In this document: positions 1-64,000 of the stretch, piece by piece
How positions within the stretch are numbered: the first letter of the stretch is position 1
How the letters are laid out: each line of letters begins with the position of its first letter
Assembly: GCA_951406725.2 (NCBI GenBank)
Contig: OX597820.1
Location: 104,284,001 to 104,348,000 of the forward strand
DNA: 64,000 nucleotides
Source: Octopus vulgaris
Lineage: Eukaryota
Direction of reading: 5' to 3'
Notes under the pieces: generated by a model
Database searches by the model: none
The model's input: the letters and a program-made list of their open reading frames with translations, nothing else
Told to the model about the DNA's origin: nothing
Made by a program: the position numbers and the translations under genes

Positions 1-2587
1 GTTCTTTTTCTTCTAACACAGAGAGTTCGTTCTCAAAGATTTCTTTTCTCTCTCTTCTTCTAGCACATTTTACAGTTCTTTTTCTCTTTCTAAACATCAG
101 AATTCAAAATACAAATCAAAACATTACCGGCACGTTCCTCGTCCGCAACACTCATCACAACTCCTACTACAAATTGTCATCTCTGTCACTGACCGTCTTT
201 CGTCCCCGTCATCTCCAACTACACCTGTCTGTCTCTGGCCGTCATCATCTCTAACTCACTGCCTGTCTTCCCCGCTTTGCCGTTGCCTCTCGCCATCTCC
301 ACCATCTCCCTTGTCCGCTCCGCTCACACCTCTGGCTAGCTGTCCCACATCGACTGACTGTCTCTTCCCAACTGAACTGCTTTTTTAAAGGGTGGCATTT
401 TAATTTTTTTATCATCTCTCCGTGACCGTGTTGGGATCAAATATCACTTCATAAGCTCATTAGTTACCGTGGTAGTTGACAAGACAAAGAAGATTCTATC
501 GTCCTGAACAACTGGAGCGCCGGTTCAACTCCAACCAACGGAACAAGGGGCACAATGTTTTTCTGTTTATTCACCTCCGTAACAATATATAAATAATAAT
601 AATAATAATAATAATAATAATTGACCAAATCGACCCCTTTACTTACTTTAAGCTTGCCACTTACTCTAACAATCTCTATTGAAAAATCGCTGTTACGGCT
701 ACGTAAACAAACCAACACCGGTTGTCAAGCGGTGGTGGGGGATAAACTCGAAGACTCATACCACACACACATATATACGACAGACTTCTTTCCAGATGGT
801 GGGTCAACAGTGATGATCTGTCATTACCCGTCTATTCCTGATTTCTATCTCAATTTCTCCCACTTGTTCCGGAGCGAATAAGGTGTGTTTTTTCTATAAC
901 ATTTTTTTTGCCCTACTGCCTTTTCCAGAATTATAAGCATCTTCCATACAAATTACGCCGGAAGACCCGGCGATTAACCTGAAATGGAGATAGACGAACC
1001 TGCAACTTTTTATCCCCACATCATTCGATAAAACCCTGGAATTTAGTAGCTTCCTCTTTAAAGACTCCTTACATTCGTCAGTTCAGTCCGAATCATTACC
1101 CTTACCTCATCAGGCAACATGTCTAACTTCTCTTAGGTTCGGACAAATTACGGAAAGTTAAGCTTCCTTTTTAGTTCCGACTTCATCTATGATAGAGTCG
1201 CATACAAGTGGCTCTTTTAAATCTTTTTGGATGATATTGACTTCCTCTCCTTGATGAAGTGAACAACTCAGGTTAATCTCACGTGTGCTACCCATTGCCC
1301 TTGTCTTACCTGCTTTAAAAGCCTTGTCACGATGCCTTCTATATCTTCCCAAGCTAAGTGCAGTCTTGTGTGCCAACGTACATTTCCCCCCACATAATCT
1401 GCCCAGTGGTTTTTCTCTCATTCACCATCTTTGCAAGTTCGTTGGTTTTGGGGGAGTATTGAACACTAGTCAGACCAAAAATGAGATGCAAGTAGGGTTT
1501 TGTCCCCAAAGTTGGGCCATGTGATCTATCACTTTTTAAGATCCAACTTTGCCCAGGCACCTGAAGAGCCAAATTCTACACTCCTAGGCCTTCACCCTTC
1601 CTTTTCCAGTTCTGACCTCAGCACTTCTCTGTCTTTGATTTACTTTTATCCCATTCACGAGTTCCGGATGATGATGTCCTTCAAACTTAGTCTGCTTTCT
1701 ACCTTTGTCACTGCTTTCTCACCACACTGATCTTGTGGTTATGCGTGTTATGCCTGCATCTCTGAACTTTCCATCGCTGGAGTCTCTATACGTCATTATA
1801 ACCCTTCACTTTACTGACTTGAACACTTCGGCCACTGAAGAGAGAAGTAGCTGGAACAACACAAACCTGATGTACAGCCCTAATGACGTTAAACTTAGTG
1901 CATTTTAAAGCCATCTGCAAAGTATTTACTCACCTCTCGACAGCAAGCTACTGATGAAAGAACCAGGCCTTGTACTTACATAGTAAGTCTTTCTTTTCCA
2001 TCTGCCTCAAATGTGTTTCCGCCCTTATCTGTGTTTCATAGGCAGAAGCAATCATTGGACAGAAGTAAAGTGATCGGTAGCGGCAAGATCAGTAATGAGA
2101 CTAAATGCTCTAGATTTCCGGTTAACATACATACGTTTAGATATAAATATATACATACTGTTGTGCGAGAGTTCGACGCCCCCTGGCGAGAATGGACTGG
2201 ACCACTTACATATAAATACTAGCTGAGTAAGTGACGTGTTAGTAAAGTTCACAGTTCGAGTTAACGTGTTGGATTGTTGGTCCTTAAAAGATTATTGTTA
2301 CATTACTTGTGGTTACTGGTGTTTGTTTCGATTATATTGTTATTACACCGTTGCAGCGCATTCTTTATCCATAACGATATAATACATACGTGCATACACA
2401 CATACTCGCGCGCGCGCATGTATGCACGCACGTACGTATGTATGTTTGAATGTATGTATGTGTATGTATGTTATGGATGCGTTTCTAAGTATATGCGTGT
2501 GCATAAATGTATGTATATATGTGTATTTGTGTGTATATACTGAAACATTTAATGTGCTAATATGCACACGCATATACATATATATAT

Positions 2588-2629
<42 letters not shown>

Positions 2630-2728
2630 AAATGAGGGTGAAAAATTTGATACTAATTCAATAATACCATCAATTTAACACCAAGTGGCCCAGCACATAA
2701 AAACCAGGGATACAATACAAATTTATAC

Positions 2729-2988
2729 ATAAATATGAGAGAGCGACCACTATGTGGTCTACTCTAGTGCTAAAAATAGATCCACTATGGTATAGCCACT
2801 AAAAAATTGTTTCCAAGGAGAAACATCACAACATTTAACGTGGGACAAGTGTTTTCGTTATTTTTCACTTGCCCCACGTTAAATGTTGTGATGTTTCTCA
2901 TTGGAAACAATTTTTTAGTGGCTATACCATAGTGGATCTATTTTTAGCACTAAAGTAGACCACATAGTGGTCGCTCTCTCATATTTAT
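2729..2988. repeat. Long inverted repeat (~123-bp arms, 14-nt loop)
   Basis: 2729-2851 is the near-perfect reverse complement of 2866-2988. Confidence 0.95.
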
Positions 2989-3023
2989 ATATATATATAT
3001 ATATAGCAATAATAATTCTCTAA

Positions 3024-3077
<54 letters not shown>

Positions 3078-3573
3078 AATAATTCATATATAATTCATAT
3101 ATATACATGTGTTGCATAATATATATTTATATATATGTATGTATACAGTATACATACACACACGCACGCACACATTCACACACTAACACGCACATACACA
3201 CGCACACGCATGCACACACACACAGACACATAATACGTACCTACCTATGTTTGAGGTTAGTGGAATATCCTATCCTTGTTAAGAGACGTTCGTATTGGCT
3301 ATTTTTCGAACTTAAATACTAGAGTTAAATAAACGTTTAGTACTTAATTAGAAGTGAGGATTGGCTAGCTCTTTGAGATAAAATCAGGATTCCAGAGCCT
3401 GGAAAAGAAAAGATATTGGGTGTGAGTTCCGCCATGTTATTTTTAAATCTCAAATTGTATTTTTCCTTTTTCGTGGTGTCAATTGTGAATTATATCACAT
3501 ATCATATACATATAGAAAGGATATAGAGAGAGTTTACGTATAAGTGAGTATGCATGAATGTGTGTGCACGTAT

Positions 3574-3648
<75 letters not shown>

Positions 3649-4237
3649 CGTATACATATATACATATTTTATTCTTTTAATTGTTTCTGTCATTAGATTG
3701 CGGTCATGCTGGGGATATACACACATACACATGCATATCTGTATATATATATATATATATATTATATGTAAATGGCAATTTGTCTGTCTGTCTGTTACCC
3801 TCTTACTGCCTAAACCAGTGAACCAATCTTCATGAAATTGTGCATACATGTTAAACTAACAACCAGTTCAATAATAGGCTAATTGGATTTCAATGAAGAT
3901 CGATTATGGCCCCCCTAGTGGAGGGGGGCGAATTATATTATAAAATGAGAAGGGTGCAAAGAATGTTAGTCGGAGGGAAATGTAGTTGCAGAAGATAGTG
4001 TAACTGATATCAGAGAAGGGGAGAACAGCGTTGTGTAAGCGAAAAAAAATGGAGTGGCAATGGTAACATTAATACAGCTGCCCTATACATGCAATTCTGC
4101 ATACATAGTTTCGTGAATGCATAGATACATGCATACGCGCGCGCACATAAGTAACTTTTAAAATGTCGAAAAGGAAGAGAAAGGTGGTTGAGAGGAATAA
4201 GTAGCCTTAATGAGAGAAAGAATATGTGGCTTTTCTA

Positions 4238-5510
4238 CTGCATTATCAGTTGAAGAATTGGCAATAAAGCTTAGTTCAAACCATACAACTGTTCATCATC
4301 ATCTTCAACAACTTGGAAAGGTTCCTGAACTGCAACCGAAGCGACTCGAAATATGCACTCAGTTTATGGGAAAGAATGCTTGAATGAAAGAATTTGCAGA
4401 AGATGGTTTGCAGAATTCAGAAGTAGAGATTTCAGCCTTGAAGATGAAGATCGAACAGGACATCCAGTTGAGTTTGATGATAAGCTCCTTGAGGTATTAC
4501 TTGAAGAAAATCCTGCATTATCAGTTGAAGAATTGGCAATAAAGCTTAGTTCAAACCATACCACTGTTCATCGTCATCTTCAACAACTTGGGAAAGGTTC
4601 CTAAATTTGGAGAATGGGTGCCTCATGAATTGTCCGAAAGCAACCGCAAACCCTGAGTTGACATCTGCTCTTCTCTCCTTTCTCGCGAACTGATTTCACC
4701 ACTGTTCATCGTCATCTTCAACAACTTGGGAAAGGTTCCTAAATTTGGAGAATGGGTGCCTCATGAATTGTCCGAAAGCAACCGCAAACCCTGAGTTGAC
4801 ATCTGCTCTTCTCTCCTTTCTCGCGAACTGATTTCACCCTTTTTGGATAGACTTGTGACTGGTGACGAAAAAATGGATCTTCTATTGAAAAGTCGTAGAC
4901 AGTGGCTTGGTAAAAGGGGAAAAGCTCAACCACAACCGGGAAGGGAACTTCATGAAAAAAAGGATCTATTCTCTATCTGGTGGGATTGCAAAGGAGTAAT
5001 TCACTTTAAATTGTTACCACCTAATGCAACAATCAACGCTCAAGTCTACTGTCAGCAATTAGAGCGTTTGAACCAAGCTTCGAAGAAAAAAAAACCCGCT
5101 TTAGTGAATCGAAAGGGAGTGATGTTTCATCAAGACAATGCGCGAGCCCACACTGCAAAGATCACATCACAAAAGATCGAAGAGGTTGGTTGGGAAAAAA
5201 TTCCCCATCCACCTTATTCTCCCGACCTCACTCCTTCAGACTACCATTTGTTTCGTAGTTTACAAACTCATTTGGGAGGCATAACTTTTGCAAGCCAGGA
5301 GGAGGTCGAAACTGACATTTCAGAGTTCTTCGCTTTGAAACCGAAAGAGTTTTACATTGATGGGATTTAAAAGCTTGTAAATAGATGGAAGGAAGTCATA
5401 GATAATCAGGGGGAGGTACATTGATGATTAAATTTCAATTAAATATAACATTTGATCACTTGTTTTCTTTATTCAAAATTCGGACAGAACTTATGGGATG
5501 ACCTGACATA
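4238..5510 (+). mobile_element. Decayed mariner transposon (DD34D transposase pseudogene)
   Basis: Motifs TGDEK, HQDNARAH and HPPYSPDLTPSDYHLF; HTH region in the 4353 ORF; stops and frameshifts; 3' TIR-like end ...cttatgggatgacctgaca followed by TA. Confidence 0.93.
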
Positions 5511-5605
5511 TATAAGGGTTTTTATAACCCTCTCCGTTATGATTGTGATTAATTCACAATTATACACTCTTCTTTCATATATGTGTGTGTGTGTGTGTGT
5601 GTGTA

Positions 5606-5662
<57 letters not shown>

Positions 5663-5858
5663 CTTGAATTATGCTTGCACTGAGGAGTGAAAACTGCATA
5701 AAACTGCACCGATTACGAAATCACAGTGTGATATGCAGCTGAATTCTGTCTTTAAATGACTTGCTTCGAGAGTTGGTGTCGGTACGATGTGTTTATTTAT
5801 TTTAGTAGTTTTGACGTTAAGAGTCCCTCCTAGCGTGTGGCATTTATATGTAATAATG

Positions 5859-6070
<212 letters not shown>

Positions 6071-6100
6071 TATAATAGGATTAGCTCGTATACGAGTAGG

Positions 6101-6523
<423 letters not shown>

Positions 6524-6574
6524 TAGATAGATAGTTAGATAGAAAGATTGATTGATTGATTGATACACACGTGT

Positions 6575-6619
<45 letters not shown>

Positions 6620-6959
6620 TGTGTGCACCTGAGCATATATATAATACAGAGTGCATCAGTTTTTTTGAAGTTATTTGTATGAATTTAGAAAAAAAAAACG
6701 AATAGCCCACGAAAGTAAAACTATACTTCAAAACAAATTGGTACAATTAGTCTTTAGAATCCTTTTATCATTTTATCACACAAATTCGATGAATCCACCG
6801 TTAGTAACAATGGCTATTTCAATACGAGGTCAGAATCTTTGACATGCCTGAATCAGATGATTTTTTTAATCAATTGTAGATATAATGCTACTTATGGCGT
6901 ACTTGATAGATAGTATAGGGTCATGAAATTATTGAATGACACCTCTCTCAACTATGCCC

Positions 6960-7892
6960 ACTGCACTGATGTTTGAGGAGCTAGGAGGCCGTGTCTGGGA
7001 AAACATAATCGTAGAGATTAACACACATCCATACTTGTGATGTCCTAGCTTTATGAGACGGTGCATAGTCTGGTTGTAAGAAGTACAGTCTTGTGTTGCA
7101 TACTCTGTCCATCCAAGGCCTCACAACTTTCTCCAACACTTCTGTATAAATAGTGACATTGACTTTTAGGTCATGTGATAAAGAGTGAGGAGACATGACA
7201 ACTTCCGCGTTGCTGACGACTCCCAGAACAATCACAGTTGTTGGGAACATAGTAGCATGACCGTTGGAACCTCATTCGGGTCCCTGCGTAACCATCTATC
7301 GTTCCTTCGGTTTACTTTTTGGTCCTGATCGAAGTTTTTATCATCGGAGAAAAATCAAAGCATCCAAAACTCTTGGTGTTTTAACTTGTTTAGCAAACGC
7401 TTTGCACGAATCAAACGATTCTCTCTTGTGACATTCAACATTGTCTGATTCCTCCGCATCACATACGACTTGTAGCAGATGTCCTCGTGTCCATTTCTTC
7501 TGATGGTGTATTCTGAAACCTTCAGGTCTTTTACAATGGCTCTTGTTGATTTCGGGGGCTTTTTATAGATGATTTCTTGGACTTTTTATACAAAGCAGTG
7601 TTCTAGTGGTATGAAGATACTGTGCAGCATTTTGCATTTAGCCGCTGTTGTTGGATCCCCGTCAAAAGCTTTCAGCTCCTTTCGAACTTTGACAACGCAG
7701 GATCGGGCAACTTTCACGAAGCGAGCTATCTCTGTATCACTATGCTACGCTTTTAAGGCAACGATTATACCAAACCTTTTCATTTGATGTGTCAACCTGA
7801 TGTCTCACATTATTTATCTGAAAGTAAGGTTAAAAAAAAAAAGCAAGAACAAAGAGTTTTTGCTAAGGTCTTCTCGAAAATCTGACGCACCC
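6960..7892 (-). mobile_element. Decayed Tc1-like transposon
   Basis: Minus-strand remnants FFSDDKNF, VLGVVS and QPDYAPSH; multiple disablements. Confidence 0.75.
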
Positions 7893-7949
7893 TGTGTATA
7901 TGTATATGCCTTCACGCACATAGTGAAACATAATACTGGAGTGATCTTT

Positions 7950-8892
7950 TACACCCAAAAATTTCACCAAAGATACGCACACAACAGATGCAACAGCCGC
8001 GTTCTGGCTTCAGATCCATATGGGAGAGCCGAAAATGTCATTTTCAGGTGCAAAACCCTGCCATGGTGATGATTTTCACCTGGGTGGCTTCTGATGGCAA
8101 GATCATGATTTAGAAGGCTGAGAGACAGACAGAAGTTTGTTATGTTCAGGTTTTGAAAGATGTAAAGACCTAAATTATTTCTGAAAATCCTAAGGCAAGA
8201 GATGGGGAAAACCCCAACAGATTGCTAAGGAGTTCAAGTTTACATTCCAGCAAGAAGGAGCTCCTTGTCACGCAAGTGCAGTGGCTCTAAAATTTCTCAG
8301 GGATGTGTTTGGAAATAGATTTCTGGATAAGAACACTTAGCCTCCTGCATCATTTGATTTCAACCCTTTAGACTTCAGCATCTGGAATGAACTGGTCAGA
8401 AAAGCTTGTGAGAAACGCCACAGTAATCTACAAACCCTCGAAAACTCCATCCGTAGGACGTAGGAAGAGGACACTGATGAGGAATTCATTAAGAAAGTTT
8501 GTGCTGCAGTCAGGAAGAGGGTTGAGGAAGTCATTCCCGAAAGAGGAGCAACTCTTGGTACCTAACAAGTAGGATTTCAGTCAGGATGGTCTTTGGCACT
8601 ATGATATAAACCTTTAAGCTTCAATTTAAAATTTATTCCAATACTGTATGAGCTCTCAATCATCAGATATGGTTAATTATTTATGAAAATATCATTTTCG
8701 CCCATGATCAACTTCCCCACGATTCTTCTGGTGAACTTGGAAAATAATCAACATTTTTCTTGCTCAAAGTAGAGCCCAATAGCGTTAGAAAAATCTCTGA
8801 TAATTCTACTAAGTTAACTTTAAGCATTCCTGAGATACACAGGTTCGAAGTTGAATCTGAAATTTGGACAATTTTGCTAATACACCCGGTAT
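7950..8892 (+). mobile_element. Decayed Tc1-like transposon, 3' part
   Basis: Remnants FQQEGAPCH and PPASFDFNPLDFSIW; TIR-like end ...ctaatacacccgg-TA. Confidence 0.7.
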
Positions 8893-9318
8893 ATATGTAC
8901 TGACATTTTTTCTCTTCTATTTATTCTATTTCCTTTAAGAATTTCTCCCGGGCGTTACCCATTACAATTCGTCTTGGCCTAAAGGCCCTTAGTGTTTGTC
9001 TTCGTCGACTGTTTACTTTGTACGTCAACTTTGTTGTTGTTTGTTCTTTCGAAGCCCTAACTCCCCACAAATTTTATAATTCTAAACTTTCTGGGTGCTG
9101 CTGTCTTACGAAGTTTTCCTATCTTGTCTTTAAAAGCATGAAGTGGGTCAGTAAAACAATCGACAACTGATGAGCGAATTATCTTCTTTTGGTATTTTCC
9201 CCTGTACTTGTCTCTCGTGTGCTTACGTATTTCTCACTTGTTAGTGATGTCCTGTACTGAATATGTATTTTTTATTCATTTATAATCGAACGCCACGCAG
9301 CCTTGTCCATGGTAAGTT

Positions 9319-9398
<80 letters not shown>

Positions 9399-9591
9399 CG
9401 ACGGGCTTCTTTCAGTTTCCGTCTACCAAATCCACTCACGGGGCTTTGGTCGGCCCGAGGCTATAGTAAAAGGCAGTTGTCCAAGGTACCACGCAGTGGG
9501 ACTAAACCTTGAACCATATGGTCGGGAAGCAAGATAATTTAATATCGTATATTATCATAACAGATAGTACTTATCCACCTTTTGTCTTTTG

Positions 9592-9627
<36 letters not shown>

Positions 9628-10063
9628 GGGGGGGACATACAAATCATTTAAAAGTAAAGGAAAATCATCATCAACAGTAAAACGGAAGAAATAAAGCTTA
9701 ATTAAGGTACTTTCATCAGAGAATGAAGAGATTCTGTCTCCTGACAACTAATGAAAGGTTATAGATTATTTACACTGATACCATAATTCACATGAAACAT
9801 CTGTTATAAGTACTCGATGCCTTATCATTTGGCATCAACCTTTGCTCCTTAGTATCGTGTTGAAACACCGTTTTTTGTTTTCGAAGTAGGACAGAGTTCA
9901 AGTCATACAATAAGAATCTTATGTTGTTACATATTTTACTGGGGGTCAGGATATGAATATGAATTATAGCTTAAACATTTAGAAAACTTTACTTGGATGA
10001 TGATAATAATAATAATAACAATAACAACAACAACAACAACAACAATAATAATAATGATAATAA

Positions 10064-11620
10064 AGTACATGGATTTACCAGAGGAACAAATATGAAATTT
10101 GGCTTAGAAAAATGTGCCAAAGCAACCTTGAAAAAAGAGGAAAACTAGTTAAGAGTAGCAACATCACACTAGATAAAGCCAATGAAATAAGAGAATTAGA
10201 CCAAAGTTAGACATAGAAATATTTAGGAATCAATGAACTAGATACGATACAACACACACAAATGAAAGAGAAAATAGAAAAAGAATACTATAGACGAGTT
10301 AGATTAATACTGAAAACAGAGCTCAATGTGAAAAACAGGATAAGTATCAACATTTTAGCTGTCCCAAGTATAAGTTACAGCTACAATAACTTTAACTGGA
10401 CACTAAATGAACTAATCAAAATAGACAGGAAAATAAGAAAAATAATGACAGGATTTAGGATGCACCACCCAAAATCTAACATAGAAAGGTTATATATACA
10501 ACGTATAGAAGGTGGTAGAGGTCTTATACAGCTAGAAAACTATTACAAAATAACCACCATAGGACTACAGAAGCAAGGAAAACTAATACAAATAGCCGTA
10601 AAACACGAGCAAAACGAAAATCTGTTTTCAGTCTTTAAGGAAGCTGACAAATACAAACAAGGAATCGTACTACCTAACAACTATAAAGAAAAAGAAGAAA
10701 CAACAAAAGCTATAAAACAAATGAAATCCAAACTAGAACTAGAACAGCAACAGATCATGATAAAACGATGGCAAGAAAAGCCCCTTCATGGCAAATACTG
10801 GACTAAACTAAACGCAAAAGAAACAGACAAAGCAAATCCCAGCAATGACTAAGAAGCTCAGGACTCAAAGCAGAGACAGAGGGATTTTTAATTGCAGCAC
10901 AAGACCAAAACCTCCCCACCAGAAATAACCGAAAATCTATAATGAAAAGAAACATAACAAGTAACTGTAGAATACGTTTAGAATATGTGGACAATAAATC
11001 ATATTGTCTCTGGTTGCCCAGTCCTGGCTAAAAAGTAATATATTCACAGACACGACAGAGTTGGTACCTACATATACTGGAAGCTATGCCAACATTATGG
11101 AATAACAACAGAAAAAAGATGGTATAGGCATACGCCAGAAAAGGTCACAGAGAATGAGAAGGCAACCATATTCTGGGATATGCCAAATCACACAGATAGA
11201 GAAATTAAGGTCATTATCCGGATATAGTTATCAGAGGTCACTAATAAATGCCTTCTAACTGATGTATCAATACCAACAGATGACAATCTTTCTCTAAAAG
11301 AATCGGAGAAATTCTCATAATACAAATATCTGGAAATAGAAGTAGCTCGAATGTGGAGCTTAAAAACAGAAGCAATTCCTATCATAGTAAGCGCATTAGG
11401 TATGATAAAAAAAACATTCAGACAAATACATAACAAAAAGCCCAGGGCTTACAAGTATATATGAGGAAACATACAGAAAATAGCACTGCTAGGCACCGCA
11501 CACATCTTACGTAAAACACTTTCAATACAGTGAAAATAAGAGCACCACAGCACGTACCCAAGGCACACAGAGCTGCGCTCGGTAGTGCATTGAAAGTACG
11601 TGATAAAAATAAGACTACTG
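10064..11620 (+). mobile_element. 5'-truncated R4/Dong-like non-LTR retrotransposon in (AAT)n
   Basis: FGLEKCA, RLYIQRIEGGRGL, LHGKY, GLKAETEGFLIAAQDQ, HIVSGC and RHDRV motifs; frameshifted; flanked by (AAT)n. Confidence 0.88.
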
Positions 11621-11648
11621 AATAATGATAATAGTAGTAGTAGTAGTA

Positions 11649-11711
<63 letters not shown>

Positions 11712-11713
<2 letters not shown>

Positions 11714-12661
11714 GCGCACGAGCAATTGGCTGATAGGTGGGAGGAGAAACGGCAAATATGTGGCCCGCAGCAAATAAGCTGATGTTGACCAGAAGCAAAC
11801 CCATCAGTGGCTACGGAGCTCAGGGCTAAAAGCAGAGAGCGAAGGTTTCATCCTGGCTGCTCAAGATCAAAGCCTATTAACCCGGAACTACCAGGCCAAT
11901 GTGATGAAAAATGGAGCAGACCCAAAATGCCGATTCTGCAACGACATGATTGAAACAGTGGACCACCTAATCTCTGGATGTAAAGTCTTAGCACCAGTGG
12001 TGTATAAATTAAGACATGACAGAGTTGGCCAATATCTACACTGGCTAATAAGTCGGCATTACAATATCAAAACCGCCGACAAGTGGTATAATCACCACCC
12101 TGAAGCTGTAACTGAAGGAGAAAATGTAACGATTCTGTGGGACTTTCCAGTACATACAGACCGAACCATCAAAGCCAATAAACCAGATATTGTTGTGAAA
12201 GACCAAAACAATAAAGTTTGCTTATTGATCGACATGAGCATCCCCTATGATCATAATATCTCGGCGAAAGAGTTTGACAAGCTCAGAAAATATAAAGACC
12301 TGCTCATTGAAATTGAGAAAATGTGGCATCTCAAGGCGGTTACAATACCAGTGATCGTAGGAGCACTAGGAATGATCAAGAAGGGAACCGAAAATTATAT
12401 GAGAATAATCCCTGGCTTACCATCCCTGCAAGAAGTGCAAAAGATTCTTAACTGGTACATCACACGTATTGAGAAGAGCATTGTCGATGTGAGAACTATT
12501 ACTACCCATGTATTTTAATTTAACTTATAAAAAAAAAAATAAAAAAAATGAACGAACTATTGAGTTTAGTTTAATGGCCTACCAATGTATACTATGAGTT
12601 TCTTTGCCATAGGAGTCGGGAAGACACTCGGCAAGAAATGGAAGCAAATTTGAAAGAAGAA

Positions 12662-12662
<1 letters not shown>
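11712..12662 (+). mobile_element. Second 5'-truncated R4/Dong-like element of a different subfamily
   Basis: CRFC..ETVDHLISGC zinc knuckle and KPDIVV...LID restriction-like endonuclease motif; flanked by (AAT)n. Confidence 0.9.
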
Positions 12663-12691
<29 letters not shown>

Positions 12692-12692
<1 letters not shown>

Positions 12693-13239
12693 TGCAGTAA
12701 CAGGCAGTGGCTCTCATGGCTTCTGATCTTAACTGATTGGAAGTGTTATCATGTACATTGTTTTGTCTTGGTATAAAAGATGGGCTACAGCAAATATTCT
12801 GCTCAATACCACAGATTTGCTTGTCAGTTGTTTGATCTTAACCAGTTGAGCATGTCCCTTAGTGGGTGACGATATGTGCATCTCTGATCACGAGCAGAAG
12901 TAGTGGGGTAGCATCATAGCCATGTGTTGAGAGGGATTCTTTGGGGTTTGAATAATTCACCTCTGGAAACATGGGTGTTTCGTTCAACATCCTTAAACAA
13001 CCCTTATTCAGGGACCTTTTGAGCGGAATGGGCTACTCAACCTGAAGAAAATTCTAACTGGGCCCCACCTGCAAGGTCATGTGCTGTTTATCTTGATATA
13101 AAATCACCATGTCGCGCACATATGGTTGTGATGCATGTGCCTGGTGTACCTTTATCAGACGGGTAGTCATGATGGGTATATTGGGCTTCGTATATTTTAC
13201 CCCAGTGTCACTTTGATGGGATGCACTGCTCTCTCACTC
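12692..13239 (+). mobile_element. Non-coding interspersed element inserted in (AAT)n, copy 1
   Basis: Near-identical to 13300-13720 and bounded by (AAT)n on both sides. Strand is assumed. Confidence 0.75.
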
Positions 13240-13299
<60 letters not shown>

Positions 13300-13300
<1 letters not shown>

Positions 13301-13720
13301 CCCTGATGCAGTACAAGGCAGTGGCTCTCATGGCTGCTGATCTTAACTGATTGGAAGTGTTATCATGTACATCGTTTTGTCTTGGTATAAAAGATGGGCT
13401 ACAGCAAATATTCTGCTCAATATCACAGATTTGCTTTGTCAGTTGTTTGACTTTAACCAGTTGAGCATGTCCCTTAGTGGGTGACGATATCTGCATCTCT
13501 GATAACGAGCAGAAGTAGTGGGGAAGCATCATAGCCATGTGTTGAGAAGGTTTCTTTGGGTTTGACTAATTCATTCTGGAAACATGGGTGTTTCGTTCAA
13601 CATCCTTAAACAACCCTTATTCAGGGACCTTTTGAGCGGGATGGGTTACTCGACCAGAAGAAAATTCTAACTGGGCACCACCTGCAAGGTCATGAGCTGT
13701 TTATCTTGATATGAGATCAC
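13300..13720 (+). mobile_element. Non-coding interspersed element next to (AAT)n, copy 2 (truncated)
   Basis: Direct repeat of 12692-13107. Confidence 0.75.
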
Positions 13721-13726
13721 GTGTGC

Positions 13727-13761
<35 letters not shown>

Positions 13762-14613
13762 AATCGGCGGAATTATGATGTAAGCACGTGTTAAAACCCT
13801 TCATAACTTTTGTATTTTTACGAATTTTTACAAAGTTTTTTCGATTCTGTCTTCTACATAATGGAATTAATATGATTATGCAACAAAAAATCTCCCACCC
13901 TCCAATTTTTAATTTTTAATTTGTGGTTTTAAAATAAAAGTCAGTCATAATAAGAGATCTCCCAAAAATCTATTTCCTTAATTTTCAACTACTGTTTCTG
14001 GCACACATATTTACGCAATTTTGATTCTGAAGTATTTAAAGAATTATTTGGAAATTTGGAGAAAAAAATGGTAAATTCAGACTGTCCGTATATTAAAACC
14101 ACGTATTATAAAAGAATATTTGTATGTCAAATTTTTGCTCCAGAAGTTCATGACTTCATAGGAATAAGCGTGGAAAACTGCATCAAGATTTTTTACTTCC
14201 TTTTAAAAAATGCAGATTTTGTGAATGAAACAAACTAAATAAAAAATGAATGTTTAATATGACAAATTTTCAGATTTTTTACGTCATTTTAAAAGGGGGC
14301 TGATTTTGTGTCTCAAACTAACTAGATCCAAGTACAGTGAATACCATCCTCCACAAATTGTTACTCATATGAAGTACATATGTATTTTGATAATTTCTAT
14401 CAAATACACTCTCTTTCCTGAGCATAAAAAATCCTCTTCCTTGGTGGCAATAACTTATATATCAGATTGTTGCACAAGTTCTAGCTGTTTTGATAAGGGA
14501 AATCGGAAAGGTTTGAAATGATTTCATCGGCATTTATCTGCACCAAAGAGCACTTTTTCGATAGATACGTTGGTCTCATAAGTGTCGCGTGGTGGAAATA
14601 AACTTTCAATTCA

Positions 14614-14816
14614 TTACTCTTTACTCTTTTACTTGTTTCAGTTATTTGACTGCGGCCATGCTGGAGCACCGCCTTTAATCGACTTATTCTTTTGTAAGCC
14701 CAGTACTTATTCTATCGGTCTCTTTTGCCGAACCGCTAGATAACGGGGACATAAACACACCAGCATCGGTTGTCAAGCAATGCTAGGGGACAAGCACAGA
14801 CACACAAACACACACA

Positions 14817-14870
<54 letters not shown>

Positions 14871-15036
14871 TACGACGGGCTTCTTTCAGTTTCCGTCTAC
14901 CAAATCCACTCACAAGGCTTTGGTCGGCCCGAGGCTATAGTAGAAGACACTTGCCCAAAGTGCCACGCAGTGGGACTGAACCCAGAACCATGTGGTTGGT
15001 AGACAAGCTACTTACCACACAGCCACTCCTGCGCCT
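14614..15036 (-). mobile_element. Full-length tRNA-derived SINE with internal (TA)n
   Basis: Head aggcgcaggagtggctgtgtggtaag...gggttcagtccc (A/B boxes), central ttgggcaagtg, tail cagtcaaataactgaaacaagtaaaagag. Partial copies at about 670-790, 9395-9535, 28028-28170, 30995-31160 and 33105-33320. Confidence 0.9.
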
Positions 15037-15454
15037 ATTATTATTTAATTATCTATTTAATTATTTATTTTTTGCATTTCAATTTGTACATCTGTACTCC
15101 CGACTGCGTACAAATGCATATGTAAAACGACGTCCTTTATTTTTTAATCATTATCTGCTGATATCAAAATAAGTAGTATATTGCAAAATAAAAATATTTT
15201 CTAGTGGGGTGAGGTGTAGGGGACATTTGTGATTCCAAGGGTCAAAAGGGGGCCTTTGGCCAAAATGGGTTGAGAACCTTTGGTGTACATGATATACTTA
15301 CTAGAAAGCAGAATACTTCTACAAAGATTTATAGACTATATTTCTCCATCAAAGGGCTCTGCTAGTCATTACTTGGGTGTAGAAGCTCTCCTCAGAATAG
15401 TAGAGCACTGCCAATATGACCATATGGTCCACTTTCTGTACAGATATGACTAAT

Positions 15455-15466
15455 GACGACTACTAC

Positions 15467-15498
<32 letters not shown>

Positions 15499-15552
15499 CT
15501 TCTTCTTCTTCTTCTTCTTCTTCTTCTTCTTCTGCTGCTGCTGCTGCTGCTG

Positions 15553-15587
<35 letters not shown>

Positions 15588-15603
15588 TCTTCTTCTTCTT
15601 CTG

Positions 15604-15671
<68 letters not shown>

Positions 15672-15672
15672 G

Positions 15673-15713
<41 letters not shown>

Positions 15714-15753
15714 TCTTCTTCTTCTTCTGCTACTACTACTACTACTACTACTT

Positions 15754-15785
<32 letters not shown>

Positions 15786-16005
15786 TCTTCTTCTTCTACT
15801 ACTACTACTACTACTACTTCTTCTTCTTCTTCTACTACTACCACTACTACTTCTTCTTCTTCTCCTCCTCCTCCTCCTCCTACTACTTCTTCTTCTTCTT
15901 CTTCTACTACTACCACTACTACTTCTTCTCCTACTACTACTACTACTACTACTACTTCTTCTTCTTCTTCTTCTACTACTACTACTACTACTACTACTTC
16001 TTCTT

Positions 16006-16088
<83 letters not shown>

Positions 16089-16098
16089 TCTTTTTCTT

Positions 16099-16147
<49 letters not shown>

Positions 16148-16163
16148 CACTACTACTACTACA
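15455..16163. repeat. Compound trinucleotide microsatellite (TAC/TTC/TGC/TCC)n
   Basis: Directly visible; ~700 bp in constant T-N-C phase. Confidence 0.98.
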
Positions 16164-17029
16164 ATAAGTATCAACAATACATTTGAAGATGAGGAAGAGA
16201 AGGAAGAGACGAAGGTTGAGGTGAAAGAAGGCGGGGGATGGTAATAAAATAACTTTATGTTGACCTATTACTCACTGCGTGATGTCAAGGCCAGGAATAT
16301 TTATATTTCCCGTAATCATATTGACTTTATGCAGGTAAGTACAAGATTTATCGCCCAGCTTCACATAAATCTCAATAAATCCTCTCAATACTATATATGT
16401 AGTCTTGATTGCCAAAGATAATTAAAAAAAATATCGGTAGGTTCTCAAATCCAGTCTTTAAACGATTATGCAAGTAATTTTCCCGGTCAAACTAAAAAGT
16501 TTGACCCGGTCATAAAAACAAAAAAAATAGTGTAATATGTGTAAAACAACTTCCTCTAAACGAATATGACAAAAGAAAAATGCGCACTCGAGAAAGAGGG
16601 GTGGGGGAAAGGACTCGGAAAATTCACATCGTGAATGTTCCGGGTCTGACCCGGGCACAAATACAAAAAAAAAAATTTTTAATCTTTATGTGTGTGTATA
16701 TATATACACATCCACATATATGTGTACATATATGTGTACATACGAGTGTTTGTGCGTGCGTTTGTGCGCGCACTTAATAACATTAAACTGGTGTCAACTT
16801 AATGAACATATTGAACATATGTTTGGCTCCTGTTTCAGGTCTGTTATTCCCAAGCAGCCTCTATACTTTTTAACGCTGTTGACACTCATCCAATTGAGTA
16901 GTACTGCCCAGATGTCGAAATCATAAGAATTTCTGATAAGCAGCTGACGATGAGATGTCTACGTTTGCTTTGTCAGTTTATTTGTTAGTGCTTTTGTGTT
17001 TTATTTAATGTTCTCATGATATTCGTGTC

Positions 17030-17310
17030 GTCCTCTATTGTGATCCGGAGCCAGACTGTCAATCGAGAGTTCTACTGGGACGTTTTGAAGAGTCCAGAGA
17101 GGACATTCGGCGAAAGCGACCGGATCTGTGGAGCGCGAAAAATTGGATTCTTCACGACGATAATACACCCTGTCACCGAGCTCTCCTCACTCGTGAGTTT
17201 CTCGCCAAAAGCAACATGCTATCGCTTCCGCATCCGCCCTATTCGCCAGATTTAGCACCTGCGGACTTCCATCTCTTCCCGAAAATGAAAATGCAGCTCA
17301 AAGGTCGCCT
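17030..17310 (+). mobile_element. Mariner transposase fragment
   Basis: QTVNREFY, LHDDNTPCH and HPPYSPDLAPADFHLFPKMK motifs. Confidence 0.85.
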
Positions 17311-18321
17311 TCTGTTGTTTTGGACTGGTCTGAATAGAGCTTTAGAAAGCTTTGGAAGTTATCTGAGATCGGGTTAAGCGCCTGTTGTCGACCAGCTTTT
17401 GTTTCTAATGTTTTAATGTAAGTTGGAATTTCGTATATTGTTTTACATATTTGTTTTAGTGGTTTCCTCGCGCGCGCGCGTGTGTGCGCGAAAGAAAGAG
17501 ACTAAAACTATGTTCTCAGAGCAACAGGTGCGCAGATTCTCATTCGTCAAGTGGCGGATTGCGTTGTCGAGGAGGAGAATTCACTACATTTAACGTCCTA
17601 GACACAAGGATAGTAACCGATGCTTGGAAGTTACGATAACAACATGATGTTTCCTATTATGACATGACTGGAGATGATTTCTTTTTCGACGTTTCAATAA
17701 GGAACTGTGATGGAACTGACTTATCCGATCACTTAAGACTGTTTATTCATGATATCCTCGGAAATCGCACTTCCCATAGATCTGGAATGCAGGGAGATGA
17801 CGGCTGTATACACTCATACAATATAAACAACTATAGCATGGACAAATTTGGAAAGGATTGAATACATTTATTCAAGTACTTTGACTTAAGCATACTTATT
17901 AACATTAATTTAATGATAGTAAACTGCATACATATCACACTAGTTTAAAAAAAAGAGCAAACATAGCTTTTAGAGAAAATCAAATGAAAGCAATAAGTAT
18001 ATTCACGAAGTTAGGAACAGCTCTCTTAACATAATTAGAACCATGTATCTAGAATAAGCAAAAGAGCCTGTGGTCCATCATTGGACATGGACATTTGTAG
18101 CGGAGTTGCTCCTTACCATAACGATGTGCTAGCTACAAATGGCTCCACTGAAAATATATAGAAAACTATCCACCAATATCACATCATACTGGAACAGAAC
18201 CGGGATGATGAAAGTAATCTGGTTTAATCTGCCGTTTTACTAGAATTTAACCACGCCATAGATTTGCAAATATAATGTACACTGGTGTGCGTATGTGACT
18301 GTTAGGTGCGTGTGTGTGTGC

Positions 18322-18390
<69 letters not shown>

Positions 18391-19079
18391 AGTGTGTGTA
18401 GTTCGTATACATTTATATGTAGTTTATATGTCAAATAATTCTTCTTTTGGAACTGGATCTCGAAACACAGAGATGCAATAAATAACAGTAGGGAAATATT
18501 AGGTTTATAACCTATTATTTATAGCATTTATCTTTTCGAGATCCAGTTCTAAAAAAAGAATGTGTGTATATGGATATATATATATATATATATATGTAAT
18601 TGAAATTCAGTTGAATTAGGTACTTAAGTTGAAGCACCATCTCAGTGCAGTATTATCCGTACAACTCAAAGTAATGTGAATAAAATCAAAATAAGCAACA
18701 GGATATCAAGAGGTGGTGTAGTACGACCGTTTCAAGCGACTCCATTTAATTGAACAATGCAATCAGTACATCAATTTAAAAGCAAGGCTATCCTCAGCTG
18801 CATAAATAAATAGAATTTTTAATCAGTTGGACACATTAATATAATTTTACTCAAATTCTCTAATAGAGCAAGAAGAGGGAAAGAGTCCGTGTTGCTACTA
18901 AAATAGCTAAGAATATACTACACTTCTAAGAACTGTATGAAGTTTGTTAGGGTCATAGCTTCTAAAGGATTGTGGTTCATTTATAAGTTATTAGTCTTTT
19001 TTATCAACTACCAAATATTTTCTGCTATAGGCACAAGGCATGAAATTTTTGGAAAAGGAGCCAAGCACAGATCTAAGCA

Positions 19080-19830
19080 CTAGATGATCCACGAATGTGG
19101 GATCATATAAGCTTCACAATAGTCAATCCAGGCCATTTCCAGATTTGTTCTCCTTCGTTTACAATCTTGCATTACCATTTTGTCTATCAATAATTGATCT
19201 TTGGTACCTCTGCATCTCCTTCTACAGCCTTTTTGTTCCGTCGGTAAAGTATCGTTCTCATCAAGAAATTTATGCAGTTCTGCAATTCCTCCTGGCAGTA
19301 ACTTCCACATTAATGGAAGGCAAGAAATTGGTCTGTAATTGTAAGCAGCATTTCCCTTTGATGCATCCTTCAGACTCAACACCATTCATCCTTTTGTCAA
19401 CCGACGCCAGGTTTCTTCTCCATTGTTTAATGCGTTAAATTGTTCTGTGATTGATTTATGGCAACTACTGAACTTTTTCATCCGAAATCCCTGTACACCG
19501 TCAGGTCCTGCTGTTGTTTTCCAATTGCTTATCTTTTTACTCATATTTCTGATATTACCTTCTGTGAAGTGGATAGCCTCTTGCTGGGGATAAGAAGCTG
19601 TTTGCTTCAGGTTGTAGAACCATTCAGCTGTAGTATTATGTTGTTCTTGCTTACTCTATATCTTATCCCAGCAAAGTCGACTTTCATCTGTATCAGGGAC
19701 TAATCTTTCATGTTTTTATCGTCATTAATCTCTTAATAAAATCCTTATTGGTCGGTTCCAAACCATTTGTTTTGTCGGTATTGCTTGATCCGTTGTTCAA
19801 ACCTAGTTTGCTTTGCTTTTTTGGCACCGT
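19080..19830 (-). mobile_element. R4/Dong-like reverse transcriptase fragment
   Basis: [27 protein letters not shown] and AWIDY..AY.IPHSWI motifs. Confidence 0.87.
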
Positions 19831-20664
19831 TTGTTGAAAATAAAAATCCCAAGAAAATGTTGGAAAAAGAAAAGAAAAAGGAAAGGCGAATGTCTGGTCA
19901 ACAAATCCGTCTGGCGATTACCGAATGACGTCAGTATTTCATTTTCTGTTCATAAAACGAAAGAATACTACTTATAATGACATCTAAAAATTTTGAAATA
20001 AAATCATTTGAAAAATTCTGAGACTAATTCTTTCAATGAATATGGAATTTTTGAATATGGAATTTATAAATAACGGGTGTGAAAACTAGCGATCTGTAAA
20101 TGAAGAGATGGAAGTTTAAAGAGTTAATATAGCTTTAAATTTATTTATATTTAAAATCTATCTATGTCTGTCTGTATGTATATGTGCGTGTGTGTATGTG
20201 TGTGTGTGCACACACACAAAAGAAAAAACTGTGATGTCTGTAACTTCAGCTGAAAGTGGATCAGGTCACATTAGTCAAAGGTCAACTGTGGTTCACCTTA
20301 AATCCTATATTTCTATCTCGCGTGCTTTTCACATCCCGATGTGTGACCTACAACGCACATATACTTGCAGGTGTATAAACACTCACACAGCCACAAATAT
20401 TTACGCAGCCACGCTCAAGTTAAGAAACAGGTTCTTGCACGAACTTGGTTCACAACTTTTTCTGTTTTTTGTTTGTTTTTGTTTTTTGAGATTCATTGCA
20501 GAAAGTTCTGTGCATGTGCGTGCGTGCGCATGTGTGTATGTGTGTGTGTTATGTATAGCTGAATTGCTAAGCTAGAGTGACGTAAATAGTGAGAGACAAT
20601 CGCAAAGACATGCAGTTTCCATCTACCAATTTGATTCTAATACATCAATTGTTCCGGTGCTTTA

Positions 20665-20910
20665 ATACAGGGTTGGACAGAGAGGATGGACGTTTTTGAA
20701 ATGGCTATTACTCAGCCCCAGGAGAAGGGACATATGTCCGACAGATATCATTCGGTCCGTGGTGTCTTAGCATTTGTCTTTTCTTTTCAGGTGAAGTGAT
20801 GGCGCTGTGGATGATAGAGCATCGCGTGTTTGCCTACGACAGTTACGTGAAGAATAACGAGTCTTTCACAACAGTCCAGCGTGAGTTTCAGCGTCACTTC
20901 AACATTCTAC
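20665..20910 (+). mobile_element. 5' end of a Tc1/mariner-superfamily transposon
   Basis: TA-CAGGGT TIR-like start, then an HTH-like frame EHRVFAYDSY..NESFTTVQREFQRHFN. Confidence 0.65.
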
Positions 20911-21422
20911 TATGACCTCGGCCAACCAAAGCGTTGTGAGTGGATTCGGTAGATGGAAAATGGAAGAAAGCCGTCTTTGTGTTCCTTTTGGACTGTGCTT
21001 TCTACGCATTTCTATCGAATTCCCTGCTAATTAACACGGGATCTCCTAACGACAATGTAAACTTCATACAATCAAGGTATCCTTGATCTAAAGTTTAGCT
21101 TGCTGTCTAACCCTCGTTTGGATAATTACTACTTCCGAGGTTCCGCCAGCTATGAAACATTTTTTTTTACTCAATTCCCTAATTTTGGGATGTTTATTCC
21201 CATATACAACTATCCTAGTTGCCAACCGTGGACTATAAAATAAACTTTTTTAGCTTATCGTACTTCGATACGGGAAAAATCCACAACCCTCTGCGCCAAC
21301 ACACCACTACTCTTCCTGAAAGTTGACTTTTATATCTTCTATGAACTGCTTGAAGCTCTCTAACTTCCTACACTTTGATCCTTGGAGCTTACCTTTACAC
21401 GCGCGCATACACACACATACAC

Positions 21423-21469
<47 letters not shown>

Positions 21470-21494
21470 CACAAACAGACAGACAGACAGACAT

Positions 21495-21564
<70 letters not shown>

Positions 21565-24023
21565 CTACCGAATCCCCAGCGGGTTAACACGGGATCTTCT
21601 GACGACAATGTAAACTTCATACAATCAAGGTATCTTTGACCTGAAGAGTAGCTTGCAGTCTACCTCTCGTTTGGATAATTTGCTATCCTTGAAGTTCCGC
21701 TAGCTATGAAACATATGTAGACGCGATTTTATCTATTCTATTCCCTAATTTTTGAATATATATACATAACGTTCTTCTTGTCTTAATTACCATATGTAAC
21801 TGGCTAACGTTGTAACATTACTCCTCTCTTGGATTCTAAAAACGGTATTTATTCCCCAACACAGTCGTAACAGCTACTACTATCATCATCGCATAGTCGA
21901 GGTCAAGTCGGTTTCTTTTTTAAAAAGATTGAAATGGAATGTGGGAGAAAAATGGTTGAGAAACGCTTGTACAGTGTTACGGATATGTGAGCATATAAAT
22001 GATATTGTTGTCAGTTGGGTTTAGAGTACACAGGCGGGTAAATGATATTGTTCTCAGCTGTCTTTTAAGTTTTTGAGCAGCTTTATAGACCTGAGTATAC
22101 AAAAGAAGACCAGTTCAGGTTTTAATTTCCGTGTGGGTTCAAAATAGAGCAATACGGCAAACTTCTTCAGGTGCAGTTTCCATTCTGATCCTGTATGAAT
22201 CCTGTCTAAAGAATAGCACAATAAAATTATATATTTACAATTACGGGAGCGTGGAGAAAGAGCCTCTGTAGTAAACACACGAATGAGGTTAATAAATGTA
22301 TATCATTTACAAATGTATATTATATATAGATGGCAAAAAAAAATAATATCAAGTTGTTATTTCTGTTTACAGATCGATAAGTATAACTGCAAATAATCAT
22401 CAGTTTACAGTTGGAAAAATTTTCGTTTGGTTGCATTGCCGAATTCAACGTATCCTATGGGCCTGGAGGGAAAAACTTTAGGAGTAAACCCAGAGGTTAG
22501 AAACGGGAGTTCGAGCCCCTGAGGCCGTTCAATGTTGTGAACCGCCGAGGTAGTTCAACGTTGTGAGCCCCTGAGGCAGTCCAACGTTGTGTTCTGGTAA
22601 CTCCTGCAACGACACATACCAAAATATAATGGCCATGCTGTTTCTTTGGTTTTATCAGTGACATGGAGAGTGGAGGACACGCTGCATGAGCAACAACCTC
22701 CATACCATACTGTCCAAGCGTGGATCCTATCGAACACCTTATACTGTAGAGTTAGCACCGGATAGTTCACTAGAAAGGGCACTTCAGCTTCGCTTACGGT
22801 AACACAATACGGAGAGTAACACTTTCAGGTTATAAGTCATGAAAGAGCACCGGAACAGCCTACAAATTTGGCTTTTGTGGCAGAGACTGTTATTCGTGCC
22901 TCGGACTGTTCAGCCACAGATAGCGCAGTTCCAGTACGGTAGACAACTAGGATTTTCATCCATCGTCATTGATGATAGACAGAGGCTTCAAACGACCTGA
23001 GGAAAGAAATGAGAATGCATGTCAGTGTGTTTCAAAATCTTCTTACTGCCTCAACTTACCTTACTAGGGACTAACTCTGGATTGTGGTTGTGTCAACGGT
23101 CTATACCTGAGAATGAGACATATATATTCATCTATACGTCCATCTGTACATAGTTCATTAAATTCATCGCAGACTGGTACTCACGGCTTGGCTGGTATAT
23201 CGCTAGATTACAAATGACTTCACTAACACCAGAATGCTATGTCTACATCGAGCCATCGAGAAAGTTTCGACGTGGTCGTTGAACCTATTAAATATACAAG
23301 CCAAATCGCTTTCAAATCCACCCCCTTAAAAAAAAAGAAAGACATTAGATAATGTAATTCTAGATGGTTGACCTTTTTGTTGTTGGTTGTATAGCAGAGA
23401 TCATAACTTTAGCTCTGCTGTGTCCGGGCTACTTCCAGAAGCAAGTGCCTAACTCCAAATACACTTACCAAATCTCCACTCATAGATACACCACAAAGGG
23501 AAAACAAATCAACATACTTGCACCATCCATGGATCTGCAGGGGATATCAGATATTGGTTAAGCATAACCGAATATAACTGCTTGAAGATCCCTCCCTCCG
23601 GATGTTTAATAGGATTTTGCTCCCTTAGCCTTTTTTTAACTGTTGAATAAATTACTCCACAAGGCAGTAAGGATTTACTATATTAGTGAGCGTAGTGTTT
23701 TTGTCATATTCTCTCGTACGAGCAGCAAAATAACTGAAGGGCCTCATCCACCAAGCAGTTCCCAGATATGCTAATTAACCCATAAATGGTACCTTAAGAG
23801 ATGCTACTATTCCGGGTCAGAGTAAACCTTGGAACAATTGTGGCTCAAAACTCTGGAACTCTAGAACTAGAGCCCAGTTCCCGGATGCAGTTTAAAGTCA
23901 TACCCAGATACAATATGTTTTTTAAAAGAAAGGCATGATCGCGGTTGGAACGCTTTCAATCATAGGCATGCTTGACCAAAGCTGTCCTGTGGCTGTAGTT
24001 CTACATGCACTACATCTTTAAAA

Positions 24024-24407
24024 GTGGAGGCGCAATGGCCCAGTGGTTAGGGCAGCGGACTCGCGGTCATAGGATCACGGTTTCGATTCCCAGACCAGGC
24101 ATTGTGAGTGTTTATTGAGCGAAAATACCTAAAGCTCCACGACGCTCCGGCAGGGGATGGTGGTGATCCCTGCTGTACTCTTTCACCACAACTTTCTCTC
24201 ACTCTTACATCCTGTTTCTGTTGTACCTGTATTTCAAAGGGCCGGCCTTGTCACTCTCTGTGTCACGCTGAATATCCCCGAGAACTACGTTAAGGGTACA
24301 CGTGTCTGTGGAGTGCTCAGCCACTTACACGTTAATTTCACGAGCAGGCTGTTCCGTTGATTCGGATCAACCGGAACCCTCGTCGTCGTAACCGACGGAG
24401 TGCTTCC
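24024..24407 (+). mobile_element. tRNA-derived SINE with 12-bp target-site duplication
   Basis: A box TGGCCCAGTGG, B box GGTTTCGATTCC; ACATCTTTAAAA at 24012-24023 and 24408-24419. Confidence 0.88.
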
Positions 24408-24817
24408 ACATCTTTAAAAAGCGTAAGGCAAGACGATCACTGCTGGAATGTTTTTCATCAAAACCTAACACACCAAGATTGACCAGCGAATAAGCAACAT
24501 TAATCATGCATGCATACATACATACATACATACATACATACATACATACATACATACATACATACATACACCAATCAATGACCTTCATTCACGTTTTTTC
24601 AGCAACCCTCCTCTTCTTCCTCCTCTTTTGCTCTGCTTCTTTTCATTCATAAAGAGACTCATTATACATAAATTTACTATGGACTTCAAACTCTTGATAG
24701 TATATAGGAAGCTTGTTATCTGAGCCAGACATTCATGATTCGTGCACGTGATATAGATCTTCATTGCTTCAGAGTGTTATTTCAATGACTCTTATTACTG
24801 TCTGAGAGTGGTTTGAG

Positions 24818-24887
<70 letters not shown>

Positions 24888-25443
24888 TGATGATGATGAT
24901 GATGATGATGATAACAATCCATGATTGTTGCTGGTTATGGCACGATTGTGGCACGCTTTTCCTCGTATGATCTCGAGCATTTTCAACAAGATAATAATGC
25001 TTGTAAACTAATTATAATATAAAAGAGGGTAGGTCGGTGAGAAGTGTGGTCTGTACATTGTTTGACAAGGTGACAACGTATCTTGCCGTTTGTTTAGTTG
25101 TCTCTTTACAGTTTGAGTTCATACACCACCATATTTCTTTGTGCGTTGTAGTATTACTGTAATCTTAGGTGGCATCAAAGCACGATTTCATCATCTGTCG
25201 TGTCCGCATGAACATTTTGCTGTCATTTTGGGCATCGAAATGGCAGTACATTAGTTAGTTTGGCGGAGAGAATTGTCTGATGGTATTATTTAAGAATCTC
25301 TGCATTCTGAGATCCAAATCATACCTAGGTCTACTTTGCTTTTCGTTCTTTCGAGACGGTTAAATAAGAGTACCGAGGCTGGAATATTTACGAAGTGTTA
25401 GCGTGTCAAACGAGATGATTCTGCGCGTTTTGAATTCAAATAA

Positions 25444-26484
25444 CACTCTCTGTTACTGGATCCCCATCCACGGACCGCGAAAAAGTTTTTCCCCTCGAGG
25501 GCTCCAGACCCCAGTAATGAACTCATTTGCATACAGCCAGTCAGAGCAGAGCCACCTTTACCCTTTCTTACTTACTAGTCAGCACCGTGCATTCCTTACT
25601 CTTTCCCTCTCTACTGGCAGACAGCAACCTTTTTGTCACAATCGAAAAAATTTTCGCTATCACTTCAAGTACTACTGTCTCTAACTACTTGTCGGACAAA
25701 CGAATAAATATATTTAGATAATATTTCTTCCTTCTTGGTGTTGATCCTTCGATGTTCATGTAAATAAATTAATAAATAAAGTGTTATTAGTAATTAAAGT
25801 TTGAAAATTTTGATAATTTTAGTCAATCGTAAGCCACAGACACATTCATGTTTTTCTCTTTTAATTACCATAAACATTTATTTACATGAAAGAAAATTGC
25901 CGGAGAACTTTCGTGCTAAAAATAACAGCTAAAAAATATTTATTTACATGAAAGAAAATTATCGCAGACATAACACGTGTTGTTTACAAATATTGACGAC
26001 ACGTGCTATTTTGTCATGCACAAAATGACATCTTTCAAATCCTGTTTCCAGGTTGGGTGAAAATGATCAAACTTTAAAACTATAACTTTTTAAAATCATT
26101 TTTCTGGAAAAAAATGAGATAACTCCATCAATCCAGTTTGGGCAAGTGTATTATTGTGCCAACGTCGGAATAACCAGTGAACATCAAAGGATCCACACCA
26201 AGAAGGAAGAAATATTATTTACATATATTTATTCGTTTGCCCGACAGGTAGTTAGAGACAGTAGTACTTGTAATGGTAGCAATTTTTTTTTTTTCGATTG
26301 TGACAAAAAAGTTGTTATCTGCCAGTAGAGAGGGTAAGAGTAAGGAATGCACAGTGCTGACTAGAAAGGAAGAAAAGATAAAAGTGTCTCTGCTCTGAGT
26401 GGCTGGATGCAAATGAGTTCATTACTGGGGTCCGGAACTCTCGTGGGAAAAAACTTTGCCCTTCGGGACCCGGTAAAAACAGTG
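25444..26484. mobile_element. Non-autonomous DNA transposon with ~310-bp terminal inverted repeats
   Basis: 25444-25758 is the diverged reverse complement of 26178-26484; termini CACT...AGTG. Confidence 0.85.
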
Positions 26485-26632
26485 ATGGGCTTGAGAAGTC
26501 TGTAAACGAGTGCTCAAGTACTTCAGCGTGGTATTATTTTATTCTTTCACCCGCACGATTTTCCCTAAGAAAAAAAAGAGACTCGGTTTTTTTTGCGTAC
26601 ATACATACATACATACATACATACGTACATAC

Positions 26633-26708
<76 letters not shown>

Positions 26709-26987
26709 AATTAGTAATGCAATACTAGAGTATTGCTTTCCAGTAAAGAATAGACCGTGAGGGAAAAATATACAAACAGATATTGATGAAAATGGTAAGA
26801 CAACAAAAGAATGAAACAGAGCTCGATATTATGTAAATAGAGGAATTTATCTGTAAATGTAATACGTGACAATTATTCGGGCAACCTTGATAAAACTCCG
26901 AGTTTCGGATGCCGAGGTGGAAATCCACGCCACCATCTTTTCAGTTATTCGGTCATCGGAAAAACTAGCATTTTTTCCGACGGCCAT

Positions 26988-27037
<50 letters not shown>

Positions 27038-27123
27038 GAATTTACAAAAATACAAAAGACTAAGACGAGTGTGTAAACAACAAACAGATATGTATTAGTT
27101 TAACGCTCGGGAAATGAGAAAGT

Positions 27124-27159
27124 CTTTTACGTTTCAAGCCTACGCTCTTCGACAGAAAG
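27124..27159 (-). ncRNA. Minimal hammerhead-ribozyme-like motif (variant core)
   Basis: CTTT-CTGTCGA-A-GAGC-gtag-GCTT-GAAA-CG-TA-AAAG. Confidence 0.5.
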
Positions 27160-27575
27160 GAACGCAGAAATAAACAGGGAGAGTAAATAGAAAAAGGTTT
27201 AGTGGCAAGTGATCTATCATGGCGAATGCCGGACGGAGGGGTCACACACAAGAGCTAGGACGAAGGTGAGCGAACGTGTGTATGTGAGAGCGTATAATTT
27301 GCGTGTGGAAGCGGGCTGGTTATATTGACGTGTGCGTGTGTGCATGTGTATGAGTATGGATGATGGTGTAGGTGCTGGGAAGTGGTCATTGCTAGTGTGT
27401 GCGCTGGTGTGGGTACTGGTAGGTGGTCAATGCTAGTTTGTGCGGGGTGGTGTAATGTGTACTGTGGTATGGTGGTGTGTGGTGTAGTGATGTGTGGTGT
27501 GGTGGTGTAGGGGTGTGGTGGTGTAGGGGTGTGGGGGAGGCGAGAGTGCAGGAAGCGGCGTCCCGTTTGACCGGT

Positions 27576-27636
<61 letters not shown>

Positions 27637-27775
27637 AACAGCCGAAATTGCTAAGATGATCCGGTTCCCGACTGAAGATTAGAGGTTTCGAGTGTCCCGT
27701 CTGTTTTCTTGTGTCGTCTCTCTGTGTGTTTTTGCGTTCTTGTCTCACTTTGTAATTTATAATTTATATTTAATT

Positions 27776-27842
<67 letters not shown>

Positions 27843-27970
27843 TAAACAGCCGAAATCTGCGATGAGGAATCGGTTTCTGACTGAAGAACGAAGGCTTTGA
27901 ATGACCCATCTGTCTCTTATGTTCGTCCCTTCGTGTATTTCACGTTATTTATATATGTAAAGGTTTAATT

Positions 27971-28025
<55 letters not shown>

Positions 28026-28176
28026 AATACGACAAGCTGCTTTCGGCTTCTGTCTACCAAATCTACTCACAAGGTTTGGTCGGCCCGAGCCAATAGATGA
28101 CGGCACTTACCATCCATTGTAACTGAACCCAGAACTATGTGGTTGGGAAGCAAGTTTCTAACCACAGAGTCAATCC

Positions 28177-28221
<45 letters not shown>

Positions 28222-28293
28222 ATCTCTCTCTTTCTCTCTCTCTCTCTTTCTCTATCTATCTCTCTCTCTCTTTCTCTCTCTCTGTCTCTCTCT

Positions 28294-28342
<49 letters not shown>

Positions 28343-29015
28343 GTATATTAATAAAAGAAATAAAACATATGCATATATATAAACATATATGTACGTACCT
28401 ACCTCTACATGTACATATACACGCATATATGAGTACAGGACACCAAAGGGACGTCGAACACATAGAGAAACGAAAACATAGACACAAGCCAAAGGAACAG
28501 GACATTTTTTTAAAACCAACAAAAAATGGAGTACAGGACAGTTAACACAACGAAAAAACCCCTTCTTCAGTCGCTAAGGTTTCATCTACTCTACGTTTCG
28601 AAGGATAAAAGCGAGACGTATCTTCGACAAGAAACTTTCCTTCCTGCGAAAAGCAAATCAATTAAAATTCTGAGATCTTTTCGCAGAGGGGTAAAAAATG
28701 GTAAAAAAATAGTAAAAAAACGAGACAGTAACGACAGTACAAAAATATAAACAGTAAAAAAAAATTATATATATAAACAGTAAAAAAAATATATATATAA
28801 CAGTAAAAGACAGGACAGGGAGAACAATGTATATATCGCTATCTCTCTCAGCCTTTCATATATGTATTTTTTATATTAATTTTCATGCTATTATTTCAAA
28901 ATATAGTATATATAATCACTTGTATTAAGTGTGTAAATACTTGACACTTATATAGAAAGAGCATTTATTTTAAATTCGGTATATAATATTCTCACAGAAC
29001 ATATTTTTAATTAGT

Positions 29016-29054
<39 letters not shown>

Positions 29055-29057
<3 letters not shown>

Positions 29058-29490
29058 TGCAGGAGTGCCTATGTGGTAAGTAGGCTGCTTACCAACCACA
29101 TGGTTCCGGGTTCAGTCCCACTGCGTGACACCTTAGGCAAGAGTCTTCTACTATAGCCTCGGGCCGACCAAAGCCTTGTGAGTGGATTTGGCAGACGGAA
29201 ACTGACAGAAGCCCGTCGTATATTTGTATATGTATATATATATATATATGTGTGTATTTGTGTATCTGTGTCCCCCTCTCCACAATATCGCTTGACAACC
29301 GATGCTCGTGTGTTTACATCCCCGTAACTTAGCGGTTCGGCAAAAAAAAACCGATAGAAAAAGTACTGGGCTTATGATAGTAGCCATGATAAAGCATAAG
29401 TCCTGGGGTCGATTCGCCCGACTAAATGCGGTGCTCCAGCATGGCCGCAGTCAAATGACTGAAAAAAGTAAAACGGTAAGGGGTAAAAGG
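29055..29490 (+). mobile_element. Full-length copy of the same SINE family
   Basis: Collinear with the reverse complement of 14614-15036. Confidence 0.9.
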
Positions 29491-29567
<77 letters not shown>

Positions 29568-29623
29568 ACATACGCACTGAAAAGACAGTGAAGGAGAGAG
29601 AGGGGGAGTAAAAGATATATATA

Positions 29624-30134
29624 TCTATATATATAAAACTGTAGTTGTGTGAGTGTCTGTCTCCTACGATTTTGAATTCCTAACTCCTCCCACATTTTGC
29701 GGTGCAGTTTAAACAAATTCGGGTATCTTATAGTCGTGATTAATATCGAGCCCGTCTGGCTATTAGCGCGCGTCTACGATGAGTCTACGATTTTAAAAAT
29801 AATTTAACATCATTTTTTATTCCATTTTAATGCATAATTTTTCGTGTGTCGATGGCGGCGGAGTTGGCGTCCACGCTCACAGCTGCACCTGTTTGCTTCT
29901 CCCCCTTCCCTCCCTCGTGAAGCTGTGGGGAAGGGAGTGTAAGCAAATCAACGTCGTAAAGCGTTGTCAAGGAGACCAGCGTTCTTTTAGAACAACGACT
30001 TCATGGCTTGAAGACACCAAAACAGAAATGGCTAAGAAAGCCCGAATTGGCATCTATAAGGGAAGTAACTCTCTAAAAATGCTTATATAGTTATTTCCCT
30101 TACAAACCCGAGCAACGCCGGGCGATACTGCTAG
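29624..30134 (+). mobile_element. Non-autonomous Helitron
   Basis: 5' TCTATATATATAAAA; 3' hairpin CCCGAGCAACGCCGGG then CTAG; inserted between A and T. Confidence 0.85.
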
Positions 30135-30285
30135 TATATATATATATATATATCTTTTAATTATGACATTTTTTCTAAATATAAAACGATAAAAAGCCAT
30201 TCAAACCGAAATAGCAAAAATTAGTATCAGAATATAAAAATATTTGAAACAAAATTATATGAAAATGAAAATATGAAACATTGTG

Positions 30286-30359
<74 letters not shown>

Positions 30360-30509
30360 GTGAATCCTTATGACTGTCTAGACTGATAACCGAGATAAGG
30401 CCCTCCAGATGGGTTTAATCAAGGATAAAGTTTGTATACACACATACACGCGCGCACCACATAAACACACACATATATACACACACACATACACGCGCGC
30501 GCGCACATT

Positions 30510-30658
30510 CGTGCTGTGTGGTAAGACACTTGCTTCCCAACCACATGGTTGCGGGTTCAGTCCCTTGCGTGACACTTTGGGCAAGTGTTTTCTACTATAG
30601 CCTCGGGCCAACCAAATTCTTGTGAGTGGATTTATTAAACGGAAGCTGAAAGAAGTGC

Positions 30659-30710
<52 letters not shown>

Positions 30711-30980
30711 TGTGTGTGTGTGTGTGTATGGGGTGTGTGTATGGGGTGTGTGTGTGGGATGTGTGTATCTTTGTGTCTGTGTTTGTTCTTCCACTATCGC
30801 TTAACAACCGATGCTGGTGTGTTTATGTCCCTGTAACTTAGTGGTTCGGCATAAGAACCTGTAGAATAAGTGCTAGCCTTACAAGAATAAGTCATGGGGT
30901 CAATTTTTCAACTTTAAGGCGGTGCTCCAGCATGGTCGCAGTCAGATGACTGAATCAAATAATAGAATAAAAGAATACAT
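30510..30980 (+). mobile_element. SINE copy with internal (TG)n
   Basis: Collinear with 29055-29490. Confidence 0.85.
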
Positions 30981-31316
30981 ATATATATATATATTGCTTA
31001 TTTCAGTCAGACTGCGGTCATGCTGGAGTAGCACCTTGGAGGAGTTTTGTAGAATGAATCGCCCTCCACCCCCACCTCGCCAGTACATATTTTTAAAGCC
31101 TGATACTTATTCTATCGGATCTCTTTTGCCGAACTGCTAAGTTACAAGGACTTAAACACTATCTTTTAGTATTAAATTACGACTAGCCACATTGATAAAT
31201 TATGATTTGCAGTTTACCATTTTATGGACTCAGGCACTGATTCTTATGATATTTTCTATAAACTGACAAGGCGAGTTAACTTAACCCTAGGCAACGTATT
31301 AATTCTATCCGAAATC

Positions 31317-32286
31317 TATTTCTTTACTATCCACAAGGGGCTAAGCACAAAGGAGACAAACAAAGACAGACAGACGGATTAAGTCGATTACATCGATCCC
31401 AGGGCGTAACTGGTACTTAATTTATCGACCCCGAAAGGATGAAAGGCAAAGTCGACCTCGGCGGAATTTGAACTCAGAACGTAGCAACGGGCGAAATACC
31501 TATTTCTTTACTACCCACAAGGGGCTAAACACAGAGGAGACAAACAAAGACTGACAGACGGATTAAGTCGATTACATCGACCCCAGTGCGTGACTGGTAC
31601 TTAATTTATCGACCCCGAAAGGATGAAAGGCAAAGTCGACCTCGGCGGAATTTGAACTCAGAACGTAGCAACGGGCGAAATACCTATTTCTTTACTACCC
31701 ACAAGGGGCTAAACACAGAGGAGACAAACAAAGACTGACAGACGGATTAAGTCGATTACATCGACCTCCAGTGCGTAACTGGTACTTAATTTATCGACCC
31801 CGAAAGGATGAAAGGCAAAGTCGACCTCGGCGGAATTTGAACTCAGAACGTAACGGCAGACGAAATACCTATTCTTTATTACCCACAAGGGGCTAAGCAC
31901 TGAGGGGACAAACAAGGACAGACAGACGGATTAAATCGATTATATCGGCTCCAGTGCGTAACTGGTACTTAATTTATCGACCCCGAAAGGATGAAAGGCA
32001 ATGTCGACCTCGGAGGAATTTGAACTCAGAACGTAATGGCAGATGAAATACCTATTTCTTTACTATCCACAAGGGGACAAAGACAGAGATGACAAACAAG
32101 GACAGACAAACGGATTAAGTCGATTACATCGACCCCAGTGCGTAACTGGTACTTAGTTTATCGACCCCGAAAGGATGAAAGGCAACGTCGACCTCGGCGG
32201 AATTTGAACTCAGAACGTAACGGCAGACGAAATACTGCTAAACATTTCGTCCGGCGTGCTAACGTTTCTGCCAGCTCGCCGCCTTC
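31317..32286 (-). mobile_element. Head-to-tail array of five tRNA-derived SINE units inside one 15-bp TSD
   Basis: ~184-bp units starting at 31317, 31501, 31685, 31870 and 32053. Only the last carries the head aggcggcgagctggcagaaacg. ATTCTATCCGAAATC at 31302-31316 and 32287-32301. Confidence 0.93.
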
Positions 32287-33468
32287 ATTCTATCCGAAAT
32301 CATCGATGATCTGACATTCTCGCTGTAGGGAGGCTGTCTCCCTTGTCAGTCAATAGATAGCGCTTTGTCCGTGGCTAAGAGCTGTTTTTACTTTTATTTC
32401 TTGCAGTGGTGGTGCTGAGCTGCGCCTTTAGTCACTTTAGTGACTATGCCCTTTGGTCCTAGATTGCGACTTGCCAGCTTAATAATTTGTGTGTGTGTGT
32501 ATGTGCGTGTGTGTGTGTGTGCGCGCGCGTGCGTATGTCTTTGTGACTTTGACAATGGTGTTGGCGTTGATGTTTTTAGATGTGTCCCTAGACCTGAACT
32601 CCTCTTTTTATAAACCTTATCGTAGGCCCAACAAGAGACTTTCCTATATACATAAACAGTCTTGTCATCCCATCTGTAGCATTTAAAAATCTGATAATTA
32701 ACATCAGTGACTGAGTTTCTAACCGCTTTTCCTCTAAAAACTTTTTCGGGAAGGCAGCCCCTTACTACAACAATACCCTTCCCAATAGTAGCTTTAAAGA
32801 TAGTTTAATTTATAACCCCTCTAATATTAATAGGAATATTTTGTGTTAATATCTTGTGACAATGGAAACAGGCATGTAGGTGCCTATGGCTTACGATTGG
32901 CTAAAATTATCCCAAATTTTATTACGAAGATGAATTTCAAAACAGTAATTAGCATATAAAACCACATCATTACACCGAATATGAAATTAATTTGAGCATG
33001 AATTGAAGGGTTGAAAATTTGCAGCCAATCAAAAAAATCCCTCCCTCCCTACCTCCCTCTCTCTCTGTCTCTCTCTCTCACTGTATATATACTATTTCTC
33101 GTTAACTCTTTTACTTGTTTCAGTCACTTGACTGCGGCCATGCTGGAGCACCGCCTTTAGTCGAGCAAATCGACCCCAAGACTTATACTTTGTAAGCCTA
33201 GTACTTATTCTATCAGTCTTTTTTGCCGAACCGCTAAGTTACGGGGACGTAAACACACCAGCACCGGTTGTCAAGCAGTTGTTGGGGGAAGAGCACATGC
33301 TCAAAGACACACACACATATCTCCCTTGTCAGTCAATAGATAGCGCTTTGTCCGTGGCTAAGAGCTGTTTTTACTTTTATTTCTTGCAGTGGTGGTGCTG
33401 AGCTGCGCCTTTAGTCACTTTAGTGACTAGGCCTTTTGGTCCTAAATTGCGACTTGCCATCTTAATAA

Positions 33469-33519
<51 letters not shown>

Positions 33520-34073
33520 GTGCGTGCGTGCGTGTGTCTTTGTAATATTCTTAACGTAGCTTTTTGTCGCCGCCGGCGTCTTCCAAGCAGTCTCACTAAT
33601 TCAGTTTTAATCGAAATCAAGTTTAGTAGTTTGAATTATGTTTGACTACTGATATATGATATTTAGACATAAAATACTTAAAATGTGGTGTAATACAAAA
33701 GTTAGGAAAAAATTTATAGGCCAAACTGGTTGACTGACGGGTAGTAAAGCCCGACATCGACACTTTGAATCCACACCATTCTTTTAATTTTGCTATAAAA
33801 AAAAACTATCATATTGATATTACTATGAAAGAGAAATGATAAACGAATATATTGGTAAAGGTTTCGTAAAATTTTATCTATTAGAAAAAAAGATATTTAA
33901 TTTAAATTCTCAAATTTTTATCAATTTTCGCTTGATATTAAAGGGACGCTACTCATATATGAACTAAACTTATTTCGTTGGCGCATACACAACAAAAGAT
34001 AATAGAGAACACAAATCGATACAAAGAGTTCTAATATTTATTATCATTAGTCTAGATTATTTTTTATAAAAAA

Positions 34074-34470
34074 CTAGCAGTATCGCCCGGCGTTGCTCGG
34101 GTTTGTAAGGGAAATAACTATATAAGCATTTTTAGAGATGTAAAGTATAATGGCCATCTCAATATGGTTAACCACAAAGGGGGGTGGTGGTGTTACTGTA
34201 GCTTTTTACGTTCTGAGATTTAATAAATTTTTAGAGAGTTACTTCCCTTATATATGCCAAAAATGCATTAAAAATGGGAAAGATTGATGGTAAATTTTTT
34301 TTTAATCGTAGACTCATCGTAGACGCGCGCTAATACCCAGAAGGGCTCAATATGAATCACGACTATAAGATACCCGGTTTTGGTTAAACTGCACCGCAAA
34401 ATGTGGGAGTAGTTAGGAATCTAAATCGTAGGAGACAGACAGCACACAACCTCACTTTTATATATAAAGA
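34074..34470 (-). mobile_element. Non-autonomous Helitron of the same family
   Basis: Shares both ends with 29624-30134 in reverse orientation. Confidence 0.85.
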
Positions 34471-34499
34471 TTAAATTCTTTTGCCTATTTTTGTTTGTA

Positions 34500-34775
34500 G
34501 TATGAGTTCGAATCCCGGACCGGGCTGCGTGTTGTGTTCTTGAGCAAGACACTTTATTTCGCGTTGCTCCTGTTCACTCAGCTGTAGAAATGAGTTGCGA
34601 CGTCACAGGTGCCAAGCTGTATCCGCTGGTGCCTTTCCCTGGTGGCGTGGAGAGGGGAGACCGGTATGCATGGGCGACTGCTGGTCTTCCATAAACAACC
34701 TGGCCCGGACTTGTGCCTGGGAGGGTGACTTTCTAGGTGCAATCCCACGGTCAGCCATGATCGAAGGGAGTCTCA
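34500..34775 (+). mobile_element. tRNA-derived SINE (third family), head truncated
   Basis: B box gagttcgaatcc, ttgagcaagacac motif; homologous to 48341-48505. Confidence 0.8.
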
Positions 34776-35160
34776 ATATTCTGGTGGACCCCCATAGACA
34801 TTCAATGTTTCAAAACTAGTTTTATGGAAACTTCTTTCAAAATTCCCATTTTGTTTTCCACACAACAACTTGTAAAGGTTGAACTATGTAAAACATTAGA
34901 GAAAGAAACGTGGCTGTTTCTTGCAATACATACAGCTAAAGCAAATTTTTTTTAGGGGCCCTTAAAATACTATTGCAAAGCCACCAATTTACTATTTTGT
35001 TGTATGGACCCCATAAAATCTTATATGGACCTTCGGATGCCATATTGGACTCCCAGTTGAGAACCACTGCTGTAGAAAAAAAATTAAAATCTGCCTTCCC
35101 CCTTTTCCTTTAGTCCCTAATGCCTTGCCCGCCCTGTGAACATACTTTAATACCATACAC

Positions 35161-35216
<56 letters not shown>

Positions 35217-35547
35217 CTTTTCTTTATCATTCTATCATTGGCACAATCTCTGTACCTGTTTTACTTAATTGCGTCATCCTATTTTCTCCTCTCTATATTT
35301 AGATCTCTTTTTTTCTTTTTTCTACCTTCCAGTCTCTTAATTAATTAATCAGGTTATCTCTTCCTCTCTAACCCGTTCTTTAATTCCTCCCTACATTTCA
35401 TTGTCTGCTCTCTTAATCGCTAAGTGACTATTGACTGTTTCTCTCTTCTATCAATTATTCATCGAGCACATTGCATGGTACAGCTTTCTCCTTCAGCATT
35501 TATGCAGTGTGTTACAGAAAGGGTTTGAAAACAATAAAAAGAAAGAC

Positions 35548-35627
<80 letters not shown>

Positions 35628-35790
35628 CTTCAAGTGGCTGTGACCGAGATGCGTCTCAATACTCCACTAGAAATCCGTCAGCCATCAGCTTTCATAAATC
35701 CTCAATATTATGTTGTGTATCTCAGCCAATCACATCAGTGTAGCTGAACTGTTTTTTTTTTTGATGACCTCTTGTTCAGCACATTAGAAG

Positions 35791-37795
35791 TGACCAGCAA
35801 AGCCTATCCTGCGTTAAGCATTAGTAGTAGAGATCAACAGGAAAAAGCGCATTAGGTCAGCCAACCACCTCAAGCAGGTGACAAAAAAGGCAGTGCTTGA
35901 ATTCGAACAACGCATAGCAACCAACCCTGACAGCATTGTGTTCTGGAAGTATGTACACTCAAAGCAGAGACCTCATTCTCCAGTTGGTCCCCTTCGCAAT
36001 CCCCACACAGGGCAGATTACTGGCAATCCCAAAGAATGTGCAGAAATCATTGCTGGATGCTATACAGGCATCTTTACTGTCGAAGATCAAAATGTTCCAT
36101 CTCAATCACCTCTGACATCGGACTCTGTATCTACTATGAAATTTACACCAGCAATGCTACAACGCCACCTTAAGAATAAACGCAACTATGCCTCTCCTGT
36201 TTTCAATGGTGTTACATACCTACTTCTCAAACGCGGTGGGTACTTTGTTCTAAACCAACTTTCACTATTCTTCCAATTCTGTCTTGACAATGGTGTTACT
36301 CCAGAGCAGTGGAAAACTGCCAGTCTTATCTCTCTCTGTTCAAAAAAGGTGACCGCACATCGCCTGTCAACTATCGCCCCGTTAGTCTTACTAGCTGCAT
36401 CGCCAAACTGATAGATCCTGTGTCAGGGAAACCCTCTAGAACTTCTGGAAGTCTCACAGCCTCATCCAGCCGTCACAATTTGGTCTTATTCCTAATTCCA
36501 GCTGCTGTAATCAACTCATTGACTTTCTTGAGGGCTTTATTCAAATCACTGATCGCGGATGTTGTTTACCTGGACTTTGCTAAGGCTTTTAACTCTGTGC
36601 CACACAAAAGACTTACGGTGAAACTCTCTGCGTTGGGTGTAAGAGACGATCTCTATAACTGGTTGAAGTCCTTTATTATCGGCCGAAAAGAGGTTGTCAC
36701 AGTTCTAGGACAACACTCTTCACCCTATGAGATGACATCTGGTGTACCACAGGGATCTGTTCTTGGCCCCCTTTTATTTGTTGCATATGTTAATGATATA
36801 GATGCCAACTTAAAGAATGCCACAGTGCTAAAATATGCAGATGACATCAAGCTGTACCTCGAAATACAGAGGTCAGATCCTGTACACTATAGATCTCTAT
36901 TGCAAGCAGACTTGGACACAATGCAGCAGTGGATCATGGACTGGCAACTCAAGCTGGCTGTGGACAAATGTACCATCATGCATTTTGGGAGGAAAAACCC
37001 AGCGTCTACATACTCCCTCCACAACACTAATCTCAAAAAGTCTTCGTGTGAACGTGACCTGGGCGTTATTGTCGACAGCAATTTGCGTTGGACAAAACAC
37101 ATCGCTAAAATTGCCAAGAAGGCTGAGGGTGTCTTAGCATCACTCACCAAGTCCTTTGTGAGCCGCTCTCCGGCTATCTATCTGCGGCTTTATATAGCTA
37201 TGGTACAACCTCACCTGGAATTTGTATCACCGGTCTGGAACCCCTATCTTGCCCAGGATATTAATCGTCTGGAAGCCGTTCAGCGACGTGCAACCAAGAG
37301 AATACTCTCCATCAGGCATCTGCCATATTCTGAACGCCTTACTTCCCTGGGCATGGACACATTGAAACTCCGACGTCTGGCAGCTGACTTGGCAGACACC
37401 CATAAAATTATTAACCATCTTACAAACAATAACTCTGAGCACCTTTTCAAACTCCACCTGTCTAACACCCGTGGACATGTTTACAAAGTCAGAAAACAGC
37501 ACAGCTCCCATGACTTTAGGAAACATTTTTTCACGCTAAGAGTTGCTGAAGCATGGAACAGACTGCCGGCATCAGTTGTTAGTTGTCGGAGCACTGCATC
37601 CTTCAAAACTTCCATGCTTCCTGAGATTCGTCAACACTACACCTGATTTTCTCCCCTCCATACACACGCGAGCATGTATCTGGCTCATACACTGTTCGCT
37701 TTCCAGACATTTGTACATTACTGCATATACTTTATACACAGTTTTTGACAAGTTGTGGTGCACCTGAGCACTGTATACAATAATTTTCATTATTA
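35791..37795 (+). mobile_element. 5'-truncated CR1/L2-group LINE (RT pseudogene)
   Basis: NYRPVSLTSCIAKL, YLDFAKAF, SGVPQGSVLGP, KYADD, DLGV, LEAVQRRATK and FFTLRVAEAWN motifs; frameshifts in the 5' part; short 3' UTR ending in ATT repeats. Confidence 0.93.
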
Positions 37796-38268
37796 TAAAC
37801 AGACAATATTTTAATGTTTTTCTAAATTATTTTCCAGTGAATGCTATTACCAAAATATTTTTAGCATATCTAAAAAATATTTTAATGTGAAAATGTCTTT
37901 GAAAATACAAAATATTTATATTTTGTAAATTCGGTGTGAAATAATTTTTTTCTATTTTTTTTCCAATGCATTCAACGTATCTCATTGCCAAAGATTTGGC
38001 TGCTATTTCTAGCACGCTCTCCAACCACTTAACAGCTATTTGCGATAAAGGATCCGAAATATATATTACGTGGTAGTAGGGCATGCAAGAAATAGCAAAC
38101 AAATCTTTTCTTTTCTTGGGAAAGGAGGCGTTTACGCGTGATTCCGATGTCACGTTCGTAGAAAGCATGTGAAATAACCTGGAAAAAAGCCACGAAACAA
38201 AAATCCGATGCTGGGAAACTCATACTTTCCTGGTGATCCAACTGGTCATGGGTAGTCTTATGTATATA

Positions 38269-38626
38269 CTAGCAGTATCGCCCGGCGTTGCTCGGGTTTG
38301 TTTCGACCCGCTGGAATTGTAATTTTGAAAAGTAAAAATTTTGTGAACATTTTTATGGTCGAAATACACCGAAAAGTGGCGACACAGCAGTGAAAAAATC
38401 GTAAAAAATAGGGATTTTCATAGAAAAAAGTAGCTTTTTGATGTAAATAATTTTTGGTGTTAACATGGTCCGATTTGAATTTTATGTTCTACGGAAGGAA
38501 GAGCAACCCTTCTTCTATCATACTCTCAATTTTGGTCAACTTGCGCCGCAGGGTCTCGGAGGAGATAGTGCTAGTTGAAGGTTACCAAACGTGGCGCACA
38601 CAGACAACTTCAGCTTTATATAGAGA
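38269..38626 (-). mobile_element. Non-autonomous Helitron
   Basis: Identical ~32-nt 3' end (CTAG plus hairpin); 5' TCTCTATATAAAG; different body. Confidence 0.8.
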
Positions 38627-39879
38627 TAACACACACACATTAATACACATACATAGACACACACACACATGTATGTATGGATGTATATATGTACATCTGT
38701 CCACTTCTTGCAATATTTTTATCCTTCACTTCCTACACACACACACACCTTATTAGCTTACAATTTCTTTCTGTCAACAATTGACAACAGAAGTACGCTC
38801 GCCAATTAATACTACCAAAATTTAACGACAGAAAGTAAATTAAAAACCAGTTTACCTTTTCTGTATTGTTATGGCAATTCGACCGTCGGTGTGTTTTTGC
38901 AAATGTGTTCGAATGAGAAGTGAGTTGTGTTTGGCGCCTTTTTTACTAATAACAAACACACACGTGTTTGTATGTAGTTGTTTGAAACGTTTGTGTTTGT
39001 CACTGTCATATATGTATGTGTATGCGTGTGTGTGAGGAATGGCAAACCAGATAGATAGCGCGCGAATTTCTTTTGAAGTTCGCGCTCCGCTTGTGTGTGT
39101 GTGTGTGTGCGTGCTTTAGGTGTACGTAGGTATGTGTACTCTCTCTGTCTCTTTACACACACTAACAAAAGCACTTCACTTACACACCACACTTTCTGTG
39201 TCGCACATCCCATCAAACACACACACACACTCACGCACGCACACATGTACATCAATGCTTTCGGAGTGAAATGTTAAAATATTGAGTTTTCTCGAATTTT
39301 GTCTTAATTGGGGGTGAAATTGAAAGAAATTTTGTATGGCATGACCGAATGGAAGTACTTTGAAAAATCATAGGTAAACTGTAATTGAAGAAATTGTGTG
39401 AGGAGTAAATCGTTATGTATTTATTTGTTTCTGTTTGCTGTGTTGTTTTTTTTAGTAGTGGTTTAAGGTACACTTGCAAAGAGAAAGTGGGAGAAATTAG
39501 GGTGATAGCATGAGTGATCCGTTTTATATAAATACTTTCATTTTAATCGTTGCACACTTGCAAAGAGAAAGGAGGAGAAATTAGGGTGATAGCGTGAGTG
39601 AAGCAGATCGCTCCGTTTTTGTGTGTGTGTGTGTGTGCGTGTGTGTGTGCTGTAGCCCACACTAAGAAAAGCACTTCACTTACACACCACAATGTGAGTT
39701 TTCTCTAAATTTTGCTTAATTGGGGTTGAAATTTTAAAAACTGGACCTGGCACGACCCGATGCATTCTACTCTTAAAAATGCTAGGTAAATTGTAATTGA
39801 AGAAATCCTATATTGTAGATTTCTATAAGAGACAAAAGAAGGCAGATAAAATCTGCCTTTTATAATAAGAGATATATAC

Positions 39880-39948
<69 letters not shown>

Positions 39949-40804
39949 GGTATGTAGAAAAATACAACATGGACAAGAACGTATAACTCTTAGAAGACGA
40001 TACAATAAACACGGACAGGACATTCGAAACCCTCAGTCTTCAGTCAAGAACCGGATCATCGTAGTAATTTCGGCTGATTAATCTTGAGATTACTAGATCA
40101 CGGCCAGCCCTCCAAGAAAAACTAAGCAACGAGCATTAGAAAAACTAAGCTGGGAGCGTAGATTTCCTGGAAGAAGGATCGAATGCATACGAACACCGGG
40201 ACAGCAAAAGGGACGAATATAAAAGGCAAAAAACAATAATGGAATACAGAAACATGAAATACAGAAGCATTAACGGTGAAAACAACAAGTGTCTTACGAC
40301 TGATAACAAGCAAACAAATTTTCTCTGGCGCATTTTGGAAAGGAGCCTTATCGGCGATGCCTTGGCGGCGGACGAAAAACAACGATGTTAACACGTCGCT
40401 GGTGGGAAGCTGAGAGGCAGATTTCGGCCAGCGGTCACGTGACAGAGAAGAGAAAAAAGAAAAGAAAGAGAAGCAAAGGAAGGAAGAGAGAGAGAGAAGA
40501 GAGAGAGAGAGAGGAGGGACAAACGCAACAAGGGGAGAGAAGAGAGAGAAAGAAGGAATCAGTGAGGAGAAGGGATGGGTGTCGAAGATTGACCTGTGAG
40601 TGCAAAGCGAGACAAAGAAATGGAAGGGTAGGGGAAGAGTAGACCAAAGAATCAGAGGAAAGAGAAGAGAAAAAGAGGATGAGTAGAGAGAAAAGAGAGA
40701 GAAGGGGACAGATCAAGTAAAAGTGAGAGAGAGAGAGACAAACAGAGAGTCGTACCAATTTTTTAAGAATATGTGCTCACATTAATGTTATATATATATA
40801 TATA

Positions 40805-41152
40805 CTAGCGTTGCCGGGTGATAGTGCTAGTGCATGCATATACAGCTGCGTGCGTGCGCACATACACGTGAGTACTGTCCAAATCTCCGACCAATCATAT
40901 ACAGCTAGCTGGCATTGAATTGGCGTATCAAGTTTCGGGCATTTTGATTGGGTTATGGATAGAAAATTTACAAAAAAGTCACTTTTGTGACTTTTTAATG
41001 GCTTTGCGGGGTGACTGGGGAAATGTAAAGATGTGCACGACCACCTCTGGACGGTTTTGAATGACCATAGAAAGTGCGAGCTCTCTAACTGAAAAATTGT
41101 GGATTTGTATAAAGGACACACACACAGACATTTTGCCGTTTATATATAGAGA
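40805..41152 (-). mobile_element. Non-autonomous Helitron-like element
   Basis: 5' TCTCTATATATAAACGG and 3' CCCGGCAACGCTAG. Confidence 0.7.
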
Positions 41153-42145
41153 TGATCCACAAACACTCAAACAAACTGAGTCCTACTGGTCATGATTAAT
41201 GCTTTATTTTACTGAGCCCTCATTTGTCGTTCACAAGAGAATCCCATTTTCTGATTGGCCACAACAATCAACTTCCTAAAAAACAAAATGTAAAAAGACA
41301 CCCTTTAAATCTGTGCCCTAGCTTAGCCGCAGTCAAATGACTGAAACGAGTAAAAGAGTATAAAAATTTATAATACTCGTAAATAAATTGCAATAAAACA
41401 ATAGTGGAATGAAAAGAATATTTTATGCAAAATAAAAAGAATGACAAGATCATTCATAAAAAAAATATTATTATCGTTTTCTAAATTACTTTCACTCTCA
41501 CAAGACTCGAACACACCATCACTTTGTAGATGCGATAGCCGATTCACAAGCATTTGTAAACACACTTGTAGATTTCTTTTTAAATAATAAATCTAGAGTT
41601 GTTTGTTTAGAAGGAGCTTTTTTTCTTTCGCTCCCTATAGATTTCTCGGTAACACACAGAAGCATTTGTTAAGATAATAGAAACTTTTGCACTTCGTTCA
41701 AAATTTGGGTCTTGCTCTTGAAAAATATAACTCGTAAACCCTGTTTCATTATCAATGGTCTGCTAGTGGGCGACCTTCTTAATTATAAGCTAACATCTTG
41801 TTTTAAGTTTTCCTTTACCAAACCTCATGATATTGCTTCTACTAAATCTTGATTTTTATGACTATACCAACTATGATGTATGTCTACTCCCTCAGCCCTA
41901 CCCCTAACAGATACTGCCCTCTGTTCTCTCAGCCTTAGATATACAAGGGATTTGATAAACAAGTCTATAAATTAAAACTGACCCCATAAAAACAAAAAAT
42001 TAGTGACAGGCACAGTCTGTAACAATGTCTATCTTTTTGGAAAATTCAGTAACTTCTAAACTGGAGTGAGACAGCATGTTCTTTGTCTATCTTCTTAACT
42101 ACTTGGAGATTTTAGATATAATTATACTAATGTGTCCATATTTTT

Positions 42146-42229
42146 GTGCAACTGAAGATTGCTCTGCATTTAAAATTGATGTAATGATTGCACTGTTCAA
42201 TTAAATGGAGTGGCATGAAACGATCGTAC
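42146..42229 (+). ncRNA. Hammerhead-like motif with long stem II
   Basis: CTGAAGA (42152-42158), long imperfect hairpin, GAAA-CGA-TC (42217-42225); homolog on the minus strand at 18721-18797. Confidence 0.45.
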
Positions 42230-42432
42230 TGCATTACCTCTGGATATCCTTGTTGCTTATTCGGATGGATAATACCGTACTAAATTCCGGTGCCTCAACT
42301 TAAGTACCATATTCATCAGAATCTAAATTTTTGCTGAACTCATCTACCATACACAAAGTATGTGACCGCGTGTGTACCGTTGGCGATTTTTTTCCCTCTG
42401 TCTTCCCTTCTCTGGATCTTTCCTTCTCCTAT

Positions 42433-42467
42433 GTTTCCGACGAAGAGCTCCGCTCGAAACGTTAAAC
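42433..42467 (+). ncRNA. Minimal hammerhead-ribozyme-like motif (variant core)
   Basis: GTTT-CCGACGA-A-GAGC-tcc-GCTC-GAAA-CG-TT-AAAC. Confidence 0.5.
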
Positions 42468-42559
42468 CCTCCTTCTTTCCTGAGCGTCGAATAATACTAT
42501 ATTTGTTCCACGTCCTCGCGTTGTTGTGTTTTTTTTTGTGCTTTCTTGTTTGGATTAAC

Positions 42560-42628
<69 letters not shown>

Positions 42629-43249
42629 GTAGCAGGACAAGGAGTAGCAGGATGGGTCGAAACGACCGTTGTACCAAATAAAGATTAATACCAAATCCAC
42701 CATCTGGTTGGTTACTTACTCAATTATCAATTATATATATATATGGGGAACAGGTTTTCTTTCATGCAAATTTCATTTAATGCACGACAATGTTTCAATT
42801 TCCTTCATGGTTTTCATATATTCTTACTCGCTTCTAACTGTTAGTTTGTAACAATAAATTTTCTAAATCCCTATCCGACGCGTCAAGATTTTCATTTTTA
42901 TTTTCAATAATTAAATATATTTGGCGTTAGTATTGTTTCTTATATAGTGGTTGGATTAGTAGCGTATGTGCATGTCTTTCAGTTAGTTCCAACTCCAGCT
43001 GCTGCCACCACAACCACGACAAGGACGACTACGATGACCACCACCACCACCACCACTGTACAACAGGTATTGGTTTGTTTACGTCACCGTAACTAAGGAG
43101 TTCGGCAAAGAAGACTTACTTATAAAATAAGTTCTGAAGTCTATTTGTTCGACTAAAGCCTTGAGTGAAACAAGTAAAATTATTTCACCTCAACTCTGAT
43201 CTGGATGCGCATAACAATAATTTACGATTTGTGTAACTCGTTTCATTTA

Positions 43250-43557
43250 TAGTACTACTTGAAAACAGTGGTCCCCGGTGCGCGCTCTCGCGTACTCGCG
43301 CATCCACACCAGCTAGTCATGACTAGTTGATACTTACTTTGTGTTTTTGTGTGTTATTTAAAAAATTATTTACTTTGTATTTTTGTGTTTTATTCACTTT
43401 GTTTAACAAAAGTTATTTACTTTTTGTAAAAAAATTATTTATTTTGTGTTTTATTTACTTTGCTAAGTAGTCATTGTAGGATCGACTAATTACGACTAGC
43501 TAGCACGGGTGCGGGAAAGCGCGTGTGCGCACCGGGACCACTGTTCGCTAGTAGTAC
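43250..43557. mobile_element. MITE with GC-rich imperfect TIRs, ~1.1 kb upstream of the ISYNA1 ATG
   Basis: GTACTACT...AACAGTGGTCCCCGGTGCGC versus GCGCACCGGGACCACTGTT...AGTAGTAC; flanking direct repeat CGTTTCATTTA at 43239-43249 and 43558-43568. Confidence 0.85.
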
Positions 43558-44347
43558 CGTTTCATTTAGTATATTCCGCCCATTAAATGTTTTCAATGAT
43601 CTTCATATTTATTAGTCATTTTGTGTTAATATAAAAACTACACTTCATTTTCATATGTACAATATTTGCTCTAACGTGTCTAAAATATAGAAGCAATGTA
43701 AAAAATAAATAATCCTCTAAGCAACGTGTCAAACAAAAGCATCACTTCCTGTCACGCATTAGCAACTGAAATCGACGAGTCTCCATGCTGTCATTTCCTC
43801 TGCTAGAAATAGCAACCAAATCGCTTATTCATATCGCAGGCAACTGTATTAAAAAATATTCTAGCAGTGACCATGCCGTCTTGATGTCGGTACAGAGGAT
43901 TGTACTATGTAATATATTCTTGTAATGTAATACATTATTTTCTTTTAAAAGAAAACATGGTAAGATTTCAAGGAGATTTGGCTGTTATTTCTAGCAAGCA
44001 GAAACGAACTTGCAGAGAGGATTTACTTTATTTCGGTCTCTCAGTCAAACCCTTTTTAATCAGGGTGGAAGTAAATTAAAATACCACGACAGGAAGTAAG
44101 AGAGAAAAAAAACAATAAACAATGGATAAATAAATAGATAAATAAGTAGATACATGATTAAATAAATAAATAAATAAAACAATTAAATAAATATAACGAC
44201 ACTAAATAAGTACTTCTGATAAAGTCGAGGAAAAATACTGGAAGGGAAGGATTGTCAGCATAATTAATAGACACGCCACTGAAAACATTTTCTCTTCCCT
44301 CTTTTACAAATTAAAAAATTTCTTCTATACTGATATCTGAAAAGAAC

Positions 44348-44500
44348 ATCTGGAAAATTCTTTCCCAAAATTCCATTCTACCTATGTGATAGAGTATTAT
44401 AAATAAAAGAAATAAGCAAATCAATAACAAAATAGCAAGCACTGATCAGTATATAAATTTGCTGCTGAAGCAAACCGGCAGCAGATTCAGCAACAGCGGA
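44348..44500 (+). promoter_or_regulatory. Putative ISYNA1 core promoter: TATA box plus upstream HSE/TonE-like site
   Basis: TATATAAA at 44450-44457, ~170 bp upstream of the ATG. ATCtgGAAaaTTC (44348-44360) overlaps TGGAAAATTCT (44351-44361). Confidence 0.55.
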
Positions 44501-44619
44501 ATCACAAGTAACTGCTTTGCGCAGAGTTTTTCATTCTACCTATCTCTCTCTCTCTATATTATATACCCATCGTGTTGTGGTGTTTGTCAGTCGGTAAAAA
44601 CGTCAAACATTATCGCACC

Positions 44620-44745
44620 ATGTCTGCCAAGCCTTTGAAAGTTAAATCCCCCAATGTCAAATATACAGATGAATATATTGAAGCAGAATATGATTATACG
44701 ACCACAAGAGTTACTGATGATGGGGATTTTCTCATCGCCGAACCA
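44620..44745 (+). CDS. ISYNA1: Inositol-3-phosphate synthase (MIPS), coding exon 1
   Basis: ATG in Kozak-like context (gcaccATG). Encodes MSAKPLKVKSPNVKYTDEYIEAEYDYTTTRV...EP, the typical MIPS N-terminus. 126 nt, phase-0 donor GTACGT at 44746. Confidence 0.92.
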
Positions 44746-44941
44746 GTACGTGTCAAAAAAACGAATTTAACAAATTTTCATTACCTGATGTTAATTAATA
44801 CTTTTTATTAGAGTGTATATATTAAATGTGTATAAATGATATGCATGTACATTTCATATAAATAAATACGTATATGTACATACAGACAGCACACATGTTC
44901 ATATTTGCTTATATGTATGTATGTATATATATATATATATG

Positions 44942-44983
<42 letters not shown>

Positions 44984-45301
44984 CGTGTATAGACGCACGC
45001 ATATAGCTGTTTCCAATTTATTATTTTCATACAACAATGAATATAAATCAAGATAGTGTCCAAATCAAAATTAAATTCCATATTGCTATCGTTACCTTAT
45101 CTGTAATATACATGCATCATTTTATGTTAGTGCGTGTAATATATTTGTGTATATATTGACGTGTACGCGCGCGTGTGGGTGTGTATGTGCATGTATGTGT
45201 ATGTTTATAATTCTCCCTTTAAATCCAGAATATATTTGCTATCACCTTGTATCCATTGTTGTTCATTTGTTTTCTTTTCCCGTTTTCTTCTTTCTCTTCA
45301 G

Positions 45302-45587
45302 TTAACAACTAAATACACTTTCCGAACCGAGCGGAAAGTTCCTCGTCTTGGTGTGATGCTGGTGGGCATCGGAGGCAACAATGGTTCCACTTTGGCGGCA
45401 ACGTTGATAGCAAATAAATGCGGGATGAAATGGCCAACTAAGAAAGGGATGCAAGAATCCAACTTTTATGGATCAATCACCCAATCTAGTACAGTATGTC
45501 TGGGGAACAGTCCTAGAGGAGAAGAAGTTTTTGTACCTTTAAATTATCTACTACCCATGGTAAAACCCGAGAATATCATTTTGGATG
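45302..45587 (+). CDS. ISYNA1: Inositol-3-phosphate synthase (MIPS), coding exon 2
   Basis: Polypyrimidine tract and CAG acceptor ending at 45301, in frame with exon 1. Encodes FRTERKVPRLGVMLVGIGGNNGST (Rossmann GxGGNNG motif), NFYGSITQSSTV and LLPMVKPENIILDG. Phase-1 donor GTGAGT at 45588. The next exon (GWDIS...) was not found in the window. Confidence 0.95.
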
Positions 45588-46274
45588 GTGAGTGCTTTAG
45601 CGCTGCTTTGATGTCAGTCTAACCTTCACACTTCGATTAGTCATTGGCTTTGCTTAGCTGGTTTGCATTTTGTCTAGAAAGGGAGATTTTAAATTGAGTT
45701 ATTTTTGGTTTGTTTAGATTCTTCACTTTCGGAACTAATATTCATTTTCTTCTGGTACTCTGATTCCAAGTTTCTGGAATTTTCTGTTATACATTGATCG
45801 ATCAGTCTCTATATTCGGAAAACATGCATACGATATATCTTTTCTCTTTCTAGATTATGTTTTAAATTGTTACATATTTAAGAATTTATTTATTCTCGTT
45901 CTATTATCAGATTCCAGACAATTTCCTAAGAATTAATGGCATACCTATCGATGTGTGCTGCTTCCAGATATCGGAATTAGTTGTGAAAATTTGTTTTGGA
46001 GTTTCGGATAATTCATGCATGACCACTTCGTTTCCTCGTAACTTTCTGGAAAAATTTTAAAATTCTTTCCTGAAATTTTCAGCTAATACATTTCGGATAA
46101 TATAGATTACAATTATCTCAGAATTTGATGCTGTAAAAGAAATTGTAGGATCGGATAATTCGCACAACCTTGATTTTGTTTTCTCATAAATTTTGATGAA
46201 TTATGCTCCTCCCCAGCAAAATTTTTTCACATCAATTTCCAATTTAATCATAATCCACATCTGAAACGTATCTA

Positions 46275-46610
46275 TGCTTTATCTTTTATTGTTTCAGTCG
46301 TTGGACTGCGGCCATGCTGGGGCACTGCCACGAAGAATTTTAGTCGAACGAATCGACTCCAGTATTTTCTTTTTAAGCCTGGTACATATTCTCTCGGTTC
46401 TCTTTTGCCGAATCGCTAAGTTACGGAAACGTAGGCACGACGACACTGGTTGTCAAGCGGTTTTCCACTATCAAATCCACTCACGAGGCTTTGGCTGACA
46501 ACCCGAGACAATAGCAGAAGACACTTGCACAAAGTGTCACGCAGTGGGACTGAACCCAGAACCACGTAGTTCGGAAGTAAACTACTTACCACATAGCCAC
46601 GCCTGCGCCT
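46275..46610 (-). mobile_element. Internally deleted SINE copy in ISYNA1 intron 2
   Basis: Head and tail of the same family; the central microsatellite region is missing. Confidence 0.85.
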
Positions 46611-48340
46611 ATTGTTGAAAATTTCATTAAAAAATATATGTTTTTCAAATTTATAAGGAAATAAAAATGTCGAGAGGTGGGAATTATGCGAAACGTCATC
46701 CCTCCCTCCAACTTTCTTTTTCACACCAAATTCCGACATAATCGTTATTTACACCATCTAAGACTTATTTGTAGAAAATTTTAGTTAAAAAAAATATGCG
46801 TTTTTGATAAAATTATGAAGTGACAAAGTCGTAGTGACATCTGTAGTTTTGTCGAATTGTTCTTCGTTAACCCTTTGAACTCTGGAATTTTTCATTTCTT
46901 CTAATCACGGTTTTAGGGATATATGAGGCATTTTCTAGAATGATTTATTATTGTTTTTATTATTTTGACAGGGTTTTAGGTTTCCATCTCACTATTATGA
47001 TATTTTGCATTTCTCTTTTGTTTTCTTGGCTTGGTTGTGAGATATGAAGTTCCAAAGACCCTGCACATGGCCTTTGCTGGTCCTATGCTGATACCTTTTA
47101 GAATTCAAAGCATTTCTTTATTTTGTGTAAGATTTTCGGTAAGCTTTTTTTTTTTTATATGTTGGAGTTTGCATAGAATTTTTACAGGTATTTTCTACAA
47201 GCCACCATGGGAGTTTATGCAGTTGCTGGATCTGCTAGAAATGTCAGCCAAGTCTCCCTCAAATCAAACCATAACATCCCCCCCATGCAAGAAAGGGCAT
47301 ATATAGTTCTAGATGAGTCCTGAAGATTTTTATCTTTTTAACTAATATTTAGAAATACAAGAATTCTCCAAAATTGTTATGCTACTTACTGTTTATTGGT
47401 GCATAACTTGCAAAACTTTCCTGGAGATCACCAAATATGACAGACTCTGGAATTTCCTAATATTACACGTGTCTATTCTAGCCACTTATAGCAATCACCA
47501 TAACTGTAAAACTAGAATTTTCCAATATATCTGTTGGCTCTGAAGCTGTCTGTCTTTCACTCTTTGTCTCCATATATGACAGACTCCGGAATTTTCCAGT
47601 CTTACTTGTATAATATAATCTTCCAACATTACTTTTTGTTAGTGTAACTGACATTCTTAGTTCTGACCTGCTACAGCACTCTTCCAATCTTACCTTTTGT
47701 TATCATAACTGATAGACAATAGAATTTTCCACCATATGTGACATCTAGTGTGTTGACCTGTTATAACAATCTTTTTGTTATTCTAAGTAACAAACTCTGG
47801 TGCTTTCTAGTAAAAATTTTATAATATTGTCTACTAGCTTTTGAGTAGTTTCTACTCTTTCTGGCCTTCCGAGGAAGTTTTTCAGTTTAACCTTTTGTCT
47901 TCATAACTGACAGATTCTGGAATTTTCAAATATTATTGATAACTGTTAATTCTGACCAGCCATAACAGTCTTTAACTTTTGTCATTATAACTGACATTCT
48001 GGAACTTTCCGATGTTCCTTTTATGATGTCTGTCAGTGGAGGAATGCTATAGCAGTTTTCCAACATTATATTTGTCACTATAACCGACACTCTGGAATTT
48101 TCTTCTATTTCTTAGGTCTTTTAGATTTTCTTGCAGACCAGTCTTTCAGCTTTACTTTTTGTCATCAAAAGTGACAAACTCTGGAATTTTCCAATACTAT
48201 TATGTTGGCTTCCCATAACAGTCTTTATTTTTGTTCAACATTTCTGATAAACTCTGGAATTTTACAATAATATAATACATCTGTTAGTTATAATACTTTT
48301 TATCTCTATAACTGGCAGACTCTAAAATTCTCCAATATTA

Positions 48341-48505
48341 AAGAGTAATGAATGACCATGGGAATTGCACCTAGAAAGTTACCCTCCAAGGTACAAGTCT
48401 GGGCAAGTTTGTTTATAGAAGACCAGCAGTCACCCATGTGTACCAGCCTTCCCTCACCGTGCCACTAATGTTATCTAAGGGAAAGGCAAGGCTGATACAG
48501 CTGTA
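48341..48505 (-). mobile_element. 5'-truncated SINE inserted in the satellite
   Basis: Reverse complement of about 34615-34765; TSD TCTCCAATATTA at 48329-48340 and 48506-48517. Confidence 0.88.
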
Positions 48506-48632
48506 TCTCCAATATTATATATCTGTTAGTTCTGGCCTATTATAGCAATCTTTATATTTTGGTGCTAAAACTAACAAACTCTGGAATGTTTCAGTATAAG
48601 ATGTCCATTAGCTCCGGAACAATCATTACACT

Positions 48633-48962
48633 GTTGTGTCTGTGGAGAGTCATTTTCTTTTTGTGTCTTATTATACAACACACTCACCGGTAAAATTTCC
48701 ACTTTTTTCTTATTTTTATTGTCCTAAAATTTTCATTGTGTCTTGCAACCTTTTCAATAGTTTTGACTCTAAACTATTGAAAAGGTTGCAAGACACAACA
48801 AAAATTTTAGGACAATAAAAATAAGAAAAAAAGTGGAAATTTTACCAGTGAGTGTGTTAAATAATAAGGCACAGAAAGAAAATGACTCTCCCCAGACACA
48901 ACAGAATATGCTTCAACACACGAACTCATATAAAGAATCTTGCAAACCAAATCCAAAAACAA
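48633..48962. mobile_element. Palindromic insertion with 12-bp TSD inside the satellite
   Basis: Arms at about 48632-48763 and 48771-48903; AATCATTACACT at 48621-48632 and 48963-48974. Confidence 0.85.
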
Positions 48963-51829
48963 AATCATTACACTTTGTCACTATAATTAAGATTCTGGAA
49001 TTTTTCAGCATTACTTATGTCATATAGTTCGGGTCTACAATAGCAGTCTTCCAAGCTTACATTTTGTCATACACTTGCACTTTGCTAAATGATACATTAG
49101 TTCTGTCCTTTGTCACCATGTCTGACAGACTTTGGAATTTTCCAGTATTACTTTGATGATGCCTATCTGTTACTTCTCTGTAGCCGAGCAGTCTTTCAAC
49201 ATACCTTTCTGTCACCATATGTGACAACACGCTGGAATTTTCCAATATATGATGTCTTCTATTTTAGTCTGCCATATAGCTGTCTTCAGATTTGTCAAGT
49301 TTGAAATTTTCTGTTATCACATTTCTCGTAGTTCTGACTTGTTACAGCAGCCTTTATTTTATGTCACCTGTCACGATAACTTAAAAACTTAGGAATTTTT
49401 CAGTTAATGCAAAATATCTACTAGTGCCAGAGCAGTCTTCATCCTCTGTTATCATAAGTAACAGACCCTAGAATTTTCTAGTACTACTTACGCAATGTCT
49501 GTTAGTTCTAGCCCACCTTAGCAGTCTTTAACTTTTGTCACAGTATCTGACAGATCTTGGAACTTTCCAGTTGTCCTTTTATAATAGTTATTTGTTCAGA
49601 CAGCGGTCTTCCAACATTACATTTGTCACTACAGTTGGAATATCTTCTAGTATTACTTATGTCTTTTAGTTCTCTATGCTGAAGCAGTATTCCAATATTA
49701 CAATTTTCTATGTTTATTTTTTTTGGCCTACCATAGCATTCTTTAACTTTGGTCAACTTAACCGACATACTCTAGCGTTTTCCAATAATATGTCTGTTAG
49801 CTTTGGAGCTGTCCTTTTGTCACTGTAACTGAAGCACTTTGGAATTTTCCTATAATATATTTCTATTAGTTCTGGTCTATTATAGCAGTCTTCCGGTATT
49901 ATCTTTTGTCATCATAAATGAAATGTTTTGGAAAGTTTTCATCTTTTGCTAAAGCAGTCTTTCACTTTTAGCACCAAAACTGACAAACTTGGGAATTTTC
50001 TAATATCATAAGTTGCTGATTAGCTCTGGAACTTGTCTTTATCCTTTGGAATATTCCAGTATTATTCACATGATGTCTGATAATTCTTGTTTGCTAGAGT
50101 AGTCTTTAATTTTGTTACCAACTGAGAAACTCTGGAATTTTCCAGTATTTCTTATATACGATAATTTAGATCTGCTGTAGCAGTCTTTCAGCCCACCTTT
50201 TGTCACAGAACTGGCAGACTCTGGAACTTTCCTGTATTATATTTCTGTTCTGACCTTTTATAGCAGTCATACCTTTTGTCATCATAACTAGCAGACTCTA
50301 GAATTTTCCAACATTATATAGCTGCTCGGGCTTGCTATAACAGTCACCTATTATTATCTTTGGTTTCTGGAAATGACACTGAAGTTTTCCAATATATTTT
50401 TATTAATTCTTCATCTTTTGTTAAAGCAGTTGCTGATTTTTGGCACCAAAAATGACTCTAAAATTTTCCAGTTTATAATATTCTTCTTACCTCTGGATCT
50501 ATTTTTGCTCTTTGTCATAACTGACAGATTCTAGAATGTTCCAGTGTTATATATTGTCTCTTAGTTCTGTCCTACAATCTTTTAAAATTACCTTTGTCAC
50601 AAACTTCCAATAATATATTTCTGTTAGTTCTAGCCTGTTAAAGTAGTCTGTTAATATTATCTTTTGTCACCATAAATGACACACTCTGGAACTTTCCAAT
50701 ATTTTGTTACTGCAGTCTAGCTTTTGGCAAAAACGCTGACAAATGTCTATTAGCTCACATAATGCCTGACAATTCTTGTGTTATAGTAGACTTTACCTTT
50801 TGTTATTAACTGAGAAACTTTGGAATTTTTCTGTATTTCTTATTTGATAAATTCTGGCCTGCTGCAGGAGTCTTCCATCCTACCTTTTGTCACAGAATTA
50901 ACAGATGCTTGAATTCTCCAATATGATATTTCTGTTAGTTCTAACCTGTTATTGCAGTCTTAGCTTTTTGTTACTACAAATGACAGACTCTGGAATTTTT
51001 CAGCATTTTATGTCCGTTTTGACCTGTTATAGCAGTTGTCCAGTATTGCCACTTGTCATTATAAATGACACATTAAGGAATTTTCCAGTATTATAATAGT
51101 TTTCTTAGCTCTGGATCTGTTTTTACTCTTTGTCATAGCTGACAGATTCTAGAATGTTCCAGTGTTATATATTTTGTCTCTTGGTTCTGCCAAATAATCT
51201 TCCAAAATTACCTTAATCACAATAACTGACATACTCTGGAATTTTCCAATAATATATTTCTCTTAGTTCTAGCCTGTCAATGCAGTCTTTTATTATCTTT
51301 TGTCACCATAAATGACACACTCCGGAACTTTCCAGTATTATATTTCTGTTTGTTCTGGATATGTTTATCTTTTGTTGTAGCAATCTTTAACTTTTGGCAC
51401 CAAAACTAACAAACTCAGGAATTTTCCAACATTATAAGACGCTTGTTAGCTTTGGATCTTGCTTTTTCCCTTCAACACTATAACTAACAGACTGTGAAAT
51501 ATTCCAGTGTTTATTAATGATGTCTGATAATTCTTGTATGATAATTCTTTTTTTACCAAAACTGAGAAACTCTGGATTTTTCCAGTATTTCATAAATGAT
51601 GTCTGGTGGTTCTAGTCTATGATAGTAGTTTTCTGGCTTTACCTTTCGTCACAGAATTAATAGATTCTTGAATTCTCCAATATTATATTTCTGTTAGTTC
51701 TAGCTTGTTATAACAGTCTATGCCTTATGTCACTGTAACTGAGTGACATCTATTACTTAGATGTTCCCTACTATAGCTGTCTATCAACGTTGCTTATTAG
51801 ACAATGGTTTGATTACCTTAACTTCAGCT

Positions 51830-52690
51830 GCTGGTTCTGGAATTTTCCAGTCAATCTATATGATATGCAGTGTATGAAATAAGGTTTTGCCTACCACAAT
51901 ACATTCTAAAATTTTGTATTAATTTATTGAGATATAAGCTTCGATTACTTCAGCAAATTCTTCTAGAATGTTCCAGTTTTTCTGCATGCCATTTAGAATA
52001 TGAAATTTTGCTTACCATAAATACATTATTTTGGAATGGAATTTTTCATCAATTCAATGCTACTTAAGAGATATAAAGGATTTGTCTAGTTTAGCTTTAG
52101 CAGATTCTGGAATTTTCCAATGAAATAGATATGTCTTTCTTCAATATATGCTAATTCAGTTTTCCATCAATTCTTTACTGCTTATGAAAGGTTTTGTTTG
52201 TTTTAACAAGTTCTTGTGGAATTTTCCGATTGTTCTAAAGGGCTCACAAAATATGAAATATATTTTTCCTTTTAACATATTCTGGAATTTTCCATCAATT
52301 CAATACAACTGATATAAAATTCAAGCATTTAATTATTTTAGCTTCTACAAATTGGAATTTTCCAACAGTTGAAAACAGTTTTTTACTGCAATACTTTTTT
52401 CTAGAATTTTCTACCAATTCAATGCAGCTTTTGAGATTATCAGAATTTTTCATTACTTTAGCTTCTGGGGTTTTCCAATTATTCTCTATGATATTTAGAA
52501 TATGAAATAGTTTTGCTTACCATACATAATGCATTGTTGTAGAATTCCTATCAATTCAGTGCAGCTTATGAGATATAAAAGACTTTTGCTTACTTTAACA
52601 GGTTTTCTAGAGTTTTCCAGTTGGTTTATGTGATTTGCAGGATGTGAAGTAGTTTTGCTTTGCATTCTTCTGGAATTCTTTTCATTTCAA
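51830..52690. repeat. Second degenerate repeat (type B) sharing the TTCTGGAATTTTCC core
   Basis: About 13 cores embedded in different flanks (e.g. ...ttccatcaattcaatgc, ...atatgaaatagttttgctt). Confidence 0.75.
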
Positions 52691-53005
52691 TTTCATCTCA
52701 AGAATTTATTTTATTCTAACAAAAAAAAAAAAGTCTCGTAGATTGTAGGTTTTTCATCATTCTTATGCAATTTTAGAGTTGTTTTATGGTTTATCTAATT
52801 CTTCCTGAATATACCTAAATGGTTCTCAAATTGGTCTCTTGTTTGTAAAGATATAGAATCTTAATTTATGCTATATAATGCTGAATGTATTTTTAGGCAC
52901 TTCGATCTTCAATAGCAGTACTTGTCTCTCGGTCCATCTATTGTAAATTTATTGAACTGTCTTACTTAGTTTTGATTGCCCCATTCCAAACTCAGTCTCC
53001 TATAA

Positions 53006-53225
53006 CTCTTTAGTGTTCAGATTATTCTGTCAACTGTGATGTTTGTTTATTTAAAATGGTTTGAATTAATCATGTATTATCTTGTAGTTTAGAGATTTCA
53101 GTGATGTGATTTTTTAGTTTTAGAACAACATGGTAGGGCTGAGGTGAGAGGCGAGATCTGGTCAGTTTCAATATAAAACAGGTTAAATATTTTGGTCAGA
53201 TATGGCTGGTTTGAATGCTAAAGGG
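53006..53225. mobile_element. piggyBac-like MITE
   Basis: Ends CTCTTTAGTGTTCA and TGAATGCTAAAGGG; flanks ATAA and TTAA. Confidence 0.65.
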
Positions 53226-56200
53226 TTAACTCTGACAAACAAATGAACTTGACTTTATGTACAATCTCCCTCCCTTTTACCCCTTTCATGTTTTCCCCTT
53301 ATTCAAATAAGGCTCTAACTAGAAGTTATGTTAACGAGATTTGAGGTCCAGGTAAGTGTGCAATTAGGTATTGTATTTTCTCTCCTGTGTGTATCAAATC
53401 TCTCATTAGACTTCAGAAAAGAGCACTCTTGAAAGAGGCAGATGAAGTTACTAGTCCCTGGAATAGTAAAGGGTAAACTTGGCAAAGACTAAGGAATTTC
53501 TGTTTTTGAGAGATGACCTAAAAGAAATTAAATTGGTAAAAATAAAAAAAGAAATTGAAAATATTTCTGGTATGATGTTGGTGCATGAAAGTGAATGACT
53601 TTGTTTGAAGAATGAAATAAATGTGAATCAGAGTGAGATATAGAGAATTTATGCATGAATAACATGGATGTTAAACTCAAATAGTTGAATGAACTAAAGA
53701 AATCTAGATTGGGATAGACCAATGAAATTATTACAGTTTAGGGAAGAAATTAAAAGAAAAGAAGGGAAAAGAAAATGCAATTGAGGAAAGGAAATCTTGC
53801 AAGCCATTTAGAATGTAATTCTGTCAGTGTTTAATTTGCTGACTTCTGCAGTCCAAAATGCTTTATTAATTCAAATGAGCTATTTCAGTGTTAGAATCAA
53901 ATCTACTCAAGATATGTTGTTAGAATATCTCACAAACATAATTTAACAGATTGCTATTGGTTGATGATTCCAAATAATTTTTCTAATCAATGTAAGATTT
54001 TCTCTGAAAATAGCTTGGGAGATTTTTTTTTTTTATCTTGGATTTTTTTCCATAGTGATAGTTAAGTTTTCATTGAAAAACAAAACTGGGAGCAGGATGG
54101 GCCTTATTCTGGATTGTTTTAAAATAAGTTGAATGGTAGAATCATTAGTGTTGGGCAAAATACCTTTTGATATTTAGTTCTTAGTGATACTTGTGCTTTA
54201 AAGACAGATGAAAGTATAAACCCTAGTGCCTGTTATGAGGATATTTCTACCCTTTGTATTATTATTAACTTTGAATGGCTTGAAGAGGGAATAATACCAC
54301 ACAGATCCTCTAATTAATGGAATATCTAGGATGTTGTCTGTCATCCTATGTAACACAAAGCTGATAGAAGAAAACTTAAATCTGAGTTCTTCTCAAAGTG
54401 ACTGATACTACATCATAGTGGAGGGGGCAGTGTAAAATTTTATTTGGATATTAGGAACAAAGGGGGCAGTAGGGATGAGAGGGAGCAACAGATAAATCTG
54501 TATTGTCTTTTTAGTTTTTGACTCTTATCTAAAAAAAAAAAAAATTAATTGTAATATGATAAGCCTGCTTGTTGGACACAATCACAACAACCTCATCGAC
54601 AATAATAAACTTTAATGTGTATATATAAATAAGCAAAGCTGTATGTATATATATATATATATATAGTACAAAGTAAGATAGGGGTTATGGGTGTAACCCA
54701 CCATGGGATATCATCCAATATACTGTTGGTAAAGTACCCAGATTCTAAATACATAAATGTTTTTAATTGCAATGCAATTAACTCATTTATTGTATTAAAC
54801 GGGTGAAGGTAAAGAAATATTTTTTACTGTAAATTTATAATACAAATAAGAAAATGGAGAAACCAATTTAGTTTGATCATCAACTTTCGGTATCTTATAT
54901 CTATTGAATTATAAGATATATATGTATGCTATTGATGTTCTCATTTTGTTAAATGAATAAATAATCCAGCATTTTAATATCCGAAAGTTGATGAACAAAC
55001 CAAATTTGTTTCTCCATTTTCTTATTTGTATTATATATATATATATATATGTAACATTTTCTCTGAAAATACCTTTAGAGATTTTGTTTTTATTGTGGAT
55101 TTTTTCCATAAGTAATAGTTAAGTTTTTATTGAAAAACAAAACTGGGTGTAGGATGGGCCTTATTCTGGATTGTTCTAAAATTAGTAGGATGGTGCTATA
55201 TATGGTGAGTAGCCACCTATGTCAAACTAGTACTGAGAACTAAATTACTCTGGTCTGATATTACAAATTTGTACATCAAAAATGGTGGTGGTGAGAGGCA
55301 TTGATAATGTCTTAATAAAGGATAAAGTTTAAGAGGCACTGCTCTGAATATTAATAATAATACAGCTGAAACAATGTAAAGCTATGAATGAAATATTGAG
55401 TGTAAAAATCTAATTTGAGACTGGTGGCGGTTAGTAAATGCTGACTTCAATTTGTGATGTTCGTACATGGAAAGGTTGGAAATTTTTCATATGTAACTTG
55501 TAAGGATTGTATGTGAATTTTTAAAAGGAAAAATTTGTTTGATTCTGGGTTTGAGTTGGACCAAAATTTTATCAATAACAAGACATTGTCATGATTGGGG
55601 GTCAATTGCAATTCACCCGAGTGTGAACACAATCATCTATATTATATAAATATACATACAATACACACACATGTGTGTGTGTGGTGTGTTTATATATATA
55701 TATATATGTTTGTATGTATAAGATATGTAAATTATGTAGAATAGGTAATGTATAAATCCTTTTGTCTATATGATAGAAGGAACTATTACATTTCAGTATA
55801 TACTTTAAAATAATATAATACCAAAAAAAGTATGCAATGTTTTCTGTATGAAAAGTGTCTTTTGTATATAGTCAGGTCATTTTTGTTGATACCAAACAGT
55901 AAACTTGATTACAAGTTCAGTTCCTGTCACAATAGGTTTTGAGTTATGACAAGTTTGTTCTCGTTTGGTATTTTTATATTTATATTGGGTTGAATTTTGT
56001 TTTATTGCAAAAAAGCAAGATGTTAGCATAGTATTGTTTAAGATTGACATACATATCCTTGAGAATTTGATTTGGTAGCTTTCTATTTAAAACAAATTCT
56101 AGACTCGACTTGTTTGTTATCCTGTTGAGAAAACAGCTGTGTACGTTTAGAAGCAGGTTGTATCAGAGGATAGTTCTTCTCTATATGGAGAAGAGTTTGT

Positions 56201-57495
56201 TGGGAAATAATTATGCTATACATATTCTGTTGTTTTGGACAGTGGCAAAAATATTTTGTGTGTGTGTTTGGATGTACAAACAAGATTTACTAGCTTCACT
56301 GAAATATATTTATACACACACAGTAAAAAAGAATTTTGTTAAAGCAATTATCCCCACATGGTGAGTTGTAATGCAAAAATATATAATAACAGAAGGAAAT
56401 GCACACAGTTTACATAGATTTAATAAATTTAAAGGGTAGAGTATTTGTGATAGTCAACCAGTTTTGCATTTTGCTAATCATGACATTGAAATTATTGCAA
56501 TTTTGTATTTTCTTAAGAAGTTTTTAGTCCATGTTCTTGTAAATGAATTGGCATGTAGAAAAATCTAAGAGGAAGTGTATATAAGTGAGTGCACAAATGA
56601 AAAAAGAGGTACTCGGTAGCAGTCATGTATATTTTTCAATAAGTTTCACTCAGCACTGGATGGCTTAAAGTTTTGTGGGCTTATAAGATAGATCAATCTC
56701 ATTAGATATCTGATGAGATGGTTTTGTCCAACGATCCAATGCAACTTGGAGCTGAGTCAACTTCTCATTAAAATATATACTTGGAGCTGGGTCAACCTCT
56801 CATTAACATATATACATATACTTTATAACTTTTATGTAACTTTACATCTCTATATATAATCATGCAATAGTTGTAAAACATATAGAAATATATTTTACAA
56901 ATTAGAAACATTATCCAATATAGAAGACAAGATACAAGTTGATAGTTTACCCAGTTTTGCCCTTGGTGACACTTGAAGTAGTCTGTCAAATTTTGATATA
57001 CCATTAAAAAAAAATATTCTTAAAGTATATTTTGTTTTGTTATAAAGCAATGAAATTGCTTTGACAGAAAAAGTCAAATTTAAGACAGATATTATCATTT
57101 TTTAAACACTTGAGGTTGACATCTAGCAGCTATTGGTTGTTTCCAAGAGTCAGATAATTGCACAAGCTGATATTTAGTGAATTACATACTCTGAAGATAA
57201 TCCCTCCTCAAGTGGCATTAATGTAATTTTTCTAACATTCAAAGTTGAATTTTCATTTTTGCTTATGACTAACATATACCGGAGTTGTCTGTTCAAAATA
57301 ACTATCTATTTATACAAGTGAATTTATTCATATAATTTAACATCTTTTATTTCAGTTTATCATAATTTAATAATTTCTTTCGTCATTCTAAATGACTATT
57401 ACTTTATTGTGTGAGATATGGAGCAATTCACATGCCTACACTTTTTTTTTTAGCTAAGTAGGGAGTATTTAAGAATAAAAAAAAAAATGTGGGCA

Positions 57496-57701
57496 ACACA
57501 CCGGGCGAAGTGCTTGGGAGTATTTCATCTACCATTACATTCTGAGTTCAAATTCCGCCAAGGTCAACTTTGTTTTTCATCCTTTTGGGATCGATTAAAT
57601 AAATACTAGTTATGCACTGGGGTCGATGTAACCGACTTAATCCCTTTGTCTGTCCTTGTTTGTCTCCTCTATGTTTAGCCCCCTGTGGGCAATAAAGAAA
57701 T
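57496..57701 (+). mobile_element. Monomeric copy of the SINE that forms the 31.3-32.3 kb array
   Basis: Collinear with the array unit; ends ...aataaagaaata. Confidence 0.9.
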
Positions 57702-58749
57702 AAAATTTGGGGATTAGGGAAATTTAGCTCAATCTTTTGAAAAAAAAAGAATGTATTATGGATTTTTTAAAAATCTAAAGGTACTAGTCGAACTCCTGGT
57801 GTGAAAATGAAAATAATGTTTCAAACAGTCTGATATATTGATCAAGGAGTATAATTTTTAATTGTTCAGACAAGTTAGAAAACAATAGCTACATATCTAT
57901 ATGAAAAGAAACAATTCAGGGATCATTTGGTTAATTCGTTTTCATAGTGAAATTAATAGTTAGTGACTGTGTGCCCAAGATAGTATTGTCCTTTCACAAG
58001 ATCATTTATTGTCATGTGTAATATAGAAAGTGCCATCAAATTAGTTGTTTTCAGTTATGGCTAAATTTTTTGAAGATTAAAGACCTGATGAATGATCTCC
58101 CTTCTACGACTCAACGAGAAAGTAGCAACGTTTATGTTTTATGGTCAACGTCTGGATGTCATTAAATGCATTTTATGTTATTTTAAAATGTAGTTCAAAT
58201 TTACAAGTTTACCTTTTGCATTAGTATTTTTGTAGGGTTTGTAACTTGTTAAATATTATTAAATGTCTCATTTTGACGTGAAAATAGTAAATAAATCTTA
58301 AATCAAATCATTTCAAAGTATTGATCATAGAAACTCCATACAAATTATTTAAAAATAAAACCTGTTGATGAAATATATAATTTTTAATTCAATATTGCTA
58401 CTTTAAAACTAAAAAAAATACCAAGAGATTAAAATCGAAAGCCAACTACTGGTGTTGTAACAGCTTTCGTGTGACTCCTGCAGTCCATCATCAACAGGTG
58501 TCAACTGGAGAATGACTAGACCATGGAAAAAACCCAGTATTTCTACTATCTCAGAAATGCTTTTAGAGGAAAGAGATAATACTGAGCTGTAGGAGAGGGA
58601 GCGCTCCATCTTGTTAGCTGATGGTCTTTGAAAGGCTTACTATTATAACAAATTTTAACTAATTACCAATAAATACTCTCAAAGTGAAATCCATATAAGA
58701 TGTTAGTAATATTTTTCACAAAACCAAAAGCTTTATTATTGTTGGTTTC

Positions 58750-59900
58750 ATATCAAATAATACTTCATCTTATGCAGACATAGTATATCTGGACAAAAGT
58801 ATATTCATGAAAATATACTTTTTGTGCATAATGAGAAATATGCTCAAAAGGTTGGATTTTTTTTCATGTACATTTAACTGCATATGTCTTACAATGATAA
58901 CTGATATTAATCTTTGATATAGCTTCAGTTATTACTATCGTTGTCTTTGTGTTGCGTTTTTTTATTGTGCAGTCATTGCAAGTTATTGTCCTTGATATGC
59001 CTATAAGTCTGTCTTTGTTTCTGTAACCCATGGAGAGTTTTGTAGGCGTTGAGTAAGAAGACCCAAATTTGCTATAAGACAAACCCCACTTAATGATAAA
59101 GATGCCAGGAAAATTTTTCAATTTTGGTATCCAAACAGAAACAATGGCAAAACTTTGGTAATTTGAAATCAAAATAATCTTGATGTAAAAGAAAAGAAAC
59201 CTATAGTTTTTTCAGCACGTAGTATTGTGGCTGTCATGAAATTCCAGACATGTTTTTCCTTGTATTCATTGAAGATGTCACATACCTTCAGTTAAAAGGA
59301 GAGATGTTGTTAGCTGACATGCTGAAACAGCTGATGAATTGAAATTACTGGAACCCAAGCAACATGGCAACAAATCAATAAATGACTCTTTAGGAATAAA
59401 TTCACAAGCATCATTTTGTAAATGGAATGAAGTTGATGGAAAACTCTGAGCAAGAGAGAATTAAACTGTCATAATTGTGGTTAAAGACACAGGAAAAAGT
59501 GTCTAACATTCAAATTAAAGTGACCTAAATATGGAAAGCTACTTCACTTTACTAAATATTATTGCTCAGGTTCTATCTATGGCATCAATGAATTTTTATA
59601 CAAAGACATGCTCAATGTGCCTTCATGCTTAATATCAACAATGTACATCTTGATTAATGTTTTAAATATCTACTATAAATTGAACAACGTTCCAATTAGA
59701 ATGAAAATAGGTAGTGGTGCATCTTGTTCAATTATCCTTTATTCCTATATTGATACGATCATTTCAGCATTATTATTCATCAGTTAAAAATTTAGATAAC
59801 TTGCTGTTCAGCACTGAAGATGAAGAACTCCTTGCTAATTTTTCATGGAGGAATTAATGTCACAGATTTTCCTTTGACTTCAGATTAAATGGAATAGGGC
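58750..59900 (+). mobile_element. Highly decayed Gypsy-like gag-protease remnant
   Basis: At ~59677-59736 the frame reads KLNNVPIRMKIGSGASCSII, resembling a retropepsin DTGASxS motif. Boundaries are guesses. Confidence 0.4.
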
Positions 59901-61048
59901 ATTTTATACTGAGGTACATAACAACTATTGACAATATTTTTGAAAGGTCATATAGCTAGTGTTTTATGGGGTAGAAGAATAAGCAACATAAGCCAATTTC
60001 ACTGCTGAAATCATTAACAGAGACCCCTAGTAATCAGCTATTCTTATTGGAAAAGGTTATTCTATGGATACTGAACTTATTTTGAAAATCATTAGTGGGA
60101 ATATTATCCTATAGCAGTCATTAGCCAGATTTAATAAGTCAACGAAACTAGTTTAATATTGAGTGTAAGGGTTATGCCATTAATTTGGTGCATTGAATAA
60201 TTGGGACGATTTCTATTTGGATGTAACTTGTTCAATCATGGACCAGCAACTTTTAAAAACTATTTTCAGTGATCTGTCACAGGGAACTTCATAAAAAGAA
60301 TTGTTTGTTTTACTGTAAAATAGGTTTTAGGTAAATTAAGACTGCATATTTCCTAACTTGACTTGGATTTGGAACCTACACTGGTTTTCTGTTCACTTCA
60401 CTGATTAGCTAAAATTCATGTGAACACACAAACACAACTGAGTTGGTTAACAATCACTTGAATCATACAGGGAGATAATGAAGATATCTTTGCTACAGTT
60501 GTGGGGATTGAGAGTTGTGGGCCTTGATAAGCCATTGCGTTAATTTGTCTTTCTGCAAACAGTGAAGAATTCTAAGAATTTATAAAGGTGTATGTGCAAT
60601 CTTTCCACTTATACTATTAAAACAAAACAGTTTTAGAATTAGTTTGAGTGTCATGCAAATTATAATACTGATACTTCAGGTAGTGATGTGTTCAGGTGAT
60701 ATGTTAATTCAATTAATGATTGCTTGGGTATCTTTCCTTTATCTGGTTTTCTGATTCAATGAATACAACCAATTTAGGTATCGTCAGTTTCAAATCTTAG
60801 TAATTAAATTGGTAATTAGGGAATATCTAGAAAATTGCAGCTTGTTCTTGTAGCTACTTTTTTTATAATTAAAAAAAAATTTTTTAAGTGTCACTAATTG
60901 ATATTTTCTGTTTTTAATGCATTGGATAATTCTATTACTAATATTTTAAAATATAAAGTGTTTTGTGTGTGGAATGTCTTTACATTTTGGAAGCAGCTTG
61001 TTTAAAACAGATGAAAGAGAAATAAATTAATATTTCTGACTGTGTGTG

Positions 61049-61081
<33 letters not shown>

Positions 61082-64000
61082 GGTGAAGGCAGAATTAGTA
61101 GAGATTTGCACCTTTGTTATTTCTGAATTCAAATATAGCACTGATAGATTTTCTCTTTCTTACAACCCTTCATATTTTTGGGGTCAGTAAAATATATCTA
61201 GGGTTGGTATTGACTGTACCCTTGAAGTCCAAGTCCTAGTATAGCCAAAGTCCTCTGACTAGAATCAGTAAACGACTAAATAAATATCTGTAAATATTAA
61301 GTGTAAAATGTGATTAGTTAAGTTCAAAAAGTTTACATATTTGGGAAATATTTATGAATATGTAAAATACAGAAACCATACAAAATCTTCTGTAAGTATG
61401 AAAAGCTAAGCCATCGGAAAATGCTGGTAAGACATTTCATTTTGAGTAATTCAAACGATGGATTAGGACACAATTTTATGTGTAGTAAATGTTTTATGGC
61501 ACACTTCCAGAGAAAACAGCAGATTGTATGGTTGTTCTTACAAATAAAGTTTCTTTGTTTCTGAAGTGTTGGTTCATTCCTTGCTCAATGCTGTATCTTG
61601 TCCACAAAGAATGCAGCTAAGCTGTAAAACCATCTGCTCTGCCCTTGTAGCAATTTATTTTGCATGCCGTGTGCAAAAAAAAAAAAAAATTCTTTTGCTA
61701 TTTTGAATGTTTGATTCCCAGGGAATCAACAAGAACAGAATTGCTACACAAGATCAAGCTGTATGTCAGTCACCTACTGACGTGAGTTTATATTTTGCAG
61801 TTTCTTATGTCTTATTTCAAGTCTAGCTATTTTTATTTCACTGTTCAAATAGTTAAAATGCTGTGATTTTAAACTCTATGAACAAGAATACTCACACACA
61901 TTCAGATGCACTCGTGCTTTCAGACACACACACACACATTCAGATGCACATGGACGTACTCACAAACATACAAATGCAATCATGTTTGATAGTTAGGAAA
62001 TCTGTTACTCATTCAATAGATAAATTCTGAAAATATTCTGTAGTATATTTGATCTTCAATTCTAGTAAAGACTGTTTGTGTATTACAGAATAATGATATT
62101 AATAATAATTAACTCTTCTGATAATCATATTCAATCTTGAAGGGTTTTCAGCAATTATATTTAATGAAATAGAACATTAATTCTGAATAAAAACTGATTT
62201 CTATTTTATCAGTAACCTTTTCTGCTATACATATTGGTTATGTAAGCTGTTGACAAAGTATTGTTTATGCTGAAGTCAATTTGATTGACTTATAGATCAA
62301 AACTTTCCAGCTATGGCCACCTCTACTATTTTTCGGGCATAACATACTTTGGACAGCTCTGTACAATGTCTTTTTTTAAGACAATAGAGTATATAATTTG
62401 AGGGTGATTTGGTTGCTGTTTCTAACATGTTGAATAAGTACGGATACAGAACTTATGAAACAGTTATCCTATATTTTCTTTAATATTTCAGACCAGAAAT
62501 AAAATTATATATTTTCTATTGGTTGAATTAAAACTTTTGTCAATTTTCCCATGAAAACCTTGTTTTTAATCAATTCTTCACTAAAACACAAGTTTCCTTT
62601 TTATACAGTAATCTATTCACCTAGTTTACCTTGGCATTTCATGATCTGTGTGAGTTAAATATTGTTCACCTATTTGAAAACCAGTCCATTTGTAACACTA
62701 GACAGAGTAGCAACACTTCAAATTAAGGATACTTTTCCAAAAGTAAATAATCTATTTTTTTGGAATGTGTTTCAATATCAGAAAACCAATGTGTATCTTA
62801 TGTATTTCAAGTGGTCTACTCAAAGTATACAATTTGATAGATGCATTTGTATTGCATCATAAATGTTCTGGACTTATGGCGTAGAATAAACCATTTTGCA
62901 GCTGCACTGTGTTGGTGAAGTATTTGAAAAATTATGGGACTTGGGCCTTATCTAACTCCAGCAATCAAAACTCTAAGGCCATAACTATAGCTATTGTCCT
63001 GTATTCATTCAAATCTTCCCTACTTGCTAGCTTTTCTTTTTAATTTTTACTTCAGTGCAACTTATATTATTGGAGTTTTCTTAAACTCTTAACTTAAATG
63101 AAGGTAAGTGTTAAATGCAATTAATTTAACCTGCTTTATTGATGATTATCTTGATGATTATCTTGTTTTTAATGCTTTTTTAAAGACCATTTTATTGAAT
63201 GACTTGATCTCCAAATGTGCCTACTTATTAACAAAGTTAAAGAATCTTGTTTTTTTTTTCCCCCTACTTATTGAATTCAAACCGAGAAGTAGGTTTTCAT
63301 TTTGGCTATGAAATAACGTCTGTAGCCAGGCTGTTTTTTCATTCAAGATTCTTTCCAGCTTGCGATGTCTTCAAATTACCTCCCTTGCTTCATACCTTCT
63401 TTTTAACAACTTTACTATACCACGCCGCACTCACTACAAAGTTGATTTCATAACATTATCCTAACCATCAGAATTTTTCTGCTCCTCACATCATGTGTCA
63501 TTTTACACTAAATGTTAGCATATGAGTACTATTGTTGCCTGCTACATAGCTATGATGGGCAAGGTGCTCAAAATCTAAGATAAATTCTTATCAGATATAC
63601 TGCAGTAGAAGAGTTAACATACACGATTAGTTTTATTTGTGTGAATTTAGATCTATAATTACAAAACATATTTTGGATAGAAATTGAAAGTAATCACTTC
63701 TAGTATGAAATGGTTTCATATGTTGTATGGAAAGTACATTTGTGGTGACTATGACCTCTGTTGGCTTCCTATGTGATGTGTACTTATATACGATTTGTGA
63801 GAAATTTAACCAACTAGTATTTTACTCCTGTTAGCAGTGAAGCTTTATGTTTGTGTGTATGCTTAATTGAATGGAATATTTTTTAAACTCAGTCATTAGC
63901 TCTTGCTTTAGGGCAGAACAGCTAACAAGGATAATGACTGAAAACAGATAAAGAAACACGTAATCTTATGGATAACTAAATAGGCAAGAGTTTATAGTTT

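Follow-up and report, generated by a model that had tools for sequence, protein, structure and literature searches.

Tandemly repeated heat-shock-element-like dyads in intron 2 of the octopus inositol synthase gene: a candidate HSF site cluster

The ISYNA1 locus and its intronic array

The window, the whole stretch of 64,000 nucleotides of Octopus vulgaris DNA that was analysed, contains the 5' part of ISYNA1, the inositol synthase (MIPS) gene. ISYNA1 is a single gene in this species, and a profile search of the genome gave four exon matches to PF07994, all at one locus. Exons 1 and 2 match the Octopus bimaculoides protein: coding exon 1 (44620..44745, plus strand) matches the N-terminus of P0001, and exon 2 (45302..45587, plus strand; PF07994 E 3e-28) is followed by a GT donor at 45588. 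Exon 3 is 100% identical to the record inositol-3-phosphate synthase 1-A-like [Octopus vulgaris]. Intron 2 is ~21.0 kb long and extends on the plus strand from 45588 to 64000 and on to exon 3 at C7:104350579. Because it opens at 45588, the array described below starts ~1.8 kb into it, and exon mapping confirmed this placement, which had been given by the first-pass annotation.

Ahead of coding exon 1 lies an HSE-like promoter site, ATCTGGAAAATTC (44348..44360, plus strand), with one mismatch to TTCnnGAAnnTTC and with a match to the TonE consensus as well, at 44351. It stands ~90 bp ahead of a TATA-like box, TATATAAA (44450..44457, plus strand), which by its sequence probably marks the core promoter. 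Within intron 2, a non-tandem cluster of five TCTRGAA/TTCYAGA sites (45673..45969) includes a perfect three-pentamer heat-shock element (HSE) at 45772, and the bin holding this cluster (45503-45903) has single-copy depth. An old dispersed foldback element outside the array follows (46027..46832; arms ~46027-46193 and ~46647-46832), with a high-copy SINE-like insert dividing it at ~46280-46616. Two more single TCTRGAA sites occur in unique DNA at 46881..46940, and a polymorphic repeated insert, missing from the contigs of runs X4 and X7, sits right before the array (47198..47368).

The array consists of two adjacent old sub-arrays with head-to-tail monomers, interrupted by a SINE-like piece and a foldback element. 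Sub-array 1 (47369..51750, plus strand) comprises ~45 diverged 86-bp monomers with the core CTCTGGAATTTTCCAR and shows irregular higher-order duplications at offsets of ~600-690 and 1400. Inside the array lie the high-copy SINE-like insertion (48353..48465) and the high-copy, MITE-like foldback element (48631..48904), whose arms are ~92% complementary. Sub-array 2 (51815..52715, plus strand) contains seven dimeric units of 110-145 bp with flanks that differ from those of sub-array 1; core and orientation are the same, and alignment of the flanks is not significant (p 0.43 and 0.93). Since the monomers are mutually only 65-80% alike, TRF made no array call beyond one 2-copy stretch. Four DNA runs, each labelled with a different organism, contain the array in collinear form, and it tolerates TE insertions and indel polymorphisms of 2-25 bp.

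The core of the array is the dyad TCTRGAAnnTTCC. On the plus strand of 47365-52690, the 15-mer core defined earlier has 7, 23, 40, 49 and 59 matches at 0, 1, 2, 3 and 4 mismatches, whereas 200 Markov shuffles averaged 1.1 matches at <=3 mismatches and never exceeded 4. Nine perfect TTCnnGAAnnTTC sites, against a mean of 0.1 and a maximum of 1 in shuffles, lie exactly where they had been reported, four in sub-array 1 (47915, 47997, 50529 and 51147) and five in sub-array 2 (51835, 51961, 52105, 52280 and 52399); one more is found outside the array, at 45772. The proposed ~55-60 cores agree with our count of about 50-60, but their supposed spacing of ~80-90 bp does not hold: it is irregular, with a median of 74 between 64 loose anchors, and the consensus monomer measures 86 bp. 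Nor is the first pentamer generally TTC as claimed, the majority form in sub-array 1 being CTC, with T in 11/42. This majority form is not a three-pentamer HSE, and three or more contiguous alternating nGAAn pentamers occur in 9 cores plus 45772, including 4 of the 41 cores scored in sub-array 1. The inner 'nn' positions, regarded as free, retain TT in 82-85% and therefore are not free. The reverse-strand fit to the TonE consensus TGGAAANNYNY was borne out by 25 matches in the array region, 24 of them on the minus strand.

Conservation and polymorphism of the core

Leave-block-out identity is 0.88 or 0.86 for the core, compared with 0.59-0.78 for non-overlapping blocks. No block is better kept than the core, even if the core is excluded from the alignment, and trinucleotide context rates fail to explain its conservation. 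The suggestion that the core is better kept than the rest of the unit is thus upheld as a ranking, but it becomes borderline against neutral simulations once any block may win (best-window-corrected p 0.071 and 0.076; 0.127 and 0.095; 2/31). With the core columns named from the unique 5' DNA, leaving the array unused, neutral simulations gave p <=0.002, and 0/31.

These tests bear directly on a neutral reading, which we consider a substantial possibility even though we rather doubt it. A local duplication would have caught a single dyad, which may have been a genuine 5' site of the gene, and unequal exchange would have expanded it; the array itself would be inert, and the promoter-proximal sites may still act. 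Chance could then account for the better-kept cores, as could local conversion or exchange anchored by microhomology at the quasi-palindromic core. The borderline best-window tests favour such a passenger, and so do the tolerated insertions and indels. It is harder to reconcile with the fact that the best-kept block is the very motif singled out by the unique DNA of the same gene, and that two sub-arrays with unalignable flanks have kept the same core in the same orientation. Moreover, the arm-to-arm covariation expected of palindrome correction was not evident by eye in the monomer alignment.

Relative rates on the tree are 0.60 for GAA, 0.33 for TTC, 0.83 for the inner nn and 0.9 for the following CA (C34/A35), and the first pentamer of sub-array 1 is not conserved (0.87-0.98). 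C21>T is present in 11/42 sub-array-1 monomers, near the level of other C columns (0.21), and perfect HSEs in sub-array 1 arise by ordinary C>T drift at about the generic rate. In sub-array 2, perfect HSEs are near the consensus; GAA is broken in 2/7 of its A cores and TTCC is invariant in 7/7. Among the SNPs listed (40 of 403 rows), 5/28 fall in cores as compared with 2.8 expected, and the listed SNPs show no avoidance of cores. Two haplotypes carry different disruptions of a single core (48264/48265), and one perfect HSE is polymorphic (50219). The neutral reading draws support from this lack of SNP depletion in cores and from perfect HSEs being both made and lost by transitions.

The motif in unique 5' DNA, HSP70 promoters and other repeats

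An unbiased word ranking placed TCTGGAA and TCTAGAA as the top 7-mers of the unique DNA. The TE-free unique DNA from promoter to array, a region picked after inspection, holds 8 distinct TCTRGAA sites in 1522 bp compared with 0.35 expected; the maximum among 431 background tiles of 1.5 kb is 4, and the remainder of intron 2 has 0.29 sites per kb. Monomer core 7-mers number 27 there against 3.7 expected, the p value being inflated by word overlap, and non-core monomer 7-mers number 18 against 17.2. It is the motif rather than the repeat unit that marks the 5' end of ISYNA1. Only 1/8 of the unique-DNA sites is a perfect three-pentamer HSE, and with their spacing of 50-100 bp these sites could possibly be decayed oldest monomers.

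The same motif matches the genome's own HSP70 HSE, and this enrichment in TE-free unique 5' DNA is new here. The consensus HSP70 element of the Octopus genome is GAAACTTCTGGAACGTTCCAGAA, with a perfect three-pentamer in 7/8 intronless copies, and some copies carry the ATC variant of the ISYNA1 promoter site. The promoter HSE of intronless HSP70 genes (C18:43.28-43.36 Mb) shares with the array core the letters TTCTGGAA-nn-TTCCA, flanking bases included. In the one HSP70 promoter inspected, the HSE lies ~90 bp ahead of a TATA-like run, a distance like that at the ISYNA1 promoter. Contiguous pentamers number 3-5 in most HSP70 elements, against two and an imperfect third in the majority of array cores. 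The earlier assignment of the core to heat-shock factor (HSF) is strengthened by this likeness and by the motif enrichment, but weakened by the scarcity of full HSEs in sub-array 1.

Beyond the locus, 13/15 genome-wide matches to monomer 24-mers fall inside the array and the other two are singletons; the array has single-copy depth in the four DNA runs at 80% likeness, and the monomer profile extended past the core in none of 99 other 10-kb stretches. It is therefore a single-locus minisatellite-type array, not multi-locus satellite DNA. Locus specificity holds for the monomer but not for the core, since similar cores are widespread in other minisatellites. The core-pair pattern has 587 matches genome-wide as compared with 7 for the control, with arrays at 19/20 sampled places, mostly among TE remnants, all of which agrees with the neutral reading. 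Scattered short satellite arrays are described as normal in molluscs (PMC11136912). Some octopus arrays share the core or hold better HSEs, perfect HSEs run more densely at some other loci, and similar cores also fill an HSE-carrying transposon with a TATA. Near the dispersed arrays, no stress-gene Pfam match was obtained among 150 of 332 and 150 of 383 candidate ORFs.

Other classifications of the array were rejected. Membership in a dispersed GGAACTTTCC minisatellite family failed because seven subfamily profiles match the core only (best E 0.12), and a blast comparison reached a best E of 0.04. A Helitron-borne repeat within a dispersed element with shared ends does not accord with a single-copy array body. 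A snoRNA/miRNA cluster or a coding repeat was likewise discarded: no Rfam match reaches the gathering score, the units have lengths not divisible by 3, and no ORF in the array exceeds 84 aa.

Interpretation and comparison with known systems

We regard it as improbable that the cluster binds a Rel-homology factor, either NFAT5 through minus-strand TGGAAA or Rel/NF-kB through GGAATTTTCC (kB consensus GGRRNNYYCC), and makes inositol synthesis respond to salinity or to immune signals; a TEAD-type factor is a further candidate. Besides the strand-biased TonE matches and the invariant TTCC of sub-array 2, TTTCCA is kept in 18/41 sub-array-1 cores, GGRRNNYYCC in 15/41 and TGGAAANNYNY in 17/41, and the genome has an NFAT5 orthologue (exon at C6:94.95 Mb; best PDB match NFAT5 1imh, E 7e-16) and two Rel-family genes. 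Tilapia MIPS has an OSRE1 with a TGGAAAA core, and GS-OSRE1 activity is copy-number-dependent (PMC7374092). However, the OSRE1 consensus DDKGGAAWWDWWYNNRB has 0 matches in 40001-52700, unique 5' DNA shows enrichment of TCTRGAA but not of TGGAAA (2 and 1 per 700 bp), G25>A breaks the kB site in 10/42 monomers, and C34/A35 have a rate 0.9 times the average. The main invertebrate osmolytes are given as free amino acids (PMC12645818). Two IMPA-like loci (60 kb each) carry no site clusters, and the earlier salinity/NFAT5 proposal finds little support.

It is very unlikely that the array acts as a factor sink, a stress-induced non-coding transcription unit or a silencing patch rather than an enhancer, as in human satellite III (HSat3) or dispersed TCAST1: the sense RNA of one 433-nt segment does fold better than shuffles (z -3.2), as palindromic repeats are expected to, and the core is common to many dispersed arrays, but ~55 mostly imperfect sites in 5 kb are tiny beside megabase-sized HSat3, perfect HSE runs are denser at other loci, and no Rfam family reaches its gathering score.

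Taken together, the array and the promoter-proximal sites are likely an HSF binding cluster, and the first-pass interpretation is partly supported. Our preferred reading, at slightly below even confidence, is an HSF-type site cluster amplified by tandem duplication, in which an old single-locus amplification in ISYNA1 intron 2 would have copied a segment with the dyad TCTRGAAnnTTCC, the sites probably coming first and the amplification later. The resulting 8-kb cluster, from promoter to array, would bind HSF and, under heat or proteotoxic stress, increase transcription of the inositol synthase gene, the array acting on the promoter 3-8 kb upstream. Sub-array 2 and the 44348 and 45772 sites would be the best candidates, and most sub-array-1 cores may be two-and-a-half-pentamer, low-affinity sites under weak, redundant selection. 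Cores ~80 bp apart are too distant for contiguous trimer cooperativity. The yeast Hsf1 ChIP consensus is TTCTAGAAnnTTCTAGAA, and only 15/82 TTCnnGAAnnTTC motifs in yeast promoters are reported as occupied (PMC6340206). We would expect octopus ISYNA1 to be stress-induced; no published report of such induction in a cephalopod was found in the literature.

A bolder proposal, in our view possible but doubtful, is that tandem amplification recruited inositol synthesis into the heat-shock regulon as a 50-60-site intronic enhancer, one case among many in this genome of dense HSE clusters spread by minisatellites and by a TATA-bearing HSE transposon. If functional, the array would be a single-copy, mappable, polymorphic enhancer, built by tandem duplication rather than transposition at the rate-limiting inositol-synthesis gene in a cephalopod of commercial importance. 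Whether old intronic arrays persist for their binding sites can be tested on it directly. If neutral, it would advise caution, as HSE/NFAT/kB-like dyads are common in octopus repeats.

Like Tribolium TCAST1 and scattered oyster satellites, as far as described, this is a short array in or near a gene of an invertebrate, but its monomer has no copies elsewhere and only the core is common to other octopus repeats. The tilapia OSRE1 enhancers of MIPS, IMPA1.1 and GS intron 1 share the pathway gene, TGGAAAA sites, an intronic example and a copy-number effect (PMC7374092). They are few, non-repetitive and near the TSS; in octopus, the OSRE1 consensus is unmatched and the IMPA-like genes lack clusters. 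HSat3 is also a tandem repeat whose unit resembles HSF and NFAT5 sites, and HSF1 and TonEBP both drive its transcription (review PMC10813801). Unlike HSat3, which is pericentromeric, very large, pentamer-based and stress-transcribed, the octopus array is a 5-kb euchromatic intronic run of 86-bp units. Most descriptions of dense HSE clusters spread by repeats come so far from Caenorhabditis, and Garrigues et al. 2019 report none of high density among the other bilaterians that they analysed (PMC6927752). The C. elegans effect on nearby genes is documented for HSEs up to 2.5 kb upstream rather than for intronic ones (PMC6927752), whereas the octopus array is a single-locus, non-mobile, intronic tandem 3-8 kb downstream of the start, with mostly imperfect sites ~80 bp apart. 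In both, high-count clusters made by repeats lie next to a host gene; the Caenorhabditis Helitron clusters recruit HSF-1 and accompany heat induction of nearby genes, for which recruitment to the heat-shock response was proposed (PMC6927752).

Anatomy and locus specificity of the ISYNA1 array

The window covers C7:104284001-104348000. A PF07994 profile search of the 2.8-Gb genome returned four exon matches, all at the window locus. Exon 3 of ISYNA1 was 100% identical to an entry that bears the name Octopus vulgaris inositol-3-phosphate synthase; its identity to O. bimaculoides was 96%. Coding exon 1 lies at window 44620-44745 and exon 2 at 45302-45587; exon 3 starts at C7:104350579, so that intron 2 spans ~21.0 kb and the array begins ~1.8 kb into it, in agreement with the placement in the first-pass annotation. 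Its estimate of ~55-60 core copies also held, since its 15-mer core query occurs 49 times at ≤3 mismatches and 59 times at ≤4 on the plus strand of 47365-52690. The nine perfect TTCnnGAAnnTTC sites that it had located were all recovered, and a tenth was found at 45772, outside the array. Markov shuffles (200 runs) yielded at most 4 matches to the 15-mer core and at most 1 perfect TTCnnGAAnnTTC. The source's protein model of the enzyme (P0003, 385 aa) begins within exon 3 and omits exons 1-2, which are intact (window 44620-45587) and also appear in the O. bimaculoides and Argonauta models; either the annotation is interrupted over the 21-kb intron, or this short form uses an alternative start.

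The array consists of two parts, and its anatomy was directly observed. Sub-array 1 (47369-51750) has an 86-bp monomer by circular profile; the copies are 65-80% alike, higher-order duplications are irregular, and a foldback element and a SINE-like insertion break up the sub-array. Sub-array 2 (51815-52715) comprises seven dimeric units of 110-145 bp, which carry the same cores in the same orientation and five of the nine perfect heat-shock elements (HSEs). The sub-array 2 flanks align with the sub-array 1 monomer no better than shuffles do (p 0.43 and 0.93), and homology of the sub-array 1 flanks to sub-array 2 or to upstream DNA was rejected as not significant. A protein-coding repeat (zinc finger, LRR) was rejected because unit lengths are not multiples of three and ORFs are short, and a structured RNA family because Rfam gave none at gathering score, with two weak C/D matches (E 0.5 and 2.2). 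Elsewhere in the window, SINE-like sequence forms a tandem of five 184-bp units with 93% matches (31316-32235), and a perfect 138-bp duplication lies at 4560-4838.

A 601-bp array query matched the genome solely at the window locus in a search that skips common words, and a 24-mer at three mismatches had 15 genome matches, 13 in the array and two singletons. Contigs of four DNA runs, compared at 80% likeness, gave single-copy depth across the array, which is collinear in every one of them apart from SNPs and small indels; these runs diverge only ~0-4% from the window per piece. Together, the 24-mer distribution, depth and collinearity establish the monomer as locus-specific, and a dispersed or TE-borne monomer is ruled out by the genome matches and single-copy depth. 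Sequence reads can be placed uniquely in the array. Uniqueness to this locus applies to the monomer but not to its core, which recurs in many other arrays. A presence/absence insert preceding the array (47198-47368), a 25-bp insertion allele (47814) and a SNP at 50219 that makes a perfect HSE in three of the four runs are usable in allele-specific tests.

Conservation of the core and the motif it carries

We tentatively favor the reading that ISYNA1 carries at its 5' end a homotypic cluster of HSF-type sites, multiplied by tandem duplication of one site-bearing segment. Under leave-block-out masking, GAATTTTCCA scored 0.88 or 0.86 in two runs, compared with 0.79-0.82 for a block overlapping its 5' half and 0.59-0.78 for blocks without overlap or touching only its 3' half. 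Since the core was still best kept, an alignment artefact was rejected as the source of its conservation. Slow mutational context was rejected as well, because context-specific rates from SINE-like copies (five repeat families, 307 kb) give a ratio of 1.75 versus 2.6-3.7. For core columns named in advance, p was ≤0.002 and full-pipeline simulations gave 0/31. The earlier claim that the core is better conserved than the rest of the unit thus stands for the block comparison, but the excess is borderline once any window is allowed to win: p was 0.071 and 0.076 by permutation (37 of 59 alignment rows, with ≥55 matched columns) and 0.127 and 0.095 in tree simulations, and full-pipeline simulations gave 2/31. 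Selection on the cores is suggested. Polymorphism lends constraint no support, as 5 of the 28 listed array SNPs fall in cores where 2.8 were expected (40 of 403 SNPs listed).

Among 41 sub-array 1 cores, GAAnnTTC is kept in 24 (flank rates predict 0.24 per core) and TTTCCA in 18; 15 fit the kB pattern and only 4 hold three-pentamer HSEs. The HSE-completing T occurs in 11/42, close to the 0.21 C>T level at other C columns, which indicates that perfect HSEs in sub-array 1 resemble drift products. The first-pass annotation had taken fixed GAA/TTC with free nn as the sign of HSF; tree rates in sub-array 1 are slower for GAA (0.60) and TTC (0.33) than for the inner nn (0.83) and CA (0.9), and they show no slowing of the first pentamer. 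The TTC form prevails in sub-array 2, where among A cores GAA is broken in 2/7 and TTCC is invariant. The array alone does not distinguish HSF from Rel-homology factors.

The core in other arrays of the genome

The core-gap-core pattern has 587 matches genome-wide versus 7 for the control, mostly in a GC-richer minisatellite family that is present at 19 of 20 sampled places, generally without common flanks between them. Descent of the array from the dispersed GGAACTTTCC minisatellite was rejected, its monomer being without homology outside the core, and an apparent match at 46032-46079 belongs to a different foldback TE. The core also occurs in unrelated arrays on C30, C27 and C26. That the dyad is common in octopus repeats favors a neutral passenger array, as do the borderline corrected tests and the cores' undepleted SNPs; we regard this explanation as possible, though somewhat less likely than the favored one. 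Perfect-HSE pairs have 78 matches versus 53 for the control; some of these matches belong to a dispersed element in which HSE runs are continuous. Enrichment at stress genes, which had been raised as a possibility, was not found: no stress-gene family lay beside the sampled arrays among 150/383 plus 150/332 filtered ORF candidates within ~10-25 kb, a weak test because it overlooks short exons and distant genes.

The GGAACTTTCC minisatellites measure 0.15-2.8 kb, have 21/53/73-bp units and occur genome-wide (L012-L041, L157-L196), at C1:1.63, C1:141.30, C1:201.78, C2:1.14 Mb and many more places; their flanks are mostly not common, some apparently lie within LINE sequence, and CpG o/e ranges from 0 to 1.2. 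Their units hold kB-like and STAT-like words. One such array (L164:6786-7175, C2:1.14 Mb) has a galactokinase exon ~6 kb away, another (L192:3417-4992, C5:134.15 Mb) has PIF1-helicase (Helitron-like) fragments at a distance of 3-5 kb, and a third (L162:1350-2350, C1:201.78 Mb) has presumably rRNA-like fragments nearby.

One 31-mer detects at least 28 copies of the dispersed HSE element (L197-L203: C5:139.43, C16:29.58, C18:47.50, C20:43.01, C23:22.88, C26:6.58 and C7:32.01 Mb); copies are 70-87% alike and have inverted flanking segments. Its HSE run is continuous in 10-bp phase over 70-130 bp, and most of the copies examined have a TATAAATA-like box ~20 bp further on, an arrangement that resembles a portable heat-shock promoter. 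Three arrays, at C4:133.277 Mb (L185:9431 to L186:2276), C15:39.55 Mb (L204) and C7:8.10 Mb (L209), contain 19, 15 and 14 perfect matches to the three-pentamer HSE, respectively, the unit of the first bearing a close likeness to the HSP70 element. Most units of a 70-bp tandem array at C30:2.634 Mb (L088:4613-5743) contain a perfect HSE (7 matches); close to this array lies an ORF that has a Cys/His cluster and no Pfam match and is presumably HFM1/MER3-like. A young 78-bp satellite at C27:12.087-12.090 Mb (L102:3098-6165) holds 37 copies of the GGAATTTTCCA core in unrelated flanks.

Unique 5' DNA, proposed mechanism and known systems

Unique DNA can separate the HSF-type from the Rel-homology reading. 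In non-tandem DNA from promoter to array, TCTGGAA and TCTAGAA ranked top among words. A dispersed foldback element accounts for one site and the polymorphic insert for another; with TE stretches removed, 8 distinct sites remained in 1522 bp versus 0.35 expected. Background for TCTRGAA was at most 4 in any of 431 tiles and 0.29 per kb in the other 13.8 kb of intron 2. Core 7-mers of the monomer numbered 27 versus 3.7 expected and non-core 7-mers 18 versus 17.2, the core p value being inflated by overlapping words and the region having been picked after inspection. This enrichment is a plain observation. TGGAAA was not enriched in unique 5' DNA, and the OSRE1 consensus (PMC7374092, in part) had zero matches at ISYNA1.

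In the promoters of the intronless HSP70 genes the element is GAAACTTCTGGAACGTTCCAGAA or a near variant; 7 of 8 copies contain a perfect match, and some show an ATC form. The ISYNA1 promoter clearly resembles them, with ATCTGGAAAATTC ~90 bp ahead of a TATA-like box. The eight HSP70 copies cluster at C18:43.28-43.36 Mb (L123-L130), one with an internal stop; HSE quality varies between promoters, and the units share a foldback TE family with ISYNA1 intron 2. Given these elements, we assume that octopus has an HSF gene. The genome also has an NFAT5 orthologue and two Rel-family genes, by which the cluster might be bound, but two IMPA-like loci, 60 kb each, are without clusters, and we consider a Rel-homology factor unlikely. 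We take these loci to be IMPA from PF00459 and characteristic motifs. Two IMPA-like exons seem duplicated ~9.65 kb apart with near-identical scores (C20:18.14-18.16 Mb; L107, L108, L114, L115), representing either a tandem partial duplication or an assembly artefact.

In the favored HSF-type cluster, weak, redundant selection would keep the cores while flanks drift. Activated HSF would occupy the better sites (44348, 45772, sub-array 2 and a small number in sub-array 1) and raise ISYNA1 transcription. HSF is thus the putative factor, and its binding, enhancer action and stress induction are predictions. Motif presence is a poor predictor of binding: in yeast, occupancy was seen at 15 of 82 motifs of this kind in promoters (PMC6340206, in part). 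That the array serves as a sink or ncRNA seems very improbable. The array is real, has more support than a chance motif match would and is not unique in the octopus genome, and its putative function is cheaply testable.

Tilapia MIPS is induced by salinity. The main invertebrate osmolytes are free amino acids (PMC12645818, in part), and some cephalopods are stenohaline osmoconformers in the portion of PMC4585917 consulted, where inositol is not mentioned. Inos of Drosophila montana is tied to cold acclimation (PMC5003386, in part), which by analogy makes a temperature link for ISYNA1 plausible. A search of mostly open-access literature listed no paper that treats the array or the regulation of cephalopod ISYNA1 under stress, although octopus stress transcriptome tables in supplements could include the gene. 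Molluscs ordinarily have short satellites in scattered positions (PMC11136912, in part).

The array fails the tilapia OSRE1 consensus. At best it would work as Helitron-borne HSE clusters do in Caenorhabditis (PMC6927752, in part), and it echoes HSat3, which itself responds to HSF1 and TonEBP (PMC10813801, in part). Unlike both, it is single-locus, non-mobile and intronic, with sites that are spaced and mostly imperfect, and it is a member of neither.

Follow-up and report, generated by a model that had tools for sequence, protein, structure and literature searches.

Two unrelated tandem-repeat families with a common stress-element-like core in intron 2 of the Octopus vulgaris ISYNA1/MIPS gene

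In the second intron of the octopus inositol-3-phosphate synthase gene (ISYNA1/MIPS), two otherwise unrelated repeat families, A and B, carry one short core more than 50 times in total. Across the 64,000-nucleotide stretch of Octopus vulgaris DNA analysed here (the window), the gene, the position of the arrays, the two unrelated spacer families, the common core and its excess conservation in A are established. From this arrangement we infer, tentatively, protein binding, a choice of factor, enhancer activity and a dose effect: the arrays may be an intronic homotypic ISYNA1/MIPS enhancer driven by HSF alone or together with NFAT5. The feature is genuine and was correctly described by the sequence-only reading that pointed to it; its motif is more ambiguous, and its context better, than that reading supposed.

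The window is AT-rich animal DNA with many microsatellites. Two exons (Table 1) encode the start of inositol-3-phosphate synthase, with 97% identity to Octopus bimaculoides ISYNA1 and 92% to Argonauta hians (best hits among 299). Searches by tblastn with five named orthologues recovered exons 1 and 2 only and no third exon in the window, so we assigned the sequence from 45588 to the window end to intron 2, which is repeat-rich. Both arrays lie inside this intron, where repeats start 1.8 kb in, and extend from 2.8 to 8.1 kb downstream of the ATG. A coding repeat was ruled out, since no ORF longer than 101 codons stop-to-stop was found over 47300-53000.

Table 1. Gene features, repeat arrays and selected core matches in the window
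Feature	Positions	Strand	Basis and remarks
Isolated core relative TCTGGAAAATTCT	44349..44361	+	promoter-proximal, ~260 bp upstream of ATG; TonE on + strand and one-mismatch HSE; single copy, could be chance
ISYNA1/MIPS coding exon 1	44620..44745	+	tblastn, O. bimaculoides protein, 87.5% over 48-aa hit; splice donor inferred from GT at 44746
ISYNA1/MIPS coding exon 2	45302..45587	+	Pfam PF07994 E 3.2e-28; PDB 9m53 E 9.9e-29
ISYNA1/MIPS intron 2	45588..64000	+	>18.4 kb; tblastn of 5 orthologues
Isolated perfect TTCnnGAAnnTTC	45772..45784	+	ahead of arrays
Type A array	47420..51770	+	~84-bp unit, ~50 copies; 39 cores at <=3 mismatches (relaxed scan, 47446-51666); partial higher-order duplications
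Palindromic insertion in array A	48631..48904 (to ~48970)	.	~275 bp, arms 89% complementary, single copy in window
Type B array	51780..52690	+	7 dimers of B2+B1 halves, ~132 bp; 14 cores
B2 core	51835..51849	+	motif scan; perfect HSE + TonE (minus strand)
B2 core	51961..51975	+	motif scan; perfect HSE, no TonE
B2 core	52105..52119	+	motif scan; perfect HSE + TonE (minus strand)
B1 core	52280..52294	+	motif scan; perfect HSE + TonE (minus strand)
B1 core	52399..52413	+	motif scan; perfect HSE, no TonE

Array B is a strict alternation of B2 and B1 halves with cores at 51836, 51905, 51962, 52035, 52106, 52153, 52215, 52281, 52351, 52400, 52464, 52538, 52606 and 52669, of which 13 are ungapped and one (at ~52538) has a 1-nt deletion; a decayed B1 spacer (HMM match 51786-51824, E 1.2, weak) marks its start near 51780. 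The sequence-only reading had held that type-A flanks disappear from B, that new flanks recur there and that five of about 13 copies are perfect HSE matches. The A flank TTTTGTCA indeed occurs 11 times in A and never in B, and we counted five perfect TTCnnGAAnnTTC among the 13 ungapped B cores. The new flanks recur as described, three and two times in B and not at all in A (<=2 mismatches), but rather than forming one unit they alternate within a ~132-bp dimer, the first belonging to its B2 half and the second to B1. The window contains 10 perfect TTCnnGAAnnTTC where 0.80 would be expected, and none of 100 shuffles reached 10; all 10 fall within 45772-52411, and the five in B compare with a maximum of one in 300 dinucleotide shuffles of that region. 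A PWM trained on A cores alone returned 11 plus-strand matches in B (shuffle mean 0.31, maximum 4, 300 shuffles). Type B gave no blastn match to a phage collection, and prokaryotic promoter predictions (9 found, 5.7 expected) are irrelevant in a eukaryote.

Array A also holds higher-order duplications at 49820-51740, with offsets of ~600-760 bp (618-760 bp) and ~1400 bp and 67-72% identity; an origin of its unit as a dimer of two ~43-bp halves was rejected (p 0.46 at the single cut point tried). Just upstream of the core, the A unit contains an inverted pair, TGTCA...TGACA, with near-core conservation (columns 63-83) that is absent from B; we assume TGACA(G) to be a TALE-homeodomain-type word. 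Short direct copies of AATCATTACAC, near 48620 and 48965, flank the palindromic insertion and may be a target-site duplication; the sub-threshold Rfam miRNA matches of the insertion reflect its hairpin only. A doubly variant core, TTCTAGAATGTTCCAG, recurs at 50529 and 51147, in A units that are 618-bp duplicates, and at 51961, in a B2 unit; its presence in both arrays could reflect conversion between them or chance.

Several other repeats lie in the window. Five tandem 184-bp copies at 31316-32235 (93% matches), which look to us like an octopus SINE fragment, seem to have a reverse copy near 57620-57700. Two identical 138-bp copies at 4560-4838 can encode WVPHEL, presumably a mariner transposase motif; their 100% identity may mark an assembly duplicate. 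A diverged duplication of ~130 bp (~54000-54135 and ~55060-55190) bears a weak core-like word in each copy (PWM 54108, 55165), and by eye an inverted pair lies between the copies, near 54840-55030.

Spacer comparisons separate A from B. With cores removed, self-similarity was high within A (z 48-65), B1 (z 16-18) and B2 (z 13-16) and weak between B1 and B2 (z 5.5-6.8), and A against B stayed at shuffle level (z about -0.2 to 1.6, reverse complements included). Copy-level tests, restricted to A inter-core intervals 64-101 bp long (27 of 38), agreed (B1 and B2 versus A, z 0.3-1.6), the B1 global score being reached by 9 of 200 shuffles. An A-spacer profile HMM produced 57 matches at E<=10, 52 starting in A, five scattered at E>2 and none in B. 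Thus core-masked alignment and HMM search, the check proposed with the sequence-only reading, yielded no end-to-end alignment, the outcome on which that reading would have given up its second family, and an origin of B as the old, diverged edge of A is ruled out by shuffle-level spacers and the absence of A-HMM matches in B. B spacers did outscore random downstream-intron windows against A (0 and 2 of 200), an excess we put down to composition because dinucleotide shuffles remove it, and a TTTTG..ACCATAA likeness between the A and B2 consensus was not significant (p 0.11). We also rejected B as inverted A: a consensus p of 0.005 (A versus reverse-complemented B1, one of 10 tests) did not recur in the copy-level test (z 1.3, 15/200), although a very distant homology of A with inverted B1 may exist. 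On these comparisons, B is a family separate from A with only the core demonstrably common to both, and B1 and B2 derive from one older monomer. The chance that an unrelated 66-bp unit holds a copy of the 15-mer with at most one mismatch is ~6e-6.

The core is better kept than its surroundings in A. When 12-base windows were masked in turn during alignment, no window scored above the core (0.72): the flank directly upstream of it reached 0.65-0.66, and mid-spacer windows 0.43-0.55. Column by column, core exceeded flank at G/C (0.74 versus 0.56, p 0.002) and A/T positions (0.84 versus 0.73, p 0.008), p values that are optimistic because A copies are related by duplication. Within the A core, the six GAA/TTC columns outranked the other columns of the same base class (G5 0.80 and C12 0.83; A6, A7 and T10 0.89; T11 0.96), the left arm was weakly kept (T1 0.74, C2 0.67), and T8 and T9 lay nearer flank level (0.77 and 0.81 versus a median of 0.76). 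Bootstrapping after collapse of near-duplicate units gave an A/T contrast in A of 0.086 (CI 0.013-0.158), which lost significance once B was added, and a G/C contrast that spanned zero. Together these values suggest moderate constraint on the A core.

In B, by comparison, the masked core (0.80) was not better conserved than the best flank windows (0.78-0.80). B2 cores were 0.81 alike versus 0.69 for their spacers, and B1 cores 0.63 (ungapped) versus 0.72 (gapped), a comparison that penalizes indel-bearing B1 cores; the flank-anchored table in the same analysis used 32 of 38 rows (four dropped for a poor flank, one in the insertion and one at the array end). A and B2 cores were as alike (0.71) as A cores among themselves (0.67). 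The B1 and B2 consensus cores agreed at 13 to 15 of 15 columns versus ~64% in spacers, with p from 0.05 to 0.001 depending on the treatment of two tied columns.

How far these patterns speak for selection, which the sequence-only reading had argued from the sharing of one motif by two families, depends on the array. The elevated A core columns and the likeness of A to B2 cores support constraint on the motif; sharing alone is no proof of selection, because slippage between adjacent copies of a single short word can set off both expansions, and B1 cores do not rise above their own spacers. Under such a neutral origin, which we consider somewhat unlikely, pre-existing near-palindromic words 65-85 bp apart would have been amplified as two separate stretches by slippage or unequal exchange and kept uniform by conversion, with no present regulatory role. 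The direct abutment of A and B with the core alone in common fits this origin, as do the B1 cores, the A flank beside the core, which is nearly as well kept, and a B1-B2 contrast that reaches just the p values given above; moreover, the available text on Meloidogyne (PMC3694981) describes the conserved boxes found where dissimilar satellites meet as points of rearrangement. It nevertheless needs a prior cluster of the same 14-mer, itself in need of explanation, and sits poorly with the excess of A core over flank columns after masking and with a GAA-2-TTC spacing that survives a slippage-prone T run in nearly all copies. The word is, in addition, a near-textbook stress element within a known stress-response gene. 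The Meloidogyne CENP-B-box-like satellites offer a parallel in that dissimilar monomers (32-64% identity there) keep a short motif at family junctions; those are genome-scale satellites, whereas the octopus case is a 5-kb single-locus intronic array in a 64-kb window whose motif is a candidate stress-factor site (PMC3694981, as available).

Motif identity was assessed over 52 cores (39 A and 13 ungapped B; the gapped core was left out). The block common to A, B1 and B2 is the whole of TCTGGAATTTTCCA, 'nn' positions included; it starts at the initial T of TTC, ends with the last A, and is preceded by C in 29 of 39 A cores and by T in 11 of 13 B cores. The first triplet is accordingly CTC, not TTC, in 29 of 39 A cores. 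Perfect matches to TTCnnGAAnnTTC, the Pelham-type HSE consensus, number 5 of 13 in B and 4 of 39 in A, rising to 7 and 17 with at most one mismatch. Set against the definition of an HSE as three inverted AGAAN units (PMC2936546, in the part available), TCTGGAATTTTCCA shows the central GAAnnTTC without mismatch, while its left arm fits exactly in B and misses by one base in A. Twelve of 14 bases also agree with the human HSP70 reporter HSE CTGGAATATTCCCG, as given in the accessible text of PMC2793398.

Read on the minus strand, the core is TGGAAAATTCC, which fits the NFAT5 (TonE) consensus TGGAAANNYNY quoted in PMC6401628 (text seen in part) and differs at one of 11 bases from TGGAAAATTAC, the TonE of 8xTonE reporters as reported in PMC11838016. 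Of the 39 A cores, 17 carry the TonE consensus on this strand, as do six of the 13 in B, at 4.4 and 6.6 per kb versus 0.2-0.4 in distant flanks (in B, six observed versus a shuffle mean of 0.30, maximum 3). The HSE label attached to the core by the sequence-only reading is thus not unique, the same bases forming a minus-strand TonE. Both the HSE dyad and TonE are present in 18 cores, the dyad only in 13, TonE only in five and neither in 16, so that GAAnnTTC is kept in 31 of 52 and TonE in 23. Column contrasts between HSE-only and TonE-only positions all spanned zero (G5 versus C13; A7 versus T9/A14; left arm versus TonE-only; bootstrap). The canonical NF-kB pattern GGGRNNYYCC, with its GGG start, is not a reading of the core: it matched three times in the window, once inside the arrays (52467). 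A 13-mer match in a Sleeping Beauty primer has a flank unlike the A or B spacers by eye and was taken as chance (PMC3474723, available part).

These data do not separate the two candidate regulators. The sequence slightly favours HSF, because the common block has a left arm that TonE does not need and because the six GAA/TTC columns rank top; gene context favours NFAT5, because tilapia MIPS is described as osmotically induced via OSRE1, which shares TGGAAAA (PMC12645818 and PMC7374092, each in its available part).

For the intronic enhancer bound by HSF, the HSE arm explains the left three bases of the common block and TonE does not, the GAA/TTC columns show the A/T contrast in A that excludes zero, and the dyad is the more frequent of the two patterns. 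Gene-body location has precedent, with 72% of Drosophila HSF sites reported in gene bodies; the same report, as far as its available text goes, gives binding for fewer than 15% of good HSE motifs, which weighs the other way (PMC2936546). Further points against this enhancer are the perfect three-arm HSE in just 4 of 39 A cores, the weakly kept left arm and the lack of drift from CTC towards TTC in A, the G/C and HSE-only versus TonE-only contrasts that span zero, the fading of the A/T contrast with B, the decayed look of B1 cores and a B core no better kept than its best flank windows. Literature on HSF and this enzyme, octopus MIPS and cephalopod salinity yielded no HSF-MIPS link in an animal.

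An alternative in which the minus-strand NFAT5/TonEBP element TGGAAAATTCC is the selected site, serving hyperosmotic or ionic-stress induction of inositol synthesis, and in which the likeness to an HSE merely follows from the palindromic form of a Rel-family site, appears unlikely. The TonE density of both arrays and the near-match to the reporter TonE would be expected from it, and T9, C13 and A14 (0.86-0.89) exceed the HSE left arm (0.72-0.83), a contrast that is not significant. NFAT5 is stated to exist in molluscs (PMC11838016) and is reported from mussel (PMC11898675), both sources in part. Tilapia supplies the closest gene-level precedent: in the accessible text of PMC7374092, the MIPS OSRE1 shares the TGGAAAA core, an intronic, reverse-strand OSRE1 is functional in glutamine synthetase, and induction runs from 1.2- to 7.6-fold with one to five copies, in proportion to copy number; the octopus candidate sites are likewise intronic and on the minus strand. 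The likeness has limits. The tilapia OSRE1/TonE sites (MIPS, IMPA1.1, glutamine synthetase) are described there as six sites in two genes, not tandemly repeated and no more than a few hundred bp from the start site (-232 to +56; PMC7374092, same text), whereas in octopus 23 of the 52 cores match TonE and lie kilobases inside intron 2. The exact 17-bp consensus DDKGGAAWWDWWYNNRB has no match in A or B, NFAT5 accounts neither for the common left TC(T) nor for G5 and A7 being so strongly kept, and 13 cores keep the HSE dyad only against five with TonE only.

Two further origins bear on the repeats themselves. Arrays that are internal repeats of a decayed Helitron-like transposon, which carried the sites in, would have a precedent in Caenorhabditis Helitrons and a setting in a repeat-rich intron, but this is very improbable: A, B1 and B2 spacer HMMs have no E<1 matches elsewhere in the 64 kb, and the arrays are without the long ORF sought above. 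In Caenorhabditis, as in our case, many HSE-type sites are multiplied in a repeat and could put a neighbouring gene under stress control; there, overlapping tandem HSEs lie in a mobile element with many genomic copies and HSF-1 binding to these arrays within repeats is demonstrated, whereas the octopus arrays consist of single cores 50-100 bp apart in two unrelated unit types without transposon features (PMC6927752, available part). Human satellite III also recruits HSF (HSF1) to tandem repeats, as proposed here, but is described as pericentromeric, short-unit and transcribed into non-coding RNA, in contrast to an intronic array in a metabolic gene (PMC9032817, PMC2173303, both in part). A core acting as an RNA or DNA hairpin, or as a small-RNA precursor in the pre-mRNA, is least credible of all. 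It is near-palindromic, and A-T replaces the G4-C13 pair in three of 52 cores; that pair is, however, broken (A-C or T-C) in 13, mean folding z is -0.58 in A and -0.01 in B, and Rfam gave no match at gathering score and, of the 28 sub-threshold matches listed, none in B.

Lone relatives of the core occur outside the arrays. Besides those in Table 1, we found them at ~46044, 46881 and 47357, a weak excess over 45590-47400 (three of 150 shuffles reach three PWM hits). The relatives at 44349, 45772, 46044 and 46881 all keep TCTGGAA, and the central AA of two of these places TonE on the plus strand.

For the enhancer that we tentatively favour, one short binding site would have gone through two separate amplifications: one, to ~50 copies, took the A spacer along, and the other took the B spacer, which doubled into B1 and B2 before its 7-fold expansion. 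Selection would have retained the site as the spacers between its copies diverged. HSF trimers would, under stress, occupy the GAAnnTTC dyad plus the left TTC or CTC arm, NFAT5 would possibly share the site via the overlapping minus-strand TonE, and inositol synthesis would rise in proportion to intact core copies. Inositol is a protein stabiliser. It is also described as a compatible osmolyte in the accessible text of PMC12645818. A bolder form, which we hold to be quite improbable, is a dual stress enhancer: one 15-bp site, HSE with an opposite-strand TonE, amplified more than 50-fold by two independent expansions, at which heat (HSF) and ionic stress (NFAT5) would converge on inositol synthesis, with gain set by a copy number that would differ among octopods by habitat.

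We found no description of this array in the literature on octopus MIPS, mollusc NFAT5 and salinity, and tandem HSE arrays (subscription papers and supplements being outside the scope), and no paper on octopus MIPS regulation in that on octopus or mollusc MIPS, cephalopod salinity and HSF. The control of osmolyte synthesis under heat and salinity stress is poorly described in cephalopods, and the locus supplies a single gene, a 15-bp site and a pair of candidate factors. Should the neutral origin be true, it would still be a compact example of array switching at a common motif. As a case for repeats recruited as binding-site amplifiers the locus is clean, because its three unit types, built around a common core, serve as an internal control of a kind not available in a single satellite.
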